Below are positions 1-64,000 of a stretch of 64,000 nt of DNA, in pieces (position 1 is the first letter of the stretch; the number at the start of each line of letters is the position of its first letter). This DNA is from Myxococcales bacterium. GTDB lineage: Bacteria; Myxococcota_A; Polyangia; Polyangiales; Polyangiaceae. The translations under genes and the position numbers were made by a program. The notes beneath the pieces are model-generated. The model worked only from the letters and a program-made list of their open reading frames with translations, was not told the origin of the DNA and ran no database searches. The stretch is from positions 42,625 through 106,624 of the forward strand of contig JADIZX010000009.1 in the NCBI GenBank assembly GCA_016704525.1, in the 5' to 3' direction.

Positions 1-585
1 GCGCTCGACCACCGCGAGGTCGCGCGCGCTGCGTTCGGCCTCCGCCACGAGGTCGGCCGTGAACATGGTGAGCCCCCAAATGCCGTTGTCGCGCCTACGA
101 AACGCGTACCGCGTGCCGCGCGCCGTGACGACGCTCGCGCGCTCGCCCTGCTCCTCGACCGAGACCGCGCCCGACAGATCACGCCGGAGGCGGCGGTCCC
201 AACCGCGCTCCTTCGCGTACAGGGTGAAGACGTCCGCGCCGTCGGCCGCGGCCGCATAGCGCGCGTAGTCGCGCTCGAGGGCGCCACGCTCCCCGTCCGG
301 ATACCAGCGCCGCGCGAGGGCGAGCGCCTTCCTCCGGTTCTCTCCCACCGTGAAGCAGGCCCACTGAGCCTCGGTCTCGAGGTAGGGAAACGCCACCTGG
401 ATCTGCCCGTCGGTCAGGCCGTGGGCGATGCGTACGTACGCCCCCTCGGGGGTGCGATCCGAGGGGAAGGGCCGGTGCACTTTGGCGACGACGCCCGCCG
501 CCACGACCGCGACGAGCACCGCGACGAGCGCGACGCGCCGCGCGCCCGACGCACCTCGCGGTCTCGCCTCCTCGCTCGGGCCCAT
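1..585 (-). CDS. Hypothetical membrane-anchored protein, 3' partial (runs off window start)
   Basis: Open frame from the ATG at 585 down to position 1 (195 codons, no stop). N-terminal hydrophobic segment VALVAVLVAVVAAGVVA followed by a non-repetitive, W/Y/F-containing sequence unlike the Arg/Ala-rich artefact ORFs. Confidence 0.4.
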   Translation of the reverse strand, partial: MGPSEEARPRGASGARRVALVAVLVAVVAAGVVAKVHRPFPSDRTPEGAYVRIAHGLTDGQIQVAFPYLETEAQWACFTVGENRRKALALARRWYPDGERGALERDYARYAAAADGADVFTLYAKERGWDRRLRRDLSGAVSVEEQGERASVVTARGTRYAFRRRDNGIWGLTMFTADLVAEAERSARDLAVVER

Positions 586-678
586 GCGCGCCCGACGCTA
601 GCACCTTCGCGGGCGGGTCGTCCCCTGGAGGCCGCAGAGCGGTCGCGGCGCGCGGCCGGCTTCGAGTACCCTGCGACC

Positions 679-1650
679 GTGCCGCTCGCTCCACTGCGCA
701 CGCGTTTTGCGCCCTCGCCCACGGGGGATCTGCACCTCGGCGGGCTCCTCTGCGCGCTCGTGTCGTTCGCGCTCGCCCGCGCCTCGGGCGGCGTCTTCGT
801 GCTGCGGATGGAGGACCTCGACGCTCCCCGAACGGTGAAGGGCAGCGCCGCCCGCATCGAGGCCGATCTCGCGCGGCTGGGTCTGGCCTGGGACGAGCCC
901 GCGGCGGACGGCGCCGGGCTCCATGCGCCCTACACGCAATCGGCCCGAGGCCCGCTGTACGAGGCGGCGCTGACCACGCTGGGCGAGGTCACGTACCCGT
1001 GCGACTGCTCCCGCTCCGAGCTGCTCGCGGCGAGCGCTCCACACGCGGGCGAGGACCGCGTCTACCCCGGCACCTGTCGGGAAAAAGATCCCGCGCGCGT
1101 GATGCGACGGCCACCCGCGCAGCGGCTCCGCGTCCCGGAGGGCGAGGTCGTCGAGCTCGTCGACCTCGCCGCGGGAACGCTCACGCAAGACGTCGGGCGC
1201 GAGGTGGGCGATTTCGTGCTGCGGCGTGGAGACGGCGTCTTCTCCTACCAGCTCGCCTGTGCGCTCGACGACCACGCGATGGCGATCGATCTCGTCGTCC
1301 GCGGGCGCGATCTCCTGACCTCCACGCCCCGGCAGCTCCTGCTCGGGCGGCTCCTCGGCGCGCGCGCGGCGCCGCGCACGCTCCACGTGCCGCTGCTGGT
1401 GAACGGCTCCGGCGAGCGGCTGGCGAAGCGCACCGGCGGCATCGCGGTCCGCGAGCTGCTCGCGCGCGGCGTGCCGATGGAGGCGCTGTTCGGCGTGCTC
1501 GCCCACGCGGCGCGCCTCGCGACGACGCCCGGCCCGCTCACGCTCGACGAGGTCGTCTCCCGCGCGGCCGCTCGCCTGCCCGCGCTGCTCCGCGGGGAGG
1601 TGCCCCTACCGGAGCGCGCGACAGTGCCCGACGCGCTCCAGGGGTGCTGA
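679..1650 (+). CDS. gluQ: Glutamyl-Q tRNA(Asp) synthetase (truncated GluRS paralogue)
   Basis: Class I aaRS HIGH-region RFAPSPTGDLHLGG, followed by VFVLRMEDLD, closely matching YadB/GluQRS. About 320 aa with no anticodon-binding domain. LAKR (KMSKS-like) motif near the C-terminus. GTG start at 679 chosen just upstream of the motif; start uncertain. Confidence 0.75.
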   Translation: MPLAPLRTRFAPSPTGDLHLGGLLCALVSFALARASGGVFVLRMEDLDAPRTVKGSAARIEADLARLGLAWDEPAADGAGLHAPYTQSARGPLYEAALTTLGEVTYPCDCSRSELLAASAPHAGEDRVYPGTCREKDPARVMRRPPAQRLRVPEGEVVELVDLAAGTLTQDVGREVGDFVLRRGDGVFSYQLACALDDHAMAIDLVVRGRDLLTSTPRQLLLGRLLGARAAPRTLHVPLLVNGSGERLAKRTGGIAVRELLARGVPMEALFGVLAHAARLATTPGPLTLDEVVSRAAARLPALLRGEVPLPERATVPDALQGC

Positions 1651-1660
1651 GCGGACCGGC

Positions 1661-1821
1661 CTAGAGCGCCGAACCGCTTGATGACCGAGGATTTTCGCCG
1701 AGTTGCGAGCCGTGCGAGGCGCGACGACGAGTCCTACTGCTGCTAGGCGAGGAGGAGCAACGAAAGTACGGCGACGTAAATCGGCGAAAAGCCGACCGAA
1801 TCAAGCGGTTCGGCGCTCTAG
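1661..1821. repeat. MITE-like element with perfect 22-bp terminal inverted repeats (CTAGAGCGCCGAACCGCTTGAT) and subterminal TTTTCGCCGA/TCGGCGAAAA repeats
   Basis: Left TIR at 1661-1682 and its exact reverse complement at 1800-1821. It fills the gap between the convergent stop codons of gluQ and the kinase. The right half recurs at 41124-41190. Confidence 0.6.
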
Positions 1822-1822
1822 G

Positions 1823-3061
1823 TCAGCGGAGCCCGAGCGCTACGCCGACGACCACGCTCCCGCCGACCACGATGATCCACGCGAGCGTCCAGCCGAGCGC
1901 CCGACGCGGCGGAGTGACGGGCCGCTTCGACACGGTCTGCGACACCCGCGACCGGCTCGGGCGCTCGCGATCGGCGTCGCCCGTGCGGCGGCTATTCGGG
2001 GGGCGCGGCGAGAGCGAGGGCTCGGTGGTGCTCGCTTCGGCGGCGAACGGACCGGCGCTCGACGGCGTCGGCCCCGTGCGCTTGGTCTCGGGCACCGGCT
2101 CCTCGGGCGCCGGAGCCGGCGGGGTCTCCGGCGGGAGCGCGGCGCGCTCGGGCACGTCGTCGGGCTCGTCGGGGAAGATCTCGGCGCGCTCGAGCGAGGC
2201 CCGCATGGCGCCGGCCGACGAGTAGCGGTTGTTCGGGTCCTTCGACAGCGCGCGGAGCACGATCGCGGTCACGGCGGGCGAGAGGCCAGGCACCTTCGCC
2301 GCGGGCGAGGGCGGCGGCTCGGTGAGGTGGGCCGTGAGCACGGCGAGCGGCGTCTCCCCGCCGAAGGGCAGGGCGCCGGTGAGCATTTCGTAGAGCATCA
2401 CCCCGCACGCGTAGAGATCGCACCGGCCGTCGAGCTCGTCGCCTTGGGCTTGCTCCGGAGACATGTACTCCGGCGTGCCAAACACCATGTTGAGGGTGGT
2501 GAGGTTGGTCGTCCCGGTGCCGCTGCCGCCGTTGACGATCTTCGAGAGGCCGAAGTCGACGACGGTGGCCCGCTCGGCGGCGTCGACGAGCACGTTGTGC
2601 GGCTTCAGGTCGCGGTGGATCACCCCCTGTCCGTGAGCGCACTCGAGCGCCTCGAGCACCTGCTTGGCGATGGCCACTGCGCGCGCCTCCGGGAGCTTGC
2701 CGTCTGCGATGAGTCGGTCGAGCGGCCGGCCATCGATGCGGGGCAGCGCGAGGCAGAGGAGGGGCACGCCGCCGGCCGGGTTCTCGACCTCGCCGACCTC
2801 GAGGATGCGGCACACGTGAGGCCCTTCGAGGCGGCGCAGGATGGCGCCCTCGCGCATGAAGCGGCCGCGGATCTGCACCTCGCTCGCGAGGTGGGGGTGC
2901 ATGACCTTGAGCGCGACGGACTCGCCGCTCGCGGTATCGCGTGCAGAATACACGACGCCCGTGCCGCCTTCGCCAAGTACGCCTTCGACCTCGTACTTGC
3001 CGAGCACGACCGCGCCCCGCCGGAGGCGCTCTTCGCTGGTGGTGCTCGCCGGGCCGTCCAT
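1823..3061 (-). CDS. Ser/Thr protein kinase with C-terminal transmembrane helix
   Basis: Hanks kinase motifs: GEGGTGVVY glycine loop, VALK, HRDLKPHNVL catalytic loop, DFG, and GTPEYMSPE activation segment. Pro-rich linker and C-terminal TM segment WTLAWIIVVGGSVVVGVALGL. Start placed at the internal Met (MDGPASTT) of the 464-aa ORF. Confidence 0.8.
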   Translation of the reverse strand: MDGPASTTSEERLRRGAVVLGKYEVEGVLGEGGTGVVYSARDTASGESVALKVMHPHLASEVQIRGRFMREGAILRRLEGPHVCRILEVGEVENPAGGVPLLCLALPRIDGRPLDRLIADGKLPEARAVAIAKQVLEALECAHGQGVIHRDLKPHNVLVDAAERATVVDFGLSKIVNGGSGTGTTNLTTLNMVFGTPEYMSPEQAQGDELDGRCDLYACGVMLYEMLTGALPFGGETPLAVLTAHLTEPPPSPAAKVPGLSPAVTAIVLRALSKDPNNRYSSAGAMRASLERAEIFPDEPDDVPERAALPPETPPAPAPEEPVPETKRTGPTPSSAGPFAAEASTTEPSLSPRPPNSRRTGDADRERPSRSRVSQTVSKRPVTPPRRALGWTLAWIIVVGGSVVVGVALGLR

Positions 3062-3273
3062 CGCCGCGGCAGGATACCCGACACGCGAGCGGGCGCGAGC
3101 CTGGCGCTCCGTGCGCCAACGGTGCGTTACCCCGCACCGAGCCTGGTGCGACGCGGGTCGTCCGCAACACGCCGGACGGCGCGGCGAGCCCCGCCTCCGC
3201 CATCGCCGTCCTGCCATCGTCGGGAGTCACGAGACGCCCGGAGGGGACGATCCACCTGACGCGGGGCGCAATC

Positions 3274-3711
3274 GTGGTCACCACGTTGCCCCCGGCCAAG
3301 CAGCTCATCGAGACCGACGCGGGCACGGTGGAGCTCGGCTCGCAGGCGCGCGTCGCGCTAGTCGACGGCGCCGTGGACGTGGCGCTGCTGGCAGGGAACG
3401 CCACACTCCGACCGCGAAGTGGGCCCGAGCTCCGGCTCTCCGCGGGGCAGTCGGTCCGCTTCACAGCGAAGGGGGCGATGGCCCCGCCGGCGGCGATGTC
3501 GCCCACGGAGGTCGGCGACGCCGTGCGCGCCCTGGTCGACCCCAAGGCGGCCGCGGCGACGGCCGGCTCCGAGGAGGAGCTCCACCCGCTCCTGCGCGAC
3601 CGGCGGCTGTGGATGGCCCTCGGCGCCGGGGTGGCGATCGCCGCAGCCGTCATGGCGGCGGTGGTGCTCGCCCTCGCGAGCAGGCGCAAGGGCGGACCCG
3701 CGGCCCGGTGA
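3274..3711 (+). CDS. FecR-like domain protein with C-terminal membrane anchor; N-terminus undefined
   Basis: FecR-type region TDAGTVELGSQARVALVDGAVDVALLAGNATL...LSAGQSVRF, plus C-terminal TM ALGAGVAIAAAVMAAVVLALA. Divergent from the kinase. There is no in-frame ATG/GTG/TTG between 3061 and the GTG at 3274, so the true start is unclear. Confidence 0.4.
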   Translation: MVTTLPPAKQLIETDAGTVELGSQARVALVDGAVDVALLAGNATLRPRSGPELRLSAGQSVRFTAKGAMAPPAAMSPTEVGDAVRALVDPKAAAATAGSEEELHPLLRDRRLWMALGAGVAIAAAVMAAVVLALASRRKGGPAAR

Positions 3712-3771
3712 GACCCGTGGTGATCGAGCGATGCAGGTTGACACCCGCGCTCAGACTGCAACCTTCTGCGG

Positions 3772-5418
3772 ATGCGCCTCCGCACGCCCGCTCTTCCGCC
3801 ACGCTTGCCACGCTTGCCACGCTTGCCACGCTTGCCACGCTTGCCACGCGCCCTCGGCGCGCTCGGCTTCGCGGCGGCCGTCACCTCCTCCGCGACCCTC
3901 GCCCGCGCCGCCACGCTGGAGGTAGGGCCGGGCAAGCAGTACGCGGAGCTGTCGGCCATCGCCCGCATCGTGAAGCCGGGCGACGTCGTGGAGGTGCAGG
4001 GCGACCACACCTACGCGCCCGTCGAGTTCAACGTGAACGCCACGCAGGCGGCGCCGATCACCATCCGCGGGGTCCGCGTGAACGGCAAGCGCCCGATCGT
4101 GAAAGGCGGCGAGAACACGGTGCTCTTGCACGGAAACTTCTACACTTTCGAGGGCTTCGAGGTCACGGGCGGCACCGGAATCTGCGTGGTCCACAGCGCC
4201 AACGGGGTAACCCTCCGCGACGACGTGATCCACGACTGCCCGCGCCACGGCATCCTCGGGACCGACAGCGAGGCCGGCTCGCTCCTCATGGAGTACGTGG
4301 AGGTGTACGCGGCCGGCAGCGAGCGCGCCGGCGAGGCGCTGAAGCACCCGGTGTACATCGCGACCAACGAGAGGATGTACCCGAAGTCGGTCTTCCGCAT
4401 GCAGCACTGCTACGTGCATGACGCGAACGGCGGCAACTCGGTCAAGTCGCGCGCCGAGCGCAACGAGATCTACGGCAACTGGCTCGAGGGCGCGCAGTAC
4501 TACGAGCTCGAGCTGATCGGCCCCGACGACGACAGCGGCGACACGGTCACCGCCCCGCGCGAAGACGGGGACGTCGTGGGCAACGTGCTCCTCCAGACCA
4601 AGTCGACCTCGTACGTCGTGCGCGTCGGCGGCGACGGCACGGGCCGCACTGGCGGGCGCTACCGCTTCGTGAACAACACGTTCATCGTCGGCAGTCACGC
4701 GAACAACGCGGGCGCGATGCGGGCCTCGTACGCGCTCGACTCGCTCGAGCTCTACAACAACGTCTTCTCCAGGGCCTCCGGCCGGATGGACTACCTCGTC
4801 CGCGAGACCGATCTCACCTGGATCGCGGGCCGCCAAATCGCCGGCGCGAACAACTACATCACCCAGGGCTCGGGCAACATCCCCGCTACCCTCACCGGGA
4901 ACATCTTGGGCACCAACCCCGGATTCGTGGACCTCGCGAAGAAGGACCTGCGCCTCGCCGCCGGGAGCCCGCTCATCGACAAGGGCACCGCGACGACGGC
5001 GCGCACCGACGCGTTCGCGTTCCCCTCCCCCCTCGCCAAGGCCACCCATACGCCACCGCTTCGGGTGCTCGCGGCCGTGGGGCGCGCGTCGCCGCGGCTC
5101 GCCGTGGGCGCGCTCGACGTCGGCGCGTTCGAGGTCGGGAGCCCCACGGAGGAGCCCGGAACGCCCGGCACCGAGCCCCCGCCCGGGCCGTCCACCCCCG
5201 CGCCGGGTACGCCCGAGCCGCCGCCCGGGGTGGTGCCCGGATTGCCGGGGCTGCCGGGGGCGAGCGACGACGGGGGACCCGGCAGCACGGCCACCACGAG
5301 CTCGGGATGCGGCTGCGGCGCGGTGGGCACTCCAACCCACTCGCTGCTCGCCGGGGCAAGCCTCGTCGCAGCGCTTGGACTGCTCAGCCGCGCGCGCGCG
5401 CGGCGACGCGGTCGCTGA
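3772..5418 (+). CDS. Secreted right-handed parallel beta-helix (pectate-lyase fold) protein with MYXO-CTERM sorting domain
   Basis: Signal-like N-terminus. Repeated beta-helix turn motifs (NVxxxN, GxxGILG, VHDxxGGN). Pro/Gly-rich linker. C-terminal SSGCGCGAVG, then a hydrophobic stretch, then RARARRRGR, which is the MYXO-CTERM pattern. Confidence 0.7.
   Translation: MRLRTPALPPRLPRLPRLPRLPRLPRALGALGFAAAVTSSATLARAATLEVGPGKQYAELSAIARIVKPGDVVEVQGDHTYAPVEFNVNATQAAPITIRGVRVNGKRPIVKGGENTVLLHGNFYTFEGFEVTGGTGICVVHSANGVTLRDDVIHDCPRHGILGTDSEAGSLLMEYVEVYAAGSERAGEALKHPVYIATNERMYPKSVFRMQHCYVHDANGGNSVKSRAERNEIYGNWLEGAQYYELELIGPDDDSGDTVTAPREDGDVVGNVLLQTKSTSYVVRVGGDGTGRTGGRYRFVNNTFIVGSHANNAGAMRASYALDSLELYNNVFSRASGRMDYLVRETDLTWIAGRQIAGANNYITQGSGNIPATLTGNILGTNPGFVDLAKKDLRLAAGSPLIDKGTATTARTDAFAFPSPLAKATHTPPLRVLAAVGRASPRLAVGALDVGAFEVGSPTEEPGTPGTEPPPGPSTPAPGTPEPPPGVVPGLPGLPGASDDGGPGSTATTSSGCGCGAVGTPTHSLLAGASLVAALGLLSRARARRRGR
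3799..3847 (+). repeat. Perfect 9-bp tandem repeat (CCACGCTTG x5) in frame, encoding an (LPR)n tract in the N-terminal leader of the beta-helix protein
   Basis: Read directly from the sequence at 3799-3847; the encoded protein reads PRLPRLPRLPRLPRLPR. Confidence 0.8.
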
Positions 5419-5508
5419 CAGACTCCGAGCCCTGCCCGGTGCCGCGGCTCGTGCCACGTGGGCCGCTCGGGTCTTGCGCACTCGGGCGCATCGGCCATAC
5501 TCCGCCGA

Positions 5509-6459
5509 ATGCGCGCCCTCTTCCTTGCACTGCCGCTGATTCTCGCACCATTCGCCACCTTCGCGTGCTCCAGCGACGATCCGGGCGATTCGGGCACCTC
5601 GCCGACGTCCACGTCCACCACCACGACGCCCGTGCCCTCCGTGCTCCCCGACGGCGCCCCCAACCCCGACGCCACGGCGACGACCGACGGCGGGGGCCCC
5701 GGTCCCGACGGCACGGTGCCCCCGACCGACAGCGGCAACCCGTCCACGCCCGGCGTCGTCGGAGCGAACGGCATCGCCGACTGGGACGCGCTCGGCGACA
5801 AGGCCCAGGTCAAGGTGTTCCGCAGCTTCTTCTTGCACCAGTCGGTGGGCGGCGACCTGGAGGACGGCGCGCAGTTCAACGGCTACAAGTTCGAGTACGC
5901 GACGAGCGGCTCCACGAACCTCAGGCCGGGGCTCAACGGCGGGCTGTTCTCCACCAGCAACGGCAACCCGGCGGGCAAAATCGCCGAGTTTCGCTCGATG
6001 GCGCTGGCCAACAAGTCGAACCTCCGCGTGGCGATCATGAAGTTCGGCTACGCCGACATCGTCGCCGGCAAGGTCGCGGGCGCGCAGACCGCCTACGAGG
6101 CGGCCGTCGCCGCCGTGAAGGCCGAGGGCGTGCGCGTGCTCCACGTCACGCCGCCGTTCGTCTACAACGTGCCCGCAGAGAACGCGCCCAAGCAGGCGAT
6201 GCGCACGTGGATGATGACCACGTTCCCGAACGACATCATCTTCGACCTGCAAGACATCGAGAGCACCGAGCCCGGGAGCGGCACGCGCTGCGAGCGCGGC
6301 GGCTCGTGGGAGATCTGCAACTCGATCCGCTCGACGAGCGGCTGTGCGAGCCTCAATCAGGGCGTCGACTCGGCCTCGGGTCAGGGCCACCTCTGCTACA
6401 CGCACGCCAAGCGCATCTCGAAGGCGTTCCTTTACGCGATCTACCTCGCGGGCAAGTGA
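5509..6459 (+). CDS. Hypothetical lipoprotein with Thr/Pro/Gly-rich linker
   Basis: Lipoprotein signal with lipobox MRALFLALPLILAPFATFAC. Low-complexity TSTSTTTTP linker, then a globular C-terminal domain of unknown family. Confidence 0.6.
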   Translation: MRALFLALPLILAPFATFACSSDDPGDSGTSPTSTSTTTTPVPSVLPDGAPNPDATATTDGGGPGPDGTVPPTDSGNPSTPGVVGANGIADWDALGDKAQVKVFRSFFLHQSVGGDLEDGAQFNGYKFEYATSGSTNLRPGLNGGLFSTSNGNPAGKIAEFRSMALANKSNLRVAIMKFGYADIVAGKVAGAQTAYEAAVAAVKAEGVRVLHVTPPFVYNVPAENAPKQAMRTWMMTTFPNDIIFDLQDIESTEPGSGTRCERGGSWEICNSIRSTSGCASLNQGVDSASGQGHLCYTHAKRISKAFLYAIYLAGK

Positions 6460-6514
6460 GGGCACCCACGCGGGCTGTGGCTCGGCGCGGGAGAGCGCCC
6501 GCCACGCATCGCCT

Positions 6515-7042
6515 TTAGCGCGCACGCGGGAGGGGCACGCGCACCTCGCGACGGGCCGCGCCCGCGTCGGCGACGTCGCTCACGAGGAACGGCATCTCGA
6601 GGCGGCGCTTTACCGGCACGCACACCGCGTGGGTCGCCTCGTCGCACACCACGAGGTCCACGGTGCCAGCCAGGCCGGCCTCGGGGGCGCCGCGTGCGGC
6701 GACCACCCGCACGTCGAACCCACGGGAGACCTCCCGCCCCTTCCCACGCAGCTCGGGCGGCACCTCGGCGAGGCCTTCGCTCGTCGTCCACCTCACGTGA
6801 AAAGGGGCGTCGTCGTTCACCGCCGTTCCCAGCGGCGCCTCCCACGCGACGTGGATGGTCGTCGCGGCGCGCGACGAGATCGTGACGGCCGGCACGACCA
6901 CGCTCACGGCGGCCGCAGGCGGCGGCGGGGATGGGGATGGGGCGCCCGCGTCGGGAGGATGGACGTCGGGCTTGGGGCCCCCGGCGCGCGAGCACCCGAC
7001 GACGAGCGCGAGCACCGCCGCCAGGCCCCGACGCGCCCGCAC
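6515..7042 (-). CDS. Hypothetical lipoprotein, last gene of the kinase-STAND/patatin operon
   Basis: Lipobox LAAVLALVVGCS. Pro-rich linker (PSPSPPPP). Lies 38 bp downstream of the patatin stop on the same strand. Start chosen at the GTG giving VRARRGL; uncertain. Confidence 0.45.
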   Translation of the reverse strand: MRARRGLAAVLALVVGCSRAGGPKPDVHPPDAGAPSPSPPPPAAAVSVVVPAVTISSRAATTIHVAWEAPLGTAVNDDAPFHVRWTTSEGLAEVPPELRGKGREVSRGFDVRVVAARGAPEAGLAGTVDLVVCDEATHAVCVPVKRRLEMPFLVSDVADAGAARREVRVPLPRAR

Positions 7043-7080
7043 GCGCGAGGCGCGCGAACCGCAGAGTGCCGAGCGCGCGA

Positions 7081-8382
7081 TCACGTGCCTAGGGGAATGC
7101 CGAGCGATTTTCGATCCCACAGGCCGCTGTCGCCCCCACCGCCGTCGGGCGCGTGCGTACCGCCGCCGTCGTCCGAGGCGCGCCCGAAGAACTCGAGCAG
7201 CTCGTCACGGCGCGCCTGGGCGTCCGCGCGCCCCATCTCGATGAGCTGCCGGCAGAACGGCCCGTCGAACAGCAGGTAGCTCGCGAGGTCGGCCTCGTCG
7301 CCGCCTCCGATGTCCAGGAGCGAGAAAAGACGCTTCGTAAGTAATGGATTTCCCTGAAACTTTCCCTTCCGCACGTGGACGGCGGCGAGCTTCCCGATGT
7401 CCTCGCTCGGCCTCACCGTGAGCGCCGTCACGTGGCGGTAGGGGCGCGCGCCGCGGCGCTCGGCCTCGACGCTCATCGCTCGCGTGAAGTCGGGCCCGTA
7501 GACCTTCGTGCCGTCGGCGACGACGTGGTTCACGCGGTTCAGCATCTCGATGTCGACGTCGACGTGGTCGAGCAGGAACGCGTTCAGGAGCTTCCCGAGC
7601 AGGAACGCGGCACCGGGCGAGCGCGCGCTCTCCTTGGCCGGCTCGACGACGCCGCGGACCTCACGCGAGCTCGCGATGGCGAAGATGTGGGTCGCGCCGA
7701 GGGCGAGGGCGGGCGCGATGGGCGTGTTCTGGCGGAGCCCTCCGTCGAGGTAGAGGTCGTGATCGATGCGCACCGGCGGGAACAGCAGCGGGATCGCCGC
7801 GCTCGCGAGCGCGTGCACCGGCCCGATGTGCGCCTGGCGGAAGAGGGTCCGCGGGGGCACGACGTCGGGCATCGCGACGTTCGGTGCAGTCTGCACAAAA
7901 ATCACCGTGCGGCCCGTCGCGACCTCGGTCGTCGACACGGTCAGCGCGCGGAGCTTGTTCTTGCGGAGCGAGCGGGCGACGGCGCGCCAGGAGATCTCTC
8001 GCCCGACGAGATCGGCCATCGGGCTCACGTCGAAGAGGCCCGTCCCCGCGCCCCCGCCCATCACCACGCTGGGGAGCCCGGCGAACTGGCGGAGCCCGAA
8101 GCCCAGCACGCGGGTGATCTCGAGCTCGGACCACAGGTGCACGAGCCGGCGCAGGCCTAGCACCGGATCGGCGAGGTGCGCGGCGAGGTAGCACGCGTTG
8201 ATCGCGCCCACGCTGGTGCCAGAGAGCACGTCGACGCGAGGCGGCCCGCCGCGCATCCGCGTGAGCTCCTCGAACACGTAGGAGAGGACGCCCACCTCGT
8301 ACGCGCCGCGGGCGCCGCCGCCCGAGAAGATCATGCCGACGCGCTTCGGCGTGGGCTCGCCCCCGCTGGTGATGCTGGTCAT
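7081..8382 (-). CDS. Patatin-like phospholipase
   Basis: Oxyanion hole GGGARG, nucleophile elbow GTSVG, and catalytic-Asp motif LYLDGGLRQNTP. 433 aa. ATG at 8382-8380 overlaps the upstream TGA at 8381-8379 (ATGA). Confidence 0.85.
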   Translation of the reverse strand: MTSITSGGEPTPKRVGMIFSGGGARGAYEVGVLSYVFEELTRMRGGPPRVDVLSGTSVGAINACYLAAHLADPVLGLRRLVHLWSELEITRVLGFGLRQFAGLPSVVMGGGAGTGLFDVSPMADLVGREISWRAVARSLRKNKLRALTVSTTEVATGRTVIFVQTAPNVAMPDVVPPRTLFRQAHIGPVHALASAAIPLLFPPVRIDHDLYLDGGLRQNTPIAPALALGATHIFAIASSREVRGVVEPAKESARSPGAAFLLGKLLNAFLLDHVDVDIEMLNRVNHVVADGTKVYGPDFTRAMSVEAERRGARPYRHVTALTVRPSEDIGKLAAVHVRKGKFQGNPLLTKRLFSLLDIGGGDEADLASYLLFDGPFCRQLIEMGRADAQARRDELLEFFGRASDDGGGTHAPDGGGGDSGLWDRKSLGIPLGT

Positions 8383-11300
8383 TTCTTCTCCGACGGCGGC
8401 AACGAGCGGGCGCCAAGCATGGCGGTGAGCTCGCTCGGAAGCAGCGCGCTCTGCAAGGTCTGGCGGAAGGGAGCCCCTCGCGTTGGGTCGATCCGCGCGA
8501 CGACCAGCGGCGAGGGCGTGGTGTCGAAGAGCGCGGCCACCATCGAGCGCTGCGAGTAGAGCTTCCGCAGGCGCATGTTCCGGATGGTCTCCATCACGCC
8601 GGTCGCGTAGTCGACGGCGCGCTGTCGCGTGGCGGCCGCCTGGGGGGAGCCCGCGCGCTTCAGCGCGTCGGCGCACAAGGTGCGCACGTCGAGCCCGTAC
8701 TCGCTGCCTTGGAGCGCCTCGACCGCGCCGAGGGCGGTGGTCGCGAGCAGGGTGGCCGAGTGCACCTCGCCCGCGTCGACGCGGGCCGAGGCCTCGATCG
8801 CGAACGCGTAGAAATGATAGGCCACGAGCGCCTGCTTCTCGGCCATCCGCCGGGCCTCGATCGCGAGCTCGATGGCCTTCTGAGGCTCGCGGCGCGCCTG
8901 CGCGATCGCCGCGCCCACGACCAGCCCGTGCGCCCGATCGTAGGCGCTCTCGCTCCTGGTCAGGGCCTCGAGCGCCTCGGCGTGCCAAGCCACCGCCTCT
9001 TCGAGAGCGCCGTTGTCGAGAGCGACCTCGGCGCTCACGAGCAGCGTGTCGGTGCGACCGTCTTTGTCGGCGTAGCGCTCGTGGGCATCGCGCGCGCGCT
9101 GGAGGTAGGCCGCCGCGCGTGGCACGTCGCCGAGGCGCGAGTAGGCGTGCCCGATGTTGGCGAGCGTCTTGGCGAGCTGGAACCGGCCGCCCACGGAGAG
9201 GTCGATTTGGATCGACTCGAACGCGAGCGCGATGGCGTCTTCGTAGCGACCTTGCACGAACATGGCGTAGGCGAGCGCGTTCTTGGCCCGCGCCTCTTGG
9301 CGATGCGCGCCGCTCTTGCGGTAGATCGCGATCGCCTGCACGTAGTCGTCCACGGCCTCGCGCACTCGCCCCACACGACGGAGCAGCACCCCGCGAGAGC
9401 GCAGCGCGTCGGCGCGCAGCCGCGGCGGCACGTTGGCGTTCACGTCGGGGTTCGCGGCGGCGAGCGCGCGGTCGGCCGCCGCGAGCGCCGCCTGCACGTC
9501 GCCGAGCTCGCGCGACAGCTCGCTCGTGAGCGACTCGGCCTCGATCTCCAGCTGAAGGAAGCCGGAGCCGCGGGCGATTTGGGCGGCCTTCCGGGCGATC
9601 GGCAGGCCGTGGGGCAGCCGCCCTTCGTCGAGATCGAAGCGGGCCGTACGGAGGAACGCGAGGCACACGCTTCGAGGCGTACCGACGTGGCGCGCGCACG
9701 CGCGCATGCCCTCGAGCTGCGCGACGCGATCGCGCTTGCGGCCGAGCATCCGGTAGATGCCCTCGAGCGCCTCGTGCGCGACGAGCCTTCGCGGGTCGTC
9801 GATGGTGAGCTGGAGGAGGGCGCGCTTGTAATAACGGACGGCGAGCGGCGTCTGGTAGGTCGTGCGCGCCGCGGTGGCCGCCTCGATGTAGTAGTGCGCC
9901 GCGCGCTCGCCGTCGTCGCCGCGGGCAAAATGGCTGGCCACGATCGCCGCGGAGACACCCCTCGCGAGCGGGGTGCCGGTGAGGTGCTCGCCGAGCGCCT
10001 TGTGCATTCGGGCTCGCGCGGTGGCAGAGAGCGCTCCGTAGGCGACGTCGCGCGTGAGCGGGTGGCGGAAGTCGAGGTCGCTCCCGCGCCGATCGCAGAG
10101 CCCCCGCTCGCAGAGGCGGGCGGCGGGCTCGGTGGCCACGCTCGGGACGGAGCTCCCCTCAGCGAGCAACCGCTCCAGGTCGGGGACGGCGAGCGGACCG
10201 CCCGCGATCGCGAGCCAGTCCACGATGCGCCGCTCACGAGGCGGGAGCTCCTCGATGCGGTCGGCGAGGAGCTGCTCGAGCGTCTGGGGGAGGAAGAACT
10301 CGCGCTCGCCCTCCTCGGCGCGGACCAGGGCATCCTCCCGGATCTCGAGGACGCCCCGCTCGAGGAGCGCGTCGACGAGCTCGAGCAAGAAGAACGGATT
10401 GCCCCCCACGCGCGGGAGCAGCTCGGCGCACACCTCGCGGACCCCCTCCTTCACGCCGATGCGTGTCTCGACGAGCCGCACCTGCTGGTCGCCCGAGAGG
10501 CCGTGCAGCTCGATGCGCACCTTGCCCTCGAGGAGGGGGGCGAGACGCTCGTCGGGTCGGGTCACGAGGACCACCAAAATAGGCAGTGGATCCGTGGATT
10601 TCAGCAGATCCGCGAGGACGTCGAGGCTCGGCTTGTCGGCCCACTGCAGGCCCTCGGCGACGAGCACGACGGGGCCATCGGCGGCGAACGCGCCGAGGAG
10701 GTTGCGCACGCTCGTGACGAGCAGGCGCTTCTGGTAAGCCGCGTCGTCGTTGTCGCCCTGTCCAGACGGGCGGTTCGTCACGAGCTCGGCGAGCCGCGCG
10801 ACCATGGGGTTGTCCCCCTTCGCGCCGGGTCCGCCCGCGGGCCCGAGCACCTCGACGACCTCCGCGTAGCTCTCCTCGCCCGTGAGCGCGGCGGCCGATC
10901 GGACGAGCTCGGCGATCGTCGCGAACGGCACCTCCATCCGCACCGGCGAGCACTCGGCGCGCACGATCCGCGCGTTCGGCGGCAGCTCGGCGAGGAAGCT
11001 GTGGACGAGCGCGGTCTTGCCGATACCGAGCTCACCGACGACGGCGCGCGCGCTCATCTTGTCGTGGCTCGTGGCGTTCATCGCCGCGTGGTACGCCGCG
11101 ACCAGCTCGGCCTTCTCCGCGTCCCGCCCGACCAAATCGTGCGGCGACGCCCCGAGCTCCGACTCGCGCTCCTCGCGCGAGAGGCTGCGCTCGAGCGTGT
11201 AGATGCGCATCGTCGGCGGGAGGTTTGGGACGTCGGTGTCGCTCGGGAAGTCGAGGCTCGGCGCGTCGCCCCAGCGAAACTCCCGGCGCACGAGGCGGTA

Positions 11301-12848
11301 GAGCCCGCCCGCGACCCACGTGGTGTTCGGCGGGGTCTTCCGGCTGAGCGTGTCGGCCAGGTAGGTGACCGGATCGTGCAACGTGTACCGGACGAGGTTC
11401 CCGCTCGCGTCGCGGATGCCCGAGGCGATCCCGCGGACCAGCGTCATCGTGGCCGACACGGGCGCGGGGAGATCGTCCGCCAGCGCGGCGAGGGCCTCGT
11501 GGGTCTCCAAGGCCAGCCACGCGGAGTCGGAGGGGGCGCGCGCGTGCCGCGCGGTGAGGCCTACGACGGCGCGGGCCTGGAAGTCGGAGGTCCACTGCCA
11601 CCGCGCACCGCGCTTGTAGGCCATATCGTCGAGCATCGGGCGGAGCCGCAGGATCGCCCGCGCGAGGCGCGCGCGTTCGCCTTCGGTGAGCACCTGCTGC
11701 GGGGCGAGCTCGAGCGTCACGAGCGCGATGTGCCGCACCTCGCGGTGCTCGCCGCCGCGCTTGTTGGGCCTCGACGACGCGGGCGCGCGATCGCTCGCGA
11801 TCGCCACCGGCGCCGCGGGGTTCGTGAGCTCGGGCCCAGGCGCGGGGGACCCGCCGCGATCGCCGCGACGATCGCTCGGCCGCGGGAGGAACGCGTGGAT
11901 CGTCGCCTCGAGGGCCGCGCCGTCCACCAGCTCTTGGCGCGACAGGAGCGCTCGACCGATGGCCGCCACGAGCTCCCTCCCCGTCGCGTAGCGGCCCTCG
12001 GGCCGCGGCGCGAGGAGCTTCATCACGATCTGCTCGAGCTCGGCGGGCAGATCCATCGCGAACGTGCTCGGCGGCTCGACGCGGCCCGTGCGGACCACCT
12101 CGAGGAGCGCCGTCCCGGTGGCGCTGCCATGGAGCGGCCGGCCGGAGAGGCACTCCCAGAGGATGACGCCGAGCGAGTAGAGATCGCTGCGGCGGTCGAC
12201 CCGCTCCCCGCGGGCCTGCTCGGGCGACATGTACCCGTACTTGCCCTTGATGACCCCCTGCTCGTCCTGCAGGAAGCGCGCGCTCGCGATGCCAAAATCC
12301 GCAATCTTTACGCTGCCGTCGTAGGAGAGCAGCACGTTCTGGGGCGACACGTCGCGGTGAACGATCTCGAGCGACGCGCCGCCGTCGTCTTTCTTCTCGT
12401 GCGCGTAGTGGAGGCCCTTGGCCACCTCGGCGATGACGTAGGCGCTCACCCAGGGCGGCAGGCGCACGCCGGCCGCGCGGGCGGCCGCGACGATCATGCC
12501 GAAGTCCGGGCCCTCGACGTACTCCATCGCGAGGATGTGCCCCTCGGCCCCCTCGTTCGAGAAGTCGTAGACCTGCACCACGTTCGGGTGGTTCAGGCGG
12601 GTGGCGAGCTGCGCCTCGTCGATGAACATCGTGCGAAAGCGCCGCGACGCCCCGAACGAGGGCAGGATGCGCTTGACGACGACGATCTTCGAGGTGCCCT
12701 CGGCGCCGCTCTTGCGCGCCAGGAACACCTCGGCCATGCCGCCCGCGCCGAGGCGCCGAAGCACGTCGTACTGCGCCAACTTTTCGGGGAAAGATTCAGT
12801 CACGGCGTGCGCGGTGTCGATGGACGGGCTTGGCCCCGTAGCCCCCAC
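8379..12848 (-). CDS. Multidomain Ser/Thr kinase, cyclase-homology-like region, STAND/AAA+ NTPase and TPR protein
   Basis: N-terminal Hanks kinase (GAGGMAEVF, VVVK, HRDVSPQNVLL, DFG, GYMSPE). Middle region resembles a class III cyclase homology domain (possibly degenerate). P-loop GELGIGKTAL with NB-ARC/MalT-like spacing. Long C-terminal TPR-like helical repeats. 1489 aa. The first 200 bp of the initially parsed ORF was discounted because it overlaps the patatin start. Confidence 0.85.
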   Translation of the reverse strand: MGATGPSPSIDTAHAVTESFPEKLAQYDVLRRLGAGGMAEVFLARKSGAEGTSKIVVVKRILPSFGASRRFRTMFIDEAQLATRLNHPNVVQVYDFSNEGAEGHILAMEYVEGPDFGMIVAAARAAGVRLPPWVSAYVIAEVAKGLHYAHEKKDDGGASLEIVHRDVSPQNVLLSYDGSVKIADFGIASARFLQDEQGVIKGKYGYMSPEQARGERVDRRSDLYSLGVILWECLSGRPLHGSATGTALLEVVRTGRVEPPSTFAMDLPAELEQIVMKLLAPRPEGRYATGRELVAAIGRALLSRQELVDGAALEATIHAFLPRPSDRRGDRGGSPAPGPELTNPAAPVAIASDRAPASSRPNKRGGEHREVRHIALVTLELAPQQVLTEGERARLARAILRLRPMLDDMAYKRGARWQWTSDFQARAVVGLTARHARAPSDSAWLALETHEALAALADDLPAPVSATMTLVRGIASGIRDASGNLVRYTLHDPVTYLADTLSRKTPPNTTWVAGGLYRLVRREFRWGDAPSLDFPSDTDVPNLPPTMRIYTLERSLSREERESELGASPHDLVGRDAEKAELVAAYHAAMNATSHDKMSARAVVGELGIGKTALVHSFLAELPPNARIVRAECSPVRMEVPFATIAELVRSAAALTGEESYAEVVEVLGPAGGPGAKGDNPMVARLAELVTNRPSGQGDNDDAAYQKRLLVTSVRNLLGAFAADGPVVLVAEGLQWADKPSLDVLADLLKSTDPLPILVVLVTRPDERLAPLLEGKVRIELHGLSGDQQVRLVETRIGVKEGVREVCAELLPRVGGNPFFLLELVDALLERGVLEIREDALVRAEEGEREFFLPQTLEQLLADRIEELPPRERRIVDWLAIAGGPLAVPDLERLLAEGSSVPSVATEPAARLCERGLCDRRGSDLDFRHPLTRDVAYGALSATARARMHKALGEHLTGTPLARGVSAAIVASHFARGDDGERAAHYYIEAATAARTTYQTPLAVRYYKRALLQLTIDDPRRLVAHEALEGIYRMLGRKRDRVAQLEGMRACARHVGTPRSVCLAFLRTARFDLDEGRLPHGLPIARKAAQIARGSGFLQLEIEAESLTSELSRELGDVQAALAAADRALAAANPDVNANVPPRLRADALRSRGVLLRRVGRVREAVDDYVQAIAIYRKSGAHRQEARAKNALAYAMFVQGRYEDAIALAFESIQIDLSVGGRFQLAKTLANIGHAYSRLGDVPRAAAYLQRARDAHERYADKDGRTDTLLVSAEVALDNGALEEAVAWHAEALEALTRSESAYDRAHGLVVGAAIAQARREPQKAIELAIEARRMAEKQALVAYHFYAFAIEASARVDAGEVHSATLLATTALGAVEALQGSEYGLDVRTLCADALKRAGSPQAAATRQRAVDYATGVMETIRNMRLRKLYSQRSMVAALFDTTPSPLVVARIDPTRGAPFRQTLQSALLPSELTAMLGARSLPPSEKK

Positions 12849-13019
12849 CCCGGGAAAGTGCTGTCACCAGCGCCGCCCAGTGTACCCGCGTTCACGAGGG
12901 CGGCGCTCAGGAAAACCACGCGCGGAGGGGCGACGCGAGGGCGACGCAGGGGCGAGCCACGCGGCGATCGCCGCCCGCGACGGTTTCACGCTCGCCTCGG
13001 CTGGTGATGCAGGATATTT

Positions 13020-14747
13020 TTGAGCCTGATGGAAGCCTTGCCCCCGCCGACGGCTGCCGGTCTGCTCGCAAAGACGCCGCTGGCGCACCTTTTCACCTAC
13101 GTGATGGAGCGACGCCTCTCGGGCTCGCTCGTCCTCCGCCGCCCCGACGGCTGGGGCGGGGCCATCGTCTTCTTCGAGGGCCTGCCCCGAAAGGCCGACG
13201 CGCCGCCAGAGATCGCCCCGTCCGATCCCGGGGCGCTGGCAGCGCTCGAGGCGCAGGTGCAGTGCCTCTTCACCTTCCCGCCGGCCACGCAGTTCGCGTT
13301 CTACGAGGGGCGCGACACGCTGCAAGAGCGCGGGCCTGGCTTCGTCGAGGCCGATCCCCTGCGGCTCTTGTGGGCCGGGGTCCGCATGAACCCCTCGTGG
13401 GATCACGCGAACGCGGCGCTCGCGCGCCTGCAGACCGTGGCGATCCGCCTGAAGGCGTCCGCGGCCCCCGAGCGGTGCGGTTTCGACGCGAGCGAGCTGC
13501 AGATCGTGGAGCTGCTGCGGCATCGCCCGCTGTTCCTCGGCGACCTCACCGCGGCGCGCCTGGTCCCGCCGGCCCTGGCTCACTTGTTCGTCTATTTCAT
13601 GCTGATCACGAAGCAGCTCGACCTGCTCGAGGCGCCGCCGGGGATGAAAGCACCTCCGATCGTGCCGCTGGGGCCGCAGGCGCACCCGCAGCAGCCGCCG
13701 CAGCCCTCGTTTCACCCGCACGCCGCGCATGCCCCACACGCGCATGCCCAGCACGCCGCCCCGCCTCCCGGCATGAGCCCGATGCCCCAGGCCTACGCGG
13801 TCCCCGGCGCGCCGCCCGCGACGCGTCAGCACCCGCCTTCGGACGCGCCGTTCAACCCGTTCTCCGACCTCTCGCTTGGCCCGCCCCCGCCCGTCCCGGC
13901 GACCCCGTTCGCGCCCACCTCGAGCCCGAAGCTCCCGCCGAACGGCGCGGCCGGCGTGGCGGCGGCCCCCGACGCGCCACGCAAGCCGACGCTGAGCGAC
14001 GCTGACAGCGCCCTGTGGGACAAGGTCGTCGCCAAGGCGGCCTCGATCGACGAAGAGGACCACTACCAGGCGCTCGGGATCGCGCCGGCGACCCTGAAGG
14101 AAGACATCCAGAAGGCCTTCTTCGCCCTCGCCAAGACGTGGCACCCGGACAAGCTGCCGTCGACGCTCGGCGAGCTCCGCGACGCGTGCAGCAAGGTGTT
14201 CGCGCGCATCACCGAGGCGCACGCGGTCCTGACCGACGTGGCCCGGCGCGAGGAGTACGACAAGAACCTGCGCGACGGCACGGGCGGCGCGGCCGAGCAG
14301 GCGGAGGTCCAGCGCGCCCTCGAGGCGGCCAACAATTTCCAGAAGGCCCTCGTCTACTTGAAGCGCAACGACACCGCGACGTGCGAAGAGCTCGCGCGGA
14401 AGGCGCTCGAGGCCGACTCGACGCAGGCCGACTACCTCGCGCTCGTCACCTGGCTCGACGCCCAGAAGCCCCACAACCTGAACTTCGAGCGCACCCGCGA
14501 GCTCATTCTCAAGCTCGACAACGCGATCGCCATGAACGGCAGCTGCGAGCGCGCCCACTTCTATCGAGGCATGCTCCACAAGCGCACGGAGAACCCGAAG
14601 CAGGCCCTGAAGGACTTCAAGCGCGCGGTGGAGCTGAACCCCCACAACCTCGACGCCGCCCGCGAAATTCGCCTCCACGGCATGAGGCAGCCGTCCAAGG
14701 GAGAAGAGGGCGTCGGGGGGCTCCTGGGCCGCTTCTTCAAGAAGTAG
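13020..14747 (+). CDS. DUF4388-like N-terminal domain, Pro/His-rich linker, J-domain (DnaJ) and TPR protein
   Basis: J-domain with HPD motif (HYQALGIAPATLKEDIQKAFFALAKTWHPDKLP). C-terminal TPR-like repeats. N-terminal domain typical of myxobacterial DUF4388 proteins. Confidence 0.75.
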   Translation: MSLMEALPPPTAAGLLAKTPLAHLFTYVMERRLSGSLVLRRPDGWGGAIVFFEGLPRKADAPPEIAPSDPGALAALEAQVQCLFTFPPATQFAFYEGRDTLQERGPGFVEADPLRLLWAGVRMNPSWDHANAALARLQTVAIRLKASAAPERCGFDASELQIVELLRHRPLFLGDLTAARLVPPALAHLFVYFMLITKQLDLLEAPPGMKAPPIVPLGPQAHPQQPPQPSFHPHAAHAPHAHAQHAAPPPGMSPMPQAYAVPGAPPATRQHPPSDAPFNPFSDLSLGPPPPVPATPFAPTSSPKLPPNGAAGVAAAPDAPRKPTLSDADSALWDKVVAKAASIDEEDHYQALGIAPATLKEDIQKAFFALAKTWHPDKLPSTLGELRDACSKVFARITEAHAVLTDVARREEYDKNLRDGTGGAAEQAEVQRALEAANNFQKALVYLKRNDTATCEELARKALEADSTQADYLALVTWLDAQKPHNLNFERTRELILKLDNAIAMNGSCERAHFYRGMLHKRTENPKQALKDFKRAVELNPHNLDAAREIRLHGMRQPSKGEEGVGGLLGRFFKK

Positions 14748-14762
14748 CCCGCGCCCCGCCCC

Positions 14763-15764
14763 ATGTCCTCCACCACTCCGACCCCGGCGCCCACGCACTC
14801 GTCCGCGAGCGCCGCGGGGCGCGCGGGCGTCGTCCTCGGCACCATGAATTTCGGGGCGCGGACGCCCGCCCGCGACGCTGAGCGCCTCGTCGCGCTCGCG
14901 CTCGAGCGGGGCGTCACGCGCGTCGACACCGCGAACCTGTACGCGGGCGGCGAGGCCGAGCGAATCCTAGGGCGCACGCTCGCGAGCGTCGCCGGGGCTC
15001 GCGACCGCGTGCACCTCGCGAGCAAGGTCGGCGCGCAGCCCACCGGCGGCGCGGGCCGCGGGGCCGAGGGCCTCTCCCACGCGCGGGTGCTCGCGGCGGT
15101 CGACGAGAGCCTCACGAGGCTCCGCACCGAACGAATAGACCTGCTCTATCTCCACGTACCCGACCCCGCGGTGCCCATCGCCGAGACGCTCTCGGCCATC
15201 GCGCACCTGCTCGAGCGCGGGAAGATCCTCGCGTGGGGCGCCTCGAACTACGCGGCGTGGCAGCTCGTGGAGCTCTTCGCAGCAGCGGAGGCCGCCGGGA
15301 TCCCGCCGCCCGCGCGCGCGCAGCAGCTCTACAACGCGCTCGTGCGGCAGCTCGACGTCGAGTACCTCCCGTTCGCCGCCCGGTACGGGCTCGCCACCGA
15401 GGTCTACAACCCGCTGGCGGGCGGGCTCCTCACCGATCGGCACGCCGACGTCACCGCCGATCGGCGCGGATCGCGCTTCTGGAAGAACAGCCGCTACGAG
15501 CGCCGCTACTGGAGCGCTCCTCTGTTCGCGCGGCGCGCCGAGCTCGCCGCGCTGGCCGAGTCGCTCGGGGTCTCGCTGGTCACGCTCGCGTACCGCTTCC
15601 TGCTCGCGCGGGGCGTGGCCGGGGTCGTGGTGGGCCCGGCCACGGCCGCTCACCTCGACGCGGCGCTCGACGCGCTCACCGCGCCGCTCGACCCCCCGGC
15701 GATGGCGGCCATCGACAAGCTGCATACCGCATGGATCGGGACCGATGCCTGCTACGCCCGGTGA
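14763..15764 (+). CDS. Aldo/keto reductase family oxidoreductase
   Basis: AKR signatures (VDTANLYAGGEAE, LHVPDP, WGASNY). About 330 aa. Confidence 0.85.
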   Translation: MSSTTPTPAPTHSSASAAGRAGVVLGTMNFGARTPARDAERLVALALERGVTRVDTANLYAGGEAERILGRTLASVAGARDRVHLASKVGAQPTGGAGRGAEGLSHARVLAAVDESLTRLRTERIDLLYLHVPDPAVPIAETLSAIAHLLERGKILAWGASNYAAWQLVELFAAAEAAGIPPPARAQQLYNALVRQLDVEYLPFAARYGLATEVYNPLAGGLLTDRHADVTADRRGSRFWKNSRYERRYWSAPLFARRAELAALAESLGVSLVTLAYRFLLARGVAGVVVGPATAAHLDAALDALTAPLDPPAMAAIDKLHTAWIGTDACYAR

Positions 15765-16554
15765 TCCGTCGACCCTCCCGTACGACCTCGACGGCGCGCT
15801 CGCGCACTACCGGGCCCACGGCTACGCGCGGCTCGGGCGCCTGCTGGAGGAGCCCACGCTCGCGGCGCTCCGCGCGCGCATCGACGCGCTGATGCTCGGC
15901 GAGATCACCTACCCGGGCGTCTTCTTCCAGCGCGACACCGAGACCGGCGAGTACGACGACCTCGCCTACGGGCGCGGGTACGAGGGGCCGTCGCTCAACT
16001 ACCGCAAGGTCGAGAAGCTCGAGAAAGATCCGCTCTTTCTTGCGTGGATCGCGCACCCGTGGCTCGAGCCGCTCGCGCGCGCGGTGTACGGCGGCGACGT
16101 CACGCTCTACCGCGCGCTCGTGTTCAACAAGGCGGCGGCGACCGGGGGCTCGCGCCTGCCTTGGCACCAAGACGGCGGCGCGTTCTGGGGCCTCGACCGC
16201 GAGCCGGGGCTCCAGGTGTGGACGGCCCTGGACGACGCGCCGGAAGACGGCGGCTGCCTCGAGGTCGTGCCGGGGAGCCACGCCGCGGGCCTCGTGACGC
16301 CTCTCGGAGGCGTGGTGCCGGCGGAGGCCATCGCACGCGAGCGCCCCGAGGCGCGTTCGCTCCTCTTGCCCGCGGCGGCGGGCGAGGTGCTGCTCGTGCA
16401 CAACCACCTCTGGCACCGCTCGGCGCGGAGCACCACGGGCAAGCCGCGCCGCGCCCTCACGGTCTGCTACCTCGACGCCCGCACCACGTGCCGCCGCAAG
16501 AAGCGCGCGCCGCGCGAGTTCTTCAAGGTGTTCCCGCGCGACCCGCGCGAGTAG
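15745..16554 (+). CDS. Phytanoyl-CoA dioxygenase (PhyH) family Fe(II)/2-oxoglutarate oxygenase
   Basis: HxD...H facial-triad context (WHQDG ... HNHLWHRS). PhyH-like length. Overlaps the AKR gene end by 20 bp, so probably an operon. Confidence 0.8.
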
Positions 16555-16612
16555 TTTCGCGTCCCGCACGATTCCCCCTTTACGTCCGGGCGGCGCGGCG
16601 CGATACCCGCGG

Positions 16613-17138
16613 CATGAGCGAGCGCCTCGTCCCGATGATCACCGCCGATGAAATCCGAGCCCGCACCGCGGAGCTCGGCAAGCAGCTCACCGAAGACTAC
16701 AAGGACAAGGCTCTCGTGCTCGTGTCGGTGCTGAAGGGGAGCTTCATCTTCGCGGCCGACCTGATGCGCGCCATCGACCTGCCGTGCCGCATCGACTTCC
16801 TGGGCGTGCGCTCCTACGGCGCGGGCACCGAGACCAGCGGCGTCGTGCAGATCACGAGCGACCTCACGCGCCCCATCGACGGCCAGGACGTGCTCATCGT
16901 CGAGGACATCGTCGACACCGGGCTCACCATCGCGCACCTCATGGATCTCTTCCGAACGCGCAACCCGCGCAGCGTGAAGGTGTGCGCCCTCCTCCATAAG
17001 CCAGCGCGCGCGCGGGTCTCGGTGCCCGTCGACTACCTGGGCTTCACGATCGAAGACAAGTTCGTGGTCGGCTACGGCCTCGATTTCGACGAGAAATACC
17101 GCAACTTGCCCTACGTCGGCGTGATCGAGCGCGACTGA
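16613..17138 (+). CDS. hpt: Hypoxanthine-guanine phosphoribosyltransferase
   Basis: PRPP-binding motif [13 protein letters not shown] and the conserved YVVGYGLDF(D)[12 protein letters not shown]-terminus. 175 aa. The ATG at 16613 is in frame with the track ORF 16044..17138, whose first ~190 codons are an Arg-rich artefact extension. Confidence 0.85.
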
Positions 17139-17168
17139 GACGGCGAGGGTCCACGCCCTCGCGCTCCG

Positions 17169-17948
17169 CTACTGCGCGGCCCAGCCGCCGTCCATGTTCC
17201 AGGCCACGCCGCGCACCTGGCTCGCGGCGTCGCTGCACAAAAACCCGACCAGCTGCGCCAGCTGCGACGTAGTCACGAAGTCGCCCGACGGCTGCTTCTC
17301 GCAGAGCAGGGCGCGCTTCGCGGTCTCCTTGTCGGTGTCGTCCTTCGCCGCGCGCGCGTCGACCTGCGCCTCGACGAGCGGCGTGAGCACCCAGCCGGGG
17401 CACACCGCGTTGCACGTCACGCCGGTGCGCGCGGTCTCGAGCGCCGTCACCTTCGTGAGCCCCACGAGGCCGTGCTTGGCGGCCACGTACGCGGCCTTCT
17501 GCGGCGAGGCCACGAGGCCGTGCACCGACGCGACGTTGACGATTCGCCCCCAGTCGTTCCGCTTCATGTGGGGCAGCGCGAGCCGCGTCGTGTGGAACGC
17601 GGAGGTGAGGTTCACCGCGAGGACCGAGTCCCAGCAGTCGACCGGGAAGTCCTCCACGCTCGCCACGTGCTGGATGCCGGCGTTGTTCACGAGCACGTCG
17701 ATGCCGCCGAACTCGACCTCGGCGTACCGCGCGAGGTCCTCGATGTCGGACGCGCGGCTCATGTCGGCGCCGTGATACCCCACGCGCGCGCCGGGCCGCG
17801 CCGCGGCCTCCACCTCGCGCCGCGGCCGGCTCTCTTCGCCGAAGCCGTTCAGCACCACGTGCGCGCCGTGCGCCGCCAGCACCCTCGCGATGCCAAGGCC
17901 AATGCCGCTGGTCGAGCCCGTGACGACCGCTGTCTTCCCGGATAGCAT
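17169..17948 (-). CDS. bdhA: 3-hydroxybutyrate dehydrogenase (SDR family)
   Basis: TGSTSGIG Rossmann motif, NNAG, and YxxxK (YVAAKHG). Strong similarity to BdhA-type SDRs. 259 aa. Confidence 0.8.
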   Translation of the reverse strand: MLSGKTAVVTGSTSGIGLGIARVLAAHGAHVVLNGFGEESRPRREVEAAARPGARVGYHGADMSRASDIEDLARYAEVEFGGIDVLVNNAGIQHVASVEDFPVDCWDSVLAVNLTSAFHTTRLALPHMKRNDWGRIVNVASVHGLVASPQKAAYVAAKHGLVGLTKVTALETARTGVTCNAVCPGWVLTPLVEAQVDARAAKDDTDKETAKRALLCEKQPSGDFVTTSQLAQLVGFLCSDAASQVRGVAWNMDGGWAAQ

Positions 17949-17953
17949 GCAGC

Positions 17954-19237
17954 TTACACCCTTTCCTGAGCGTGGTCCCTACCGCTGCGCGCACCGACGA
18001 AATCGCGCACGATGGGGTAGATCGACTCGCGCCATCGCCGCCCGGAGAACACTCCGTAGTGGCCACACCCGGCCGCCACGTGGTGGCGCCGGTGCTCGTC
18101 GGGCACGCCCGCGCACAGCGCGTGGGCGGCCTGGGTCTGCCCGAGGCCGGCGATGTCGTCGTCGGCGCCTTCGATGGTGAGCAGCGCCGTATCGCGGATG
18201 GCGGCGGGCCTGACGCGCTCGCCGGCCACGTCCCACGTGCCCCGCGCGAGCGCGAACTCCTGGAACACGAGCCGCACGGTCTCCAGGTAATAGGGCGCGT
18301 CCATGTCGAGCACGGCGTTGTAGTCGTCGTAGAAGCGCTCGTGCGACGCGCGCTTCGCGTCGCCGTCGCTCCCCGTGAGGTGCCCGAGCCAGTACTCGAC
18401 GTGGGCGTCGATGTGCCGCGACGGGTTCATCGCCACGAACGCGGAGAGCTGCAAAAACCCCGGGTAAACGCGGCGCCCGCGGCCCGGATAGCGCCCCGGG
18501 ACGGTCTTGATGAGGGTGCGCTCGAACCACGCCAGCGATCGCTCGGTCGCGAGCCGGTTCACCTCGGTCGGGTTCCGGCGCGCGTCGACCGGGCCGCCCA
18601 TGAGGGTGAGGGAGCGGGGCGTGGCCTCGCCGGCCTGCGCGAGCAGGGCGATCGCGGCGAGCACCGGCACGGTGGGCTGGCACACGGCGACGACGTGGAG
18701 TGTTGCCGCGCCGAGCAGACGCACGAGCCGCTGCACCGTGTGCACGTAGTCGTCGAGGCTGAACGACCCCTGCGCCACGGGCACCTCGCGGGCGCAGACC
18801 CAGTCGGTGACGTAGACGTCGTGGTCGGCGAGCAGCGAGCGCACCGTGTCGCGCAAGAGCGTCGCGTGGTGCCCCGAGAGCGGGGCGCAGAGCAGCACCT
18901 TCGGCTGGGCGCGGAGGCGCTCCGCCAGCGCGGGGTCGGCGGTCTCGCGGACGAACCGCACGAGCCGGCAGAACGGCTCGGCGTGCACGACCTCCTCGGT
19001 GACGCGCACCTCGCCGGCGGCGGCGCCGCCGACCGAGACGCGGTCGAGGCCGAACGCGGGCTTCTCGTAGCGCCTCGTCAGCCGGTGGAGCAGCGCGTGC
19101 CCGGCCCCGACCACGCGCGCGCCGGGCACATGAGAGAGCGGGCTCTTCTCGTGGGTGAGGAGGCGGGCGGTAGCGAAAGAGACGCGCGCCACCGGGTCGA
19201 GGCACGTGCGCTGGAGCTCATGAAGGCGGTAGAGCAT
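17954..19237 (-). CDS. phaZ: Intracellular poly(3-hydroxybutyrate) depolymerase (PhaZ family)
   Basis: ~427-aa protein matching the intracellular PHB depolymerase family (Ralstonia PhaZ1 type) along its length. Sits directly upstream of bdhA on the same strand. Confidence 0.7.
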   Translation of the reverse strand: MLYRLHELQRTCLDPVARVSFATARLLTHEKSPLSHVPGARVVGAGHALLHRLTRRYEKPAFGLDRVSVGGAAAGEVRVTEEVVHAEPFCRLVRFVRETADPALAERLRAQPKVLLCAPLSGHHATLLRDTVRSLLADHDVYVTDWVCAREVPVAQGSFSLDDYVHTVQRLVRLLGAATLHVVAVCQPTVPVLAAIALLAQAGEATPRSLTLMGGPVDARRNPTEVNRLATERSLAWFERTLIKTVPGRYPGRGRRVYPGFLQLSAFVAMNPSRHIDAHVEYWLGHLTGSDGDAKRASHERFYDDYNAVLDMDAPYYLETVRLVFQEFALARGTWDVAGERVRPAAIRDTALLTIEGADDDIAGLGQTQAAHALCAGVPDEHRRHHVAAGCGHYGVFSGRRWRESIYPIVRDFVGARSGRDHAQERV

Positions 19238-19419
19238 GGTCTGGGTGGCGCGGGGTCTCGCGCAGAACCCAGTATGTGCACCTGCAACAATTTGTGCAAC
19301 GCAATATTTTTGCGCGCCTTCACAGACAGGGTCCGTTCATCACGTGCGCACGCACGTGTGCTGCGGCGCACAAGCACAGCGGCGGCCGCGCGTCGGCGCG
19401 GCCGCCTCCGCGACCGGCC

Positions 19420-20379
19420 TCAGCTCGCTTGCAGCGCCCCCAGGTAGTCGCTGAGGTTCCCCAGGTGCTGACGCCCGCCCTCGATCGCGAAGCCCGAGAC
19501 CTTCTCGTCGCGCAGCTCGCGCGAGGTGCACACGAGCCGCATCGAGACGCGCGTCTTGGCGTCACGCCCGTCACGCCCGTCACCTTCCGCGGTGAGCGTG
19601 ATCTCGGCGCGGAACATCACGGTCTCCCAGTCGCCGTGGTCGTACACGATGCGCTCGGGCTCGGTGAGCTCGACGTACGTCGCCTTGTTCGGCCAGCGCT
19701 TGCCGTCGGGACCTACCATCTCGAACTTCCACACGCCGCCCACGCGCACGTCTTGCTCGACGCCCACGTTGGTGAACCCGTTGGGCCCCCACCACTTGTT
19801 CACGTGCTCCGGATCGGTGAACACCTTCCACACGAGGGCGCGCGGCGCGGCGACCACCCGCTCGAGGCGGATCTCGCGCTCGGTCTCGTCGAGGTAGCGA
19901 TCGAGGCTCGCGAACATGCCGCCGAACCCCTGCGTCATGCCGCCTCGCGCGCCGTCGAACATGGCCAAGGCCTCGGCCTCGGCCTCGTAGGGCTGCCAGG
20001 TGACCGTGACCTTGGTCTCGCCGGGCCCCGCGTCTTCGAAGGTGGTGGTGGCCATCATTTGCAGTGGCCACGTCGCAGCCATCGGGTGACGGCAGAGGGC
20101 GCCGTGCTCGTCGGAGAAGCTCTGGAGGAAGACGAGCTTCTGGTCGGGGACGACCTCGCGGTAGAGCTGCTTGCCCCAGGTCTTCTCGCCCTTCTCGTCC
20201 GTGTACCCGTAGTGGCACTCGCCGCCCGGCCGGATGTCGAGGTCGAGCTTGATGACCTTCGCGCCCGCGGGCCCCATCCAGCGCGCGAGGTGCAGGGCGT
20301 CGGTGTGCATTTGGTAGACGAGCGGGCGGGGCGCGCGGAAGACGCGGGAGATGCTGAAGGGATTGGTCGGATCGCTCAT
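19420..20379 (-). CDS. SRPBCC superfamily protein with tandem Aha1/AHSA1-like (activator of Hsp90 ATPase homologue) domains
   Basis: Two repeats of the AHSA1-like pattern (RVFRAPRPLVYQMHTD... and RVVAAPRALVWKVFTDPEHVNKWWGP...). Start at the internal Met MSDPTNPF, which overlaps the arsR stop by 4 bp. Confidence 0.75.
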   Translation of the reverse strand: MSDPTNPFSISRVFRAPRPLVYQMHTDALHLARWMGPAGAKVIKLDLDIRPGGECHYGYTDEKGEKTWGKQLYREVVPDQKLVFLQSFSDEHGALCRHPMAATWPLQMMATTTFEDAGPGETKVTVTWQPYEAEAEALAMFDGARGGMTQGFGGMFASLDRYLDETEREIRLERVVAAPRALVWKVFTDPEHVNKWWGPNGFTNVGVEQDVRVGGVWKFEMVGPDGKRWPNKATYVELTEPERIVYDHGDWETVMFRAEITLTAEGDGRDGRDAKTRVSMRLVCTSRELRDEKVSGFAIEGGRQHLGNLSDYLGALQAS

Positions 20380-20765
20380 GGGCTCTCTTTCGGATCGGGC
20401 GTGTCGAGTGGCGTGGGGGGCGTGGCCGCGGGGGCCGGTGATGTGCGCTGGAGCTCGTGCAGGTAGGCGTCGAGCCGATCGAAGCGAGCCTCGAGCTCGC
20501 GGCGGGTGTGCTCGATCCAGTCGACCGCCTCGTCGAGCGGGCGCGCGTCGAGCCGGCACGGGCGCCACTGGGCGTTTCGGCCGCGAGTGATGAGCCCGCT
20601 CTCCTCGAGCACCTTGAGGTGCCGCGAGATGGCGGGCGCGCTCAGGTCGAAGGGCCGCGCCAGCTCCTGCACCGACGCCTCGCCCTGGCCGAGGCGCGCC
20701 AGAATGGCCCGCCGCGTGGGGTGCGCGAGGGCGGCGAACGTGCGGCTGAGGGGGTCGGAGGACAT
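20376..20765 (-). CDS. ArsR/SmtB family transcriptional regulator
   Basis: Winged-HTH region ALAHPTRRAILARLGQGEASVQELARPFDLSAPAISRHLKVLEESGLI. 129 aa. Confidence 0.85.
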   Translation of the reverse strand: MSSDPLSRTFAALAHPTRRAILARLGQGEASVQELARPFDLSAPAISRHLKVLEESGLITRGRNAQWRPCRLDARPLDEAVDWIEHTRRELEARFDRLDAYLHELQRTSPAPAATPPTPLDTPDPKESP

Positions 20766-20766
20766 A

Positions 20767-20799
20767 GTTAACCTATCTGTTAATTAACAAATAGGTTAA
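20767..20799. promoter_or_regulatory. AT-rich near-perfect palindrome (TTAACCTATCTGTTAA/TTAACAAATAGGTTAA) abutting the arsR start; candidate ArsR operator
   Basis: 16-bp arms with one mismatch, beginning 2 bp upstream of the arsR ATG. A conspicuously AT-rich island in ~70% GC DNA. Confidence 0.55.
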
Positions 20800-20841
20800 A
20801 TACAGCACCGGGTCAAGCCCGCGCGGCCGGACCGCTCGCGT

Positions 20842-22056
20842 TCACGTGGTGGGCAGGGGCCCCGGGCTCCAAATGTGCACGTCCTGGGCGACGCCCTTCA
20901 GGCGCTGCGCGCCGAGGTCCTCGCACGCGACGCCGGTCGCGTCGACGAACGCCTGGCTCACCAGGAGCGGCCGGTCGAGCGCACGACACAACCCCTGGAT
21001 ACGGCTGGCCAGGTTCACCGCCGGCCCGATCACAGTGAAGTCGAGGCGGTCGGGGCCGCCGATGTTCCCGTACATCACCTCGCCGAGGTGGATCGACGTT
21101 CCGAACTCGAGGAGCGCGCTCCCGGCGCGCGCGGCGTTCTTCGCCTGCGCGCGCTCGAAGGCCTCTCGCGCCGCGGCGAGGGCGGCGAGGCACGCGCGGC
21201 GCTCGTCGCCCACCGAAGAGCGGAACACCGCGAGCACCGCGTCGCCGACGAACTTCAGCACCTCGCCACCGTGCGCCTGCACCGCGCCCACGACGCAGTC
21301 GAAGTAGTCGTTCAGCAGCGCCAGGAGCTCGGCGCTCGCGAGGCGGTCGGAGAGGACCGTGAAGTCGCGCAAATCGGTGAACGAGACCGCCGCGTGGATG
21401 GGCTCGCCGTCGCCGCGCTTCACCGCGCCTCGCAGCACCCGCGCGCCCGCGTCGGCGCCGAGGTAGGTCGTGAGGAGGGTGCGCGCGATGCGGGCCATCA
21501 CGTGGGCGTCGAGGATGGGCTCGAGCCACCCGACGGTCGACAGCACGAGCGCGAGCGCCTCGTCGGTGAAGCCGCCCGGCGCGCGCGTGGCCACGCTCAC
21601 CGCGCCGAACCCCGCGCTCACCGTGTGGCGCGTGCCCGCGATCAGGTAGTCGGTGAAGCCGTCCGCCCGGAGATCACCGACGATCGCGAAGTCGGCGGGG
21701 CACGCGGGGTCGGCGAGCGGCCGGCGGATCACGGCGTGGGTGCCGAGCTGGATGCTGCGGAGCGGGCTCGCGGCGAACTCGGCGCCAAGGACCGCAGCCC
21801 ACGCGCGGGCGATCTCGCGGACGGGCCGGCCCTCGCCCTCCCACACGAAGTTCCACGCGGCGACCTGCGGGTGCAGCGTGGGGATGACATAGAACGCCCG
21901 GTCGACGGGGACACCGTCGGCGCGAAGCGCGCGCACGTACCCCTCGATCAGCGCCGCGGTCGCGGGGGTCGCGCGAGCCTCGCCGTGCAAGTAGTGGAGG
22001 GTCGCCCCAGGCTCGACGCTGCCGAGCGGCGGCAACGGGACGTCGTAGATGGCCAT
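20842..22056 (-). CDS. Class III adenylate/guanylate cyclase with N-terminal domain of unknown function
   Basis: C-terminal cyclase homology domain (VSFTDLRDFTVLSD, VLKFVGDAVLAVF, IHLGEVMYGNIGGPDRLDFTVIGPAVNLASRIQ). 404 aa. Confidence 0.8.
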   Translation of the reverse strand: MAIYDVPLPPLGSVEPGATLHYLHGEARATPATAALIEGYVRALRADGVPVDRAFYVIPTLHPQVAAWNFVWEGEGRPVREIARAWAAVLGAEFAASPLRSIQLGTHAVIRRPLADPACPADFAIVGDLRADGFTDYLIAGTRHTVSAGFGAVSVATRAPGGFTDEALALVLSTVGWLEPILDAHVMARIARTLLTTYLGADAGARVLRGAVKRGDGEPIHAAVSFTDLRDFTVLSDRLASAELLALLNDYFDCVVGAVQAHGGEVLKFVGDAVLAVFRSSVGDERRACLAALAAAREAFERAQAKNAARAGSALLEFGTSIHLGEVMYGNIGGPDRLDFTVIGPAVNLASRIQGLCRALDRPLLVSQAFVDATGVACEDLGAQRLKGVAQDVHIWSPGPLPTT

Positions 22057-22268
22057 CGGGCCGATGCTACCTCACCGCCCCCGCGCCGTGCCGCCGCGCG
22101 ATCGCGTGAAGCCGCGAGGAGGGCCGGCGAGGCCTCGTGCAAGCCCCGACACAGCGTCCGCCGAGGCCGCCGGGCGAGTGTGGGCTTGCGCTCGCGGCGG
22201 GGAGTGACCATTCATCGCGAAGACCTGCCGCGTCCTCGAGGCGCGACGTACCCCAAGAGACGAAGGCG

Positions 22269-22880
22269 ATGACCACCCGCGAAGACCACTGGAACACGAT
22301 TTACCGCACCAAGCCGGCCGACAGGGTGTCGTGGTACCAGGCCGACGTCTCCACCTCGCTCGACCTCGTGCGCGCGTGCGGTCTCCCTCCCGGCGCGCCG
22401 CTCCTCGACGTGGGGGCCGGGGCCTCGCTGCTGGTCGATGGCCTCCTCGGCGCGGGCTTCACCGACGTCACCCTGCTCGACCTCGCGAGCGAGGCGCTGG
22501 CCGTCACCCGGGCCCGCCTCGGCGACGAGCCGCGCGTGCGGGAGGTCGTGGCCGACGTGGCGGCGTGGTCACCGACCCGCACCTACGCGCTCTGGCATGA
22601 TCGCGCCGTGTTCCACTTCCTCGTCGAGCCCGAGGCGCGCGCGGGGTACTTGCGGGCGCTCGGCGCGGCCCTCGCGCCCGGTGCGCACGCCATCGTGGGC
22701 ACCTTCGCCCTCGACGGCCCCGAGCGCTGCAGCGACCTGCCCGTGCGGCGGTACTCGGCCGAGGGGCTGGCGGAGGAGCTCGCCCCCGTGCTCGAGCACG
22801 TGGAGTCGCGCCACCTCCTGCACACGACCCCGTGGGGCTCGTCGCAGTCGTTCGTGTTCGGCCGCTTTCGCGCGCGTTGA
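22269..22880 (+). CDS. Class I SAM-dependent methyltransferase
   Basis: Motif I LLDVGAGASLL and the usual downstream acidic residue (DVTLLDL). 203 aa from the internal Met MTTREDHW. Confidence 0.7.
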   Translation: MTTREDHWNTIYRTKPADRVSWYQADVSTSLDLVRACGLPPGAPLLDVGAGASLLVDGLLGAGFTDVTLLDLASEALAVTRARLGDEPRVREVVADVAAWSPTRTYALWHDRAVFHFLVEPEARAGYLRALGAALAPGAHAIVGTFALDGPERCSDLPVRRYSAEGLAEELAPVLEHVESRHLLHTTPWGSSQSFVFGRFRAR

Positions 22881-22954
22881 AGGCGACCGATCACGCAGCG
22901 CGTGCGTGCCTCGCGCAGAGTCTGCGCCACACACACCGCCCGCGCGATGTCGCC

Positions 22955-23989
22955 TCACGGCCGGCGCGAGGCGCCCGCGGTCTGCGCGATGGCCTCCCAG
23001 TCGATCGGGACGCGGGGCACGTAGCCGAGCACGTCACGCGCCCGCCGCCCGTCCAGGACGCCGCTCAGGTGGAAGCGCAGCGCGTTCGAATCGTACCGAA
23101 ACTCCGCGTGGATCGCCCGCTGGCGCAGGCCGTAGAGCGGCCGCAGGAGCGGCCCCGGGACCGGGATCGACACGCGGCGCGCGAGCTCCACGGCGCGGGA
23201 GAGCGGCAACACGTCCCGACCGACGATGTTGAAGATGCCGGTCGGGCGCGGCCCCTCGCCAAGCCCCCCGCGCGGCGCCGCGCCGTCGACCGCGCGAGGC
23301 GACCGCAACGCCGCGAGCGTCGCCGACACAGCGTCGTCGATCGAGAGCAGCGAGAGCATCGGGTCGAAGCCGATGGGACGAAAGCACACCTTGGACGACA
23401 GGTAGTCGAAGAGCTGGCTGCCCGAGGCGGGCGCGAGCAACTCGGCGAAGCGGAGCACCGCGATCGACAGCCGTGACATGCCCATGCGCATGCACACCGT
23501 CACGTCGGCCTCGAGGCGATCGCGCTCGATCTGCGGCATCCCGCCGACGAGGCGCAGCGGGTGCTCTTCGGCGATCAGCACCGGTTCGTCGGGGTCGATG
23601 CGGTAGACGTCGGCGTAGCTGCGAAAGACGAAGTGGTCGATCGTGGGGTGCTCTTCGGAGAGCCGCAGCAGCTCCCGCGTCGAGTCCACGTTGAGCTGCC
23701 TGATCTTCCGGCCCGCGTCGGCCGCGCGCCGGTGCCATGCGCCATGCACGACGGCGCGTAGCCCGAGCTCGCGGGCCGGTCCGCCGAGCAAGGTCTGGAG
23801 GTCCCGCGGCCGGGTGAGATCCGCACGCACGTAGGTGAGCCGCGGATCGGCCGGCAAGAGCCGCGCGGCCTCCTCATTCGACTCGGCCCCCACCGCGAGC
23901 ACGGGGCAGAGCCCTGGCTCCGCCAGCAGTCCCCGCGCGAGGGCGCGCCCGTAGGGCGTGGTCGCCCCTGTCAGCAACACCCCGCTCAC
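22955..23989 (-). CDS. NAD-dependent epimerase/dehydratase family protein
   Basis: N-terminal Rossmann motif VLLTGATTPYGRAL. Extended SDR architecture. GTG start overlaps the upstream acyltransferase stop (GTGA). Confidence 0.65.
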   Translation of the reverse strand: MSGVLLTGATTPYGRALARGLLAEPGLCPVLAVGAESNEEAARLLPADPRLTYVRADLTRPRDLQTLLGGPARELGLRAVVHGAWHRRAADAGRKIRQLNVDSTRELLRLSEEHPTIDHFVFRSYADVYRIDPDEPVLIAEEHPLRLVGGMPQIERDRLEADVTVCMRMGMSRLSIAVLRFAELLAPASGSQLFDYLSSKVCFRPIGFDPMLSLLSIDDAVSATLAALRSPRAVDGAAPRGGLGEGPRPTGIFNIVGRDVLPLSRAVELARRVSIPVPGPLLRPLYGLRQRAIHAEFRYDSNALRFHLSGVLDGRRARDVLGYVPRVPIDWEAIAQTAGASRRP

Positions 23990-24879
23990 TGGAACACGCC
24001 CTTCCGTTCCCGCAGGCCCCGCGCGATGAGGGCCTCGACGGCCGCGCGCGTCCGGTCGGCGGCGCGCTGCACGATCTCGGGCCGGCGCGCGTCCTCCGGG
24101 GCGTAGCCGAAGTGGATCGGGGCTCCGTAGTGGATGTGGTAGCGGACCGGCAGCGGGAGCGGCGTCGCGGGCACGGGCAGGTAGGGCGCGCCGAGCACGC
24201 GTATCGGGAGGCGGGCGAGCTGCGGCCACTGCTCCTCCGCGCCGATCACCGCGACCGGGACGATGGGCACCCCGTGGGCGATCGCCGTCTCGGCGTGGCC
24301 CACCCGCCAGCCCTGCAAGCGGTAGCGCTCACGGAAGCGCTTGCCCACGCCCGGCGTGCCCTCGGGGAAGATGAGCACGAGCTCGCCCGCCTCGAGCAGG
24401 AAGCGCAGGTTTTCGCGGGTGCCAGGCGCCGCGCCCGCGCGCGCAAAGAAGAGGCCCGCGAAGGGCAGCAGCGGCACGAAGCGATCGACGATGGTCCGCG
24501 GCACGCGCGGCGGCTCGGTGTGGCGCTGCACGTCGAGGTAGATCATCGCGCCGTCGAGCGGGAGGGTGCCGCTGTGGTTGGAGACCAGGATCGCCGGGCC
24601 ACGCGCCGGCAGGTGCTCGGTGCCGTGGGACTCGACTCGAAAATACGACTCGTAGAGGAACCGGAAGGCGCCGAGGCCCGCGGCGACCCAGTCGGGGTGG
24701 AGCCCGAGGGCGTCGTAGCCGTGACCCGCGTCGTCGTACTGAAGCCTCGCGACGCGCTCGCGCTGGGCCTCGGGCAGCAGCACGCGCGCGAGGGCGCGCG
24801 CGAACGGGCGCGGCGCGGGGCGCGGCGCACCCGACGCGGGGCGCGACGCAGGGCACGAAGATGGGGGCTTGGGGGTCAT
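23986..24879 (-). CDS. 1-acyl-sn-glycerol-3-phosphate acyltransferase-like (PlsC/LPLAT family)
   Basis: HX4D acyltransferase motif (VSNHSGTLPLDG), FPEGT motif (IFPEGTPGVGKR), and a proline box. Start at the internal Met MTPKPPSS. Confidence 0.75.
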   Translation of the reverse strand: MTPKPPSSCPASRPASGAPRPAPRPFARALARVLLPEAQRERVARLQYDDAGHGYDALGLHPDWVAAGLGAFRFLYESYFRVESHGTEHLPARGPAILVSNHSGTLPLDGAMIYLDVQRHTEPPRVPRTIVDRFVPLLPFAGLFFARAGAAPGTRENLRFLLEAGELVLIFPEGTPGVGKRFRERYRLQGWRVGHAETAIAHGVPIVPVAVIGAEEQWPQLARLPIRVLGAPYLPVPATPLPLPVRYHIHYGAPIHFGYAPEDARRPEIVQRAADRTRAAVEALIARGLRERKGVFQ

Positions 24880-24990
24880 CGGGTGCGCTGTCAGGGAGCA
24901 AGAACCGAGCCCACTCGTTCGCGTGGGCTGGGGCGACGCGGAGACCGGCGCCCGCGCCTCGTCGCCGCGCTCCGTGGTACCGTGGACGCC

Positions 24991-25860
24991 GTGAGCGCTC
25001 CGCTTCTCGCCGCGACCGATCTGCGCCTCGACGAGGGCGCGAGCGTCGTCGTCGAGGGGCTCACGTTCGAGACCCAGGGCGACAAGGTGCTCGTCTTCGG
25101 TGGGTCCTGGCCGGTGCTGCGCGCGGCCCTCCGCGAGCTCGCGCCGCGCCGCGGGGCCCTTCTGCTGGGCGGCCACACGCCCGAGCACGCGGCCCGCGCG
25201 TCGACCGTCGCGATCGCGCCGCTCGATCCGCCGCTGCCCCCAGAGCTCACGCCCCGAGCCTACATCGAGTGGAGCGCGCGGCTCGCCACGACCAACGCCG
25301 GCCTCGCGCGGAAGCGGGCCGCGGAGGCGCTGGGCGCGCTCGGGCTCGAGCCCGTCGCCGGCTCGCCGCTCGGCCGGTGCGCCCTCGCGGGCAGGCGCGC
25401 GACGGTCGTGGCAGCGGCCCTCGCGACCGGCGCCCCCGCGCTGCTCGTGGCCGATCCCACCGCGGGGCTCGCCGACGACGAGGCGCGGGGGTTCGCGCGC
25501 ATACTGGTCAAGTCACTTGACAATATACGCTGGGCGCTGTTCGCCCCTCGCCTCGCCCTCGAGAGCCCGCTCGCCCTCGCCGCCGACGAGGCGCTCGTCC
25601 TCGGCGCGAGCGAGGTCCTCGCGCAGGGCGCGCCCGGCGATGTGGCCGCGCGCGAGCGGCGCTTCGCGATGCGTGTCCATGGCGAGGCCGAGGCGTTCGC
25701 GGCCGCGCTCGCAGCGCGCGGCTTCACGACGTCGGGCTCCCCGCCCCGCCTCTTCGTGGAGCTCACGGGCTCGCAGGGCACGCGCGACCTCTTTGCGCTC
25801 GCCCTCGAGCACCGCGCGATCATCGTGGAGCTCTCCCCGGTCGCGGGTGCGCTCGCGTAG
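24991..25860 (+). CDS. Degenerate ABC-ATPase-like protein lacking Walker A
   Basis: ABC-like signature and Walker-B remnants (LLVADPTAGLADDEA) but no GxxGxGKS/T P-loop. Function unclear; may not be an active ATPase. Confidence 0.35.
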   Translation: MSAPLLAATDLRLDEGASVVVEGLTFETQGDKVLVFGGSWPVLRAALRELAPRRGALLLGGHTPEHAARASTVAIAPLDPPLPPELTPRAYIEWSARLATTNAGLARKRAAEALGALGLEPVAGSPLGRCALAGRRATVVAAALATGAPALLVADPTAGLADDEARGFARILVKSLDNIRWALFAPRLALESPLALAADEALVLGASEVLAQGAPGDVAARERRFAMRVHGEAEAFAAALAARGFTTSGSPPRLFVELTGSQGTRDLFALALEHRAIIVELSPVAGALA

Positions 25861-25930
25861 ACTCGCGCGACGGACCCACCCGACTGCTCCGACAGACCGA
25901 CGAGACGACGAGACGAGGAGACGCGAAGGA

Positions 25931-26587
25931 ATGGCGAACGACGACGAAGCGCTCGAGCCCCGTGAGGGCGCAGGCACGCTGGCCGCGCGGAGCCTCGGGC
26001 CGAGCCGTATGGGGGTATACACCGCGCTCGGCACGCTGAGCGGCGTCGTGCCCCTGCCCTGGGTGCCCGACGCTGTGGCCCGTCGCATTCGAGGGGCGCT
26101 CGCCCACGAGATCGTGAGCCGCCACGGGCTGTCGCTCACGCCCGAGGCGAGGCGCATCCTCGCGAGCACGGGCGGCGTCGAGGGCCCGCGCGGCGTCGTC
26201 GCCGAGGCCGTGGTGTTCGCCACGACCAAGGTGCTCGGGCGCTTCGGGCCGCTCGCGTTCCTCGCGCCGGTGCGCCTCGGCGTGACCACGTTCCTCCTCG
26301 GGCACCTGCTGCAGCGCTACCTCGAGACCGCCCGCAAGGGGCGCGCCGTGAGGGTCGACGCCGAGGAGGCGCGCCGCGTGCGCCGGGCCATCGACCAGGC
26401 CGTGCTCTACGTGTTCACGACCGAGGGCGAGGGCGAGAAGTTTCAGATCCCACGCGCGCCGGAAGACCTCCGCGACGGCACGACCCAGCTCATCGACAGC
26501 GTGCTCATCTCCGCCGCCAACGTGCCGGCGTGGCTCGTGCGCAGGGTCGAGACCGCCTTCGACGAGCTGCTCACGACGCTCGCCTGA
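25931..26587 (+). CDS. Hypothetical protein
   Basis: 218-aa ORF beginning MANDDEALEP with balanced, non-repetitive composition and a predicted TM/amphipathic stretch. No recognisable family. Confidence 0.5.
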   Translation: MANDDEALEPREGAGTLAARSLGPSRMGVYTALGTLSGVVPLPWVPDAVARRIRGALAHEIVSRHGLSLTPEARRILASTGGVEGPRGVVAEAVVFATTKVLGRFGPLAFLAPVRLGVTTFLLGHLLQRYLETARKGRAVRVDAEEARRVRRAIDQAVLYVFTTEGEGEKFQIPRAPEDLRDGTTQLIDSVLISAANVPAWLVRRVETAFDELLTTLA

Positions 26588-26717
26588 CCGGCGCCGCCGA
26601 GGCGACAAAAGAGGAATCGTGTCAGGCGCTTGCGCGTGGCCTGTCTCGCCCACGCGCGTGGCCGCGCGGCGCGACGCGTGGGCCGCCTTCGTCCGTCGCC
26701 GTGCTAACAAGCGGCCC

Positions 26718-27851
26718 ATGAGGCAGCTCGTCCAGAAGGCCCGGCGCGTCGTGGTGAAGGTGGGCTCGCGCACGCTCGCGAGCGACCGCGAGGTGTTCGG
26801 GCGGCTCGCCGACGCCGTCGCCCGCGCCCAGGCCGGCGGGCGCTCGGTCGTGCTGGTGTCGAGCGGGGCCATCGCTCTCGGCGCGAAGAAGCTCGGCTAC
26901 CCTACCCGCCCCAAGGAGATGGCCAAGCTGCAGGCGGCCGCCGCGGCGGGGCAGAGCCTGCTCATGCGCGCCTACGAGGAGGCCTTCGGCGCGCGCGGAC
27001 TCGCGGTCGCCCAGGTGCTGCTCACCCACGCCGATCTCGCCGATCGCGCGCGGGTCAACAACGCACGCGCGGCGCTGTCCGCGCTGCTCGACGCGCGCGC
27101 GGTGCCCGTCCTGAACGAGAACGACTCGGTCTCGGTGGAGGAGATCAAGTTCGGCGACAACGACCAGCTCTCGGCGCTGGTCGCGCCCCTCGTCGACGCG
27201 GAGCTCCTCGTGCTCTTGTCCGACATCCCGGGGCTGCTCGACGCGGAGGGCGAGCGCGTGCCCGAGGTGCGCGACATCACGAACGAGGCGATGCGCCTCG
27301 TGCGGAGCGGGAAGAGCGCCGAGGGCACGGGCGGCATGGCGAGCAAGCTCGAGGCCGCGCGCCTCGCGACGCTCACGGGCGCGCAGGTGGTCATCGCCGA
27401 CGCGCGCGCGCGCGACGTGCTCGATCGCGTGCTCGCGGGCGACGACGTGGGCACGTGGTTCGTGGCGCCCGAGAAGCGCATCTCCGCGAAGCGCGCGTGG
27501 ATCGCGTTCACTCTTCGGCCGCGCGGCGCGCTCGTGCTCGACCCTGGCGCCGCCCGGGCTGTCACCGAGAAAGGCAAGAGCGTGCTCAGCGTGGGTGTGC
27601 TGGGCGTGCGCGGCGACTTCCGCGCGGGCGACGCCGTGCGCCTCTTGTCGCACGAGGGGGTGGAGCTCGGCCGCGGCCTGTCTCGGCTCGCGGTGGAGGC
27701 GGCCACCCGCGTCGCGGGCACCAAGGCGAGCGCGCCCGTCACGCCGAAGGCGGGCGGGGGCAAGGTCGCGTCGAAGCCCGACGATGACCGCGACGTGCTC
27801 GTGCACCGCGACGAGCTCGTGGTGTTCGCGAAGGCGAGCGCCGTCGGCTAG
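26718..27851 (+). CDS. proB: Glutamate 5-kinase with C-terminal PUA domain
   Basis: Amino-acid kinase fold (VVKVGS, VLVSSGA, NENDSV, FGDNDQLSA). C-terminal PUA region. 377 aa. Confidence 0.9.
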   Translation: MRQLVQKARRVVVKVGSRTLASDREVFGRLADAVARAQAGGRSVVLVSSGAIALGAKKLGYPTRPKEMAKLQAAAAAGQSLLMRAYEEAFGARGLAVAQVLLTHADLADRARVNNARAALSALLDARAVPVLNENDSVSVEEIKFGDNDQLSALVAPLVDAELLVLLSDIPGLLDAEGERVPEVRDITNEAMRLVRSGKSAEGTGGMASKLEAARLATLTGAQVVIADARARDVLDRVLAGDDVGTWFVAPEKRISAKRAWIAFTLRPRGALVLDPGAARAVTEKGKSVLSVGVLGVRGDFRAGDAVRLLSHEGVELGRGLSRLAVEAATRVAGTKASAPVTPKAGGGKVASKPDDDRDVLVHRDELVVFAKASAVG

Positions 27852-28153
27852 CTAGTCCCCTGGAGTCGTGGTTCGTATCAGAAGTCCGGTCTTCGGTGTC
27901 ATGCCGAGGAGCGAGGGGGTGCCCCGTTTTCGGCGGCGGCGGGCCCGTCCTCAACTCGGACGTCGTTCCGCGCGGTGGAGGCGGCGCTTTGCGCTCAGGG
28001 GACAGTGGTTTCGGGTGTGACCGCGCGAGAACGCCGACCCTCGAACATGAGTATCCTCCCACCGCCGCCGAAAACGGGACACCCCCTCGCGCCCTTGTGG
28101 CGAAAGGCCGAGCCGCGCGACTTCTGGAAGGGATCACGCTTCCAGGGGACTAG
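27852..28153. repeat. ~300-bp imperfect long palindrome with nested inverted repeats, lying between proB and the protease gene
   Basis: Outer perfect inverted repeat CTAGTCCCCTGGA (27852-27864) against TCCAGGGGACTAG (28141-28153). Inner 28-bp inverted repeat GGGGGTGCCCCGTTTTCGGCGGCGGCGG (27915-27942) against its complement at 28059-28087, with one mismatch. Further partial complementarity lies between. Mirror-image peptides (PPPPKTGHPLAP) appear in ORFs on both strands. Confidence 0.55.
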
Positions 28154-28226
28154 GTCTGACCTCATTTTGGCGTCCTCTCGCCCCGCCGCGACTCGCGCGC
28201 GGCGCGCGAGCTGCTACATCCCTGAA

Positions 28227-29099
28227 GTGAGCCCGCTTCGCTCGCTTGGGCCTTCGACGGTCGCGAAGATCCTGACCGCGGGGAGCCTGCTCGCGCTCAC
28301 CGGGTGCGCGTACCCATTCTCGGCGCTCTCGCCATTCTCGCGCACGAACGCGCGCGTCCTCGAGGAGACCTCGCTCGGCGGCGTGAGCGCGGGCAACGCG
28401 CGACCCGGCGACGCCGTGGTGCGCGTGTGGATAGGACGCGGCACCTGCTCTGGCGTGCTCGTCGCGCCGCGCGTCGTGCTGACGGCGCGGCACTGCATCA
28501 CCGAGACCACCGCGAGCCGCGAGGCGACCTCGCGGCCGAAGGTGCCCGGCGCGCTCCACGTCGAGCTCGGCGGCGACTACCTCCCGTGGGGGCGCGTCGC
28601 GGTCACCGGCGTCCACGTGTGCGAAGCTTCACCGAACGAAGAGCGCGATCTCGCCGCGCTGCTCCTCGACCGGCCCGTGCCCCCCGACGTGCCGCTCTTG
28701 GCCCTCGGGAGCCCCCGCGACGACGGGCGCTACGCGGTGCTCGGGTTCGGGTCCGACGTGTGGCCCAAGACCGTGGGCGGGATCACGGCGGAGGCCAAGC
28801 GGCGGCACGTCACGCGCGGGTCCGTAAAATCCACCAGCCCCGACACGGTTACGGTGCACGCCGCGACGCTGCACGGCGACTCGGGCGGCGCGGTGGTCGA
28901 CCTCGAGACGCGCGCGCTCGTCGCCGTGGTCTCGCGCGGCGACTACGCCGAGCGGGCGATGGACAACGTGCGCTACGGCGACATCACCGTGGGCGCGCGG
29001 GTCGACCGCTGCGAGCACGCGGTGCGCGCGGCGCTGGTCGCCGCGGAGCCCGCTGGGGCCGCCAGCCGCGCGCGGCGGGTGGCGACGGTCCGCGACTGA
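28227..29099 (+). CDS. Trypsin-like (S1 family) serine protease lipoprotein
   Basis: Catalytic His in TARHC, Ser in GDSGG, lipobox LLALTGC. GTG start uncertain. Confidence 0.75.
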   Translation: MSPLRSLGPSTVAKILTAGSLLALTGCAYPFSALSPFSRTNARVLEETSLGGVSAGNARPGDAVVRVWIGRGTCSGVLVAPRVVLTARHCITETTASREATSRPKVPGALHVELGGDYLPWGRVAVTGVHVCEASPNEERDLAALLLDRPVPPDVPLLALGSPRDDGRYAVLGFGSDVWPKTVGGITAEAKRRHVTRGSVKSTSPDTVTVHAATLHGDSGGAVVDLETRALVAVVSRGDYAERAMDNVRYGDITVGARVDRCEHAVRAALVAAEPAGAASRARRVATVRD

Positions 29100-29120
29100 G
29101 CGCGGTCAGGCGCGGGCGAA

Positions 29121-30338
29121 TTAGATGTAGTGCACCTTGATCGTCTCGACGATGGTCTTCAGGGCGCGCTTGACCACGTCGGTGCTCGGATCGCGGACGA
29201 TGACGTACCCGTCGCCCTCGTAGCCGTCGCTCTTCGGGGCCCCCTCCTTCGGGAGGTCGGCCTCGACGACGAGGCGCCCCACGGCGGCGTGTGTCTCCCG
29301 CACGCCCGAGACCCCCACCACGCGCCCGCGGCCCATGCCCCGGAGGAAGGCGCAGCCGACCGCGTACTTGCGGTGCCACGGGGCGTCGAGCTCGCCGTCC
29401 ACCACGGCGCGCGCCCAGCCGCGGTACGGGTCGATGTCGTGCGCGAGGCCGGTCATGCGCGAGATGTTCGCGCCCGGCGGACGCTGCGCGATCTCGCCGA
29501 TCGCGAGGGTGCCGTCGCCGCGCTGGAACCACTCCATGTGCGTGAACCCGTCGTCGAGGCCGAGCGCCTCGACCGCGGCGAAACCGAGCGTGCGCGCGCC
29601 GTCGTACTCGGGCCCCTCGATGTCGCGCGGCAAGAGACACGACCACTGGATCCACGGATTCTCCAGGACCTCGAGGCAGCTCGGCAGGTAGTGCGAGAGC
29701 GAGTACACGCGTGGCTTGCCCCCGAGCGTGATGGTCTCGAAGCTGAACTCGCGGCCGCGCAGGAACTCCTCGGCGAGCACGGGCTGCTCGGCGGACACGC
29801 GCAGCCCCGCGAGCGCGGCGGACAGCTCCTCGTTCGAGCCCACGCGGAACGTGGCCTTGGCGCCCATACCCGCCGGCGGCTTCAGCACGATGGGGAAGCC
29901 CACGTCGGCCGCGAACGCGCGGGCGTCTGCCTCGTTCGTGGCGAGCTTGTGCCGCGCGACGGGCAGGCCGGCGGCGCGGAGCGCGTCCTTCATGCGCGCC
30001 TTGTCGCGGAAGAGGTCGGCCGTGCGAGGCGAGGTGCCGGGCACGTTGAACGCCGCGCGCGCCTCGGCGAGCTGCACCATCAGCGCCTCCAGAATGCCCA
30101 CGATGCGCGCCGGCTGACCGTGGCGACGCCGCAGCACCTCGACGGCCTCGAGCAGCTCGCGGCCCGAGAGCGGATCGGAGACCCGCACGAGGTCGTGGTA
30201 GAGGCGCGCGTCCGCGCCCTGCGGCGGCGTGTGCACGACGCCGAGCACCCGCACGTCGTGCAGGCCGGCGACGGCGCGGAGGAAGCGCATGGTGGTCTCG
30301 GCCGGGAAGGGCGCGACGAAGACGATGTTGCGAGGCAT
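29121..30338 (-). CDS. ATP-grasp domain protein (paralogue A)
   Basis: ATP-grasp architecture (GFPIVLKPPAGMGAKATF, EEFLRGREFSFE, FTHMEWF). 405 aa. Confidence 0.75.
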   Translation of the reverse strand: MPRNIVFVAPFPAETTMRFLRAVAGLHDVRVLGVVHTPPQGADARLYHDLVRVSDPLSGRELLEAVEVLRRRHGQPARIVGILEALMVQLAEARAAFNVPGTSPRTADLFRDKARMKDALRAAGLPVARHKLATNEADARAFAADVGFPIVLKPPAGMGAKATFRVGSNEELSAALAGLRVSAEQPVLAEEFLRGREFSFETITLGGKPRVYSLSHYLPSCLEVLENPWIQWSCLLPRDIEGPEYDGARTLGFAAVEALGLDDGFTHMEWFQRGDGTLAIGEIAQRPPGANISRMTGLAHDIDPYRGWARAVVDGELDAPWHRKYAVGCAFLRGMGRGRVVGVSGVRETHAAVGRLVVEADLPKEGAPKSDGYEGDGYVIVRDPSTDVVKRALKTIVETIKVHYI

Positions 30339-30526
30339 GGCGCGCAGGGTGGTCCGCCGAGGGCCGCGGCGTCAACCGCCTCCGTGCGAGGCGGCCCCGC
30401 CGTCCGCCGCGCCGGCGCTCCGGGCGCAGAGCTCGCGCGAGTCGCGGTCTCGGACACGCAGAGGTTGCGTGGCGGTCTGCCTCATCGGCCGGCCCCGCGC
30501 GACCGCGGCCGTGGTACATCCTCCGG

Positions 30527-31744
30527 ATGCGCGTCGTCTTCCTTGCGCCCCTCTATCCGCCGGAGATGCAGCAGTACACGCGCGGGCTCGCCGAGGTGGG
30601 CGCCGAGGTGTACGGCGTCGCCGACACCCCGCGCGAGGCCGTGCCGCCTTCGCTGCGTCCCTACCTGCGCGACTACCTCCAGGTGCCTCGCATCATGGAC
30701 GAGGACGACGTCATCGCGCGCGTGTCGCGGTGGCTCCGCGGGAAATCGATCGATCGCGTCGTGACCAACTGGGAGCCCCTCGTCGTCACCGCGGCGCGGC
30801 TCCGCGAACGCTGGGGAATGCCCGGCATGAGCGTCGACACCGCGCGCGGGTTCCGCGACAAGCAGCTCATGAAGGACCGTGTCCGCGCGGCGGGCCTCCG
30901 CGTGCCGCGGTCGCGGCGCGTGCGTGGGGAGCGCGAGATCCGCGCCGCCGCGGAGGAGATAGGCTATCCGCTCATCGTCAAGCCGATCGACGGCGCCGGC
31001 AGCGCCAACACCTACAAAGCGACGACCGACAAGGAGCTAGACGACCTCATCCCGCGCATGCGCGGCGTGCCCGAGTGCATCTGCGAGGAGTTCATCGAAG
31101 GCGAGGAGTTCACCTTCGACACCGTCTGCATCGAGGGGCGCCCCGCGTTCGAGAACATCGCGGCCTATCTCCCCAAGCCGCTCGAGATGCGCACGGTCGA
31201 GTGGATAAGCCCGGTCATCATCACCGTGAAAGACATGTACCAGCCGCGCCTCCGCGGGGGCGTCACGCTCGGCCGCAAGGTGCTCGGCGCGCTCGGCATG
31301 GACGACGGCTTCACGCACATGGAGTGGTACCTCACCTCGAAGGGCGAGGCGGTGTTCGGCGAAATCGGGTGTCGCCCAGGCGGCGCGTGCCTCGTCGACC
31401 AGATGAACTACACGTGCGACATCGACCTGTTTCGCGAGTGGGCGCGCGTGGTCTGCTACGGGCGCTTCGAGGCGAGCACCAAGCGCAAGTACAACGCGGG
31501 CATCGTGTTCAAGCGCGCGCTCGGCGAGGGGCGTATCACGCGCATCGAGGGGCTCGACGCGTGGCTTCGCGCGTGCGGCGACTGGGTGACCGACGAGCAG
31601 CTGCTCCGGCCCGGCACCCCCCGTCGAAACTGGAAGAACACCTTGCTGTCGGACGGGTGGGTGCATGTGCGCCATCCCGACTGGGCCGAGGCGCACCGCA
31701 TGGCCTTCGCGGCGGCCTCCGGCATTAAAATGTTCGCGGAGTAG
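30527..31744 (+). CDS. ATP-grasp domain protein (paralogue B)
   Basis: Same architecture and length as paralogue A (GYPLIVKPIDGAGSANTY, EEFIEGEEFTFD, FTHMEWY). Colinear similarity along the whole protein; divergent orientation. Confidence 0.75.
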   Translation: MRVVFLAPLYPPEMQQYTRGLAEVGAEVYGVADTPREAVPPSLRPYLRDYLQVPRIMDEDDVIARVSRWLRGKSIDRVVTNWEPLVVTAARLRERWGMPGMSVDTARGFRDKQLMKDRVRAAGLRVPRSRRVRGEREIRAAAEEIGYPLIVKPIDGAGSANTYKATTDKELDDLIPRMRGVPECICEEFIEGEEFTFDTVCIEGRPAFENIAAYLPKPLEMRTVEWISPVIITVKDMYQPRLRGGVTLGRKVLGALGMDDGFTHMEWYLTSKGEAVFGEIGCRPGGACLVDQMNYTCDIDLFREWARVVCYGRFEASTKRKYNAGIVFKRALGEGRITRIEGLDAWLRACGDWVTDEQLLRPGTPRRNWKNTLLSDGWVHVRHPDWAEAHRMAFAAASGIKMFAE

Positions 31745-31803
31745 CCGCGCTGCGCTCGGGGGGGAACGCGGGGCGGCCGGTACCGCGCTCCCCGCCGGGT
31801 CGC

Positions 31804-32745
31804 TCAGAAGTGCTCCATCCACTTCCACATGGGCACTCGGTACACGTCGCGCAGATCGTGCTTGTAGGGGCTCGTCGCCGTGTCTTCGCACCAGAGCACG
31901 GGCGCGGCGCCGGGGCAGCCGTCGTAGGCGACACAGCCCTTCGCGTCGAGCCCCCACTGCGTGACGGGCTTCGAGGCCTTGGAGCACCCGTTGATGGCGA
32001 TCCATTTGTCGCGCGCCGCGACGCCGTTCGCCACCGGCTCGTCGTCGTCCTCGCGGCGGTGATAGACGAGGGCGGACGTCTTGCCGCACCCGCTCTCCTT
32101 GTCCGCGAAGCCGCCGTCGGCGGCGACGATCGCGCGCACCGCCGATGAACGCCTGCAGCCCAGGTGGTTCGTCATGTACGCGCCGTAGCTGAAGCCGAGC
32201 GCGAACACCCGCTGCGGGTTCACGCACAGCGTGGCGCCCAGGCTCTTCTGCATAGCGTCGAAGAAGAGCAGGTCTTGCTCGCCCTCGATGTCCCAACGCC
32301 CGCCCGCGCCGTCGGGGAACACGACGATGGCGTTGCCCGCGGAGTAGTCTTGCATCTTTACGAACTGGGACATCTGCGTGCCGTTGGCGCCGATCCCGTG
32401 GAACACGAAGACCACGGGGTAGGCGCGCGATGGGTCGTACCCGGCGGGCACGTAGAGCACGTACGAGCGCTTCGCCGCGCCCACGTCGACGGTCTTCTTG
32501 TCGCCGGCGGCTGGGCTCGGCTTCGCCGCCACACCACACCCGGGCGTCGTGGTGGGTAAGCCGCTCCCGCCGTCGTCGCCGGGCGCGGTGCCCGTGCCGG
32601 TCGCGGTGGCCGTGGCGGTGGCCGTGGCGGTGGGCGCGTCGGCCCCCTGCGCGCCGCCGTCGCCGGACGCGCCAGGGTCGTCACCGCCGCAGCGTATCAG
32701 GAAGGGTGCGAGCGCCCCCAAGAGCGCGAGCCGTGCGAACCTCAT
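31804..32745 (-). CDS. Secreted alpha/beta-hydrolase esterase lipoprotein (esterase/PHB-depolymerase-like family) with (TA)n linker
   Basis: Lipobox LGALAPFLIRCGG. GFSYGA nucleophile elbow. Family resemblance to LpqC/esterase_PHB proteins. In-frame Thr-Ala repeat encoded by a GTGGCC/GTGGCG tandem repeat at ~32596-32635. Confidence 0.7.
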   Translation of the reverse strand: MRFARLALLGALAPFLIRCGGDDPGASGDGGAQGADAPTATATATATATGTGTAPGDDGGSGLPTTTPGCGVAAKPSPAAGDKKTVDVGAAKRSYVLYVPAGYDPSRAYPVVFVFHGIGANGTQMSQFVKMQDYSAGNAIVVFPDGAGGRWDIEGEQDLLFFDAMQKSLGATLCVNPQRVFALGFSYGAYMTNHLGCRRSSAVRAIVAADGGFADKESGCGKTSALVYHRREDDDEPVANGVAARDKWIAINGCSKASKPVTQWGLDAKGCVAYDGCPGAAPVLWCEDTATSPYKHDLRDVYRVPMWKWMEHF

Positions 32746-33023
32746 CCCTCGACTCTCCCAGGCTTCGGGCGGATCGTCGAGCAGAGAGAGCGCACGACCT
32801 CACGTGGAGGCGCATGACGCCATCCCCCCCGCAGCCCCCGCAGCCCGAACCCGGGGCGGCGCGCGAGCCGCGCGGGCAACATGTTAGTGCAATATACACA
32901 CAACGCGGCCCCGAAGGCGCCGCGCGCTCGCGCACGGGAAGCGTCCGAGGTCACGCGGCTACGCCTCCAGGGTGTCCCTCGCCAGCCACGCGAGGGCGGC
33001 GGCGAGGCGCGCCGATCCGACGC

Positions 33024-33278
33024 CTACTTGACGAGGCGATCGACCAACGCGACGTACGCCGTCATGGCGCTGTCCTTCGAGGTGCCCTTCTTGGCCGCCC
33101 ATGCGTCGAACTTCGCGCGCCCCTTGAAGTCCATCATGCCGGGGCGCGAGCCCGTCACGTCGCCCGCCGAGGCCTGCTTGTAGAGCGCATAGAGCTCAAG
33201 CAGTTGGTCGTTCGAGGGGGCCTGAGTGAGGGTCTTCACGCGGGCCTGGGCGTCTTGGAAGGAGGCAGCGAGATCCAT
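33024..33278 (-). CDS. Acyl-CoA-binding protein (ACBP)
   Basis: 84 aa with the ACBP signature (LYALYKQASAGD, PGMMDFKGRAKFDAW). Confidence 0.8.
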   Translation of the reverse strand: MDLAASFQDAQARVKTLTQAPSNDQLLELYALYKQASAGDVTGSRPGMMDFKGRAKFDAWAAKKGTSKDSAMTAYVALVDRLVK

Positions 33279-33361
33279 TGCGCGGGAGCCTATCAGGATC
33301 CCGCGCGGCGCGGTGGGAGCGGTGCCCGGCGCCTAAATAGGTCGCCTTTCCGACGCTGGGC

Positions 33362-34828
33362 CTACTCGCTCGGCGGCTGGATGCTGCGGTAGATGCGCTC
33401 GTAGCTCGCGACGCGTTCGGCCCACCCGAAGCGGAGCCGCATGCCGTTCTGTTGGAGCCTCCGCCAGCGCGCGCGGTCCTCACCGCGGCCGGTGCCCCAG
33501 GTGCGGAGCGCCTGGTCGACGCCGTACGCGAAGCCGGGCTCATCGAAGTGATCGAACACGAAGCCGTTGCCCTCGCCGCTGCGTCGGTCGAAGGCCGTGA
33601 CGGTGTCGGCGAGGCCGCCCGTGCGATGCACGACGGGCGGGGTGCCGTAGCGCAGGCTGTACATCTGGTTCAGACCGCAGGGCTCGTAGCGCGAGGGCAT
33701 GAGGAAGCAGTCGGAGCCGGCCTCCACTTTGTGCGCGATAGGCTCGCTGAACGCCGCGCGATAGGCCACCTGGTTCGGGAACCGGCGGGAGAGACCGCGA
33801 AAAAACTCCTCGTATTTCGGCTCACCGGTGCCGAGCACCACGAGCTGCACGGGGCGACGCGCCAGCACGCGAGGCAGCACGCCGAAGCAGAGGTCGAAGC
33901 CCTTCTGCCAGGCGAGGCGCGACACGATGCCGAACACGAGGACGTGCGCGTGGTACCTGAGCCCCGCGGAGCGCACGAGGTCGCGCTTGCACACCTCCTT
34001 GCCCTCGAGCGAGTCGATCGCGTAGCGCTGGGCGAGGTGCGGATCGGTCTCGGGGCTCCAGTCGTTCTCGTCGACGCCGTTCAGGATGCCGAACAGCACG
34101 TTTTCGCGCTCACGCAGGAAGGCGTCGAGCCCGGCGCCGTGCTCCGGTCGCTGGATCTCCTTCGCGTACGTGGGGCTCACCGTGGTGAGCGCGTTCGCGT
34201 AGAGAATGCCCGTGAGCAGGAAGTTGATGCGCCCCTCGCGGAGCTGGTCTTGGTGGAAGTGGTGGGCGGCCGCGCCGAGGCCCGTCTCCCCCAAGATGCG
34301 CGCGTCGAAGGAGCCCTGGTGGCCGATGTTGTGAATCGTGAGCACGCAGCGGGTGCGCTCGAAGAGGCGATCCCACGCGAACGCGGTCTTCAGGAGCAAC
34401 GGCAAGAGGGCCGTCTGCCAGTCGTTCGCGTGGACGATGTCGGGCGCGAACCCGAGGCGCTGGCAGAGCAGCAGCGACGCCCACGACAAGACGATGAAGC
34501 GAAGGTGCTCGTCGGCGTCTTGGGTGTAGATCGAGGGGCGGTCGTAGAGCCCCGGACAACGCACGAAGTAGACGGGCGCGCGGGTCCCCGGGAACACGCC
34601 CTCGAGGATCGACACGATCACCCGCGTGCCGCCGAGCTCGATCGAGAGCTCGCTCACGGCGGTCGTGAGGTCGGGCGCGTGCGCGTGCACTCGCGGGTAA
34701 AGCGGCATCACGACGCGTACGTCGTGACCACGCTCCGCGAGCCGCTGCGGCAGCGCGCCGGCCACGTCGCCGAGGCCCCCGGTCTTCGCGAAGGGGGCGA
34801 CCTCCGAGGCGACGAAGAGCACCCTCAC
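33362..34828 (-). CDS. glgA: Glycogen synthase (ADP-glucose type, GT5)
   Basis: N-terminal KTGGLGDV motif and GT-B fold motifs throughout. GTG start chosen at VRVLFVASE; 489 aa. Confidence 0.85.
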   Translation of the reverse strand: MRVLFVASEVAPFAKTGGLGDVAGALPQRLAERGHDVRVVMPLYPRVHAHAPDLTTAVSELSIELGGTRVIVSILEGVFPGTRAPVYFVRCPGLYDRPSIYTQDADEHLRFIVLSWASLLLCQRLGFAPDIVHANDWQTALLPLLLKTAFAWDRLFERTRCVLTIHNIGHQGSFDARILGETGLGAAAHHFHQDQLREGRINFLLTGILYANALTTVSPTYAKEIQRPEHGAGLDAFLRERENVLFGILNGVDENDWSPETDPHLAQRYAIDSLEGKEVCKRDLVRSAGLRYHAHVLVFGIVSRLAWQKGFDLCFGVLPRVLARRPVQLVVLGTGEPKYEEFFRGLSRRFPNQVAYRAAFSEPIAHKVEAGSDCFLMPSRYEPCGLNQMYSLRYGTPPVVHRTGGLADTVTAFDRRSGEGNGFVFDHFDEPGFAYGVDQALRTWGTGRGEDRARWRRLQQNGMRLRFGWAERVASYERIYRSIQPPSE

Positions 34829-35017
34829 GAGCGAGGGTCCCAGGTGGGAGCGGGGGCGCCGCGCGAGGCGGCGGGACGCGGTACGGGAGACGAAGGCGAG
34901 ACGGAGTGGGCACACGCGCGCGGGGCGCGGGCGAGAGAGGAGGCGTCGCTCATGGGCGGCCGGAGCATCGCACAGAGTCGCGCCCCCTCTCACCGAAACC
35001 CGCAGTAAGCGCGCCGA

Positions 35018-35491
35018 TCAGGGCTTCCTTTTCGGCGCGGCGGCCTTCTTCTTCGGCGCGGCCTTCTTCGGCGCGGCGGCCTTCTTCGGCGCGGCGGCCT
35101 TCTTCGGCGCGGCGGCCTTCTTCGGCGCGGCCGCCGGCGCGGCTTGCTCCCATATGCCGAGCGCCGCGCCCGAGGGATCGAGGAAGACGCCGAGCGCCCC
35201 CATGTTGGGGATGGGCTGGTACTCGACCAGGATCGTGGCGCCGCGCTTCTTCGCCTTCGCGATGGTCTTCTTCACGCTGTCGACCTGCACGTATGGCAAC
35301 CACTGCTTCGGCGCGCCGGGCGTCGGGTTCGGGCCCATACCGCCCCCAGCCCCGGGGCCGTTGCCGACGCCGAGCATGGTGTAGCCCGGCATAGGCGACG
35401 TGAACTCCCACGCGAAGAGGCCCTTGTAGAACTTCTTCGAGGCGGCGAGGTCGGAGGTGTTGAGCTCGATGTGAACGAATGCATTCGGCAT
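35018..35491 (-). CDS. VOC (glyoxalase/bleomycin-resistance fold) protein fused to a histone-H1-like AKKAAAP repeat tail
   Basis: VOC-domain start MPNAFVHIELNTSDLAASKKFYKGLF. The C-terminal about 45 aa is (A/P)KKAAA repeats encoded by a 15-bp in-frame tandem repeat at ~35030-35130. Confidence 0.65.
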   Translation of the reverse strand: MPNAFVHIELNTSDLAASKKFYKGLFAWEFTSPMPGYTMLGVGNGPGAGGGMGPNPTPGAPKQWLPYVQVDSVKKTIAKAKKRGATILVEYQPIPNMGALGVFLDPSGAALGIWEQAAPAAAPKKAAAPKKAAAPKKAAAPKKAAPKKKAAAPKRKP

Positions 35492-36185
35492 GGTGTCTCC
35501 CCTTCCAAAAATGGACCCCGAAACGTACGCAAGACCCGACCGGCCGTCCATGGTGGCCTCGCGCGGCGCGGCGCGGGAGCGCCCGGCGTGCGATGGCGGC
35601 CACCGTTCATGGACGACACCTCGCCTTGGGCTCGGGGCGTGTCTCCACGGTCTCCACGAGGTCACCGCGCGAACGCCGATCGCCGAGCTCAGCAATCACG
35701 AGCACCTTCGTGAATGACTAGCGCTACTGCGAGACTTCGCACGAAGCGCGCCAAGTCGATCCACGCGCCGATCACGCTTGGCTTACGAGGGAGAACCATT
35801 CGAGTGTTCGAAGTCCGTACACGGGATGTTCGGAAGCGGTACGTACGCGCGCTCTCCGTTCAGGGGTGTGGCGTGGAAAGACCAGCTCGTCATGCAGCGG
35901 AGCTCGCCCCTCCGGCTTGCGAGCGCGAGTCGCGCCGGATCGCTCTTGCTCGCACGGCGCCGATGTCTGGGGTCCCCGAGCGACGAGGGGGCGGACGGAA
36001 CGCGGCCATCGAGCGCGGCGCGGGAGCGCCCGGCGTGCGATGGCGGCCACCGGGCGTGTCTCCAGGAGGTCACCGCGCGCGCGAACCCCGGGCCCCAAGA
36101 CTCGACAATACCCTGTCACATCAAACACTTGCGGAGCCTCACGCGCGCGCCGTTCGCCTGGCACTCGCCGTGCTCATGGAGGCGC

Positions 36186-37397
36186 ATGCACAAACACGCC
36201 GCCCTCGCCCTCGTGCTCGTCTCCACCTTCGCGTGCTCGCTCGCGTCGCTGCCGGAAGGCGGGCCGTCCGTCGAGCCCGAGGCGACCGCGACCGAAGCGC
36301 GCGGAGAGGCCGAGGCCGACGCGGCGGCTCCAGACGTCGCGCCCGCGCCAGCGGCTGAGCTCACCGGAGCCGAGCCCGCGACGCTCCCGGTCGTGCACGC
36401 GGGCAAGCGCGCCTTCGTGGTGCTGAAGGCGAGTGGCGCGCGCGACGACGCCGGCGGGGCGCTCGCCGAGGGCCCGCCTCGGCTCGTCGAGACCGACACC
36501 GAGGGTGCGTTCGCGGCCCAGCGCGCGGTAGCGGTGGGGAGGCTCGCCCCCGCGTCGCGAGGGCTGGTCGGCCGGCGGGTGCGCCTCGTCGGTGAAGGCG
36601 GCGCCGTGTGCGAGGCTGTGCTCGGGGAGATCTCGCTGCTCGAGCGGGTCTACCCCGACGGCGAAGACTACGCGCGGTGGTCGGGCACGGCGCTGGACGA
36701 CCGCGGTCGAGCGCGCCCTCGCCTCGCCTCGGAGACGATCGCCCTCGAGCTCTGGCGCAGCACGGACGCCGATCCGTCGGCCGAGCACCCGCTCGTGGCC
36801 GCGGTGCGGGCCGTGTCGGGCGACTGCGACGGCGCGGTCGCCGCCCGCGTCGACGATGCCGCCGCGCTCTCGGCGACGGAGCGCGCGAGCGACGCGCTCG
36901 AGTCCCGCGCGCTGCGCGCCTTCCGCGCGCTGCCCGAGCACACGCGCGTGGGCGTCGACTACGAGACGCGGTGGCTCGACGAGGTGCGCGCGCTCGAAGG
37001 GGCGACGGCGCGGCCTGGCGAGCTCGCGCTCGGTGGAGAGCGCGCCGACGCCCCCACGCGGAGCGCCACCTGGGACACCCACGCCGAGGCGAGCCCGTCG
37101 GTGCGCACGATCGTGGTCGGCGGCGAGACCCTGGTGTGGGTCTCCGCGAGCGTAGGCGAGGGGTGCGGGGACTTCTCCGCGCAGCTCTCCGCGCTGTTCC
37201 GGCGCTCCGAAGACGGGGAGCTCACGGTCGTGCGGGTGTTCGACGGCTTCGCCGCCGAGCTCGGCGCGGTCGGCGCGCGCGCGGCGGGCTCGCGAAGCGC
37301 GCGCGGCTACTCGCTGTACTTCCCCGAAGCGACCGCGGAGACCGTCGACGGCGAGGTGACCTCGCTCGCGCCCCGAACGTTCGGCTGCGGCTGCTGA
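36186..37397 (+). CDS. Hypothetical lipoprotein
   Basis: Lipobox ALALVLVSTFACS. Acidic Ala/Glu-rich linker. C-terminal ...RTFGCGC. 403 aa from the internal Met. Confidence 0.6.
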   Translation: MHKHAALALVLVSTFACSLASLPEGGPSVEPEATATEARGEAEADAAAPDVAPAPAAELTGAEPATLPVVHAGKRAFVVLKASGARDDAGGALAEGPPRLVETDTEGAFAAQRAVAVGRLAPASRGLVGRRVRLVGEGGAVCEAVLGEISLLERVYPDGEDYARWSGTALDDRGRARPRLASETIALELWRSTDADPSAEHPLVAAVRAVSGDCDGAVAARVDDAAALSATERASDALESRALRAFRALPEHTRVGVDYETRWLDEVRALEGATARPGELALGGERADAPTRSATWDTHAEASPSVRTIVVGGETLVWVSASVGEGCGDFSAQLSALFRRSEDGELTVVRVFDGFAAELGAVGARAAGSRSARGYSLYFPEATAETVDGEVTSLAPRTFGCGC

Positions 37398-37406
37398 GCG
37401 CGACAG

Positions 37407-37444
37407 ACAAAAAAAAGAAGAGCCCGCGATCGCTCGCGGGCTCA
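37407..37444 (-). terminator. Rho-independent terminator for the small lipoprotein gene (A-run on the + strand makes it partly bidirectional)
   Basis: Perfect hairpin AGCCCGCGA-TCGC-TCGCGGGCT followed on the minus strand by TTCTTTTTTTT. Sits between the convergent stops at 37397 and 37467. Confidence 0.65.
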
Positions 37445-37466
37445 ACCTGCCGTACGGCGCAGCGGC

Positions 37467-37793
37467 TCAGTTGCCGTTGACGACCGTGCAGCCCTGCTGC
37501 CAGATGCCGAGGATGTTGGTGCCGTGGAACTCCACCGAGTGGACGTCCGTGACGCCAGCGGCCTTCTTGGCGGCGCCGAGCGAGCCGTCGCCCCAGGACG
37601 CGATCCCGAGGACGCCCGACACGCAGGCCTCGCCGTTCTTCGCGCCGGTCTTGGCCGCGCCCGCGGTCTCGTTGCGGGCCATGCCGTGCGGGATGGTGGA
37701 GCCGTTGTACGCGGAGCCGTTGGGGTAGCCGGCGCCACAGCCAACGACGACCGCGAGAATGCTGCCACACGCGAAAAGTCCGAGCTTGTTCAT
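37467..37793 (-). CDS. Small secreted lipoprotein (~108 aa)
   Basis: Signal and lipobox MNKLGLFACGSILAVVVGCG. Gly/Ala-rich mature region. AT-richer promoter-like region just upstream. Clean terminator downstream. Confidence 0.55.
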   Translation of the reverse strand: MNKLGLFACGSILAVVVGCGAGYPNGSAYNGSTIPHGMARNETAGAAKTGAKNGEACVSGVLGIASWGDGSLGAAKKAAGVTDVHSVEFHGTNILGIWQQGCTVVNGN

Positions 37794-37838
37794 TCGATAT
37801 CTCCCTAGGTTCTTCTTCACGAAAACTTGCCTGGCGTT

Positions 37839-38516
37839 TTAAGGACTCTCCGACCGCCCCGAGGTGTCTGCCGGTTTCGGCAGGGCCGGGACCAGGTCGA
37901 ATCGAAATGAGATCGTCAGGCCCTGAGCGGTGTACCCCATCCCGAAGAGTCTCCACAAGTACTCGGTGTGCGCGCCCACAGCCAAACGAAATCTACCCGT
38001 GTGCACCGCGACAGCGAGCCCCGCGCGGGGTGCGAAAATGTCGACGCTCCATTCGCCACGCGCCGCGCTAACCCCGAGCAATCCCAGGCCTATTTGGGCC
38101 TCCATTTCCAGGGGGCCGGCCTTGATCCCGCTGGCGTATCCCAGCTGGACGAGCGTCCAAAGGTATGTCTTGGAGTCGAAGGCGCGAAATACGGTACGCA
38201 GCGAGCCGGCCAGGTAGAGGTGCTCTGTCGCGGCGGTGGTGGTCTGCCCCGCCCCGAGCTCGACCGTGCCTAGGCGCAGCGGCTCGCCGCGCGCGCGGTA
38301 CCACACGGGGCCGCCGTCAGCCTCGAGCCCCACGGTCGTGTTGGAAGCGTCGAAGAGCCCCGCGCGCTTCGTGGTGCTCTTCTTCGGCAACGCGCGAGGA
38401 TCTTCCTCCGCGGGCGGCACGCCGGGCACGCGCGTCCAGTCGACGCCCTGCGCGCGGGCGGGCCGCGGCGCGAGGCCGAGCGCCAGAAGGCACAGCCCCG
38501 CCAGCGCTCGCTTCAC
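37839..38516 (-). CDS. Hypothetical secreted protein (possible small beta-barrel/OMP-like)
   Basis: Signal peptide VKRALAGLCLLALGLAPRPARAQG. C-terminal alternating hydrophobic pattern. GTG start overlaps the upstream stop (GTGA), so probably an operon with the lipoprotein at 38513. Confidence 0.5.
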   Translation of the reverse strand: MKRALAGLCLLALGLAPRPARAQGVDWTRVPGVPPAEEDPRALPKKSTTKRAGLFDASNTTVGLEADGGPVWYRARGEPLRLGTVELGAGQTTTAATEHLYLAGSLRTVFRAFDSKTYLWTLVQLGYASGIKAGPLEMEAQIGLGLLGVSAARGEWSVDIFAPRAGLAVAVHTGRFRLAVGAHTEYLWRLFGMGYTAQGLTISFRFDLVPALPKPADTSGRSESP

Positions 38517-39520
38517 GGGCGGCCCGCGCCGCGGTCGAGGGCGTCGGGGAAGGGACCAAAGCGCTGGTCGGCGAGCGCGCGGACGGCCCGCGCGATGCGC
38601 GGATCGCCGGGCTGGGGCGGCGCCGGATCGCGGTCGAAGAGGCGCGTGGCTTCGGACGCGAACGCGAGGATCTCGGGCCGAACGCTGAGCTCGCCGTTGC
38701 CGCTGACGGCGAGGACCGCGCCGATGCGCTGGTCGGCGGTGAAGCGACGGTACACCTCGCGCTTGGCCTCGAAATACGCCCACGCCGCGCCGCGGTTCGG
38801 CAGCGGTCCGAGCGCCGCGACGTAGCGCGACGGCTCGGCGAAGAGCCCCACCGGGTAGGCCTCGCCGCGCGGCACGCCGAGGTAGGTCATGATGGTGCTG
38901 ATCGAGGGCAGGTTGCTCGCGGGCCCCACGGGCGGCGGCTTGCCCCCGCCCGCCTCGACGGAGAGCGCCACGAGCTCGGAGCAATAGAGCGCCGAGTGGT
39001 CGTGCGTGTCGAAGTGCGTGTCGAACTTCACATCGCCGCGCGCGTAGAGAGAGCGCGCGTACGCCGCCATTTTCTCGCCGTCGGTGCCGGGTGGCGGATC
39101 GTAGATCTCGGTGTGGATGTTCGGGCTCGCGTACTCGAAGAGCGGCCGGCGGTACATCTTGCCCGAGATGTTGTCGAGCATGCGCGAGTGGAGCGGCACC
39201 GACGCCACCTCGCCGGTCACGTCGTACACGTACGGCTCGTCGTCCTCGATCGAGAGCACGGCCGCGTGCGTGAACGGGTAGAACTTGTCGGGCAGCATGA
39301 GGAACGCGTAGCTGGTCGCGTCCGGCGACTCGGTGAGCACGATCTGCCCCGAGCGGAGCGGCATCCCGAGGTAGTTGTTCTTGGGCGGCTTCACCCCCGC
39401 GGGCACGCCCCGGTCGATGATGTTCACACGACCCACCGGGCGCGCCATCGCGCAGCCGCTCGCGAGCGCGAGGACCGCTACGCCCAGCACCAGGGCCCCA
39501 AGACCTGGCCGACGGCTCAT
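38513..39520 (-). CDS. Lipoprotein, possibly permuted papain-like amidase (YiiX/C92-like)
   Basis: Lipobox LALASGCA. Candidate catalytic Cys in HSALYCSELV. Globular domain with conserved aromatic residues. Family assignment tentative. Confidence 0.5.
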   Translation of the reverse strand: MSRRPGLGALVLGVAVLALASGCAMARPVGRVNIIDRGVPAGVKPPKNNYLGMPLRSGQIVLTESPDATSYAFLMLPDKFYPFTHAAVLSIEDDEPYVYDVTGEVASVPLHSRMLDNISGKMYRRPLFEYASPNIHTEIYDPPPGTDGEKMAAYARSLYARGDVKFDTHFDTHDHSALYCSELVALSVEAGGGKPPPVGPASNLPSISTIMTYLGVPRGEAYPVGLFAEPSRYVAALGPLPNRGAAWAYFEAKREVYRRFTADQRIGAVLAVSGNGELSVRPEILAFASEATRLFDRDPAPPQPGDPRIARAVRALADQRFGPFPDALDRGAGRP

Positions 39521-39938
39521 CGCCCCCCCCCGTCGGCGGGCTGGGAGACGGGCGCCGCGACGGACCCGACCGGCGCGACGGATGCAGCGGGCGGCGCAGA
39601 AGCCTCCGGGGCTGCGCTGTCGGGGCTGCCCTCTCCGGCGTCGCGAGTGAGCGACGGCATCGGCCCCACGAGATCGCGCCCCTTCGCCGTGCCGTGCGCC
39701 CCGGCTCGGAAGTTCGAGCGCTCGCCCGGCCCTACCTCGCGGAAGTCGGCCCGCAGCGAGTCAGGAATGTGAACGCACGCGAGCGCCCCACACGACACCA
39801 CCCCTGCCAACGCCAGCCCTCGCACACCCATGCGCGCCACATACTCCAAAACCCCACCCGACGTCATGCGCCGCGCGCGCCGCGGCGACCGCTCGGGCAC
39901 GGATCTGACCGCGGCGGTTTGCTGTACGCTTCTGCCAC

Positions 39939-41036
39939 GTGACGCGAGCCTGCGCCTTCCCCGTGGCGGTCCTCGCCGCCGCCCTCGCGTGCGCCACTGT
40001 CGGCGCGGAGAAGCGGGCGTTCGCCGACGAGCCGAAGCCCCGTTCCACCCTCCTGCAGCGCGCCCGCGCGAGCTCCGACCTGCTCGACACGGCGCCCACC
40101 ATCGCGGCGGTCGAGGGCACATGGTCGATCATGCTCCAGGCCGGCACCCTCATGAGCACGCGGGCGTGGCTCGGCCCGTACCCGCGCGGGCTCGCAGCCC
40201 ACGTCGCCACGCGCGCCCTCTACGGCACCACGTGGTCGGTGATGCTCGCCTCGGAGACCCTCCTCGCCCTCACCGTCTCGGGCGGCAGCTTCGCGTGGCT
40301 CGGCGAGGCCCACTACCGGGCCGATCAGCTCTTCGGCGTCGGCGTGCCCGCGGGGTGCGGCTCGTTCGGCGCGAACGGCGGCTGCGGGGTGGGGCTGGGC
40401 GGCTTCGCGGGGCTCCACGCGCGCCTCTCGGGCTCGCCGGTTTGGGTCGAGGTGTCGGGCGGCTGGATCCAGCAGCGCGTGGGCACCGACGCCCAGCGCA
40501 CGCTCGGCGAGTCGACCTGGGTGATGACCCCGATCGGGATCACCGCCGAGGGCGTGGTGAACCGGGGCGGCGCGGTCGAGCTCCGCGCGACCGGCGGACC
40601 CCACCTCCAGTTCGGCATGCACAACGGGCACGTGCACCCCACGGCGCTCGGCGACGAGACCCTCTCGGTCCCCTGGACCGAGCTCTTCCCCATGCACATG
40701 GGCCTCGGGCCGGGCGCGCGCGCCGAGGTGCGGCTCGTGCTTGGCCAGCGGGTCTCCCTCGACCTCGAGGGCGTCTTCACGCCGCTGCTGCTCTCCAGCA
40801 CCGAGGAGCACCCGCGGGCCGTCCTCGCGCCGCTCGGCCCCACGGCCGGCCAGGGATTGCCCACGTGGCGCCGCCTCGCGATAGGTGCAAGCTACATCGA
40901 TCGCGCCGTCCGCGTGGGCCTCTCGTTCTTCGGCGCGGAGCTGTCGGGGCGCCCGGTGACCACGCTCGGACACCAGGCGATCGCCCTGCGGCTCGACTTC
41001 CCGCTCGGGCTCGACTCCCGCGAATCCAGGCGCTAG
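39939..41036 (+). CDS. Hypothetical secreted protein
   Basis: Signal peptide MTRACAFPVAVLAAALACATVGA. Gly-rich, beta-strand-like composition. No recognisable motifs. Confidence 0.5.
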   Translation: MTRACAFPVAVLAAALACATVGAEKRAFADEPKPRSTLLQRARASSDLLDTAPTIAAVEGTWSIMLQAGTLMSTRAWLGPYPRGLAAHVATRALYGTTWSVMLASETLLALTVSGGSFAWLGEAHYRADQLFGVGVPAGCGSFGANGGCGVGLGGFAGLHARLSGSPVWVEVSGGWIQQRVGTDAQRTLGESTWVMTPIGITAEGVVNRGGAVELRATGGPHLQFGMHNGHVHPTALGDETLSVPWTELFPMHMGLGPGARAEVRLVLGQRVSLDLEGVFTPLLLSSTEEHPRAVLAPLGPTAGQGLPTWRRLAIGASYIDRAVRVGLSFFGAELSGRPVTTLGHQAIALRLDFPLGLDSRESRR

Positions 41037-41123
41037 CGCTCCGCGGCCACTGGCGCGAGCCTCGGGCAAGCCTCGCTCCGACGAGGCCGCCGAGCCTCTG
41101 GCTCGTCGAGCAACTCGGGTAGC

Positions 41124-41190
41124 TGCCGAGGAGGAGCGTCGAAGCGCGGCGACGCAAATCGGCGGAAAGCCGACCGAATCAAGCGGTTCG
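41124..41190. repeat. Partial (right-half) copy of the CTAG-terminated MITE-like element
   Basis: About 67 bp roughly 90% identical to 1755-1821 (GGCGAGGAGGAGC...CGGCGACG-AAATCGGCG-AAAGCCGACCGAATCAAGCGGTTCGG-GCTCTAGG). The left TIR is absent here. Confidence 0.5.
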
Positions 41191-41280
41191 GTGCTCTAGG
41201 CAGCCAGGGGTGGGCTGGTGTAACCTCGGCCCGGCCACTCGGCCCTCCGAGCCACGCCCACGCCACCCAGAAAGAGCTCT

Positions 41281-42522
41281 GTGATCTCCTCGAAACTCCC
41301 CCGCACCAAAGAAGACCGCGCGATCTTCTTCGACGAAAAGGCCTGGCTGAACCGCTGGGACCGGCTGACCGAGGAGGGGAAGAAGCTCAAGCGCTGCAAG
41401 CGCTGCCTGTACGGCGAGGATCTCCCGTCCATCAAGTTCGACGAGCTCGGCGTCTGCAACTACTGCGCGATGCACGACAAGCTCGAGGCCGAGTACCAGA
41501 CCGGCTCCGAGGCGGCTTCGCGCCGGTTCTCGGAGATCGTGCAGAGCATCAAGGACGAGGGCCGGGGAAAACCCTACGATCTGGTGGTCGGGGTGAGCGG
41601 CGGCGCCGATTCGTCGTACCTCATCCACCTCGCGAAGGAGCGCGGCCTCCGCCCGCTCGCTGTTCACTACGACAACACGTGGAACTCCACCATCGCGGTG
41701 GAGAACATCCATAGCGTGCTGAAGAAGCACGACGTGGAGCTCAACACCTACGTGGTCGACAACGAGGAGTACGACGAGATTTACCGCGCGTTCCTGCGCT
41801 CTGGCACGATCGACCTCGACTGCCCGACCGATCTCGCCCTCGCGACCGTGCTCAATCGCGTCGCTGAAGAGGTGGGGACGCGCTTCATCTTCGAGGGCCA
41901 CTCCTTCCAGAGCGAGGGCCTGTTCCCCATCGGCTGGCTCTACATGGACGCTCGCTACGTCCAGAGCGTCGTCACGCGCCATGGAAACGTGAAGCTCGAC
42001 ACGTATCCGAGCCTCTGGTTGAAAGACCAACTCCGCTGGATGCTCGCGCGGCGAATCAGGAAGGTACGACCGCTCTGGTATCTCCGGTACGACAAGCCGG
42101 CCGTCAAGGAGATGCTCATCCGAGACTACGGCTGGAAGTGGTACGGCGGTCACCACCTCGAGAACCGGATCACCTCTTTCTGGCACACCTACTTCGCCCC
42201 CCGCAGGTGGAGCATCGACGCCCGCATCGTCGGGCACTCCGCGCACGTTCGCTCGGGCCTCCTGGGCCGCGACGAGGCGGCGGCCGATATCGAGGGACCT
42301 CCGCCTTGCTCCATGGACCAAGTGTTCATGATCATGAAGCGCTGGGGGTTCGACCAGGCCCAATTCGAAGACTTGATGACGCTTCCGTTCCACGGGTATC
42401 GTGAATACGACACGTACAAGACCGTCTTCGAGAGGGGGCGCCCGTTCTTCTACATGCTCGCCAAGCTCGAGCTCATTCCGATGAGCTTCTACGTAAAGTA
42501 CACGTCGAAGGACAACATCTGA
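41281..42522 (+). CDS. N-acetyl-sugar amidotransferase (PP-loop ATPase family, LPS/glycan biosynthesis)
   Basis: Zn-ribbon CKRCLYGEDLP...CNYC and PP-loop SGGADSS, matching the N-acetyl sugar amidotransferase family along its length. Markedly lower GC and different codon usage from its neighbours. Confidence 0.8.
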   Translation: MISSKLPRTKEDRAIFFDEKAWLNRWDRLTEEGKKLKRCKRCLYGEDLPSIKFDELGVCNYCAMHDKLEAEYQTGSEAASRRFSEIVQSIKDEGRGKPYDLVVGVSGGADSSYLIHLAKERGLRPLAVHYDNTWNSTIAVENIHSVLKKHDVELNTYVVDNEEYDEIYRAFLRSGTIDLDCPTDLALATVLNRVAEEVGTRFIFEGHSFQSEGLFPIGWLYMDARYVQSVVTRHGNVKLDTYPSLWLKDQLRWMLARRIRKVRPLWYLRYDKPAVKEMLIRDYGWKWYGGHHLENRITSFWHTYFAPRRWSIDARIVGHSAHVRSGLLGRDEAAADIEGPPPCSMDQVFMIMKRWGFDQAQFEDLMTLPFHGYREYDTYKTVFERGRPFFYMLAKLELIPMSFYVKYTSKDNI

Positions 42523-42654
42523 GGAACGAGATCTCGTGAAGTTGGGTTGGTCCTATTCCCACATGGAGTCGACGCAGATCGCCTGCGTCGAGCAGCTCGC
42601 GTCCACGGGGACCGTGCGCGACGGCGCTGCGCAGCGCGATTCGAGAGGTAGCAA

Positions 42655-43662
42655 GTGAGCGACGCAGGTCTTTCTGAACACTGGAGCGCGGACCGCCTCA
42701 AGCTTCCGTCGCAAATCGCCCCCGACGACTACGTGAAGGCCCTCCTCGCGTCCGTGCCCGAGGAACGATACGACCACTATCGGCTCTACCCTGCGACGGA
42801 CAAGAAGGGCTGGCAGGAGTTCCGGCGAGAGCGCCTGAGAGACGCGCTCGCCGACGAGGAGACCGTCTTCTTCGGCGACATCGTAGATGGCTTGGCGCTG
42901 GCCGTTGGCTGCAAGCTGCCCAGCTGGGACCTGAACCACTTCGGCTTCCCCATCGCGAAGATCACCTGGATGGTCTCGTACAACTTGGCGGGCGCCTCGC
43001 GAGTCATGGCGCGCCTCATGGACGAGTGCATGGCGTTCCTCGCGAGCCGCGGCGTCAAGCTCATCGTCACGAGGGTGGACGGGGACGATCTCGCGAACCT
43101 CCACCTGCTCGAAGATCAGGGGTATCGGTACTACGAGAACTCGCTCTGGTCCGTCATGGACTACTCGAAGATGCCGGCGTCGTTCGAGCGTCCCAACGTT
43201 CGCTTCATCGAAGACGCGGACATCGAGCGGGTGCTCGATCTCGCGGGGCGCTACCAGTACTCGCGCAGCCACTACTACTGCGACGAGCGCATGGATCGCG
43301 CCCGGATCGACGACATGTACCGGGAGTGGTTCAAGACCAGCCTTCGGCGCAAAGAGCCCGTCATGGTCGTCCTCGACGAGGGCGAGGTCATCGGGGGCAT
43401 CGTCTACCGGTTCCAGCCTTCGCTCTCGAAGCATCTGGGCCACAACTACGGCCAGCCCCACCTCATGATGATCGAGCCCCGCTCGCGCGGGAAGGGGCTC
43501 GGCATGGCGATGTTCCAGGGGAGCATGTACCTCATGTCGACCCTCGGCTCCACGTGGCTCGACACGGGCCTCGCGAGCAGGAATCACCCCTCCGCGCGCA
43601 CCACGATCACCTCGGGCTTCCGCCCCGTCTACGAGGAGATCACCTTCCACCGTTGGCTCTGA
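42655..43662 (+). CDS. GNAT-family N-acetyltransferase with extra N-terminal domain
   Basis: GNAT motif A (IGGIVYRF...PRSRGKGLGMAMFQGSM). 335 aa. Lower GC like the upstream amidotransferase. Confidence 0.65.
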   Translation: MSDAGLSEHWSADRLKLPSQIAPDDYVKALLASVPEERYDHYRLYPATDKKGWQEFRRERLRDALADEETVFFGDIVDGLALAVGCKLPSWDLNHFGFPIAKITWMVSYNLAGASRVMARLMDECMAFLASRGVKLIVTRVDGDDLANLHLLEDQGYRYYENSLWSVMDYSKMPASFERPNVRFIEDADIERVLDLAGRYQYSRSHYYCDERMDRARIDDMYREWFKTSLRRKEPVMVVLDEGEVIGGIVYRFQPSLSKHLGHNYGQPHLMMIEPRSRGKGLGMAMFQGSMYLMSTLGSTWLDTGLASRNHPSARTTITSGFRPVYEEITFHRWL

Positions 43663-43941
43663 GCGGCGGCAGCTCGCGAGGTGGCGCGGCTCCGCGCGGG
43701 CGTGGCGGCATCGGCCCGTGTATCAACGGGCTTAGCAGCCCGCGGCGGGCTCGTCAGCCCACCTGCCCCGCGCACTCGACGCGAAAATCCCCCGAGCCGT
43801 CGAACCACACGTCGAAGATGGGGAGGCCATTTCCAAGGACGAACAATGTACGTGCAAGTTGCACGGACGCGAGCTGACTGATCTCTTCGGTGAGCGCCGC
43901 CGCTAGCTTCGCCTCCACGAGGCCCAGGCGTATCAACAGCT

Positions 43942-45141
43942 TCACGGTGAAGCCGCGCGTCGCGACGGCGACCTCGGGGTGGGCCACGAACATCTGCGTC
44001 CCGTAGGCGAGGGTGAGATCAGCGGCACTTGCGAGAAGGGTCCGAGCGCGTCGTCGAGCCTCACGCGAAGCACGGCCCCCTCCACGTGCCCCCCCGGGAG
44101 CGCCGCGTAGAGGGCCTCCGTCGACCCGCTCCAGCGTGCGCTGAAGAACGTCCGCAGGAAGGCGCGCACGAGGTCTCGCCGGGTGCCGTAGTCGTCCGCG
44201 TGGAGCATCGACAACTTGAGATGGCCACAGCCAAGGAGCTCGGGGGTCGACAGCATGTCGAGCAGATGCGGCACCGCCTCGGGAGGGGGGGCCGTGAAGA
44301 ACCTCCGCCACTCCCAGGTCTCGGAGATGCCCTCGACGTGCCGCGCGAGGTCTGGGTGGGCGCGTGCCGCCGCGATGGTCCTATTCCCTGCGGTCGTGTC
44401 CGTGTGCAGGCCACACGCCCCGAAGTCGTCGAGGCGTGCCTCCAGCACGGCGCCCACCTCGGCCTCGGTCATCGCGCGCTTGCGGAGGCTCTCGAGCGCC
44501 GAGAGCGCGAGGAGGATCTCGCCGCCGTCGCCGCCGGGCGTGCCCCAGAGGGCCCCGTGGTCACGCCCGTCGACACACGAGAGGTGCCCGCCCATGAGCA
44601 GGGCGCCGAGCTTCTGCCGGTGGATCGCCCGCGGATCGCCGAGGTGTTCGCGAATGTCTTCCAGGGAGAGCCGTCGACGCTCGGCCTCGAAGTGGGGAGC
44701 GATGCGGGCGATCTTGCCGAGGCGGAGGGGGAGCGCGCGGGTCGTCGCGTAGCCCCGAGAGCGCCACTCCGAGATGCCGCCCCACATGTAGGCGACAAAG
44801 CGCATTCCGCGCCCCTCGAGGGCCTTCGCGAGCGCGGGGGCGCGCTCGTTGGCGCGGTCGACCAGGAGCACCGGGTCGTCGCGATCGAGCGCCTCGACGA
44901 CCTGTCCGAGGTCCTCGGGGCACACCGAGAAAGAGCCAGGGACCCGGCCCATCGGCCCCGAGAGCTCGGCCGCGTCGCGCACGTCGACGAAGTGAAGGAG
45001 GCGGGCGTGCTTCGCGGCGAACGCGGCCGTCAGCGCCGGCTCCTGGCTCGCGCTGCGCACGATGGACTCCGCCCAGGTGAGGCGGAAGCTCCGGAGAGAC
45101 GGCGGGACCGAGCCTATCTCTGGCACGAGGGACGTATCCAT
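43942..45141 (-). CDS. Rhodanese-like (catalytic Cys replaced) domain protein with C-terminal domain of unknown function
   Basis: Rhodanese fold pattern (VDVRDAAEL...GRVPGSFSV...LLVDRANERAPALAKAL...AYMWGGISEW) with Asp in place of the active-site Cys. The C-terminal ~40 aa of this frame is Pro/Ser/Arg junk while an overlapping frame (43754..44311) looks protein-like, so a frameshift is possible. Confidence 0.5.
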   Translation of the reverse strand: MDTSLVPEIGSVPPSLRSFRLTWAESIVRSASQEPALTAAFAAKHARLLHFVDVRDAAELSGPMGRVPGSFSVCPEDLGQVVEALDRDDPVLLVDRANERAPALAKALEGRGMRFVAYMWGGISEWRSRGYATTRALPLRLGKIARIAPHFEAERRRLSLEDIREHLGDPRAIHRQKLGALLMGGHLSCVDGRDHGALWGTPGGDGGEILLALSALESLRKRAMTEAEVGAVLEARLDDFGACGLHTDTTAGNRTIAAARAHPDLARHVEGISETWEWRRFFTAPPPEAVPHLLDMLSTPELLGCGHLKLSMLHADDYGTRRDLVRAFLRTFFSARWSGSTEALYAALPGGHVEGAVLRVRLDDALGPFSQVPLISPSPTGRRCSWPTPRSPSRRAASP

Positions 45142-45348
45142 CCGCAAAGAGTACGCCGCCCCGCGCGGGCCCCCGCGAGAATTGCGGGCTTCGCAGCCCG
45201 ATCGCCGGGGCGCCGGGGCGCCGCCGCGGACACGACCGCCGGGGACCTGGGCACGTGCCCACCGTCCGCGCACGCCTGCCACCGGGGCCGCCTCGCGCGG
45301 GCGTTCCTCCTCACGCTCGGCCGGATTGTGGCCTATAGAGACGGCTCG

Positions 45349-45963
45349 ATGGGTCTCTCGCCTGCCCTCCCGGGTTCGTCACGGTCACGCGCGGCGCGTC
45401 CGGCTACGCCGCGCGCGAGCGCCCACCTGCTCCTCGGCGCCATCGCGCCCATGCTGCTCACGGGCTGCATTCGCGGCTTCACGCGCGCGGAGACCGGCGC
45501 CGCGTACAACCTCGCCGCGCGCGACGGCCACTCGGGGCAGGTGTTCTCGGTCGACACCGCGATCGGGGTGGACGCCAAGACCGTCAAGTGGATCGACGGG
45601 GGGCCGCTGCCGTTCGCGGTGCACACGTCAGGCACGGCGATCCTCGCGCCGGATCGCAAGGTGTTCGGCTGGGGCACGGGGCTCGCGTACTACGGCTCGC
45701 CGCGGCCAATCTCCGGCTACCTGCTCGGCGGCACGTCGCTCCACTTCGACGAGATCAATGGCAAGTTCAGCTTCGGCAACGTGAGCCCGTACGGCGAGGT
45801 CGGTATCCTCACGTCGGTCCCGGCGCGCCACCGGCCCGAGGGCAACGGGCTCATCTTGAGCTTAGGCCTCCAGGGCGCGACGTACTTCAACTATCTCGTC
45901 AAGGGCAACGAGGTCGACGGCTTCCTCCTCGTGAAGCTGGGAGTCGGCTGGGAAGTGAACTGA
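45349..45963 (+). CDS. Hypothetical lipoprotein
   Basis: Lipobox LGAIAPMLLTGC. Gly/aromatic-rich beta-type composition. 204 aa. Confidence 0.6.
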   Translation: MGLSPALPGSSRSRAARPATPRASAHLLLGAIAPMLLTGCIRGFTRAETGAAYNLAARDGHSGQVFSVDTAIGVDAKTVKWIDGGPLPFAVHTSGTAILAPDRKVFGWGTGLAYYGSPRPISGYLLGGTSLHFDEINGKFSFGNVSPYGEVGILTSVPARHRPEGNGLILSLGLQGATYFNYLVKGNEVDGFLLVKLGVGWEVN

Positions 45964-46375
45964 GCGCGCGCCCGCGGTCGAGACCTTTCGCGTCTTCGCG
46001 TGAGGCGAGCGACCGCGACCCGGTCCGGGTAGCGCTCTAGCTAGCTAAGCTAGTCGCTGCGCTTTCGGCTCCGGGACCGCTTGCTCCGGGTCCGGCACCT
46101 CAGGCTTGGGGCCGGTCACTTTTTCCCTTTCTCGGCCGCCTCTCGCTCCCGCTCCGCGCGCTTTGCCATGGCCTCCGCGGGCGGGCCTCACTTCCAGGTT
46201 CGCCATCGCCCGTGGTGAAGCGGTTGAAGCGGTCGCCGCGGTGGAGATCGCCGCACACGCGGGGGACGCCACCCAAGAAGCGGCCGACCGATGCGTCGTC
46301 CTCGGGGATCGGTTGGTGGCGCTCCTCACGGGCCTCATCCGCCGCTGAGGGTTCGCGCTCGCCGCCCGCGGCTTC

Positions 46376-46441
46376 GGGTCGCGGTCGCGGTCGGGGGTCG
46401 GGGTCGCGGTCGGGGGTCGCGGGTCGGGGTCGCGGTCGGGT
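46376..46441. repeat. GC-rich tandem repeat (GGTCGCGGTCGGGG-like units, ~5 copies) in a gene-poor intergenic region
   Basis: Read directly from the sequence. Confidence 0.7.
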
Positions 46442-46470
46442 GGCGTTGGTCTTTTCCCGACACACTCTAG

Positions 46471-47385
46471 CTAGAGCGACGTGTTCATCACCGCGCGCGT
46501 GACGGTGTCGGCCACGAGGGGGTACTTGTTCGCGCTCAAGGGCACCGGGAACGCCACCCCGGTGAGCTTGCAGCCGGCCTTCGCGCCGGCGAACTCCACC
46601 AGCCCGGTGCCGGGCGTGACATTGGAGATGAACACGTTGGCGCCGCGATCGCCGGCGCTGGCGGTGAGCGCGAGGTTCGGGTTGAAGGAGCCCGAGTCGG
46701 CGTACTGAACCACGGCCTCCGGGTGGCCCGGGATCGTCACGACGAAGCCGCTCGCGTCGCAGGTGGGCTCGGCCCTGTTGATCACCAGGTAGAAATGGGC
46801 CTTCGCGGCGTTGTAGGTGGCGTCGAAGGACCCCATGGTCGTCTTCGCGAACACGGAGACGTCGGTGTCGGTCCGCACGCCGGGGGGGAAGTTGTAGACG
46901 ACGCTCGCGCTCTTGTAGAAATCCGCGGGGTTCGTGGACGTCACGAGCAGGTAGTGGTTCACGCCAGTGGTCGGAGTGAAGCGCACGCGCGAGCCGGCGT
47001 AGGGGAGGGGCGCGCTCGTCCCCTGGCACGCGTCCACGAGCTGGATCGAGGTCTTGCCGCTGGGGTCGGTCCCGCTGTTCGCGGGGTTGAGCTTCACATC
47101 GGTCGCGCCCTTGTCGGTGCACGCGCCGGCCTCCGTAGGAGCGTCGGGCGAGGCGTCGACTGGCGGGGGTGCATCGGGCGTGGCAGCGTCCGTCGCCGTC
47201 GCTGACGCGTCGGGGGTCGGCGTGGTGGTCGTCGTCGTCGCCGTCGTCGTGGTCGTCGTGGTCGGCGCGGGGCCCGCGTCGGTCGCGGCCGGATCGCTGC
47301 TGCAGGCGCCGAGGGGCGCGAGGGGCGCGATCGCGCCGACGGCGAGGAGGGCGAGCAGCGGACGCTTCAGGGTGAAGTTGTGCAT
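46471..47385 (-). CDS. Secreted lipoprotein with poly-Thr linker
   Basis: Lipobox LAPLGACSS. The run TTTTTTTATTTTTTPTP is encoded by GTC/GTG-rich repeats. Cys-containing C-terminal domain. Confidence 0.6.
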   Translation of the reverse strand: MHNFTLKRPLLALLAVGAIAPLAPLGACSSDPAATDAGPAPTTTTTTTATTTTTTPTPDASATATDAATPDAPPPVDASPDAPTEAGACTDKGATDVKLNPANSGTDPSGKTSIQLVDACQGTSAPLPYAGSRVRFTPTTGVNHYLLVTSTNPADFYKSASVVYNFPPGVRTDTDVSVFAKTTMGSFDATYNAAKAHFYLVINRAEPTCDASGFVVTIPGHPEAVVQYADSGSFNPNLALTASAGDRGANVFISNVTPGTGLVEFAGAKAGCKLTGVAFPVPLSANKYPLVADTVTRAVMNTSL

Positions 47386-47561
47386 GAGGCCTAGCTAGGG
47401 GGGGGCGAGTGAAGGTGGGTACAAGCATACGCGGCCGAGGCGGAGAGGCAACCGAACATCGAGCGCCCGCGAGGAGCGGCGAACGCAGCGATGCGAGGCG
47501 GGCCGGGCGCGGCGAGCTTGGAGATTGCGTCACGCCTCGCGCGGCGCTACGAGGTCCGGGG

Positions 47562-48329
47562 TTGCCCACGGCCATCGACATACGCGGGGTGCACCGGCGC
47601 TTCGTGACGGGCGGGGGCACTCTCGCCACGCGCGCGACGGTCACCGCTCTCGACGGCGTCGACCTCGCCATCGAGGAGGGCAGCTTCGTGGCGCTCATCG
47701 GCCCCTCCGGCTGCGGCAAATCGACCTTGCTCCGCATCATCGCCGGGCTCGACGCGCCCAACGAAGGGACCGTACGGCTCGACCCGGACCACGCGCGCGC
47801 CATCGCCTACGTGTTCCAGGACGCGCACCTCATGCCGTGGCGCACGGTGGCCGAGAACGTGGGGCTGCCGCTCGAGCTGCGCGGTGTGCCGCGCTCCGAG
47901 CGCGAGGCGGCGGTGGCAGCCGCGCTGGAGCAGGTGGAGCTCGCGGACGCGGCGACGCGCTACCCGGCCGCGCTCTCGGGCGGCATGCGCATGCGCGCGT
48001 CGATCGCGCGGGCGCTCGTCACGCGGCCTCGCCTGTTGCTCATGGACGAGCCGTTCGCGGCGCTCGATGAGCTCACCCGCCAGCGCCTCGACGAGCGCCT
48101 CCTCGCGCTCTGGCGCGAGCACCGCTTCACGGCCCTGTTCGTGACGCACGCGATCTTCGAGGCGACGTTCCTCGCGGAGCGCGCCGTCGTGCTCTCCGGT
48201 CGACCCGCGCGGGTGCTCCACGACGCCGCGATCGACCTACCGCCAGAGCGTACGGCCGCCCTCCGCGGCGAGCCCGCCTTCGCGCGCGAGGCCGCGAGGC
48301 TCCTCGCCGCGCTCGACGAGGGCGCGTGA
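47562..48329 (+). CDS. ABC transporter ATP-binding protein (aliphatic sulfonate/nitrate/taurine NitT/TauT family)
   Basis: Walker A GPSGCGKST, Q-loop, LSGGMRMR signature, Walker B LLLMDEPFAALD. TTG start chosen at LPTAIDIRGV; the stop overlaps the permease GTG start. Confidence 0.8.
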   Translation: MPTAIDIRGVHRRFVTGGGTLATRATVTALDGVDLAIEEGSFVALIGPSGCGKSTLLRIIAGLDAPNEGTVRLDPDHARAIAYVFQDAHLMPWRTVAENVGLPLELRGVPRSEREAAVAAALEQVELADAATRYPAALSGGMRMRASIARALVTRPRLLLMDEPFAALDELTRQRLDERLLALWREHRFTALFVTHAIFEATFLAERAVVLSGRPARVLHDAAIDLPPERTAALRGEPAFAREAARLLAALDEGA

Positions 48330-49099
48330 CGCGAGCGACGCGCGTCGTGCTCCCACCGCTCCTCGCCGCGGCGGTGGGCCTCGCGCTGTGGGAGGGCGCG
48401 GCGCGCGGGCTCGCGATCCCCGCGTACCTCCTCCCGCCGCCGAGCGCCGTGGCGCGCGCGCTGGTCAGCGAGGCCTCGGTGCTCGCGGCGGCGACGGCCA
48501 CCACAGCGGCGGCCGCGCTGGCCGGCTTCGTCGCGAGCGCCGTGCTCGGCGTCGCGTTCGGCTTCCTCCTCGCCTCCTCGCGCACGATCGAGCGCGGCCT
48601 CTACCCCTACGCCGTGATCCTCCAGACCGTCCCGATCGTCGCGATCGCCCCGCTGCTCGTGCTCTGGTGCGGCGTGGGCTCGCGCGCCGTCGCGGCCTCG
48701 GCGTTCATCGTCTCGGTCTTCCCCGTGATCACGAGCTCGCTCGCAGGCGTACGAGCTGTGGACCCCTCGCTCCGCGCGCTGTTCGCGCTCTATCGGGCCT
48801 CTCGCTTTCAAGTGCTCGTGAAGCTCGAGCTGCCCGGGGCAGCCCCACAGATCGCCACGGGTCTCCGCGTCGCGTGCGGCCTCGCGGTGATCGGCGCGAT
48901 CGTCGGCGAGTTCGTCGCCGGCTTCTCCGAGGGGAGCCCAGGGCTCGGCATCCTCGTCATGACCTCGTACCGACAGCTCCGCACCGACCTCCTGTTCGCG
49001 GCGGTGGGCTGCTCCTCGCTGCTCGGCATGGCGATGCTCGGGGCGGTCTCGCTGGTGTCGCATGGCCTCCTGCGTCGCTGGTGCGCGCCCGCGCGCTGA
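48326..49099 (+). CDS. ABC transporter permease (SsuC/TauC-like)
   Basis: Six predicted TM segments and the EAA-like loop typical of BPD-type permeases. GTGA overlap with the ATPase gene. Confidence 0.8.
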   Translation: MTRATRVVLPPLLAAAVGLALWEGAARGLAIPAYLLPPPSAVARALVSEASVLAAATATTAAAALAGFVASAVLGVAFGFLLASSRTIERGLYPYAVILQTVPIVAIAPLLVLWCGVGSRAVAASAFIVSVFPVITSSLAGVRAVDPSLRALFALYRASRFQVLVKLELPGAAPQIATGLRVACGLAVIGAIVGEFVAGFSEGSPGLGILVMTSYRQLRTDLLFAAVGCSSLLGMAMLGAVSLVSHGLLRRWCAPAR

Positions 49100-49120
49100 G
49101 CGCGCTGATCGGGTATGTAG

Positions 49121-50125
49121 GTGGGTATGCGCCGCCGCCTCGCCCTCGGGCTCCTCGCCGCCATGCCGCTCGTCCTGCTCGGCTGCAAGGGCGGCTCGAA
49201 GCCGGACCCTCAGGGACACGCCGCGGGCTCCGACGCCGCGCGGGTGACGAGGGTAAAGGTCCAGCTGAACTGGGTCCCCGAGCCCGAATTCGGTGGGCTC
49301 TACGCCGCGAGAGAGAGCGGCGCCTACGCGCGTGCCGGACTCGACGTCGACATCCTCGGCGGCGGGCCTGGCTCGCCGGTCGTGCAGCTCGTCGCGAGCG
49401 GCCAGGCCGACTTCGCGGTGGCGGGCGCCGACGACGTGGTCCTCGCGCGCTCGCGAGGCGCGGACCTCGTCGCCGTCTTCGGCACGTTCCAGACCTCGCC
49501 GCAGGGCATCATGGTGCACGCGGGCAAGCACCTCGCGTCGCTGGCCGACCTCAAGTCCGGCACCCTCGCGCTCGAGCCCGGGCTCCCCTTCGGGATGTAC
49601 CTGAAGAAGAAGTTCGGGTTCGCCGGAGCGAAGCTCGTGCCGTACGACGGGGGCATCGCCAAGTTCCTGGCTGATCCGACCTATGCGCAGCAGTGCTACG
49701 TGACCTCGGAGCCGCTCGCGGTGAAGAAGAAGGGCGAGACCCCGCAGGTGTTCCTCGGAGCCGACGCCGGCTTCAACCCGTACACGAACATCCTCGTCAC
49801 GCGGGGCGCGATGCTGAAGGAGAAGCTGCCGCTCGTCCGGGCCTTCGTCGCCGCCTCCGCCGAGGGCTGGCGCGCCTACTTGAAGGACCCGGCCCCGGCG
49901 AACGCGGTGATGCAGCGCCTGAACACCGCGATGGACGCCGAGACGTTCGCCGCGGCCGCGGCCGCGCAGCGCCCGCTCATCGAGACCGCGGAGACCGCGA
50001 AGGCCGGCCTCGGCGTCATGACCGAGGCCCGCTGGGCCACGCTCGCGTCTCAGCTCGCCGACCTCGGCGTCGTCCCGAAGGCGCTCCCGGCCGCCGAATA
50101 CTTCGCGATCGTCGCCGCGCCGTAG
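49121..50125 (+). CDS. ABC transporter substrate-binding lipoprotein (NMT1/THI5/SsuA-like)
   Basis: Lipobox LVLLGCKG. SsuA/NMT1-type periplasmic binding fold (VQLNWVPEPEFGGLY). Confidence 0.8.
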   Translation: MGMRRRLALGLLAAMPLVLLGCKGGSKPDPQGHAAGSDAARVTRVKVQLNWVPEPEFGGLYAARESGAYARAGLDVDILGGGPGSPVVQLVASGQADFAVAGADDVVLARSRGADLVAVFGTFQTSPQGIMVHAGKHLASLADLKSGTLALEPGLPFGMYLKKKFGFAGAKLVPYDGGIAKFLADPTYAQQCYVTSEPLAVKKKGETPQVFLGADAGFNPYTNILVTRGAMLKEKLPLVRAFVAASAEGWRAYLKDPAPANAVMQRLNTAMDAETFAAAAAAQRPLIETAETAKAGLGVMTEARWATLASQLADLGVVPKALPAAEYFAIVAAP

Positions 50126-50292
50126 CAGCCCGTCGAGAGGCACGCCGCTGCGCGTCGTGCGACCGCGCTGAGCGCGCAAACGTGGCGCCGGCGCGCGCGA
50201 CGAATGTGAGCGAACGGACCCCGCGGAGGCCCCTGCGCGGCACAACAAAGCCTGGGCGGTGCCGGCTCGCGCGTGCCATCCTTCCCCCCGTC

Positions 50293-51735
50293 ATGCTTGC
50301 CGCGCTTTCGAAGCTGTCGATCAGCGACTTCATCGAGCCGGGGTCGACGTTCGCCGATCGGTACATCGTGGAGCGCGAGCTGGGGCGCGGAGGCATGGGC
50401 GCGGTCATCCTCGTGAAGCACCCGCAGCTGGGGAAGCAGTTCGCGCTGAAGGTGATGTTGCCCGAGCTCGCGGAGGACGAGCGGCTCGTGGAGCGCTTCC
50501 TGCGCGAAGGCAGGGCGACCGCCCGCCTCACGAGCGAGCACGTGGCGAGGGTCTTCGACGCGGGCCGCCACCCCGCGGGCTTCCCGTTCCTCGTCATGGA
50601 GTACCTGCAGGGGAAGAGCCTGCACGAGGTCCTCCATCGCGGCACCTCGCTCGACATCCCGACGGCGGTCGACCTGCTGCTCCAGGCCTGCGAGGGTGTC
50701 GCCCACGCGCACGCCGCGGGCATCGTTCATCGCGACCTGAAGCCCGCGAACCTGTTCCTCACCACGAAGGCCGACGGCGCGCCCTGCCTCAAGGTCCTCG
50801 ATTTCGGGATCGCCAAGGAGATCGGCGGCGCGAGCCCGATGACGGCGACGGCCGAGAGCTTCGGCTCACCCGAGTACATGTCGCCGGAGCAGGTGCGCGC
50901 GGCGAAGAACGTCGATCCCCGCTCCGACGTGTGGTCGCTCGGCGTCGTGTTCTTCGAGCTCCTGACACGCCGCGTGCCCTTCGAGAGCGCGTCGGTCTTC
51001 GAGGTCGCGTCGCTCATTCTCTCGGGCGCTCCCCACGACCTTCAGGCGCTCCGCCCCGACGCCCCGCGCGGCCTCGCCGACGTCGTCGCGCGCTGCTTCG
51101 AGAAGGAGCCCGGCCGTCGATGGCCTGACGTGAGCGCCCTCGCGGCTGCGCTCGCCCCTTACGGGCCCCCGGGCTCCGAAGCGCGCGCCGCGACCGTCGC
51201 GCAGATCCTCGGCACGACCGGGGGCGCGCTGTTCGCCCAAGTTTCCCTCGCGAAAGTGGACCCGCTCGGGGAAGCGGCGACCGAGCGCTCCGTGCCAGGA
51301 CGCAGCACCGGGTTCTCCTCTCGGCGGACCTTGAGCCGGGTCGCGCTTGGCCTGCTGGTCGTCTCCTTTGGCGCGGCGGCGTTCTCGGCCTGGGCGTTTC
51401 ATTCGTCGCGGCAGGCACCCGGCGGCGCAGGCCCCGATCCGCACGCCGCGGGGACAGGCGCGGCGACCGCGGCGGTGAGCCTCCCGTCCCCTCCACCCAG
51501 CTTGGCGCCCCTGACCGCCACGCCGCCACCGGCGACCGCGTCGGCGCCTGTGAGCGTCGCGACAACACCGGGGAGCGCGGGGCGCGCGCTCGTCCCCTCG
51601 CACGCAACGACCGCGAAGCCGGCCCCCTCGGCTTCGGCGCCGCCCCACGCGGCGTCTTCCGCTCCCGGCCCTACGGCGCCCGCCCCCTCGGCCTCCGCGC
51701 CGCGCGGGCCCGGGCTGTCGCGCCACGGCGAGTGA
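50293..51735 (+). CDS. Ser/Thr protein kinase with TM segment and Ala/Pro-rich C-terminal tail
   Basis: GRGGMGAVI, ALKVM, HRDLKPANLFL, DFGIAK, GSPEYMSPEQ. TM segment VALGLLVVSFGAAAFSAWAF. Start at the internal Met MLAALSKL. Confidence 0.8.
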   Translation: MLAALSKLSISDFIEPGSTFADRYIVERELGRGGMGAVILVKHPQLGKQFALKVMLPELAEDERLVERFLREGRATARLTSEHVARVFDAGRHPAGFPFLVMEYLQGKSLHEVLHRGTSLDIPTAVDLLLQACEGVAHAHAAGIVHRDLKPANLFLTTKADGAPCLKVLDFGIAKEIGGASPMTATAESFGSPEYMSPEQVRAAKNVDPRSDVWSLGVVFFELLTRRVPFESASVFEVASLILSGAPHDLQALRPDAPRGLADVVARCFEKEPGRRWPDVSALAAALAPYGPPGSEARAATVAQILGTTGGALFAQVSLAKVDPLGEAATERSVPGRSTGFSSRRTLSRVALGLLVVSFGAAAFSAWAFHSSRQAPGGAGPDPHAAGTGAATAAVSLPSPPPSLAPLTATPPPATASAPVSVATTPGSAGRALVPSHATTAKPAPSASAPPHAASSAPGPTAPAPSASAPRGPGLSRHGE

Positions 51736-51842
51736 AGCTCACCGTCACGGCGCCGTTGCGCCCCGCCGAGCGAAGATCGGCGCGGCTCAGCGTCGGAGAC
51801 GGTCGTGAAGACCTATCGCGCCCATCTATGAGACTGAATTAG

Positions 51843-53099
51843 TTAGAAGTGCTGGGTGATCCCGAACTGCGCGAACCAGGTCGCGATCGGGTGATGGATC
51901 CGTGCGACGTCGACGCGCAGCAGGGTGTCGACGAGCGCTGTCGGGAGGAGGCGCAGGCCGGCGCCGGTCGACCACGCCGTCATCGCCGGGGTGGAGGCTC
52001 CGCGCGCGTCCATCGGCTCGAACACCGCCGCGTCCGTAAACAGCACGCCTTGCACGTACCAGCGGCGCGCGATCTCGATGGCGTGTCGAACCTCCAGGTT
52101 GGCATACGCCTGCGACCGATTCCGGTAGAGCGAGTCGGGCAGACCTCGCACGCCCGCCTGGCTGCCGAGCAGGGCGCTGTGGTTCGGGTTCCCGCCGTTC
52201 ACCGCGCTCGCGCTCGCATTGAGCATGAGAACGGTCTTGTTCCCCAGCGGCAGCCCCGCGATCGCCTTGGCCCTGAGCTCATGCCGAGGTTCGGCCGGTC
52301 CGACGAAGATGCCGGGCCGCAGCTCGAGCGCCGCGCGGAAGCCCCGGGGAGTGAGGTCGTTCCAGGTATACCGGTCATAGACAAGCTCGCTCGTCGTACC
52401 GAGGTAGGTGCCGTCGCGTGGCTGCGAGGGCCCGGACGCGCCGGTGAGGGTCTCTTGATAGGCGTTCAGCTGAAACTCGTATCGCCACTTCGTCGTGTAG
52501 AACGAGGGCGAGAGAAACTCCACCTCCGCGCCCAGGCGGTTTCGCTGCCACGTGTGTTGCGCGTCCGCACCCTCGAAACGGAAGCCGGAGCCTGCGTAGT
52601 AGATCTCCTGCTCGCGCGCCCAGCTGCGCGGGCGGTACGGGTGCTCGTGGAGCCAGAGGATGAAGTTGAGGCCTCGCTCACTGTAGCTCGCCTTTCCACC
52701 CAGGCGCGTCCCGTGGCCGTCCACGTCATGCTGAATCGCACCGAGCGTGAGCTTCGAGTCGGCCAGCGTCTTGCCCGTGGAGAGATCGAAGATCGGTGAG
52801 AGGGTGAACTTCCTGCGGACGCGGACGAGCAGCGTCGTGCCCGTGTGGTCGACCTCGACCTGGTCGAAGAGCGCGAGGGTCCTGATACGTCGCCGCAGCT
52901 CGACGAGCTCGGCGCCAGTGAACGACGAAGGCAGCGGCCTCGGCAGCAGCTCGCTGATCGTCTCTGGCTCGGTCTTCTCCAGACCTTCGCTCCGCAGGGT
53001 CTCGATCGCGTAGGTGGCGGACGGGTCGAGGTCAGCCCCCGCGGGGGTCGCGTACATCAGCGAGGCGAGTCCACACGCGAGGAGGAGTGGACGCTTCAT
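51843..53099 (-). CDS. Outer-membrane beta-barrel protein of the bacterial surface antigen (Omp85/ShlB-like) family
   Basis: Signal peptide. POTRA-like N-terminal region. C-terminal barrel with alternating residues ending in an aromatic residue (…GITQHF). Its start overlaps the BlaR1-like gene stop. Confidence 0.6.
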   Translation of the reverse strand: MKRPLLLACGLASLMYATPAGADLDPSATYAIETLRSEGLEKTEPETISELLPRPLPSSFTGAELVELRRRIRTLALFDQVEVDHTGTTLLVRVRRKFTLSPIFDLSTGKTLADSKLTLGAIQHDVDGHGTRLGGKASYSERGLNFILWLHEHPYRPRSWAREQEIYYAGSGFRFEGADAQHTWQRNRLGAEVEFLSPSFYTTKWRYEFQLNAYQETLTGASGPSQPRDGTYLGTTSELVYDRYTWNDLTPRGFRAALELRPGIFVGPAEPRHELRAKAIAGLPLGNKTVLMLNASASAVNGGNPNHSALLGSQAGVRGLPDSLYRNRSQAYANLEVRHAIEIARRWYVQGVLFTDAAVFEPMDARGASTPAMTAWSTGAGLRLLPTALVDTLLRVDVARIHHPIATWFAQFGITQHF

Positions 53100-53917
53100 G
53101 GGCTTCCCGCGAGGATCGCGACGTACGGCGCGGACGCGACGACCCCGAAGACGAACGCGGCGATCGCGAGGCTCACCGCGAAGGGCGCCAGGAACGAACG
53201 GCGCCCCTCGGGGTGCGGCGCCGGTGGGGAGAGCAACCGGCGGACACGGATCTCGAGGAGCGTCGCGTCGTCTGCCAGGGCCGCCCCCGCCCTGGTCCGC
53301 CCCTGGGCAAGGCTCGCCGCCTTGACGAGGGCGCTCGCGAGGTCGGCCGCGTCGACGTTCGGGTCCTGGACGGCCTCGTCATCGCGCGCGAGCTCGAGCG
53401 CCGCGAGCCAGGCGCGCTGTCGGAGTCGTGGGCGAGAGAAGGGCCATTGGAGATCCGTCAGGAGCTGCACGATCCAGATCCAGCGCGGATCGCAGTGACG
53501 GACGTGCGCCTCCTCGTGAGCCATCACGGCACGGAGCTCGCCGGGGCGCAGCATCGCGAGCAGCTCCGCGCTGAGCTTGACCGTGGGACGGAACAGACCG
53601 ACGGTCAGCGCCGGCCCCTCGACCTCGGCGAACACCGCGAGGACGGCCCGCACGCCCGCGCGTAGCCATACGAGTCCAAAAGGCACCGCGGCGATGAGGC
53701 GCGTGACGTTCAATCCCTGCGGGCCCTCGGGATCGGCGACCGCAAAGCCGAGCAGGACGAACAACGGCAGCGACGCGGGCAGCGCTGGAAGCCAGAGACG
53801 GCGCCACGCGACTCGCTCCCCCGCATCCGGCGGAGTGGGCACGAGCGCCCCGAAGAGCCATATGAGCGCGCCGCTCAGGAGGACGATGAGCAGCTCCGCG
53901 ACTTCGTCACGATCCAC
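53096..53917 (-). CDS. BlaR1-type M56 family membrane metalloprotease signal transducer
   Basis: Four TM segments with the HExxH zinc motif (AVMAHEEAHVRH) in the cytoplasmic loop. Overlaps the blaI stop. Confidence 0.75.
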   Translation of the reverse strand: MDRDEVAELLIVLLSGALIWLFGALVPTPPDAGERVAWRRLWLPALPASLPLFVLLGFAVADPEGPQGLNVTRLIAAVPFGLVWLRAGVRAVLAVFAEVEGPALTVGLFRPTVKLSAELLAMLRPGELRAVMAHEEAHVRHCDPRWIWIVQLLTDLQWPFSRPRLRQRAWLAALELARDDEAVQDPNVDAADLASALVKAASLAQGRTRAGAALADDATLLEIRVRRLLSPPAPHPEGRRSFLAPFAVSLAIAAFVFGVVASAPYVAILAGSP

Positions 53918-54293
53918 GACGACTCCTCCGGCGGGCGGCGATCTCCTCGGCGAGACGGTCGAGCAGGGCGGGATCGTACGTCTCGACCGCGTCGACGAGC
54001 CTGGCCACCGCGGGCTCGGGATCGCCTCCGAAGATGCGGCTCACCAGGTCGCGAACGCGTGAGCGCTCCACGGCGCGTTCCGGCCTCGCAGGTCGAAACA
54101 CGAGCGCCCTGCCGTCCCGCTCGCGGGTCACGAACCCCTTCTTGTGGAGCCGATCGAGGACGGTCGAGATGGTCGTGTAGGCGAGCCCTCGTGGCACGCC
54201 GACTCGCTCGTGCACCTCGCGCACGGTGCACGTGCCAAGCTGCCAAACGGCGGAGAGGATCTCGTGCTCTTGCTCACCCAGCGTCGACGTCAT
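53907..54293 (-). CDS. BlaI/MecI/CopY family transcriptional repressor
   Basis: Winged-helix Penicillinase_R family (EILSAVWQLGTCTVREVHERV...GLAYTTISTVLDRLHKKGFV). 128 aa from the Met at MTSTLGEQ. Confidence 0.8.
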   Translation of the reverse strand: MTSTLGEQEHEILSAVWQLGTCTVREVHERVGVPRGLAYTTISTVLDRLHKKGFVTRERDGRALVFRPARPERAVERSRVRDLVSRIFGGDPEPAVARLVDAVETYDPALLDRLAEEIAARRRSRRGS

Positions 54294-54314
54294 GTTGGGT
54301 TCAGCGTCTACTAC

Positions 54315-54350
54315 TACATCTGTAGAATGAGTCAACTACACGTGTAGAAG
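54315..54350 (-). promoter_or_regulatory. Two TACA-N2-TGTA dyads (BlaI/MecI-type operators) overlapping a TTGACT -35-like hexamer upstream of blaI
   Basis: On the minus strand: TTCTACACGTGTAG-TTGACT-CATTCTACAGATGTAG...ATG. Dyads TACACGTGTA and TACAGATGTA lie 25-55 bp upstream of the start. Confidence 0.6.
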
Positions 54351-54384
54351 GTGGGCGCCATCCAGCGCGCAGGCCATCGCCCGC

Positions 54385-55299
54385 TCAGGCTCGAGGTCGG
54401 GCCGAGAGCACGGAGGGTCCCTGCAGCACGCGCTCGCTGTCTCCCTCGATCGCCCTCACCCAGGCCTCCCAGCGAATGGGCTGGCGTGCGAAGACGAGCT
54501 CCTCCGCGGTCACGCTCGGGTGCTCGCCCTCCGCGCGGCCCCCCCTCACGACCGGCGCGAGAGAGCCGGTGCCACGGAGATCGTAGACGAGCTCCGTCCG
54601 AAAGCCCTCCTCGGGCCAGACGATGAGCCCCTCGTCCGCGATGTCATAGCGGGCCCCCTCTCCGATGAGCGCCTCGATCTGCTCGCGCACGAGATCGACC
54701 GCCGCGAGCTTGTAGAGCCCAGACAAGACCGTCTCCATGATCGCCCGCTGTTCGGGCGAAAGGACCGCGAAGAAGCCCGGCTCGCCCACGCTCGCGACGA
54801 GCCAGCCCGACTGCTCCTCGAAGTGAAGCCACGCCACGTCGCTGGCTTCCCGCTCACCCTGTTCATGGGGCGACGCGCGCAGCTCGAGGCCGACGCGGAT
54901 TCGGTTCGATCCGACCCTCACCGCGTGCACGAGGACCTCGCCCGAGGTCCACCGCCGGACACGACGCAGGAGCCCCGCGAGCTCACGCTCGACGAACGTC
55001 GTGAGACCGCGCTCGACCTCGCGGACTCCCTCTCGGTGCGCGTTCACCGAGCGCGCCCCACGTCGCGCCGCGAGCCTCAGCTTCGCGAAGAGCTTCGGGA
55101 CCGTGCCCGAGTGAAAGCCGACCACGAGCAAGCCGTTCATCGTCTCGCCGTGATGGCCAATCCGAACAGGCTCGAGCGACTCGGCGCGATTGTGTGCGTA
55201 GAGCTCCCAGTTCTCGTTGAGCTCCCACACCAAGAAGCCGAAGACGCCGGGCAGCAGGAACACCGTGGTGCCCGCGACGGTGTTCGCCACGACGGCCCC
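54385..55299 (-). CDS. C-terminal ~300-aa continuation of the same membrane protein in the +1 frame (possible frameshift or pseudogene)
   Basis: Protein-like sequence (TVFLLPGVFGFLVWELNENWELYAHNR...) begins exactly where the upstream frame degenerates. The two frames switch at a C5 (G5 on the coding strand) homopolymer at ~55296-55300. Confidence 0.45.
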   Translation of the reverse strand, partial: GAVVANTVAGTTVFLLPGVFGFLVWELNENWELYAHNRAESLEPVRIGHHGETMNGLLVVGFHSGTVPKLFAKLRLAARRGARSVNAHREGVREVERGLTTFVERELAGLLRRVRRWTSGEVLVHAVRVGSNRIRVGLELRASPHEQGEREASDVAWLHFEEQSGWLVASVGEPGFFAVLSPEQRAIMETVLSGLYKLAAVDLVREQIEALIGEGARYDIADEGLIVWPEEGFRTELVYDLRGTGSLAPVVRGGRAEGEHPSVTAEELVFARQPIRWEAWVRAIEGDSERVLQGPSVLSARPRA

Positions 55300-57806
55300 C
55301 GGAGAGGGACGAGGGGCGTCCGCATCGCCTCGAGGAGGGTCGGGGCCATCGGGAGCAAGATCTTGTGCGAGACCGTGACGACCGGAAAATGTTTGATCGG
55401 GTTCACCTGCGGCTCGATGAGCAGGTTCACGTACACACGCACGAGGTAGGTCACGAAGAACCACACGAGCCCGAACGCGCCCTTCATGACGACGGCGAGG
55501 GTGCCCTGCCCGTCCCGGAAGGTGAGCCACTCGTCGACCGTGTAGATGCCCCGCTCCACGCGCTCGACGGCGCGCCGAGAGACATCGAGCGCGAGCGCGA
55601 CGAGCCCTGGGATCACGTGGCGCCGAAGGTTACCAATGCCGCGCAGGACGAGGTCGCTCGCCGACTCCTCCATCCGCGCGCCGAACGGGGTCCCGAAGAA
55701 GAGCGCCGCGACGACGAAGACGCCACCGGCCGCCGCCGCGCTGCCCGGAGCGGCGAGACCGTGACGCCGGGCGAACAGGAAACCGGGCGCCCCGAGGACG
55801 AGCGGCTTCAGCACCAACCGCGAGAAGAGCGCGAAGGGCGCGCTGCGAAGGAAGGCCTTCACGACGGGGCGGCTGAGGACCCACGAGGGAATGCCCACGA
55901 AGACGGTCCGCACCGCGGAGCCCGCAGAGGACAGCGCGCCGAGCGCGGCCCGCCGAAAGGGGAGACTGTGAAGCAGTCCATAGACGATGAGCGCCACCAC
56001 GGCCATTGAGAGGGTGGTGCGAATCGGAACGTGCGGATGACCGACTTTCTTGCCTATCCCGTGGGCCAGGTGCTGGAGAGCTTCGAGGAAGACGAACGCC
56101 GCGAGCAGGGGGATGACGGCGTGCAACGTGATCTTGCGGCCAAGAGAGGTACCAAAGGCCACTCCGCTCGCCTTCTGCAGCCCCCGAAGATAGACCTCGC
56201 CGGGTCGGTACACGCCATCGAGGCGAAGCGACAGCTGCCGATCCGCGCGGAGCAGCGCGTCCCCGCCGGTCAAGGCGGCGAGGGTGAGATTCCCCATCTT
56301 GAGGTTGCTCCGAGAGAGCGCGTCGCGAAGCTCTGACAGCCCCAGGAATCCCCGTTCCAAGATCTGGTCCAAGATCTCCGCGCAGAGCTTCTCTCGCGCG
56401 ACCTCCTCCGGCACGTTGGAGGGGCGCAAGCCGACCTCGTCGAGCACCGCTGTGAGGACCGGGAGGACCGAGCGCTCCACGTTCGTTCGAGCGCGGGAGA
56501 CGGCCGAGCGAAAGGTCGTCTCCAGGTCGCGCCTGTCGCCCGCCCCGATCTCGGCGCGGTGCGAGGTCACGAACGCGTGATGGAGGCGGCGCGCGATCCT
56601 GACGCGCGTGGCCATCGGCAGCGGACGCACGATCCGGCGTCGAAAGCCGGACGTCACCCAGGTGATCACGTCGACCGCGCGGCGCTCGCGCTCATGCTCC
56701 ACGCAGGCCTTCTGGAGGTCGAAGAGGACCCTCGCCTCGAGCGACCGCGGTGACCATGCGCCCGCCGCCCGCTCGGCGAGCGGCGCGAGGGTGCGCTCCC
56801 ACTCCGCCGCTATGGGGCCCGCCGGGCCCGCCTGCTCCGCCGGGTCGTCGTGCTCGGGTCGGAGCGCGGCCACGAGGCGAGCCGCGAGGGTCGAGAGGTC
56901 GGCGGTCGCGCCCGCGCGCGCTTCGGGAGTATCCAGCTGGAGCTGCAAGATCGCGGCGCGTGCGTGGTTCCCGTCGCTCCTGACGCGTTCGGCGAGCGCC
57001 CGGAGCACCCCGACGCGCGCCCCGGCTTGGGCCGCCGCGCGAGCGTCCCCGGCGAGCACCCGGCCGCTCTGCCGACGAGGCTCGCCGTCGCGCTCATCGC
57101 GCGGTGCGGGCGGCGCCCCCGCGGGACGCGAGCGGGCGAGCAGCGCGGCCGCGTCGAGCTCGAGGGCGAGCGCAGCTTCGACACGCGCCGTGTCCTCGAG
57201 GGTGGGGAAATACTTCGCGAGGTCTTGGGCCGCGAAGTGCCGCAGCTCGAGGAAGAAGGCGGCAAACTCGATATAGGCCTCCGCGTCGTCCCCTGGCGAA
57301 AACAGGAGGTGCTCGCCCTCGAGGACGGCGCGTATTTCGTCGAACTCGGTCTGACCGATTTGGTCAATCTTCGCCTTGAGCTCCGCGCTCCCCAGCGCGC
57401 CGCTTCGCACGCGGCTCTCGAGCTCGGCGTGCACGTGGCCATGGAACGCCGCCCGCCAAACGGCAGGGGCTCGATCGAGCTCCGGGAGGTCTGGCCGGGC
57501 GACGAGGATCACGCTCTCCGGGAGCTCGGCGACGCCGAGGTCCTCGAGACGGACGAGGCCCTCGAGGGCGGCGCGCGGCAGGACGATCACGTGCCCGTGC
57601 GGGACCTGGAGGCCCATGCCCGTGATTCCCCGATAGCGCTTCACCACGCGGCGCACGAGCCTCGCGTCCGCGACGACGGCCCGCGCCGTAGCCGCCTGCG
57701 TGGGCCCCCCTCGCCGCTCGGCGCCGTCGTCCGAAGGCGTGTCGACCATGGCCCACTCTACCGCGAAGACGCGAGTCATCGCAGCTCGCGGCGCGGCGGC
57801 GCGCAC
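55137..57806 (-). CDS. Large polytopic membrane protein, N-terminal ~830-aa fragment (frame breaks at ~55300)
   Basis: Long ORF with multiple TM helices in its C-terminal half and no recognisable catalytic motifs. Sequence quality collapses into Ser/Cys/Arg junk for the last ~54 codons. Confidence 0.55.
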   Translation of the reverse strand: MRAAAPRAAMTRVFAVEWAMVDTPSDDGAERRGGPTQAATARAVVADARLVRRVVKRYRGITGMGLQVPHGHVIVLPRAALEGLVRLEDLGVAELPESVILVARPDLPELDRAPAVWRAAFHGHVHAELESRVRSGALGSAELKAKIDQIGQTEFDEIRAVLEGEHLLFSPGDDAEAYIEFAAFFLELRHFAAQDLAKYFPTLEDTARVEAALALELDAAALLARSRPAGAPPAPRDERDGEPRRQSGRVLAGDARAAAQAGARVGVLRALAERVRSDGNHARAAILQLQLDTPEARAGATADLSTLAARLVAALRPEHDDPAEQAGPAGPIAAEWERTLAPLAERAAGAWSPRSLEARVLFDLQKACVEHERERRAVDVITWVTSGFRRRIVRPLPMATRVRIARRLHHAFVTSHRAEIGAGDRRDLETTFRSAVSRARTNVERSVLPVLTAVLDEVGLRPSNVPEEVAREKLCAEILDQILERGFLGLSELRDALSRSNLKMGNLTLAALTGGDALLRADRQLSLRLDGVYRPGEVYLRGLQKASGVAFGTSLGRKITLHAVIPLLAAFVFLEALQHLAHGIGKKVGHPHVPIRTTLSMAVVALIVYGLLHSLPFRRAALGALSSAGSAVRTVFVGIPSWVLSRPVVKAFLRSAPFALFSRLVLKPLVLGAPGFLFARRHGLAAPGSAAAAGGVFVVAALFFGTPFGARMEESASDLVLRGIGNLRRHVIPGLVALALDVSRRAVERVERGIYTVDEWLTFRDGQGTLAVVMKGAFGLVWFFVTYLVRVYVNLLIEPQVNPIKHFPVVTVSHKILLPMAPTLLEAMRTPLVPLRGPSWRTPSRAPRCSCCPASSASWCGSSTRTGSSTHTIAPSRSSLFGLAITARR

Positions 57807-57842
57807 CGCCGAGCCGAGGCGAACGCTTGGACGCGCGCAAAC

Positions 57843-59243
57843 TTAGGCCCAGATCGTGCGCTCGAGCTCGTCCATGAGGGACGCGGCGAGCGCGGGAGAC
57901 GGCACCCCCGCTCGCTTCGCGAGCTCGGCCTCCGGCGCGACACGAAGCTCCGCCCGAAGCGCCGACACGGCCTCGGTCATCGCCCGACGGACGTCGTCGC
58001 GCTGGGTCCCGGTGAGGTTCCGGAGCGACCACCGGTGCAGGCGCCACGACAGCTCCGCGTGGCGGGTCTCGTCCGCGGCGATCGCGGACATCGCGGCGCG
58101 GATCGTGGGGTCTTCTGCGCGCGCGGCCTGCACATGCGCGACGACCGCGCCGTACGTCTCGCGCACGCACCCCTCGACCGCGTTCTCGCGCGCGACGGCG
58201 TTCAGTCCCCGAGCCCCCACGCCCTCGACGCGGGGGCGGAGAGGCGAGACCCCGTGGCGGCGCGCGAGCCGCGCGGTGACGCGTGCGTGCCGCACCTCGT
58301 CCCGAGCGGCGCGCTTCGCGCGACGAACGAGGCGCTGCGGCGCCCCGGCGCGCGCGAGCTCCCCCGCGAGCCTCCGGAAGGAGACGACGCTCGCGCCCTC
58401 GAGCTCGGCCGCGCGCGCGAAGAAGCGCCCCACGGAGGGCGCGCCCGCGGCGTCCGGCTGGGCGACGAGCCCCTCGGGGCGCCGGCCGATCGCGCACGGA
58501 TCCGCGGGCAGCGACTTTCGCGCGACCGGGGTCACGGTGCCGTCCGTGGCGACCTTCACCGAGACCTCCTCCTCGACGAAGCAGTTCGCGTAAGGGAACG
58601 ACAGGTCGTAGCCGGTGGCCGTCGCGGTCGCGCGCGGCACGAGGTTCGGGTACTTGGTGCTGCAGAGCGGACTGCCGCCTCCGAAGAAGCGAGACATGAG
58701 CCACGCCTCGCCCGGGGTGTCGATCGGTCCAAAGAGCGCCTTCGCCTCGGCGAGCGTCGACGCCTTGCCGACCGTGTCTCCCCGCGTGAACACGATGTAG
58801 GACGTCAGACACCCCTCCGGCGGCCCAGCCTGATTCTGGCGACACGACGCGGGATCGGCGGGCTCGGGCAAGATGCGCAGCGCCGCGAGGGCGGCTTGGC
58901 ACTTCGCGGGGTCCGTCGCCGTTCCGCACGGTGTGCCCGCACCCTCGCTCTGGCTCGCTTTCCATTGCGCCACGAGGCCCGCGTCCGGGAGTGGGCCGCC
59001 GTCGCCTTGGGGCGTCGTCGCGTCAATGGCCTCCCTCCTCGCGCCGATGTAGTCGACCGCGACGGGGAGGCGCACGTCTTCGAAGGTGGCGGGGGGCCGG
59101 CAGGGGCCGCCGGGTGTTCCGCCCTCGGACGTACCGCCGTCGGAGGTGCCGCCGTCGGACGTTGATCCGACCGACCCACACCCCGCGCCGAGGACAGCCA
59201 GCGCCACCCCACGAATGACCGTCGACAACGCGCGTCTTTGCAT
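57843..59243 (-). CDS. Lipoprotein with Gly/Ser/Thr/Asp repeat linker and C-terminal ferritin-like helical domain
   Basis: Lipobox LAVLGAGCGS. TSDGGTSDGGTSEGGT is encoded by a 15-bp tandem repeat at ~59118-59172. C-terminal helical region with E/H-rich pairs resembling the ferritin-like superfamily. Confidence 0.55.
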   Translation of the reverse strand: MQRRALSTVIRGVALAVLGAGCGSVGSTSDGGTSDGGTSEGGTPGGPCRPPATFEDVRLPVAVDYIGARREAIDATTPQGDGGPLPDAGLVAQWKASQSEGAGTPCGTATDPAKCQAALAALRILPEPADPASCRQNQAGPPEGCLTSYIVFTRGDTVGKASTLAEAKALFGPIDTPGEAWLMSRFFGGGSPLCSTKYPNLVPRATATATGYDLSFPYANCFVEEEVSVKVATDGTVTPVARKSLPADPCAIGRRPEGLVAQPDAAGAPSVGRFFARAAELEGASVVSFRRLAGELARAGAPQRLVRRAKRAARDEVRHARVTARLARRHGVSPLRPRVEGVGARGLNAVARENAVEGCVRETYGAVVAHVQAARAEDPTIRAAMSAIAADETRHAELSWRLHRWSLRNLTGTQRDDVRRAMTEAVSALRAELRVAPEAELAKRAGVPSPALAASLMDELERTIWA

Positions 59244-59392
59244 CCGCGCAGTATGCGGCACTTCGGATCTGCCGGCACGCGCGGAATCACGCGCCGCGGC
59301 GAACCCGCTCGCCGAGCTGACTTATCGACCGGCGAAGCGTGGGGGCGAGACAGAGACAAGGCGCCATGCCATCGCGCATCGCGCGGGGTCGC

Positions 59393-59836
59393 TCACTCCT
59401 CGATGGCTTCGATGCCCTGCTCCGCCAGACGCGCCAGGCCGTCCTTCATGGCCTGCAGCTGCGCGGGCGCGTGTCCCTTCCACTCGGTGAGCTCGCCGAT
59501 GACTCGGAGCGGGGCCCGCGTGCGGTACGACCTCGTCGGGTTGCCTGGGAACTTCCTGTCCGTGAGGTTGGGATCGTCCTCGATCGGCCCGGTCGGCTCG
59601 ACGATGTAGATCCGGCCCGGTTCGCCTCCGACGGCGAGCTCTGCGCCCCACGTCGCGGCGTCCAGGGTGGCGGTCAGGTACACGAAGGCCGCGTTCTTCC
59701 TCTCGCCGTAGTTCGAGGCGTGACCGGGCCGGATCAGGTCGCCCGGCGTCAAGGCGGCCTTCGTGCCGTGGAGGTACCCCGGCGCGCCGAGGCTATCCGT
59801 CCACACCTGGAACGGCTCTGGTGGCAGCGTCGTCAT
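59393..59836 (-). CDS. arr: NAD(+)--rifampin ADP-ribosyltransferase
   Basis: Colinear match to the Arr family including HGTKAxLxxGDxI, WGAEL, and GRIYIVEPTGPIEDDPNLTDRKFPGNPTRSYRTRAPLRVIG. 147 aa from the internal Met MTTLPPEP. Confidence 0.85.
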   Translation of the reverse strand: MTTLPPEPFQVWTDSLGAPGYLHGTKAALTPGDLIRPGHASNYGERKNAAFVYLTATLDAATWGAELAVGGEPGRIYIVEPTGPIEDDPNLTDRKFPGNPTRSYRTRAPLRVIGELTEWKGHAPAQLQAMKDGLARLAEQGIEAIEE

Positions 59837-60171
59837 TGGCCGCGACGTTACGCGAGTCGCCGGGGCCGCGCGCTCGATCTCAAGACCAAGCATGTCACCG
59901 ACGGCGGCGACTCCGGCGGGCCGCTCTTCATCGAAGGGACCCACAAGCTCGTGGGCACCGAGACGCGCTTCAACCCGACGACCAACAAGGACTTCTGGGC
60001 GCGCCTGGACGGCGCCGTCTACACGTGGATCGCGGGTCGAGTGACCACGCACGGCGGCTGGGGCGCGACGTCCTCGCGCTGGTAGCGCCGGCGGCCCCAC
60101 CGAGCGCGCGGCGACAGCCCTGCGCGCCGCGAGCCCCCGCGCGACCTTCGCGAATGGTAAGAAGGGCTTCG

Positions 60172-60771
60172 ATGGCGCCGGTCATTCCCGATCCCCAACG
60201 CGTCCGCAGCTTCGAGGACGGGCCCGCGTTCGAGGCGTGGCTCGCCACGCACCACGCGAGCGAGCGCGAGCTGTGGCTGAAGATCCACAAGAAGGGCTCT
60301 GGGCTCCCCACGGTGACCTACGCGGAGGCGCTGGACGTCGCGCTGTGTTGGGGCTGGATCGACGGCCTGAAGAAGTCGTTCGACGAGGCCTCGTTCCTGC
60401 AGCGCTTTACCCCTCGCAAGCCGCGGAGCGTGTGGAGCCAAGTCAACCGCGCCCACGTCGCGCGCCTCATCACCGCCGGGCGGATGACGGAGCACGGCCA
60501 GCGACACGTCGAGGCCGCCAAGGCGGACGGGCGCTGGGATTCGGCTTATGCCCCGAGCAGTCAGATGACCATCCCCGAGGACCTGGCGGCGGCCACCAAG
60601 GCCGTGCCGGAGGCGCTCGCGACGTTCGAGCAACTCACGAAGCAGAACGTGTACGCGCTCGCGTATCGCACGCGCAGCGTGAAGACCGCGTCGGCGCGCG
60701 CCGTGAAGATCCAAACCTTCGTGGCGATGCTGGCACGCGGCGAGACCATCTATCCGCAAAAGGCGCAGTAG
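60172..60771 (+). CDS. ydeI: YdeI/OmpD-associated family protein (DUF1801-type)
   Basis: Family-typical features along ~199 aa (FEAWLATHHASERELWLKIHKKGSGLPTVTYAEALDVALCWGWIDG, ...YPQKAQ C-terminus). Confidence 0.7.
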   Translation: MAPVIPDPQRVRSFEDGPAFEAWLATHHASERELWLKIHKKGSGLPTVTYAEALDVALCWGWIDGLKKSFDEASFLQRFTPRKPRSVWSQVNRAHVARLITAGRMTEHGQRHVEAAKADGRWDSAYAPSSQMTIPEDLAAATKAVPEALATFEQLTKQNVYALAYRTRSVKTASARAVKIQTFVAMLARGETIYPQKAQ

Positions 60772-60840
60772 ACCCGCGCGAAACTTCATGTCCACGTCGG
60801 AGTATCGGTGGCGACCTGCACGTGTACCGCGCGTCACGCG

Positions 60841-61620
60841 TCACCGGTACGGTGGCCCCAGCACCTTGCCCCGATGAAAGCGGATCAGGCAGAACCGCTC
60901 CGCCGCGTGCCGCGTGGCCTCCGCGAGGCGCTCCTCCGCGCGGGCGCGAGGGTAGGTCCCAACGTGTGCGCGCCCCCGGTAATGCGTGGTCAACATGCGG
61001 TGGTAGGCGCGACGCCCAGGCAGGTCGAAGCCGTGCGCCAGGATGTGTAGGACGTCCTCCATGGTCGACGTGTCGTCGTTGAGGACGTACACGGCCACTT
61101 CCGCGTCTTCGACCTCCGCCTCCTCGGGCAGATCGTCCCTCGGCGACACGTCCAGAACGGCGCGGAGCGCGCATCCGGCGAGGAGCCGCGCGGTCTCGCC
61201 CTCGGTGGCCCCAAGCCCGGCGACCAGGTCTCCGCGCGACATGACGGTCGCGCCTCGACGACGGGTGCGCTCGAACGCGTGCGACAGCATGTGGCCGACC
61301 CTCGGCGACGGAGCGCCCGCTCGGGCCTCGGCCGCGACCGCGGGGGAGGCCAAGACGGGGAGCAGGGCCTCGCGTGCGGCCTCGACGGCCCCGGGCGTGC
61401 CGTCGCGCAGCCAAGCCTCAACGGCCTCGTCCTCGAGCGCCGCGAGCAGCACGCGCTCGGGCGTCGCGTGGAGCTGGTCGTAGCCGAGCGCGTCCCCTGC
61501 GGCCAGCTGGAGGATGACCCGCGTCTCGGGGGCGAGCGGGTAGTTCTCCCACGGATGCGCGCGCTCCTGACGGGGAAGCAAGCGCGAGAGCCACCGTGCG
61601 ACCCACTGGACGGCGTTCAT
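60841..61620 (-). CDS. ClpS-like Clp protease adaptor fused to an N-terminal Clp_N-like repeat region
   Basis: C-terminal ClpS core (VAVYVLNDDTSTMEDVLHILAHGFDL...HYRGRAHVGTY). N-terminal helical repeats resembling Clp_N. Start at Met MNAVQWVA. Confidence 0.65.
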   Translation of the reverse strand: MNAVQWVARWLSRLLPRQERAHPWENYPLAPETRVILQLAAGDALGYDQLHATPERVLLAALEDEAVEAWLRDGTPGAVEAAREALLPVLASPAVAAEARAGAPSPRVGHMLSHAFERTRRRGATVMSRGDLVAGLGATEGETARLLAGCALRAVLDVSPRDDLPEEAEVEDAEVAVYVLNDDTSTMEDVLHILAHGFDLPGRRAYHRMLTTHYRGRAHVGTYPRARAEERLAEATRHAAERFCLIRFHRGKVLGPPYR

Positions 61621-61701
61621 GGTTCGAAGTACGCGCGGCGCGCCGCCTTCTTCCCTGATCTCCCGCGCCGCTGCCTGCGGCCCGCGCGAGCTGACGATCA
61701 T

Positions 61702-62127
61702 TCAGTGGACAGTGCGTGGTGGCCCCAGCGCGACGATTGGGTTCTGTGGAAACGGAGCCGCGCGATGCGAGCTCGAGACGACGAGGACGGCAAGCCGCCC
61801 CGCGATCTCGAAGGTCGCAACCGTGGCGGGCGCGCCGAAGTAGCGGATCGGCAGGAGGTCGACGCCGCTGTCCGTGGCTTCCGAGCACGTTGACGATTGC
61901 GTCGGCGCTTCGACGTGGTGGAGCGAGGAGAGGGCCTTCTGATAGCTCTCTCCCGTTCTCGCCATCCTCGCCCGCACCGCGAGGATGGCGAAGCGGGCAG
62001 CGCCCAGCTCGTGATCCGCCATGTGCGCCGTGGCGGCGGCGTGGCCTGCCGCGCGGGCTACCTCGCGGGCGGCGGCGTCGGATGCGCTCCTGGCGGCTGC
62101 GTGTGCGGCGAAGGCTGCCTCCCGCGC
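61702..62127 (-). CDS. Hypothetical protein (weak call)
   Basis: The C-terminal ~90 aa of track ORF 61702..62463 are protein-like (ESYQKALSSLHHVEAPTQSS...). The N-terminal part overlaps the tandem repeat and is probably not coding. Start guessed at the internal Met. Confidence 0.3.
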   Translation of the reverse strand, partial: AREAAFAAHAAARSASDAAAREVARAAGHAAATAHMADHELGAARFAILAVRARMARTGESYQKALSSLHHVEAPTQSSTCSEATDSGVDLLPIRYFGAPATVATFEIAGRLAVLVVSSSHRAAPFPQNPIVALGPPRTVH

Positions 62128-62182
62128 CATGCCCACCGTGGCCTCGCCCCTCGCCCACGCCCGGACGACCTCGCGGGGCTCA

Positions 62183-62355
62183 GGGGCGATGACCAAGAGC
62201 GGCGCGCAAGCGCCGCGAACAGGGTGGAGGCGCCGGGAATCGACCACCCCTGTACGGAGGCCTGGCGCAGTCCAGGGGCGCGATGACCAAGAGCGGCGCG
62301 CGAGCGCCGCGAACATTGTGGAGGCGCCGGGAATCGAAAACGGTTCCCGGCGTCC
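62183..62355. repeat. Tandem direct repeat, two copies of ~93 bp, each with a GC hairpin (GAGCGGCGCGCAAGCGCCGC) and a CGCCGGGAATCG motif
   Basis: Copy 1 at ~62183-62274 and copy 2 at ~62275-62355, over 85% identical. Repeated peptides in overlapping ORFs confirm the duplication. Confidence 0.6.
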
Positions 62356-62612
62356 AAAAAGACACCGGAAACCCCGAAGAAAGCGACCTTCGCGACCGGG
62401 ATACCCTACCAGCCGTTGCGATATTCGACGCTTCGCAACCGGCCGTTGCTGAACACGCGTCACGGGGACGGGTGGGCAGCGCCGAGGGTACCACGCCCGA
62501 CCCTCTCGAGGCCACCATCCGCGCTGGCCTCGACGCCCTCGTTCAGGCCGCCATCCGGGCGGAGCTCGAGCGCAGGCGCGGAGCCTCGGAGTAGAGCGCG
62601 ACGAGCCGGTGA

Positions 62613-62870
62613 AGGCTCAAGAGACGGCACCTCAACGAGTCGCAGAGGGGCATGGTCGCGCTCGCGGTGGAGAAGTTGTACGCGGCGGAGGCGAAGCCGA
62701 AGAGTACGGCCAATCTCAAGCGTGGGACAGAGAAGCCCGAGGTGGCAGATTTGCCACCTCGGGAATCGGGCGACCCGGTCAAGGCGAGAGAGAGGGCCGC
62801 CGCCGCCCTGAGCGTCTCACCCCGTCTCGTGCAAGACGCCAAGAAGGTCGACCGAGGCTCGCCAGGATGC
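62613..62870 (+). pseudogene. Remnant of a phage/plasmid ParB-like (ParB/Srx nuclease-associated) gene: internal fragment only
   Basis: Frame encodes ...ESQRGMVALAVEKLYAAEAKPKSTANLKRGTEKPEVADLPPRESGDPVKARERAAAALSVSPRLVQDAKKV, matching the conserved central region of phage ParB-like proteins. It is preceded by an in-frame stop, lacks the ParB N-domain, and degenerates afterwards. Local GC is lower. Confidence 0.4.
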
Positions 62871-63277
62871 CCCAGGACGCGCCCGCCGGCCGAGGGTGGC
62901 CGTTGGGTCACCCGGTGCGCGCGGAGGCCGCAGCGGGCAACGTGGCGAGGGTCAACTTGCCCCCGGATACAAGTTGCAGGCGCGCCAGCAACCCCGGCCG
63001 TCATGACCTCGGTTGCCCGGCGCGAACGGTTCGACGGCGCCGACCCTGGACCGTTCGCGCCGCTAACTACGCGGAATTGTTCGTTGCCGGATTCTCTGGC
63101 AGTGCTTTTCCTGCGGGTTTTCGACGGCGCCGTGCGCGCGGGAAAGTCGGGGGAAAGTCCCCACGTTCGTGCACCGCGACCTGTCGGAACTTCGCCCGAG
63201 CGCAGCGCCTCGAAGCCCTCGGAGTCGAGCCCAAGCCAGCCCTCCAGGGAGGCCGAAGGTGTTCCGCGACCTCTGAG

Positions 63278-63526
63278 TCAGGCCGCCGCGGAGGCGGTCG
63301 CGGGTTCGCTCCACAGGGCAACGTCGATCCCAAGGAGCACGTGGTACGCGGACACGAGGTCACCGCCCGGTGCTGTGCCCGTGAGCGCGCGCCCCACCGA
63401 CGACTGGGAGACCCGACGTCCGACGCGAGCGGAGAGCATGTCCGCGACCGCCTGCTGTGTGAGGTGCTTCGCCGTCATGATGCGCGCAAGCTCGACGGCC
63501 GCACGCGTGAGTTGTGTTCTACGCAT
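63278..63526 (-). CDS. XRE/cI-like helix-turn-helix transcriptional regulator
   Basis: 82-aa HTH core LTQQAVADMLSARVGRRVSQSSVGRAL. Divergent from a second HTH gene. Confidence 0.55.
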   Translation of the reverse strand: MRRTQLTRAAVELARIMTAKHLTQQAVADMLSARVGRRVSQSSVGRALTGTAPGGDLVSAYHVLLGIDVALWSEPATASAAA

Positions 63527-63606
63527 CGGACGATCATTCTAGCGCAGGATCGATCGTCGTCAACCGTCCTTGCGTGACGCGCGCATCGCTTCTAGGCTTC
63601 GGGCGC

Positions 63607-64000
63607 ATGACCAAGGGAGTGCACCCCGATGCAAGAGCCTACGTCCGGGAGGTGTTCGCGGAGCTCCTACGGAGCCGCTCGCAACGGGAGCTCGCCCACG
63701 AGCTGGACGTGCATCAGAGCCGTGTGAGCACCGCATTGAACGTGGGGCGCGTGGCTCCGGAGACGCTCGAGCGGGCTGCAGCACTTGCGGGGCGCTCGCC
63801 CGAGGAGGTGCGCGACGCGCTCTCCACGATCGGTCCGGGGCTCATTCAGCAGAATTTCCCGGGCGTACCGACGGCAGCTCGCGTGACCCGCCACGAACTG
63901 TCTCTTGAGCCCGCAGTGCTCGCGGTCAAAGCCTACGTGCCGAACGCCACCCCGGATGAGGCCGCGATTGTGGCAAGCGCCCTGCAGCGCTGGGGCATGC
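63607..64000 (+). CDS. Cro/XRE-like HTH protein, 3' partial (open to window end)
   Basis: ATG at 63607, no stop before 64000. HTH core SQRELAHELDVHQSRVSTALNVGRV. Divergent arrangement with the cI-like gene across an 80-bp intergenic region. Confidence 0.5.
   Translation, partial: MTKGVHPDARAYVREVFAELLRSRSQRELAHELDVHQSRVSTALNVGRVAPETLERAAALAGRSPEEVRDALSTIGPGLIQQNFPGVPTAARVTRHELSLEPAVLAVKAYVPNATPDEAAIVASALQRWGM

Follow-up and report, generated by a model that had tools for sequence, protein, structure and literature searches.

A dispersed family of MITE-like, CTAG-bounded palindromic elements in uncultured Polyangiaceae

A palindromic element between convergent stop codons

The analysed window was a stretch of 64,000 nucleotides from a Myxococcales bacterium of the Polyangiaceae (contig JADIZX010000009.1). 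Near its left end, a gluQ-like gene of the glutamyl-Q tRNA(Asp) synthetase family (positions 673-1650, plus strand; PF00749, E = 2e-37), whose homologues are named GluQRS by their sources, converged on a Ser/Thr protein kinase gene (1823-3217, minus strand; Pkinase, E = 1.5e-46). Between them lay a 161-bp element (1661-1821, no strand assigned), a full-length copy of family A that was recognised by its terminal inverted repeats (TIRs), its fold and its near-identical copies elsewhere. An earlier sequence-only reading of this DNA had the element exactly filling the space from stop to stop. The placement between convergent stops was correct, but the fit was not exact, as the gluQ-like stop (1648-1650) was 10 nt to the left of the element and the kinase stop (1823-1825) was 1 nt to the right. 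The element ran CTAGAGCGCCGAACCGCTTGAT...ATCAAGCGGTTCGGCGCTCTAG, and the perfect 22-bp TIRs reported for it were borne out: CTAGAGCGCCGAACCGCTTGAT was present with 0 mismatches at the left end (1661-1682, plus strand, starting with CTAG) and at the right end (1800-1821, minus strand, with CTAG at its end). Across the window the 22-nt TIR had three matches, namely these two ends and 41178-41199 with 1 mismatch, and none in 100 shuffled sequences. The left arm reached 1707, and the arms of family A ran to 48 nt with a complementarity of 81%.

RNA folding, which had been suggested as a check, gave -102.5 kcal/mol (z = -10.4) for the plus strand of the 161-bp unit and -90.7 kcal/mol (z = -8.1) for the minus strand. 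The right arm contained two adjoining small local hairpins (window 1781-1813), TCGGCGAAAAGCCGA and CCGAATCAAGCGGTTCGG, the second of which was retained in the divergent subfamily A' (locus L010, 688-720; L numbers denote loci from the searches described below) with its stem altered on both sides, ACGGGATTCAACCCGT. Neither hairpin was found in the left arm, so the two ends of family A are not equivalent. The central motif GAGGAGGAGC was kept even in A'. Translation of the whole unit would yield at most 53 codons, and the variants measured 34-160 bp.

A very stable fold on both strands, the kept centre and the preference for gene 3' ends described below would suit a structured element that serves the host, for example by terminating transcription in both directions or by encoding a small RNA, with copies kept by selection and not by mobility. 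However, the element matched no Rfam family: the whole window at gathering thresholds gave no matches, and positions 1500-2000 at E <= 10 gave nothing relevant, the sole match near the element being due to chance (E = 8). Scans revealed no U-tract terminator on either strand between 1300 and 2200, nor did the window copy show a promoter consensus, and the G+C-rich hairpin followed by a U-run that defines an intrinsic (Rho-independent) terminator was absent from the element. Considered with the empty junction in close relatives that carry the same two genes, the deletion derivatives that drop the centre and retain the termini, the copies that break assemblies as repeats do, and the copies nested within one another, these results make a host function a scarcely tenable account of the family. 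A hairpin of -100 kcal/mol in the common 3' region of convergent transcripts could block read-through or attract RNase III.

Dispersed copies, deletion derivatives and the empty junction

A scan of one genome per species with the pattern ATCAAGCGGTTCGGNGCTCTAG returned 28 loci (about 30 copies), all of them in four Myxococcales/Polyangiaceae metagenome-assembled genomes (MAGs), and 23 of these loci were contigs of MAG GFS_9240. Many copies were at contig ends, where repeats are expected to lie. The metagenome scan used the pattern AGCRCCGAACCGCTTGATKM, from which CTAG was left out on purpose. Among its 41 loci, 24 were genuine copies with CTAG, or a variant of it that differed in one base, directly in front, and the remaining matches were chance 20-mers without CTAG in front. 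Real family-A copies were present at 17 loci of metagenome Ga0073904, in which the window organism was also found: contigs L029, L035, L049, L051 and L053 were 99.8-99.9% identical to parts of the window, which places the organism in those samples with more than 12 further copies. Comparison with the 161-bp unit by blastn showed that most full or contig-cut copies were 91-100% identical to the window copy, with near-identical ones in L005, L009, L015, L016, L044, L072 and others. The subfamily A', represented by L010 680-838 and a portion of L024, was 72% identical to the window copy and folded as a hairpin (z = -5.8) with eight arm pairs changed on both sides. A distant blastn search of PLSDB plasmids with the 161-bp unit gave one chance match of 58 bp, and a scan of IMG/VR with the TIR gave one chance match within a coding start. 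Family A is thus scattered through the genomes of uncultured soil and water myxobacteria.

Deletion derivatives that retained both termini were found at 129 bp (L009 538-666), 61 bp (L007 4620-4680) and 34 bp (L024 3305-3338), and as all three keep both ends, the termini alone are needed. A locus considered as the end of an insertion sequence (IS), L066, proved to be a solo terminus of 28 nt, flanked by a GNAT gene and clpP.

The gluQ-kinase junction was filled as in the window in L029 (GluQ identity 99%) and L049. The same convergent pair was found with an empty junction in L030 (GluQ identity 86%), where the spacer was 10 nt, and in L031-L034 (GluQ identity 77%), where it was 20 nt. The window copy is therefore an insertion, being present at this junction in near-identical contigs but missing from it in relatives. 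The empty junction of L030 contained neither CTAG nor TA, and its spacer length equalled that of the window minus all 161 bp, which is compatible with insertion without a duplication, although the empty sites in L030 and L031 (86% and 77% GluQ identity) were too diverged to fix the size of a duplication. An all-against-all comparison of the loci returned no orthologous filled/empty pair. The empty spacer of the 77% relatives consisted of a short tandem duplication in which gtgaccgc was repeated (L031 5971-5995), so the length of this spacer is unstable even without the element. The neighbourhood of the insertion site also differed in gene content. In the relatives, a 652-aa gene with a PAAR motif was situated between the kinase and the next conserved gene (L031 7323-9458), and the window counterpart of this region (3126-3858) comprised only about 730 bp.

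The sequence-only reading had proposed a dispersed non-autonomous element instead of a one-off terminator. Related MAGs and metagenomes contained dozens of copies beyond the two of the window, clearly contrary to the lack of further copies that would have refuted it. These copies, the derivatives with both termini and the filled/empty site all support this proposal.

CTAG ends, nested copies and two further families

Our analysis confirmed that CTAG is strongly avoided in this DNA, with 27 occurrences in the window against 90.8 +/- 9.6 expected, and at least 7 of the 27 were within repeat elements or at their ends. The ends of family A were all CTAG or a one-base variant unless truncated. Where an end was altered (CAAG, CGAG or CTTG), the other end of the same copy was never altered, and the sequence flanking CTAG was unrelated from copy to copy. 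CTAG was found on both sides of every intact copy, an arrangement that reads identically after a TA duplication, a CTAG duplication or no duplication. Duplications of TA and of CTAG are inseparable by sequence because CTAG is palindromic and merges with the TIR, and because the first and last bases of the element suit both models. Abutting or nested elements are uninformative on the size of the duplication, again because CTAG is a palindrome.

Two unrelated families had the same kind of ends. A 302-bp MITE (miniature inverted-repeat transposable element) family, B (TIR CTAGTCCCCTGGA; window 27852-28153, no strand assigned), was CTAG-bounded and unrelated to family A. The window copy lay between a proB-like gene (AA_kinase and PUA), whose TAG stop it followed directly, and a trypsin-like protease gene, and as RNA it folded with z = -9.9. 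Further copies of family B were found in six loci (L038, L052, L061, L063, L065 and L072), often touching copies of family A, and in L072 families B and A abutted through one common CTAG. A MITE-like family, C (181 bp, TIR CTAGCCCGGATTCTTCATGG), was seen as one copy in MAG GFS_9240 (L014 57-237). Families A, B and C, though unrelated in their TIRs, therefore all terminate in CTAG.

Family A also carried an internal CTAG (1743-1746 in the window copy, no strand assigned), which was a hotspot of insertion or breakage in L061, L038, L052 and the second window copy. This second copy, which the sequence-only reading had placed at 41124-41190, some 39 kb away, was real, but its coordinates are now 41127-41199 (plus strand). 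It comprised the right half of family A from the position of the internal CTAG to the terminal CTAG (41196-41199), was 89% identical over 74 aligned positions, and lay shortly after an ORF with its TAG stop at 41034-41036. Its homology to family A started at most 2 nt from the position of the internal CTAG, which makes it a half-element broken at that site, and the same half-copy arrangement was present in metagenome contigs L051 and L053. The sequence at 41037-41126 was considered as a diverged left arm and rejected, having no other copies and 12/21 matches to the TIR. In L061, the left half of family A was followed by family B at the internal CTAG. In L038, family B was at the internal CTAG of A in the opposite orientation to L061, so the two insertions were independent events. 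In L052, the left half of family A stopped at the internal CTAG and was joined to a remnant of an IS1182-type transposase.

About 35 element ends faced gene 3' ends and about 13 faced 5' sides, as counted with a crude GC3-based ORF caller. At 13 element ends, the TAG stop of the neighbouring ORF was within the terminal CTAG, and in L007 both CTAGs of the element supplied the stops of the two convergent genes. These positions suggest how the element could be accommodated. Family A would integrate into the palindrome CTAG, whose depletion in this DNA (71% G+C) is three-fold, and much of the remaining CTAG would consist of the last C of a codon and the TAG stop next to it. We infer that copies are found at gene ends and between convergent genes because the remaining CTAG is often of this kind. 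Insertion at such a site would regenerate the stop codon and, for that reason, should be tolerated.

The doubled motif CTAGCTAG was present at seven sites in 435 kb, whereas the frequency of CTAG predicts about 0.2 (window 27848-27855, 46037-46053, 46467-46474 and 47391-47398; L054 4041; L038 92; L065 7822). Four of these sites, at window 27848, window 46037, L038 and L065, were at MITE junctions or in runs of several CTAGs, and the run at window 46037 read CTAGCTAGCTAAGCTAG. The other three (window 46467, window 47391 and L054 4041) were solitary. The sites at 46467 and 47391 bracketed one 307-aa ORF on the minus strand (46474-47394) with no Pfam match. Degenerate G-rich short repeats (gggtcgcggtcgcggtcgggggtcggggtcgcgg...) were observed at window 46370-46440, directly upstream of the CTAGCTAG at 46467. 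We conjecture that CTAGCTAG sites are excision scars that retained both CTAGs and were later re-used as targets. A simple one-step insertion does not predict the doubled junctions at window 27848, L038 and L065.

Origin of the family and candidate transposases

Family A resembled the known bacterial MITEs, such as Correia/NEMIS of Neisseria, RUP of Streptococcus pneumoniae and ERIC/YPAL of enterobacteria, which are non-coding units of about 100-300 bp whose TIRs form a long hairpin and which occur as tens of dispersed intergenic copies with deletion variants and insertion polymorphism among relatives. Four features by which bacterial MITEs are recognised, a small non-coding unit, TIRs, many similar dispersed copies and a filled/empty polymorphism, were present. 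Unlike those MITEs, family A had an unrelated TIR sequence, belonged to uncultured Polyangiaceae (Myxococcota) and always had CTAG at the junction, often as part of the TAG stop of a neighbour. A full-text literature search returned no reports of MITEs for myxobacteria. The novelty that the sequence-only reading had attributed to the element thus applies to the family, for which neither an Rfam match nor a paper was found, but not to the kind of element: family A is a new family of the well-known MITEs. The element is probably a non-coding internal-deletion derivative of an IS that is moved in trans, by a transposase that would recognise the family-A TIRs. The best-supported reading is that family A is a selfish element, tolerated since it lands after stops and restores them.

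The partner that might move it was sought in the window and in the recovered loci. Pfam analysis of 39 window ORFs, which left out several stretches without a called ORF, revealed no transposase, and neither a Y1 nor an IS630-type transposase was seen among them. An IS630-type transposase was likewise not seen in any locus. No autonomous IS with the family-A TIR was found among 84 loci and the window. All loci were searched up to 3.5 kb from each end for a partner TIR, and also for pairs of TIRs bounded by CTAG, which gave only families B and C, and no locus had TIR pairs more than 500 bp apart. The IS630/Tc1- or IS200-like partner that had been suggested was not found, and the sole transposase lead belonged to the IS1182/IS5 group. 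This lead was in L052 (1490-1600), where some 110 bp remained of an IS1182-type (DUF772) transposase gene. The remnant was joined directly to the internal CTAG of family A and followed by an asparagine-synthase-like start (MCGIFG). Its translation, ...YNAKDDRGRAGYHPAMMVALLVYAHCVGK, was a DUF772 motif, and a protein search with a 43-aa version gave one 53-aa match. The relatives of the remnant were the orfA of ISs of about 1.6 kb, in which it was followed by a DDE_Tnp_1_6 orfB, and the best NCBIfam match was IS1182 (NF033551).

ISs of the IS1182 family had CTAG on both flanks in four independent copies, in L079 (2976-4594), L081 (262-1941), L082 (3-1599) and L084 (200-1845), and CTAG was at the sole available end of an IS1182-type IS in L076, L078 and L083. 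Their ends read CTAG followed by GAGC(G/C)TGTCGGG, with GTCGGGC hairpins, and in L084 and L076 the ends were perfect terminal hairpins (GGAGCCTGTCGGGCAAAGCCCGACAGGCTCC). These ISs (DUF772 and DDE_Tnp_1_6) thus shared with family A the CTAG flanks, ends starting with GAGC and GTCGG(G)C hairpins near the ends. In contrast, the IS1182-type TIR (GAGCGTGTCGGG...) had GAGCG alone in common with family A, offset by one base, besides a sub-terminal GTCGGC hairpin motif, and no such IS was found in the window. Because the likeness of the TIRs is limited to GAGCG, the IS1182 type is a candidate class and not the parent. The ISs came from metagenome contigs whose host was unassigned, and the L052 remnant was their one link to the window genome. 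In the literature, IS5-group elements (IS5, ISMysh01) are also flanked by CTAG, as 4-bp direct repeats (PMC9241763, PMC10379815), and some members of the IS1182 family use palindromic or stem-loop targets (PMC5678879). We give an even chance to a partner with a DDE transposase of the IS1182/IS5 group that leaves CTAG on both sides through a 4-bp duplication.

A different enzyme is conceivable for the same junctions. IS630 prefers TA within 5'-CTAG-3', according to Tenzen and Ohtsubo (1991) as cited in PMC2170065, and the Stowaway-type MITEs of the Tc1/mariner superfamily, like family A, combine this preference with short TIR-only derivatives. The element could accordingly be a Stowaway-like MITE served by an IS630/Tc1-mariner transposase, in which the element proper, GAGCGCC...GGCGCTC, inserts into the TA of CTAG and TA is duplicated. 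All junctions seen fit this model as well as a 4-bp duplication. However, it requires that families A, B and C, as well as the IS1182-type ISs, all start with G, end with C and always land in C-TA-G, and no locus and none of the 39 scanned window ORFs contained an IS630-type transposase, the only remnant beside a copy being of the DUF772/IS1182 type. If the solitary CTAGCTAG sites are footprints, as we infer, they also differ from the footprint with a 2-nt stagger that such an enzyme should leave (PMC2170065). An IS630-type origin is thus rather unlikely. A 4-bp CTAG duplication by an IS1182/IS5-type enzyme is favoured, both because under the TA model all families and the ISs would have to be G-first and C-last, and because the sole transposase adjoining a copy is of the DUF772 type.

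The sequence-only reading had named a REP-like structured repeat as another option, and this proved less likely than a MITE. REPINs, or REP sequences with a RAYT, resemble family A in that they are extragenic, form hairpins, measure about 100-160 nt and are bordered by a fixed tetranucleotide. Family A could then be a REPIN/PATE-type pair of inverted REP-like hairpins, moved as a single strand by a Y1 (HUH) RAYT or an IS200/IS605 transposase next to a tetranucleotide and without duplication. The long hairpin formed by the whole unit, the two sub-terminal hairpins of the right arm, one of them kept by compensatory changes in A', the fixed tetranucleotide at the junctions and the spacer length of the empty L030 site all agree with this. 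Against it, the long, sequence-symmetric TIRs of family A extend to the very ends, and TIRs reaching the ends are an unusual anatomy for elements mobilised by HUH enzymes (IS200/IS605). Moreover, the left arm has no local hairpins, and both ends carry the same CTAG, which abutting elements have in common. Family A also shows an internal-deletion series, no RAYT was seen, and the 39 scanned window ORFs included no Y1 transposase. CTAG-flanked ISs of the DDE type occurred in other metagenome contigs, with one remnant abutting a family-A copy. We therefore regard a REPIN-type origin as highly improbable, and the MITE moved in trans as the preferred account.

More tentatively, several unrelated MITE families and the IS1182-type ISs of these high-G+C, CTAG-poor myxobacterial genomes may use one CTAG landing pad, which in many cases is a TAG stop with a C before it, so that transposition would be effectively stop-targeted with the stop restored on either strand. 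The new CTAGs brought in by each insertion would then lead to nesting and half-elements, and excision to CTAGCTAG scars.

With the new family A and its two sister families, these results bring MITEs to a phylum in which the full-text search gave no reports of them. They explain assembly breaks in Polyangiaceae MAGs, in which many copies are at contig ends, and also explain long palindromes that sit right between convergent stop codons. The practical gain is modest and consists of better repeat masking and annotation of myxobacterial genomes. If the stop-codon landing pad is true, it would suggest a transposase that is strict for a 4-bp palindrome, and a mobile element that exploits the only kind of site at which an otherwise avoided tetranucleotide has to be retained.

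Follow-up and report, generated by a model that had tools for sequence, protein, structure and literature searches.

A window of 64,000 nucleotides from a Myxococcales genome (contig JADIZX010000009.1) contains a two-gene unit in which a giant PknK-like STAND Ser/Thr kinase lies directly upstream of a patatin-like phospholipase. This pair is vertically inherited in the order Polyangiales, across at least five families. Our best explanation, to which we give an even chance, is that the kinase controls the phospholipase, a predicted cytoplasmic enzyme, and that the unit serves lipid remodelling or homeostasis rather than immunity. Observed directly are the architecture of the unit, which of its catalytic motifs are intact, the adjacency and overlap that its genes conserve, their co-divergence and their non-defence context. 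No description of a kinase-STAND-patatin pair was found in the open literature.

The features of the locus are collected in Table 1. A sequence-only reading of this DNA had described a minus-strand kinase, cyclase-homology, STAND and TPR protein, a patatin overlapping it by ATGA and a small lipoprotein; the ORFs, Pfam matches and sequence bear this out, and the domain order given for the giant protein was correct (Pfam, motifs). The giant ORF starts at GTG 12848 and encodes 1489 aa. Gene callers, on identical contigs, place the start at GTG 12803, 15 codons further in, yielding 1474 aa. GC3 is 0.93 over the entire length of the ORF, and full-length homologues of the protein share 59-94% identity with it.

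Table 1. Coordinates of the features of the kinase-patatin locus (positions within the window).
Feature	Position	Strand	Basis or remark
Giant STAND Ser/Thr kinase gene	8379..12848	-	ORF list, translation, GC3, full-length homologues, gene calls
Hanks-type kinase domain, aa 27-288	11985..12770	-	Pfam PF00069, invariant columns, motif positions
Pseudo-cyclase, class III cyclase-homology fold, aa ~368-560	11169..11747	-	lacks the catalytic residue set
STAND nucleotide-binding oligomerisation module (NOD), aa ~572-1000	9849..11135	-	PF13191, TIGR03903, motifs
TPR sensor region, aa ~1001-1445	8514..9848	-	TPR_12, TPR_1, TPR_10; relatives; conservation profile
ATGA stop/start overlap, giant gene / patatin gene	8379..8382	-	sequence; orthologous loci
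Patatin-like phospholipase gene	7081..8382	-	433 aa; PF01734, motifs, invariant columns, homologues
Small lipoprotein gene	6515..7084	-	translation, homologue alignment, AF2, Foldseek, tblastn

The ATG of the patatin gene overlaps the TGA of the giant gene as ATGA. An overlap of 4 nt (ATGA or GTGA, once TTGA) is present in 34 of 57 orthologous loci and lost in the other 23, and it suggests translational coupling of the two genes. Such overlaps are the commonest kind of operon junction and are frequent in bacteria. Given this ordinary junction type and its presence in only part of the loci, the earlier phrase "obligate co-translation" was too strong. A consensus scan for promoters and terminators across 6200-13200 returned no promoters and a single terminator-like site, which was on the wrong strand and below the expectation from shuffled sequence.

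The third gene, encoding the small lipoprotein, is a syntenic neighbour in the closer clade only and probably not part of the core module. Its start is ambiguous. The gene callers pick GTG 7084, which gives 189 aa and a GTGA overlap with the patatin stop, whereas GTG 7042 gives about 175 aa and a gap of 38 nt after the patatin. The lipoprotein was identified rightly by the sequence-only reading, and the 38 bp that it placed before this gene depend on the start chosen. A basic and then hydrophobic N-terminus precedes a lipobox (VVGC28-31) whose Cys is invariant in 43 homologues; the protein further has a Pro/Ala linker and a beta-sandwich of Ig-like type, with two more invariant Cys residues. 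The protein was modelled with AF2 (pLDDT 83) and also run through Foldseek. None of its 57 homologues is named or has a domain, save for a single stray NHL-repeat match. By tblastn, the gene is found in 14 loci, all from the clade of the window or from Labilithrix-like genomes. We rejected it as a core part of the module: the Sorangium, Sandaracinaceae and Pendulispora loci lack it, and another gene stands between it and the patatin in Labilithrix luteola.

At the N-terminus of the giant protein, PF00069 (Pkinase) matched aa 27-288 with 127 bits (cut-off 31.7; E 1e-36; Pfam). The kinase residues K59, E78, D166, N171 and D184 (DFG184-186) are invariant across 31 diverse relatives, with E78 and N171 read from alignment A3 alone, and SPE208 is found in the window kinase. 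The catalytic loop reads HRDVSPQN, in which Ser168 replaces the usual Lys of HRDxKxxN, and this Ser is invariant in the family. Among the fetched loci, HRDVSPxN is confined to the giant-kinase family, and the other kinases there carry HRD[LI]KPxN. No description of an HRDVSP catalytic loop was found in the open literature. With Ser168 in place of Lys, the kinase may be weak or unconventional.

The STAND module was matched by PF13191 (AAA_16) at aa 572-760 with 64.6 bits (cut-off 32.6; E 2e-17), along with weak NACHT and AAA_22 matches (Pfam). It has the hallmarks of a STAND NTPase, namely Walker A (GELGIGKT605-612), a Walker B-like segment (LVAEGLQWAD, with LQWAD734-738), a GxP-type motif (GGNPF815-819) and a C-terminal repeat sensor; G605, G608, G610, K611, D738, G816 and P818 are invariant. 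In the sensor, TPR_12 and TPR_1 fall at aa ~1145-1258 (Pfam), and TPR_MalT was matched in 17 of the 31 relatives. Mean identity over 37 loci is 57% for the TPR sensor and 55% for the NOD. The sensor is not hypervariable; it is conserved like the other domains. The C-terminal tail that follows it is not conserved.

This architecture resembles that of M. tuberculosis PknK, a soluble STAND Ser/Thr kinase whose phosphorylation target VirS regulates the cell-envelope operon mymA, and which is tied to cell-envelope and lipid gene control through VirS and mymA (PMC4381067, PMC4601284). Both proteins are soluble and run from a Hanks kinase at the N-terminus through a STAND NTPase to a helical-repeat sensor at the C-terminus, and in one source (P0118) a homologue of the window protein goes by the name "PknK." PknK belongs to the MalT subfamily. 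The giant-kinase family differs from it in its AAA_16-type NOD and the atypical HRDVSPQN loop, and the likeness is one of architecture. To our knowledge, PknK has neither a cyclase-homology domain nor a co-operonic patatin. Because the kinase of the giant protein lies N-terminal to the NTPase, which is its place in PknK, it is likelier to serve the STAND switch as output than as the input domain that it had been taken for.

By name and match position (kinase, cyclase, AAA ATPase, repeats), the giant protein also resembles TIGR03903, the "TOMM system kinase/cyclase fusion protein." The HMM covers aa 567-1012 with E 5e-60 and 203.5 bits, below its cut-off of 705.75 (NCBIfam), and the giant protein leaves the cyclase part of the model unaligned. 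There were no TOMM-type (thiazole/oxazole-modified microcin) biosynthesis genes among the neighbours scanned, and no description of TIGR03903 was found in the open literature.

The downstream protein is a patatin with an intact active site. PF01734 matched aa 18-226 with 105 bits (cut-off 27.7; E 6e-30), a range that includes the oxyanion motif GGGARG21-26, the nucleophile motif GTS57VG and the catalytic Asp in D213GG. GGGxRG, GxS57xG and D213GG are invariant across 21 orthologues, leaving the Ser-Asp dyad complete. The C-terminal half is conserved and has no domain assignment. Homologues share 69-100% identity. No TM-like or signal-like segments were found in the patatin, which is predicted to be cytoplasmic.

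A cytoplasmic patatin with an intact dyad, placed next to a vertically inherited STAND sensor, would also suit an endogenous NLR-like cell-death or lysis switch of multicellular myxobacteria, in which the sensor licenses phospholipase lysis in the course of development, under stress or in kin conflict. Patatin domains occur in fungal NLRs, and in NLR-like patatin proteins of fungi and bacteria a STAND NTPase with a TPR sensor likewise controls a patatin-type lipase. There, however, lipase and NTPase form one fused protein, and the genes tend to be variable and to occur patchily, whereas in the window pair the patatin is a separate gene, the kinase and pseudo-cyclase occupy the effector position, and conservation is like that of core genes. 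Homeostatic control fits equally well with two genes that share an operon and are expressed together at a housekeeping locus, and the sequence does not separate it from the lysis switch, which we regard as unlikely. One version of the idea, to which we give similarly little credence, is an NLR-like "licensed lipase" switch of the multicellular Polyangiales, gated by a kinase rather than by fusion or a second messenger. If this were true, a trigger would lead to regulated membrane breakdown (developmental or stress lysis) or to remodelling of lipids on a large scale, the dead cyclase domain would have been retained as a hinge that dimerises and senses nucleotides, and the Ser of the catalytic loop would be the mark of a dedicated kinase-substrate pair.

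The linkage of the two genes is strongly supported by their neighbourhoods. In all 57 loci with a patatin identity of at least about 45% and enough upstream DNA, the giant gene lies directly upstream of the patatin on the same strand. They represent Polyangiaceae, Sorangium, Polyangium, Labilithrix and Sandaracinaceae; the Pendulispora pair was added by a separate look-up from the kinase side. The conservation evidence is mostly from MAGs, and all the complete genomes matched carry the pair (Labilithrix luteola, Pendulispora rubella, two Sorangium strains and a Polyangiaceae chromosome). Across 37 loci, the identity of the patatin correlates with that of each domain of the giant protein (r 0.89-0.92). 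The flanking genes are DnaJ-TPR, aldo-keto reductase, PhyH, PFK and ligA, the last of which overlaps the patatin stop in Pendulispora. In Sorangium, Sandaracinaceae and locus L038 the flanks change, and the pair is kept together.

Relatives of the giant protein at 30-45% identity are not linked to a patatin and have varied downstream genes (DHH phosphoesterase, ABC ATPase, unknowns, or none). Because of these relatives, the giant protein is evidently able to work without a patatin. Eight distant relatives were checked, two of which have an overlapping downstream gene (a DHH phosphoesterase and an ABC ATPase), and two more have a close downstream gene of unknown function on the same strand. From the overlapping phosphoesterase and ATPase genes, we consider a sensor with swappable downstream effectors as a lead.

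The unlinked relatives, the 23 loci without an overlap and the commonness of 4-nt junctions would all fit a simpler account, in which the two genes are operon neighbours without a specific interaction and a general signalling kinase is co-transcribed with a lipase. Adjacency without exception down to about 45% patatin identity, across differing flanks, argues against this, and we hold it to be quite unlikely.

Immune and cell-death systems are known that pair a STAND NTPase with an effector hydrolysing lipids, and the sequence-only reading had leaned toward an anti-phage or abortive-infection module, in which the STAND-TPR sensor would recognise a phage component and unleash the patatin on the membrane. 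In PADLOC, the models PD-T4-6, mad6 and MkoA match the kinase domain, and "Effector phospholipase" models match the patatin weakly. These matches are generic, however, and an ordinary neighbouring kinase outscores the giant kinase on the same models. The other signs of a defence system are lacking as well: the pair is found in all complete genomes examined and in five families, with co-divergence at r ~0.9 rather than a patchy mobile distribution; it is flanked by the housekeeping genes ligA, DnaJ and PFK; no defence genes lie within ~10 kb, where 10 neighbouring proteins gave only generic kinase or cyclase-domain PADLOC matches and no system-specific model; and the TPR sensor is conserved. 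A defence role is disfavoured on these grounds, and we consider it improbable. The fallback offered earlier, a regulatory lipid-remodelling module of myxobacterial development, points to the non-defence reading, and so does the refuting condition that the sequence-only reading had set itself, a core position beside housekeeping genes.

The patatin had also been likened to CapV of CBASS. CapV and other defence patatins share with it the patatin fold, the Ser-Asp dyad and a gene placed beside that of the regulator, but CapV is activated by a cyclic oligonucleotide from a CD-NTase, and the window pair is inherited vertically at a housekeeping locus. There were no CD-NTase or other CBASS matches among the neighbouring genes. 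The CBASS lipase model NF041079 scored the window patatin at 40.4 bits against a cut-off of 200, and no nucleotide-binding (cNMP) domain was detected in it by Pfam, which reduces the comparison to a generic fold.

Between the kinase and the NOD, the giant protein contains what is, judged by alignment, a catalytically dead class III cyclase-homology domain. The fold had been named correctly from the letters, though it is hard to see. PF00211 did not match the window protein at E <=0.1 (Pfam); it matched 6 of 31 distant relatives at E <=0.01 (best 6e-8) and scored 19.8 bits, under the gathering score of 21.9, in a patatin-linked Sandaracinaceae orthologue. No Pfam or NCBIfam model detected a cyclase at the sequence level in the whole protein or in aa 355-580, and phmmer against PDB sequences gave only a chance match for the domain (E 1.3). 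Searched with phmmer against 1.84 billion representative proteins, the middle domain had only 94 matches, nearly all at the equivalent position in proteins of identical architecture, and no stand-alone cyclase was reached. Alignment of the middle domain to a three-sequence cyclase alignment by hhalign produced nothing meaningful, both profiles being shallow. Because these profiles were too shallow, the catalytic columns were read through intermediate relatives, and the register is a sequence alignment bridged by relatives that retain GDLQGFS or GELTGFT rather than a structural superposition.

In this register, the two metal-binding Asp residues are not both present: the column of the first holds E380 in the window, E, D or K in near relatives and Arg in most orthologues, and near the position of the second is an Asp, D422, conserved in the close clade only. 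The column of the substrate Lys corresponds to Q418 or W419 and that of the transition-state Asn, by register, to T496 or Y497, with Lys and Asn absent; the transition-state Arg column is T501, and some relatives have Arg there ("AERLA"). The catalytic set is therefore not intact. A canonical cyclase elsewhere in the window (20842-22071) retains all of these motifs. A self-contained sense, signal and membrane-attack module, in which this domain would produce a cNMP to activate the patatin in the manner of CBASS CapV, could appeal to the class III fold and to D422 but is barely credible with the first metal Asp unconserved (E/D/K/R), the substrate Lys and transition-state Asn and Arg missing, no PF00211 match in the window protein, and a patatin that falls far short of the CBASS lipase model and has no Pfam cNMP-binding domain.

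Mycobacterial CHD-ATPase-LuxR proteins (Rv0386, Rv1358, Rv2488c), with which we grouped the P. aeruginosa "class III adenylyl cyclase-like ATP-binding protein" (PDB 6yii) for comparison, differ in that their output is a LuxR DNA-binding domain rather than a kinase and they have no patatin partner. Rv0386 is an active cyclase (PMC3466318). The pseudo-cyclase of the giant kinase is most likely a dimerisation or nucleotide-binding hinge.

For the preferred reading, a lipid-control switch, we infer the substrate, the physiological role and which way control runs as follows. A conserved intracellular ligand or partner would bind the MalT-like TPR sensor, and the NTPase would change from its ADP to its ATP state and oligomerise. 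The pseudo-cyclase and the NOD would then bring kinase domains together for trans-activation. The kinase would phosphorylate the patatin, or the TPR scaffold would hold and release it; the patatin as kinase substrate or TPR ligand is our proposal from sequence. Phosphorylation or release would in turn switch the hydrolysis of phospholipids or of a lipid store on or off, and the unit would serve to remodel membrane lipids or maintain their homeostasis rather than to provide immunity.

For defence prediction, the locus advises caution, as a STAND NTPase and a patatin alone do not mean immunity. It also presents a cyclase-homology domain that, placed between a kinase and a NOD, has lost catalysis but is still strongly constrained, a useful example of a pseudo-enzyme as a structural or allosteric part. 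PknK-type STAND kinases are widespread, but few of their signals and direct targets have been identified. Here, the genome itself names the likely target of such a kinase, the adjacent and often translationally coupled patatin, in at least five families of Polyangiales. The pair thus opens to direct test the question of which protein a bacterial STAND kinase phosphorylates, and for what reason.

The giant STAND Ser/Thr kinase gene and the patatin-like phospholipase gene are the first two of three successive minus-strand open reading frames, all with coding-type GC3 (0.88-0.93) in a window of ~72% G+C. The patatin ATG overlaps the giant-gene TGA in an ATGA at 8379-8382, as the sequence-only reading had claimed. 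The 38-nt gap which it placed before the third gene holds if that gene starts at GTG 7042 and disappears if it starts at GTG 7084, which gives a GTGA overlap with the patatin stop; both starts are possible. The giant gene also has an alternative start at GTG 12803 (1474 aa), the choice of gene callers on identical contigs; residue numbers below count from GTG 12848. Upstream lies a divergent DnaJ-TPR gene from 13008, and downstream of the operon are two unassigned genes in convergent orientation. The source is an uncultured member of the Polyangiaceae. Using tblastn, we found 100% protein-level identity across the locus on contigs of the MAGs GCA_035433285.1 and GCA_963852875.1 and of a wastewater metagenome. 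In a locus from GCA_963852875.1 with an identical patatin (L003, 5532-10004), the giant gene is interrupted by two stops and is split into gene calls of 568 and 542 aa; an assembly or consensus error is the probable cause, and a pseudogene a possible one.

Features of the operon and of the surrounding window (window positions)
Feature	Coordinates	Strand	Product or remark
Giant kinase ORF	12848..8379	-	1489 aa from first GTG
Kinase catalytic loop	12341-12364	-	HRDVSPQN, aa 164-171
Patatin ORF	8382..7081	-	433 aa
Third ORF	7084 or 7042..6515	-	189 or ~175 aa
Ordinary Hanks kinase	1823-3226	-	HRDLKPxN loop
PHB depolymerase and short-chain dehydrogenase	17169-19336	-	PHB_depo_C, E 1e-87
Canonical class III cyclase	20842-22071	-	409 aa
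ORF in low-G+C region	41224-42522		432 aa
Local G+C dip	42001-44000		0.64 vs ~0.72
GNAT acetyltransferase	42652-43662
Ordinary Hanks kinase	~50359-51153	+	HRDLKPxN loop

The second ORF matches the patatin profile PF01734 (E 6e-30), and the motifs GGGARG21-26, GTS57VG and D213GG are invariant in 21 orthologues. The C-terminal 200 residues are also conserved, with no domain assigned to them, and a scan of the protein for a signal peptide or membrane segment found neither. A lipase with its motifs in place is compatible with an endogenous cell-death switch, a role that we consider unlikely for the pair.

Labilithrix, Pendulispora, and Polyangiaceae MAGs yield many full-length homologues of the giant protein and of the patatin, and homologues of the two repeatedly sit on contigs of equal length. 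In Labilithrix luteola and Pendulispora rubella, the genes are neighbours and share the same 4-nt overlap. To the 80 loci from a patatin-alignment scan with one genome per species, we added five further loci and searched all of them with tblastn. Wherever the patatin was at least ~45% identical and enough upstream DNA was available, the giant gene lay directly upstream on the same strand (57/57 loci, from Polyangiaceae, Sorangium, Polyangium, Labilithrix, and Sandaracinaceae). At 27 loci, tblastn matched no part of the giant protein upstream; 26 of these have patatins of 39-50% identity, and the last, L071 (51%), has only ~4.2 kb of upstream DNA, shorter than the giant gene. The genes overlap in 34 of the 57 pair loci, as ATGA or GTGA and once as TTGA; the rest have short gaps as called with a start-codon heuristic. 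Across 37 loci, the patatin and each giant-protein domain vary together in identity (r 0.89-0.92), and the TPR sensor is as conserved (mean identity 57%) as the NTPase domain, or NOD (55%). In Sorangium, Sandaracinaceae, and locus L038, the pair is still together among wholly different flanking genes. The linkage proposed by the sequence-only reading is conserved, and the correlated identities and the persistence of the pair amid different flanks provide strong comparative evidence for functional coupling and vertical inheritance. Mere co-transcription, in which adjacency would reflect only a shared message, is distinctly unlikely against this evidence.

The third gene is found with the pair in the closer clade only, and in Labilithrix luteola it does not adjoin the pair, so we do not assign it to the core module. 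Its product is a lipoprotein: an invariant lipobox Cys is followed by a Pro/Ala linker and an Ig-like beta-sandwich of ~125 residues, in which an alignment shows two further invariant cysteines (C147 and C155, in VVCDxxTHAVCVPVKR). It is lineage-restricted, with only 57 homologues among 5.8 billion proteins, none of which carries a name or domain apart from one stray NHL-repeat match. The structural model (pLDDT 83) weakly resembles pilus chaperones, and its best match is part of PDB 7djl ("quenching protein"), which we take to be plant SOQ1. The C-terminal domain of 7djl is reportedly similar to DsbD-alpha; if the likeness holds, the Cys pair would be a lead toward a possible periplasmic thiol-redox role.

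DnaJ-TPR, aldo-keto reductase, and PhyH genes flank the pair both in the window's clade and in Labilithrix (with PFK as well in Labilithrix), and an NAD-dependent DNA ligase gene lies downstream beyond the lipoprotein gene; in Pendulispora, the patatin stop lies within an overlap with ligA. The sequence-only reading favored a defence module, and it took a core position near housekeeping genes as a sign of the opposite. By that measure, the conserved position of the pair speaks for regulation or lipid homeostasis and against a defence function. Among ten neighbouring proteins, PADLOC detected no defence system and gave only generic matches (an ordinary kinase to PD-T4-6, the canonical cyclase to PycC); its matches to the giant protein are confined to the kinase domain. 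A defence system is very unlikely. The patatin's likeness to the CBASS lipase CapV is only generic (40 bits vs a cut-off of 200). The PHB depolymerase and short-chain dehydrogenase segment, ~5 kb from the pair, is syntenic in the closest MAGs; this storage-lipid context may or may not bear on the pair's role. Elsewhere in the window, the low-G+C region, which covers the unassigned 432-aa ORF and the GNAT acetyltransferase ORF, may be a small acquired segment.

Within the giant protein, Pfam identified Pkinase (27-288), AAA_16 (572-760), and TPR_12/TPR_1/TPR_10 (~1145-1258). The Walker A (GELGIGKT605-612), Walker-B-like (LVAEGLQWAD), and GGNPF (815-819) motifs, the TPR array, and TPR_MalT matches in 17 of 31 relatives together establish a STAND architecture. 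In an alignment of 31 diverse relatives (identity down to 28%), the kinase residues K59, E78, D166, N171, and DFG184-186 are invariant. So is Ser168, which occupies the Lys position of the Hanks-kinase HRDxKxxN loop in 31/31 members and in every copy in loci L001-L085 (HRDVSP[QPAN]N, occasionally HRDISPxN), whereas other Hanks kinases of the same loci and of the window read HRD[LI]KPxN. This serine characterises the family as a whole and may point to a kinase that is unconventional or of low activity. Large kinomes are typical of myxobacteria, and the two ordinary Hanks kinases in the window fit this.

Searching 1.84 billion representative proteins with phmmer, we found only 94 relatives of the cyclase-like domain, nearly all of which carry it at a matching position within proteins ~1400-1500 aa long. 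Six of 31 diverse members match PF00211 (best E 6e-8), a patatin-linked Sandaracinaceae orthologue matches it below threshold, and recognisable cyclase motifs persist in members including P0292 (GDLQGFS) and P0297 (GELTGFT). Because these relatives also bridge the homology by sequence, the sequence-only reading was correct to call a cyclase-homology domain (CHD). The same relatives set the register of the catalytic columns, whose integrity that reading had left open, and the columns prove to be substituted. The first metal-binding Asp is E380 (E/D/K in the nearest relatives, Arg in most orthologues), the substrate-specifying Lys is Q or W, the transition-state Asn is T496 or Y497 depending on register, and the Arg is T501 (Arg, in "AERLA", in several relatives outside the window's clade). 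The one conserved element is D422, an Asp near the second metal position, and its conservation is limited to the close clade. As an internal control, the canonical cyclase in the window retains FTDLRDFT, KFVGDAV, and AVNLASR; its closest PDB matches are photoactivated adenylyl cyclases (E 2e-20), and no domain is assigned to its N-terminal 210 aa. As judged from the alignment, loss of the residue set in the giant protein argues strongly against an active cyclase, and with no cyclic-nucleotide-binding domain detected by Pfam in the patatin, a cNMP relay is extremely improbable.

Giant-protein relatives at 30-45% identity, which include those with the best-preserved cyclase motifs, have no patatin link, so the partnership is a trait of one Polyangiales orthologous group and not of the architecture. 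Among relatives at 30-40% identity, one (L086, 461-5994) overlaps a DHH/DHHA1 phosphoesterase gene by 4 nt, and another (L089, 1-10414) comes directly after TamB and TamA and shares an overlap with an ABC-type ATPase gene. These two cases hint that other lineages may pair the sensor-kinase with other downstream enzymes. Two distant relatives have a same-strand gene of unknown function closely downstream; the others are followed by a convergent gene or by nothing on the available DNA.

Alongside the observed architecture, intact or degenerate states of four catalytic centres, and evolutionary coupling, the most economical model, by analogy, is a STAND paradigm following the precedent of the STAND kinase PknK (PMC4381067, PMC4601284). 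The TPR sensor would bind a conserved endogenous signal, leading to nucleotide exchange and oligomerisation of the NOD. CHDs are obligate dimers, and the pseudo-cyclase could act as a dimerisation or nucleotide-binding hinge. The N-terminal kinase domains would then trans-activate, and the co-translated patatin would be phosphorylated by the kinase or scaffolded by the TPR.

Several elements are already known: PknK itself, CHD-STAND regulators such as Rv0386 and relatives (PMC3466318) and PDB 6yii, and the kinase-CHD-STAND-TPR fusions catalogued in TIGR03903 ("TOMM system kinase/cyclase fusion protein"). The latter is the nearest NCBIfam model (E 5e-60, aa 567-1012), and the giant protein falls far short of its cut-off (203 bits vs 706). 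Our searches of the open literature found no account of a conserved, often translationally coupled patatin partnership across a myxobacterial order, of a strongly constrained dead cyclase domain, or of a catalytic-loop Ser shared by a whole kinase family, and all three appear undescribed there. The main interest of the pair is that it names a candidate direct target of a STAND kinase.

What the first reader, a model, noticed from the sequence alone, without database searches (positions are those of the whole stretch)
27852..28153. ~300-bp imperfect long palindrome between proB and an S1 protease gene
Nested inverted repeats (a perfect outer 13-mer and a 28-bp inner arm with one mismatch, with additional partial complementarity) would let ~150 nt fold back on the next ~150 nt. 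This is far larger than a terminator and has CTAG-bearing ends like the MITE-like element. Such long hairpins can be MITEs, integron-like recombination substrates, RNase III-processed sRNA precursors or cruciform-forming sites. The mirror-image coding artefact (PPPPKTGHPLAP on both strands) confirms the symmetry.
Basis: seen in the sequence. Interest (0 to 1): 0.5.

Follow-up and report, generated by a model that had tools for sequence, protein, structure and literature searches.

The report
IS630-type MITE inserted after proB
The 300-base hairpin is a small transposase-less mobile element (a MITE of the IS630/Tc1-mariner kind) that landed just after the proB stop codon; it is a real and recently mobile element, but of an ordinary, well-known type.

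Summary
Window 27852-28153 is a 302-bp imperfect palindrome (13/13 terminal arms, 33/36 inner arms) that folds far better than shuffled sequence (z = -9.1 and -8.4).

It is a MITE.
- It is a clean insertion. Relatives with 89-93% identical proB have only 67-69 nt between proB and the protease gene.
- The same 302-bp unit, 96.6-100% identical, has at least seven other flanks, one in the same MAG. Homology always starts and stops at CTAG.
Those hits have unrelated flanks and fall into size classes of 56-215 bp (mostly 166 bp) and about 1189 bp.
- The 1189-bp units encode an IS630-family transposase (NF033545, 265-282 bits against a cutoff of 100). One is in a Polyangiales MAG.

Most likely mechanism: cut-and-paste in trans by an IS630 transposase into the TA of a CTAG. 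The hairpin follows from the palindromic build.

Not shown: a cognate transposase in this genome, TA versus CTAG duplication, or any effect on proB or the protease gene.

Verdict: new member of a known kind, low interest.

The parts
27852..28153 (.). Complete 302-bp MITE as shared between copies (CTAG...CTAG). If the TA duplication is excluded, the element proper is 27855-28150 (GTCCCC...GGGGAC).
   Evidence: Homology with the second copy (L013, 97%) and with the same-locus copies (L012, L014-L016, 99.7-100%) begins and ends exactly at these CTAGs. The segment is absent from the orthologous loci L004, L005 and L007-L010.
27852..27886 (+). Left terminal inverted repeat (~35 bp): CTAGTCCCCTGGAGTCGTGGTTCGTATCAGAAGTC
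   Evidence: Inverted repeat I2. It matches the family terminus profile built from 140 distinct ends, conserved at positions 1-13, 16-21, 24-25, 31-32 and 34-35. The same terminus is found on the 1.19-kb IS630 elements.
28119..28153 (-). Right terminal inverted repeat, read on the - strand: CTAGTCCCCTGGAAGCGTGATCCCTTCCAGAAGTC
   Evidence: The first 21 nt are identical to the ends of 166-bp family members.
27908..27943 (.). Inner left arm of the extended palindrome
   Evidence: I1: 36 nt, 92% complementary to 28058-28093. Specific to this 302-bp subfamily; not shared with the IS or with the 166-bp class.
28058..28093 (.). Inner right arm of the extended palindrome
27853..27854 (.). Left copy of the presumed TA target duplication (inside CTAG). 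Inferred, not demonstrated.
   Evidence: By analogy with the family: IS630 inserts at the TA of CTAG, and Tc1/mariner/IS630 elements duplicate TA (PMC2170065, read). All copies are bounded by CTAG.
28151..28152 (.). Right copy of the presumed TA target duplication (inside CTAG). Inferred.
   Evidence: Same as for the left copy.
27848..27851 (+). Extra CTAG that contains the proB stop codon TAG, giving CTAGCTAG at the left junction. Context, unexplained.
   Evidence: A simple insertion into a single CTAG would not leave this extra tetramer.
26718..27851 (+). proB (glutamate 5-kinase), the upstream neighbour. Context only.
   Evidence: Pfam AA_kinase 7.7e-39 and PUA 3.6e-14. The exact protein is present in three public MAG assemblies.
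28227..29099 (+). Trypsin-like lipoprotein protease gene, the downstream neighbour. Context only. The 73 nt at 28154-28226 are the original spacer.
   Evidence: Pfam Trypsin and Trypsin_2. The start is conserved with L004 and L007.

Best explanation
The segment is a non-autonomous miniature inverted-repeat transposable element (MITE) of the IS630 / Tc1-mariner type. It encodes no protein. Its ~35-bp terminal inverted repeats carry the same conserved blocks as the ends of ~1.19-kb insertion sequences that encode an IS630-family DDE transposase. The most likely mechanism is that such a transposase, supplied in trans from elsewhere in the genome, binds both ends, cuts the element out, and pastes it into the TA of a CTAG tetranucleotide. 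Here the target lay directly after the proB stop codon. The long hairpin follows from the element's palindromic build and is not a locus-specific device.

Shown here: the insertion and empty-site polymorphism, multiple copies, CTAG boundaries, shared termini with transposase-bearing elements, and the family assignment of that transposase.

Inferred: TA duplication, mobilisation in trans, and recent activity in this lineage.
For: 1. Clean insertion. Relatives with 93% (L004, L005) and 89% (L007-L010) identical proB keep proB-protease synteny with a 69- or 67-nt spacer. The window has 375 nt, which is 302 nt of element plus a 73-nt spacer that shares the conserved block ahead of the protease start.

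2. Real sequence. The element is 99.7-100% identical at this locus in three separate assemblies, on contigs of 814 kb, 618 kb and 8 kb.

3. Other copies. L013 lies on another contig of the same MAG (GCA_016720545.1). It is 97% identical over all 302 nt, inverted, and sits at an unrelated locus. L042, L061, L067, L110, L037 and L121 are 96.6-99.2% identical where measured, each with a different flank, on 68-73% GC contigs.

4. Superfamily. That gave 148 ends and 140 distinct 62-mers. Flanks outside CTAG carry no more than 0.4 bit per position. Inverted pairs fall in discrete sizes: 166 bp is dominant, with others at 56, 88, 106, 153 and about 1189 bp.

5. Autonomous relatives. Nine units of 1183-1193 bp each carry one 363-364-aa ORF. 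It scores 265-282 bits on NCBIfam NF033545 'IS630 family transposase' (cutoff 100) and matches Pfam DDE_3 and HTH_32. A 1187-bp copy with the same ends lies in a Polyangiales MAG.

6. Target. IS630 inserts at the TA of CTAG (Tenzen & Ohtsubo 1991, as listed in PMC2170065). A 57%-identical annotated IS630 on an Acidovorax plasmid is also bounded by CTAG.

7. No coding capacity. The ORFs through the element have no Pfam hit, and they mirror each other on the two strands.

8. Short-read contigs L017-L019 break inside the element, as expected for a repeat.
Against: No IS630 transposase lies in the 64-kb window (tblastn), and I could not scan the whole host MAG. A cognate transposase in this genome is therefore not shown.

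Similarity to the IS is limited to the termini: 13-14 nt exact and patchy out to about 35 nt. The loci were selected with a pattern containing those 17 bases, so the sharing of the terminus itself is partly by construction. What is not by construction is that units so bounded have fixed sizes and encode an IS630 transposase.

CTAG is palindromic, so a 2-bp TA duplication cannot be told apart from a 4-bp CTAG duplication.

The left junction reads CTAGCTAG, one tetramer more than a simple insertion into the CTAG of the stop codon predicts.

The inner-arm 20-mer found no true copy in 185,579 species-representative genomes, so this subfamily is narrow.
Confidence: 0.9

Rival explanations
1. It is a MITE, but of the IS5 type. 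It would then be mobilised by an IS5-family transposase that duplicates the whole 4-bp CTAG, as described for MITEPsy1 in Pseudomonas syringae.
For: Every copy is bounded by CTAG on both sides. MITEPsy1 (IS5?) duplicates CTAG or YTAA (PMC3189936). The tandem CTAGCTAG at the left junction, and three more in the window, are what two retained 4-bp duplications would look like.
Against: All nine complete ~1.19-kb units bounded by this terminus, plus the Polyangiales copy, encode an IS630-family transposase, not an IS5 one. No unit with another transposase was seen. CTAGCTAG is absent from 480 kb of metagenome loci that carry family members.
Confidence: 0.04
2. The hairpin is primarily a functional RNA. 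It could be a proB 3'-UTR stabiliser or attenuator, an RNase III-processed sRNA precursor, or a regulator of the downstream protease gene.
For: Very stable fold on both strands. It lies directly after the proB stop and on the same strand as both neighbours, so it is probably transcribed. MITEs are known to be co-opted in this way (general knowledge).
Against: It is absent from the same site in the closest relatives. The same unit occurs at unrelated loci and in the opposite orientation. No Rfam family reaches threshold: the only hit is the plant family MIR1437 at 36 bits against a gathering score of 168. No promoter-like or intrinsic-terminator-like site lies in 27600-28400. At most this is a secondary use of a mobile element.
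Confidence: 0.04
3. It is a site-specific recombination substrate (integron attC-like), a cruciform or replication-related palindrome, a local inverted duplication, or an assembly artefact.
For: Long imperfect palindromes can serve these roles. Short-read contigs break inside it.
Against: At 302 bp it is far larger than an attC site. Six neighbouring ORFs show no integrase. Copies with unrelated flanks exclude a local duplication. Three independent assemblies, including contigs over 600 kb, agree to 99.7-100%.
Confidence: 0.02

Closest known systems
IS630 (Shigella sonnei) and ISY100 (Synechocystis): the bacterial IS630 / Tc1-mariner family
   Same: The autonomous relatives are ~1.19 kb with one DDE transposase carrying N-terminal helix-turn-helix domains. 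They score above the NF033545 cutoff and have terminal inverted repeats bounded by CTAG. The target preference matches IS630's TA within CTAG.
   Different: The window element has no transposase and shares only its ~35-bp ends with these insertion sequences. Its interior is unrelated. The terminus GTCCCCTGGAAnCGTGAT marks a particular environmental clade, about 55-57% identical in protein to annotated plasmid IS630s.
Bacterial IS630-associated MITEs such as RUP of Streptococcus pneumoniae, and plant Stowaway MITEs mobilised by mariner-like transposases (recalled from general knowledge; Stowaway is cited in the reference list of PMC2170065)
   Same: Short, non-coding, TA-targeting and multi-copy. 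They fold into long hairpins, carry TIRs borrowed from a Tc1/mariner/IS630 element, and sit in intergenic regions next to genes.
   Different: Different sequence and host (uncultured Polyangiaceae from wastewater). At 302 bp it is longer than the dominant 166-bp relatives, and its palindromy extends about 125 nt from each end.
MITEPsy1 of Pseudomonas syringae (IS5-derived)
   Same: A small MITE that inserts at CTAG (PMC3189936).
   Different: MITEPsy1 is 100 nt long, has IS5-type ends (GGAAGGT...), and duplicates 4 nt. The ends here belong to IS630-type elements.

Membership tests
MITE (non-autonomous bacterial DNA transposon) | Small size and no transposase or other coding capacity | tested here: met
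   302 bp. The ORFs crossing it (27896-28153 +, 27739-28137 -) have no Pfam hit. The open frames mirror each other on the two strands, as expected of a GC-rich palindrome.
MITE (non-autonomous bacterial DNA transposon) | Terminal inverted repeats | tested here: met
   35-nt arms with 28/35 matching and the first 13 perfect.
MITE (non-autonomous bacterial DNA transposon) | Several near-identical copies at unrelated loci | tested here: met
   L013 is in the same MAG: 97% identical, full length, inverted. L042, L061, L067, L110, L037 and L121 each have a distinct flank; five of them measured 96.6-99.2% identical.
MITE (non-autonomous bacterial DNA transposon) | Presence/absence polymorphism with an intact empty site in relatives | tested here: met
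   L004 and L005 have a 69-nt spacer and L007-L010 a 67-nt spacer, against 375 nt in the window.
MITE (non-autonomous bacterial DNA transposon) | Target-site duplication flanking each copy | tested here: inconclusive
   All copies are bounded by CTAG. Among relaxed partner ends, 42 of 54 are CTAG. Because CTAG is palindromic, duplication and inverted repeat cannot be separated. No exact pre-insertion allele was available.
IS630 / Tc1-mariner family (as a derivative of it) | Ends shared with autonomous elements that encode an IS630-family DDE transposase | tested here: met
   Nine units of 1183-1193 bp plus L141 (1187 bp) carry the same termini. NF033545 scores 265-282 bits against a cutoff of 100; DDE_3 and HTH_32 also match.
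IS630 / Tc1-mariner family (as a derivative of it) | Insertion at TA (CTAG for IS630) with TA duplication | tested here: inconclusive
   The CTAG context is met. A 2-bp duplication cannot be distinguished from a 4-bp one.
IS630 / Tc1-mariner family (as a derivative of it) | A cognate transposase present in the same genome | not tested
   None in the 64-kb window. The whole MAG could not be scanned. The closest taxon-labelled copy is in a Polyangiales MAG.
IS630 / Tc1-mariner family (as a derivative of it) | Transposase binds and mobilises these ends | not testable with these tools
   Needs an EMSA or a transposition assay.
IS5-family MITE (4-bp CTAG/YTAR duplication) | Ends shared with an IS5-type element or transposase | tested here: not met
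   Every transposase-bearing unit found with these ends is IS630-type.
Described structured RNA family (Rfam 15) | Match at or above a family's gathering score | tested here: not met
   The only hit is MIR1437 at 36 bits against 168, E = 6.5e-4.

The most novel reading that the evidence does not exclude
The element might be more than a passenger in two ways.

(a) The tandem CTAGCTAG at its left junction, together with three more tandem CTAGCTAGs in the same 64 kb (two of them exactly bracketing a gene), could be scars of earlier insertion-excision cycles. That would imply this IS630 clade duplicates the whole CTAG and excises, leaving a readable record of MITE turnover.

(b) The proB-attached hairpin could have been co-opted as an RNA-level insulator or stabiliser between proB and the protease gene.
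Probability: 0.1. Interest if true: 0.4.

Novelty: new member of a known kind. Interest (0 to 1): 0.2.

Why it matters
The main value is practical. The finding explains an odd 300-bp hairpin and corrects an annotation artefact: two public assemblies start the protease gene inside the MITE. It also accounts for short-read assemblies of this wastewater Polyangiaceae population breaking at this point.

It documents a very abundant environmental clade of IS630 elements and their MITEs, with a sharply conserved terminus and a dominant 166-bp form. This clade could be catalogued in ISfinder-type resources and masked in repeat-aware binning. No new mechanism is implied.

Tried and rejected
- Inner-arm 20-mer against 185,579 species-representative genomes: three hits in unrelated phyla that match only the 20-mer. 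These are chance matches, so this subfamily was not found in species-representative genomes.
- Rfam at relaxed threshold: only the plant miRNA family MIR1437, far below its gathering score. This is a generic long-hairpin resemblance and was rejected.
- Copies inside the window: none besides the two arms themselves.
- Promoter and terminator scan of 27600-28400: nothing.
- L006 (92% proB relative) has a 369-nt spacer and first looked like a second filled site. It holds an unrelated 74-aa minus-strand ORF instead.
- tblastn of the Polyangiales IS630 transposase against the window: no hit.
- Cluster-member look-up of eight transposase clusters, to find one from the host MAG: uninformative.
- CTAGCTAG as a general excision footprint of this family: 0 occurrences in 480 kb of loci that carry family members, so not supported outside this genome.
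- Partner ends ending in CTAA or CTAC, which would favour a TA-only duplication: only two cases, and they are indistinguishable from point mutations.
- A six-frame concatenated pseudo-protein of the element was searched against the 5.8-billion-protein collection. This worked: it returned P0121 and P0122, which led to L012 and L013.

Full report
**Observation**

The segment is as described. Window 27852-28153 has a 35-nt outer inverted repeat that is 80% complementary, with its first 13 nt (CTAGTCCCCTGGA) perfect. It also has a 36-nt inner inverted repeat that is 92% complementary. Aligning the left half with the reverse complement of the right half gives 79% column identity, and pairing extends about 125 nt from each end.

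As RNA, the + strand folds at -190.6 kcal/mol, against -140.8 +/- 5.45 for dinucleotide shuffles (z = -9.1). The - strand gives z = -8.4. No shuffle did as well on either strand.

The neighbours are proB (26718-27851; AA_kinase + PUA) and a trypsin-like protease gene. The protease's true start is most likely the GTG at 28227, which is followed by a lipoprotein-type signal peptide. The window is 71.5% GC. Its proB is closest to uncultured Polyangiaceae from wastewater.

**It is an insertion**

I fetched the proB loci of the closest relatives. In L004 and L005 (proB 93% identical) and in L007-L010 (89%), proB is followed by the same protease gene after only 69 and 67 nt. The window has 375 nt between the two genes. 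That is 302 nt of element plus 73 nt that end in the same conserved block ahead of the protease start.

L006 (92%) carries something different in this slot, a 74-aa minus-strand ORF.

The exact window proB, followed by the element at 99.7-100% identity, is present in three independent assemblies: GCA_963852875.1 (814-kb contig), GCA_016720545.1 (618-kb contig) and GCA_020054605.1. The element is therefore not an assembly artefact. Three short-read metagenome contigs break inside it, which is typical of repeats.

**It has other copies**

No copy lies elsewhere in the window. An inner-arm 20-mer found only chance matches in 185,579 species-representative genomes.

I then translated all six frames of the element, joined them, and searched the protein collection. 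The reasoning was that gene callers would have called ORFs across other copies. Two proteins came back.
- P0121 is this same protease, annotated with an N-terminal extension that starts inside the element.
- P0122 is an Exo_endo_phos protein whose last ~50 residues are element-encoded.

The contig of P0122 (L013, GCA_016720545.1, the same MAG that holds the exact proB locus) carries the whole 302-bp unit. It is 97% identical and inverted, and it sits at an unrelated locus. Homology begins and ends exactly at the two CTAGs. The few indels against the window copy are all in G or C runs and may be long-read sequencing errors; that is my inference.

The later metagenome scan added six more ends of this same subfamily, each with a different flank, on 68-73% GC contigs: L042 (a truncated copy), L061, L067, L110, L037 and L121. 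The five that blastn aligned are 96.6-99.2% identical; L037 holds only ~50 nt of the end.

**It belongs to a large family with an identifiable transposase**

The 148 ends give 140 distinct 62-mers. The 12 nt outside CTAG carry no more than 0.4 bit per position. Positions beyond the search pattern are conserved at A20, T21, C24, T25, A31, A32, T34 and C35. These are therefore homologous ends at many different insertion sites, not chance matches.

Inverted pairs of ends fall in discrete size classes. The dominant class is 166 bp. There are minor classes at 56, 88, 106, 153 and up to 215 bp, and one class at 1183-1193 bp.

The nine ~1.19-kb units each hold a single 363-364-aa ORF. It scores 265-282 bits on NCBIfam NF033545 'IS630 family transposase' (cutoff 100) and matches Pfam DDE_3 and HTH_32. 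Both of their ends read CTAGTCCCCTGGA....

The transposase has more than 7,900 relatives at E <= 1e-60. Most sit on contigs about as long as the IS itself. One, labelled Polyangiales (P0131, 86% identical to the L112 transposase used as query), lies in a 1187-bp unit with the same ends. An annotated IS630 on an Acidovorax plasmid, 57% identical in protein, is likewise bounded by CTAG.

The window element shares only its termini with these insertion sequences (13-14 nt exact, patchy to ~35 nt) and with the 166-bp class (21 nt exact). Its interior is unrelated to both.

**Mechanism**

IS630/Tc1-mariner transposases bind the inverted repeats through N-terminal helix-turn-helix domains. They cut and paste into TA, which is duplicated, and IS630 itself prefers the TA within CTAG (PMC2170065 and the Tenzen & Ohtsubo references listed there).

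The best-supported reading is that the 302-bp unit is a non-autonomous derivative of this kind. It would be mobilised in trans and inserted at a CTAG just after the proB stop codon, after this lineage split from the relatives with 93% identical proB. The hairpin is a by-product of its palindromic build.

Several steps remain inferred.
- No transposase lies in the 64-kb window, and the whole MAG could not be searched.
- Because CTAG is palindromic, a TA duplication cannot be told from a CTAG duplication. Partner-end variants (CTAA, CTAC) are too few to decide.
- The left junction reads CTAGCTAG, one tetramer more than a simple insertion into the CTAG of the stop codon predicts.

**Rivals**

An IS5-type MITE with a 4-bp CTAG duplication, as in MITEPsy1 (PMC3189936), fits the flanks. 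However, every transposase-bearing unit found with these ends is IS630-type.

A dedicated regulatory RNA is unlikely as the primary identity. The element is missing from the same site in close relatives. It occurs elsewhere in the opposite orientation. It matches no Rfam family at threshold, the only hit being MIR1437 at 36 bits against 168. No promoter-like or terminator-like site was found around it. Secondary co-option cannot be excluded without transcript data.

The attC-like, cruciform, local-duplication and assembly-artefact readings are contradicted by the element's size, its multi-locus copies, and the three concordant assemblies.

**Verdict**

This is a genuine and apparently recently mobile MITE of a well-known kind: a new member, not a new mechanism.

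Two by-products are worth recording. Two public assemblies annotate the protease with a spurious N-terminal extension that starts inside the MITE. And there is a very abundant environmental IS630 clade whose MITEs share the terminus GTCCCCTGGAAnCGTGAT.

Noticed in passing
window 1660-1822: A second hairpin element, 163 bp, with 48-nt arms that are 81% complementary (CCTAGAGCGCCGAACCGCTTGAT...) and bounded by CTAG on both sides. It is probably another CTAG-targeting MITE of a different family. No copy was found among the 142 fetched loci.
   Followed up: partly
window 27848-27855, 46037-46044, 46467-46474, 47391-47398: CTAG is 3.4-fold under-represented in the window (27 seen against 90.8 expected), yet tandem CTAGCTAG occurs four times (~0.01 expected). 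The sites at 46467 and 47391 exactly bracket a minus-strand ORF for a Thr-rich secreted protein. The site at 46037 reads CTAGCTAGCTAAGCTAG. These could be transposon scars, all-frame stop signals or cassette boundaries. The motif is absent from 480 kb of metagenome loci that carry the same MITE family.
   Followed up: partly
L039, L042, L047, L052, L071, L101, L105, L109, L128, L134, L137 (flanks of family ends): The flank CCACGGGCTG|CTAG recurs next to otherwise unrelated insertions. In some loci the other side reads CTAG|CAGCCCGTGG, which makes a 24-bp palindrome centred on CTAG. This is either a preferred palindromic target or the end of another CTAG-bounded repeat that serves as a landing pad. 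L026 and L107 show two family elements back to back, sharing one CTAG.
   Followed up: no
window 28047-28226 (compare P0121; L012 3755-4807, L014, L016): Two public assemblies annotate the protease as 350 aa, starting at an ATG inside the MITE (MSILPPPPKTGHPLAP...). Relatives and the signal peptide point to the GTG at 28227 (290 aa). In L013, likewise, the last ~50 residues of the annotated Exo_endo_phos protein are MITE-encoded.
   Followed up: yes
L006 5189-5413 (minus strand): In a relative with 92% identical proB, the proB-protease spacer holds a 74-aa ORF with a lipoprotein-like signal (…FLGIVGC…) and a Cys-rich tail in place of the MITE. The same intergenic slot has therefore been hit by independent insertions.
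   Followed up: no
window 20765-20802: An AT-rich near-perfect palindrome (TAGTTAACCTATCTGTTAATTAAC / GTTAATTAACAAATAGGTTAAATA; 24-nt arms, 92% complementary) in a 71.5% GC window.
   Followed up: no
metagenome loci L020-L139: The dominant relatives of the window element are 166-bp MITEs: 20 exact pairs among 120 loci, mostly from soil and rhizosphere samples. Smaller forms of 56 and 88 bp are little more than two joined ends. Many lie within ~130 nt of contig ends, which suggests they commonly break metagenome assemblies.
   Followed up: partly

Follow-up and report, generated by a model that had tools for sequence, protein, structure and literature searches.

A myxobacterial operon links a BlaI-like repressor and a sensor-less M56 protease to a one-POTRA mini-Omp85 downstream of paired TACAnnTGTA dyads

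The window, by which we mean the whole 64-kb stretch of DNA analyzed here, comes from a myxobacterial MAG and carries on its minus strand three overlapping ORFs for a BlaI-like repressor, an M56 membrane protease and an outer-membrane barrel. Two operator dyads precede the repressor gene, and the barrel gene is followed by a Ser/Thr kinase gene in convergent orientation. The features, in the direction of transcription, are as follows.

54337..54346, minus strand: O1, the distal operator dyad TACACGTGTA (extended form TTCTACACGTGTAGT at 54335-54349), ending 1 nt upstream of the -35-like hexamer
54330..54335, minus strand: TTGACT, -35-like hexamer, an inferred promoter element read from the sequence
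54315..54324, minus strand: O2, the proximal operator dyad TACAGATGTA (extended form TTCTACAGATGTAGT at 54313-54327), within the promoter spacer
54308..54313, minus strand: TAGTAG, putative -10-like element, separated from TTGACT by 16 nt and from the ATG by 14 nt
53907..54293, minus strand: blaI-like gene for a 128-aa winged-helix repressor of the BlaI/MecI/CopY family (PF03965; start by alignment)
53096..53917, minus strand: gene for a 273-aa M56 membrane zinc protease, BlaR1-like and with four TM helices (PF05569)
53504-53518, minus strand: HEEAH of the M56 protease, the HExxH motif
53381-53395, minus strand: ELARD of the M56 protease, the ExxxD motif
51843..53099, minus strand: gene for a mini-Omp85 (BamA-like) outer-membrane protein, 418 aa (profile, AF2 model, Foldseek)
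about aa 1-22 of the mini-Omp85, minus strand: predicted signal peptide
52812-53015, minus strand: single POTRA of the mini-Omp85, aa 29-96 (AF2 model)
52140..52151, minus strand: VRGL motif of the mini-Omp85, aa 317-320, inside the invariant G316-x-R318-G319-L320-x-D322
51855-52802, minus strand: 16-strand barrel of the mini-Omp85, aa 100-415, with the C-terminus Q-H-F (AF2 model)

The blaI stop overlaps the GTG start of the M56 gene by 11 nt (53907-53917), and the M56 and barrel genes overlap by 4 nt, their stop and start codons sharing the ATGA at 53096-53099. Loci related to that of the barrel were found with an 11-sequence barrel alignment. The co-linear trio recurs in five other lineages (L006, L008, L009, L147 and L150), each of which keeps both gene overlaps, and in two further lineages (L007 and L148, whose barrels share 66% identity) the barrel gene is oriented divergently to the BlaI/M56 pair. 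Counting the window, the linkage is thus seen in eight lineages, down to 52% barrel identity. An earlier, sequence-only reading of this DNA had proposed an operon of these three gene types; the conserved start/stop overlaps bear out the operon, and PF03965, PF05569 and the barrel profile with its AF2 model bear out the gene identities.

The repressor matches the Penicillinase_R profile (PF03965) with E=1.2e-28, residues 19-132 of the 142-aa ORF corresponding to positions 1-113 of 115 in the profile. Alignment with five orthologues places its start at the ATG at 54293, which gives 128 aa, and not at the TTG at 54335 of the ORF listing. By the same profile it has the N-terminal winged helix and the C-terminal helical dimerisation domain of the BlaI/MecI/CopY family. 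Its top NCBIfam matches (CopY/TcrY and BlaI) lie far under their cut-offs (TIGR02698, 45 bits versus 122). The best of them being CopY/TcrY raises the possibility of a metal-responsive, CopY-like switch, in which the repressor would sense metal, the M56 protein would be an accessory and the barrel a metal or oxyanion channel. Such a switch would accord with an operator that equals the cop box (PMC7253601), with CusB/OEP-type efflux genes following related repressor-protease pairs, and with genes beside barrel homologues elsewhere, namely ChrA or ChrB (L006, L149) and a P-type ATPase with a cupredoxin (L001). However, the CopY match is the sub-threshold one just given, the repressor has one cysteine only (C22) and no CxC...CxC metal motifs at its C-terminus, which ends ...AARRRSRRGS, and the partner of the repressor is in every case an M56 protease having intact zinc-ligand motifs. 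Since the metal contexts are scattered, not conserved, and the repressor is without a metal site, we keep the metal or chromate theme as a rival of low weight and judge it very improbable.

The M56 protein scores 36.9 bits against Peptidase_M56 (PF05569; gathering score 31). Its HExxH (H134, E135 and H138) and the downstream ExxxD zinc ligand (E175 and D179), which lie between TM3 and TM4 as is characteristic of the M56 family, are invariant in 30 homologues. The protein stops at residue 273, only a few residues past the last helix (243-269), and the extracytoplasmic penicillin-binding (transpeptidase-like) sensor domain of canonical BlaR1/MecR1 is absent. With about 12 residues beyond its fourth TM helix, the protein does not answer to the earlier description as a BlaR1-type sensor. 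Its periplasmic exposure amounts to about 9 loop residues (about aa 62-70) plus those about 12 C-terminal residues, and its homologues are all similarly short (266-328 aa, n=36). As to a substrate, S. aureus BlaI is inactivated via site-specific cleavage at N101-F102. The stretch of the present repressor that we take to correspond to this site of the S. aureus sequence reads LVDAVE and has no N-F. As the staphylococcal N-F site appears not to be conserved in the repressor, cleavage is here an analogy only.

The dyad core TACANNTGTA is present exactly twice in the window, at O1 and O2, where 0.02 would be expected, and none of 100 shuffles reached at least two such sites. Each dyad lies inside a 15-nt direct repeat, ACTACAnnTGTAGAA, with a start-to-start distance of 22 nt. 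The sequence-only reading had set both dyads over the TTGACT -35-like element; the two dyads and the hexamer are indeed there, but as O1 ends just upstream of the hexamer and O2 falls in the spacer, they flank rather than cover it. The position of the -10-like TAGTAG implies a very short leader. TAGTAG is a weak -10. A consensus sigma-70 scan calls no promoter at the operator region, so we infer the promoter from family conservation. In many related blaI loci the family operator palindrome lies between TTGAC(A), also TTGAC(A/C), and a TAGnAT that overlaps the right arm of the operator, and GTAGTAGTAG of the -10-like region is found in L147 too. The palindromic TACANNTGTA at the repressor's own promoter is, as far as sequence goes, what is expected of a BlaI-family operator: it is the conserved core of the BlaI/MecI (bla, mec) operators, and the extended O2, CTACAnnTGTAGT, agrees with the S. 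aureus mecA operator core printed as CTACATTTGTAGT (PMC1935004). A layout in which two operators cover the -35 and the site of RNA polymerase has been put forward for CopY and BlaI, and TACANNTGTA by itself is necessary but insufficient for CopY binding (PMC7253601).

The dyads are conserved in the orthologous loci, which together with their spacing and sequence upholds the BlaI-type operator layout seen in the earlier reading. L009 and L150 have the same pair at the same 22-nt spacing, L006 has dyads 17 nt apart, and L008 and L147 have a single TACGACAnnTGTCGTA-type dyad. The 63-66 bp intergenic region between the divergent genes of L007 and L148 holds two dyads 33-34 nt apart, one of them abutting the barrel ATG. 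Of 35 related loci scanned over 120 nt, 23 have a second operator form, TACGAC-N4-GTCGTA, which in 21 loci is 36-47 nt upstream of blaI; 20 copies are perfect, over a background of 0.008 per scan window. Three unrelated ORFs brought together by chance or mis-annotation, with fortuitous dyads, would be in keeping with the largely independent distributions of the barrel family and the BlaI/M56 pair. They would hardly produce conserved overlaps, an arrangement shared by eight lineages despite barrel identities as low as 52%, or dyads that are conserved, exceed a chance expectation of 0.02 and stay with the barrel gene upon its inversion, and as judged from these comparative data chance adjacency is effectively refuted.

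The barrel was called a member of the surface-antigen family in the sequence-only reading. Pfam gives no match for it, including to Omp85 (PF01103), and NCBIfam gives nothing usable, so this name cannot be read from Pfam and membership of Omp85 rests on profile and structure, which do place it in that superfamily. The barrel-family profile matches BamA POTRA5 and the first barrel strands in the PDB (E=1e-12). The AF2 model (pLDDT 91) has one POTRA of beta-alpha-alpha-beta-beta form followed by 16 strands, and hence the 16-stranded C-terminal barrel and at least one N-terminal POTRA of the Omp85 superfamily; a Foldseek search with this model returns BamA and TamA (E~1e-15). In the GVRGLPD stretch, G316, R318, G319, L320 and D322 are invariant in 46 sequences and also in the 11-sequence set. 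We take a VRG(Y/F)-type motif to mark loop 6 of Omp85 proteins, as in the BamA, TamA and FhaC structures, and the barrel has this (V/I)RG(Y/F) motif with L at the final position instead of Y/F. Among the 46 relatives, PF01103 is matched at E<=1 by 10 and POTRA by 14. One 669-aa sequence (P0056) was considered as an M56-barrel fusion and rejected, its N-terminal extension being a spurious read-through without M56 similarity.

Domain analysis of the barrel, which the earlier reading had called for, separates it from BamA, TamA, TpsB and PlpD. BamA, the essential core of BAM with BamD, has five POTRA domains and about 800 aa, versus one POTRA and 418 aa here. TamA has three POTRA domains and an adjacent tamB (DUF490) gene; a large DUF490-type gene is absent from every trio locus, and no adjacent TamB or Bam lipoprotein genes are seen. 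TpsB proteins (FhaC/ShlB) have two POTRA domains, an N-terminal plug helix and a neighboring TpsA substrate with a TPS domain, features not shared by a protein with one POTRA, no pre-POTRA helix besides the signal peptide and no large exoprotein gene nearby. In PlpD (type Vd), an N-terminal patatin passenger precedes one POTRA and the barrel, while the POTRA here starts about 7 residues past the predicted signal-peptide cleavage site, leaving no passenger. With one POTRA and 16 strands, the protein is BamA/TamA-like, and its most probable role is in the biogenesis or repair of outer-membrane proteins or lipids under stress.

Alternatively, the barrel could be a TpsB or type Vd translocator that secretes a specific substrate on induction. 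Weak ShlB matches (3/46 relatives at E<=1, all at E>=0.0065, and also some second-tier relatives), a Metallophos passenger N-terminal to the POTRA and barrel of the distant relative P0265, and a conserved small exported protein encoded directly upstream of the barrel in Nitrospira all point that way. We nevertheless consider export quite improbable, in view of the single POTRA where two would be required, the AF2 model free of plug helix and passenger, and best structural and profile matches that are to BamA and TamA, with FhaC missing from the top 50 matches. Further, neither the window nor any of the myxobacterial loci has the Nitrospira small protein, and a search beside the trio, likewise called for by the sequence-only reading, found none of the eight loci to have a TpsA-like gene, a substrate gene or another conserved gene for a secreted protein. 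The "trans-envelope signalling or export device" of that reading is accordingly left unsupported.

The constituents of the trio also occur apart. Barrel homologues are mostly in Nitrospira, most of them with neighbors other than BlaI/M56, and even barrels at 74% and 72% identity (L146 and L151) have no BlaI/M56 nearby. In 47 metagenomic loci, related BlaI/short-M56 pairs carry unrelated cargo instead of the barrel, including TolC-like OEP, HlyD/CusB, TonB-dependent receptors, PBP1b and an ABC ATPase; a relaxed HMM search found no barrel among the large ORFs downstream of related M56 genes. These distributions speak against an obligate partnership of barrel and regulators. A promoter of its own and an unrelated distribution for the barrel gene had been named as evidence against the earlier reading: the distributions are indeed modular, but the linkage is kept in one myxobacterial clade and the operator follows the inverted barrel gene. 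The placing of the barrel where blaZ or mecA would sit is borne out, with L007 and L148 reproducing the layout of blaZ divergent from blaR1-blaI.

The M56 protein being without a sensor domain of its own, one might suppose that the barrel is both the cargo and the missing input, its POTRA reporting the status of the outer membrane to the periplasmic loop or tail of the protease. This would be akin to FecA-FecR signalling, with the M56 protein in the FecR role and BlaI as the controlled regulator. The translational coupling of the barrel gene to the M56 gene, a linkage in eight lineages including the window that persists when the barrel is inverted, and the location of barrel homologues beside OmpR-type two-component systems (L004, L013/L014 and L035) are consistent with such a sensor. 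It is unlikely, however, given that the same short M56 architecture is paired with POTRA-free cargo in the 47 loci, that close barrel homologues occur without M56, and that the periplasmic loop motif is common to the entire short-M56 family, barrel-linked or not. In a more specific form, which we hold to be distinctly unlikely, the mini-Omp85 would be a detached sensor whose POTRA or barrel folding state signals damage or assembly stress to the M56 protease, which would then cleave BlaI. If true, this would make a three-compartment chain of outer membrane, inner membrane and DNA out of BlaR1/BlaI parts, and possibly a sigma-E/RseA-independent outer-membrane stress response in myxobacteria.

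Instead, we favor as reasonably probable a self-contained, autoregulated operon of proteolytic derepression with the mini-Omp85 as its regulated cargo. Control of the barrel by the repressor is supported by comparative data, namely the co-linear trio in five lineages and the divergent layout with a dyad at the barrel ATG in two. A BlaI-family dimer would bind the two TACAnnTGTA dyads, which bracket the -35 and fill the spacer of one promoter, and thereby silence all three genes, the translationally coupled mini-Omp85 gene among them. On an envelope-related cue, the sensor-less M56 zinc protease may cleave and so inactivate the repressor; the entire operon, barrel included, would then be expressed until newly made BlaI resets it. 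With its parts modular across lineages, the module is best read as portable.

About 94% of BlaR-like M56 proteins are without a beta-lactam sensor, and their signals and outputs are not predictable (2026, PMC13492132). For a large soil-bacterial M56 subfamily, the present locus and its relatives provide a testable class of output, envelope and outer-membrane machinery, and the defined operator (TACAnnTGTA or TACGAC-N4-GTCGTA; CTACAnnTGTAG sites) can be used for computational regulon mapping. They also draw attention to an unstudied one-POTRA Omp85 family of about 420 aa, widespread in Nitrospira and mostly undetected by Pfam. That its barrels are repeatedly under dedicated regulators suggests a conditionally needed factor of outer-membrane biogenesis or repair.

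Among known systems, the barrel resembles the "BamA-like" Omp85 subfamily, which has 1-3 POTRA domains (Heinz and Lithgow 2014, PMC4104836), in its loop-6 VRG motif and C-terminal aromatic residue, and shares 16 strands and a single N-terminal POTRA with that subfamily, Sam50 and the POTRA-barrel part of PlpD. Unlike PlpD it has no passenger domain, and with its short loops it is far smaller than BamA or TamA. CopY/CopR share the repressor fold family and, at the cop box TACANNTGTA, have a pair of operators spaced by a few tens of bp, of which one is at the -35 and the other downstream (PMC7253601); the flanks of O1 and O2 agree by eye with the refined CopY consensus RNYKACANNTGTMRNY at 13/14 and 12/14 specified positions. 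The window repressor differs in being protease-paired and without the CxC metal site. Transpeptidase-free M56 proteins paired with BlaI are the majority class (PMC13492132), and sensor-less BlaR is known from Mycobacterium and P. aeruginosa (10.64898/2026.08.03.742534). The window pair thus resembles BlaI/BlaR of M. tuberculosis and M. abscessus, CenIR of C. difficile and PvmSR of P. aeruginosa, non-canonical BlaIR systems with regulons tied to envelope or physiology, for which the literature compared here describes no outer-membrane Omp85 relative as cargo. Its C-terminal extracytoplasmic region is about 12 residues, as opposed to the disordered tail of CenR, and the operator of its clade is TACAnnTGTA, as opposed to TACGAC-N4-GTCGTA in relatives. 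The S. aureus and B. licheniformis BlaI/BlaR1-blaZ and MecI/MecR1-mecA systems likewise combine a winged-helix repressor with an M56 membrane zinc protease under autoregulation from two TACAnnTGTA dyads at the promoter. The likeness extends to CTACAnnTGTAGT, which equals the mecA core (PMC1935004), and, in L007 and L148, to cargo transcribed away from the regulator pair, with two dyads in the intergenic region between them. The window departs from bla/mec in its protease without a penicillin-binding sensor domain, its order of blaI then M56, an N-F cleavage site that is not evident, its diderm host and its cargo, which is an Omp85-like barrel in place of a beta-lactamase or PBP. Here, the switch familiar from beta-lactam resistance seems to govern an outer-membrane protein.

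Three minus-strand ORFs of the window stand head to tail, each overlapping the next:

54293 (ATG) to 53907 (stop), minus strand: blaI-like repressor gene, 128 aa, its start set by alignment with orthologues
53917 (GTG) to 53096, minus strand: M56 protease gene, with an 11-nt overlap with the blaI stop
53099-51843, minus strand: barrel (mini-Omp85) gene, 418 aa, its ATG overlapping the M56 stop as ATGA

The TTG at 54335 called by the ORF finder as the blaI start falls inside the promoter and was rejected. Downstream follows a Ser/Thr kinase gene in convergent orientation, so that the barrel gene is the last of the operon. Directly 3' of the barrel stop lies an AT-rich stretch, TAACTAATTCAGTCTCATAGATGGG (51818-51842, minus strand), in an otherwise GC-rich window, and no terminator-like hairpin is called there. 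The barrel protein is identical to a hypothetical protein, IPQ09_08860, from a MAG named 'Myxococcales bacterium'. On the other side of the operon, a pair of minus-strand ORFs (54385-57806) of 889 and 381 aa ends just ahead of the promoter. They overlap in different frames at 55137-55530, are each protein-like only outside that overlap and have no match in Pfam or NCBIfam. They probably represent one ~1200-aa membrane protein with a 1-nt frameshift, probably either an assembly error or the mark of a pseudogene.

The repressor matches PF03965 (E=1.2e-28), and its closest NCBIfam models (CopY/TcrY, BlaI and MecI) all score far under their cut-offs; it is therefore a family member and not the orthologue of any named repressor. 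It contains just one cysteine and lacks CxC motifs, and is therefore no metal sensor of the CopY type. Its partner matches PF05569 at 36.9 bits (gathering score 31) and, more weakly, M48. The HExxH (H134, E135, H138) and ExxxD (E175, D179) motifs, which form the zinc site of BlaR1 (10.64898/2026.08.03.742534), are invariant in 30 homologues of 266-299 aa. In the AF2 model (pLDDT 87.6), three TM helices at the N terminus are followed by a helical protease domain and then by a last helix (243-269) that nearly closes the 273-residue protein; neither a profile search of the PDB nor Foldseek with this model gave a significant match. Taken together, the motifs, the Pfam match and the model identify a BlaR1-type M56 protease devoid of any sensor domain. 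By analogy with the BlaR1 topology, we infer that only a ~9-residue loop and a ~12-residue tail are exposed to the periplasm.

The third protein has no Pfam match. Its AF2 model (pLDDT 91, pTM 0.85) comprises a signal peptide, one POTRA (aa 29-96, beta-alpha-alpha-beta-beta) and 16 strands; the best 50 Foldseek matches, with E-values reaching 1e-15, are to BamA and TamA, and FhaC is absent among them. A profile of 46 sequences recovers BamA POTRA5 and the first barrel strands (E=1e-12), and when the 46 relatives are scanned individually, POTRA is touched by 14, Omp85 by 10 and ShlB by 3. The search for homologues yielded 153 proteins, most of them unnamed, of 400-435 aa. Alignments of 46 and of 11 family members show conservation of the loop-6 motif GVRGLPD, an FxDAA stretch and a C-terminal Q-x-F. 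An exhaustive profile search delimits a core family of ~40 full-length 50%-identity clusters, beyond which the matches fall off steeply to second-tier proteins of ~420 aa, most matching POTRA and/or Omp85. One second-tier protein, P0265 (748 aa), carries a calcineurin-like phosphoesterase (Metallophos) domain N-terminal to its POTRA and barrel, an architecture like that of PlpD (type Vd) but with a different passenger. The window protein lacks the defining features of BamA, TamA, TpsB and PlpD alike. It is best labeled a 'BamA-like' Omp85, as PMC4104836 uses the term, with one POTRA and no passenger.

The conserved core of BlaI/MecI operators, TACANNTGTA (PMC1935004), occurs twice in the 64 kb (0.02 expected), both times at this operon (54337-54346 and 54315-54324), inside a 15-nt repeat and with a spacing of 22 nt. 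The coding strand reads cc TTCTACACGTGTAGT TGACT cat TCTACAGATGTAGT AGTAGAcgctgaacccaac ATG. Of the two dyads, the distal one stops 1 nt upstream of TTGACT and the proximal one fills the spacer; TAGTAG lies 16 nt past TTGACT and 14 nt ahead of the blaI ATG. A consensus promoter scan of this region calls nothing, and hence we treat it as a putative promoter. The extended dyads agree with the mecA operator, printed as GACTACATTTGTAGTAT (PMC1935004). For CopY, the 10-mer by itself is insufficient for binding; operators commonly come in pairs separated by a few tens of bp, of which one has been suggested to block the -35 element and the other RNA polymerase (PMC7253601).

Five other lineages retain the trio in co-linear, overlapping form:

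Barrel identity to the window and operators of the co-linear trios
L009, Polyangiaceae MAG: 80%; two dyads, 22 nt apart
L150, metagenome: 75%; dyads TCTACATTTGTAGTAGA and TCTACATCTGTAGTAGA, 22 nt apart
L006 (= L010), Labilithrix MAG: 65%; two dyads, 17 nt apart
L147, metagenome: 63%; one dyad
L008, metagenome: 57%; one perfect TCTACGACAC/GCGTCGTAGA-type palindrome

At two further loci, L007 and L148 (barrels 52% and 53% identical to that of the window; 66% to each other, with M56 proteins at 42%), the barrel gene lies in opposite orientation to blaI-M56. Their intergenic region of 63-66 bp holds two dyads 33-34 nt apart, one directly abutting the barrel start codon. Because the operator travels with the barrel gene, this layout, which reproduces the divergent topology of blaZ and blaR1-blaI, is the strongest evidence for control of the barrel by BlaI. 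For eight further M56 homologues the longest contig has the same length as that of a barrel homologue, so that these may be additional linked cases.

Each partner also occurs without the other. When metagenomes were scanned with the M56 alignment, a short M56 in full length (35-46% identity) turned up at 47 loci, none of them with the barrel; BlaI lies upstream in 45, the remaining two being contigs cut at that end. Among the downstream genes are ones for OEP/TolC-like and HlyD/CusB-like proteins, PBP1b, an ABC ATPase and TonB-dependent receptors. Of the 35 loci whose upstream sequence is long enough (among L067-L113, 120-nt stretch scanned; background 0.008 per scan window), 23 contain the near-invariant palindrome TACGAC-N4-GTCGTA, which is perfect in 20, lies 36-47 nt upstream of blaI in 21 of the 35, and is flanked by TTGAC(A) and TAGnAT. 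The TACAnnTGTA of the window aligns with its inner (T/G)ACn-NN-nGT(A/C), and intermediate TACGACAnnTGTCGTA forms are present in L007 and L008. TACGAC-N4-GTCGTA looks like a family-wide operator and could be used for regulon prediction.

Conversely, in GTDB species represented by one genome each, the barrel family was found at 58 loci, most in Nitrospira (including N. moscoviensis) and a few in Myxococcota and Bdellovibrionota; only L009 and L010 have BlaI/M56 within 6 kb (phmmer; five-sequence HMMs). The pair can be missing even from close homologues. At L146 the barrel (74% identical to the window) lacks it and has an HxlR-family regulator gene upstream; ahead of the barrel, at 3400-3500, two ~50-bp tandem repeats each contain a different palindrome, TTGACACC-N3-GGTGTCAA, so that the regulator has apparently been swapped. 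L151 (72%), also without BlaI/M56, follows glnB-glnA. In three further lineages an OmpR-type response regulator and histidine kinase adjoin the barrel gene, co-directionally or divergently (L004:6266-8285, L013/L014:3981-5925, L035:2588-4649). The mini-Omp85 seems to have been placed repeatedly under a dedicated signaling pair. Metal/oxyanion genes also neighbor the barrel in scattered lineages: ChrA immediately upstream of blaI in the Labilithrix locus (L006:2278-3441), ChrB and a SOD-like gene in divergent orientation (L149:2380-3405), and a P-type ATPase, cytochrome c and cupredoxin in a Nitrospiraceae locus (L001:609-3422). In 45 loci of Nitrospirota or close relatives (among L017-L066), a conserved ~115-aa ORF directly precedes the barrel (e.g., L027:5432-5818 and L021:5372-5836). 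A TM segment lies at its N terminus and 'PPPRSxPVSFSIPLRI' at its C terminus, and it also contains an acidic 'EEPDNAAEHLLMPS' box. The ORF belongs to no Pfam family and is absent from the window and the myxobacterial loci; its product could be a partner or substrate of the mini-Omp85.

The sequence-only reading had suggested a trans-envelope signaling or export device; a role of the barrel as trans-envelope sensor or as exporter is improbable. Since each of the two partners works elsewhere in the absence of the other, the simplest view takes the barrel as an output and not an obligate sensor. By analogy with the family (PMC1935004, PMC13492132, PMC7253601), BlaI would repress this output at the two dyads until the M56 protease cleaved the repressor on a cue. 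The pair of BlaI and short M56 is best read as an autoregulated, portable module set before different envelope genes in different soil bacteria, with the mini-Omp85 as its cargo in one myxobacterial clade. The literature found contains no description of an Omp85-family cargo, clade-specific operator variants or a modular envelope-cargo pattern. A transpeptidase domain is present in only about 6% of roughly 15,000 M56 proteins, and sensor-less BlaIR systems are now recognized as the rule (PMC13492132); the regulatory pair itself is therefore of an already known kind.
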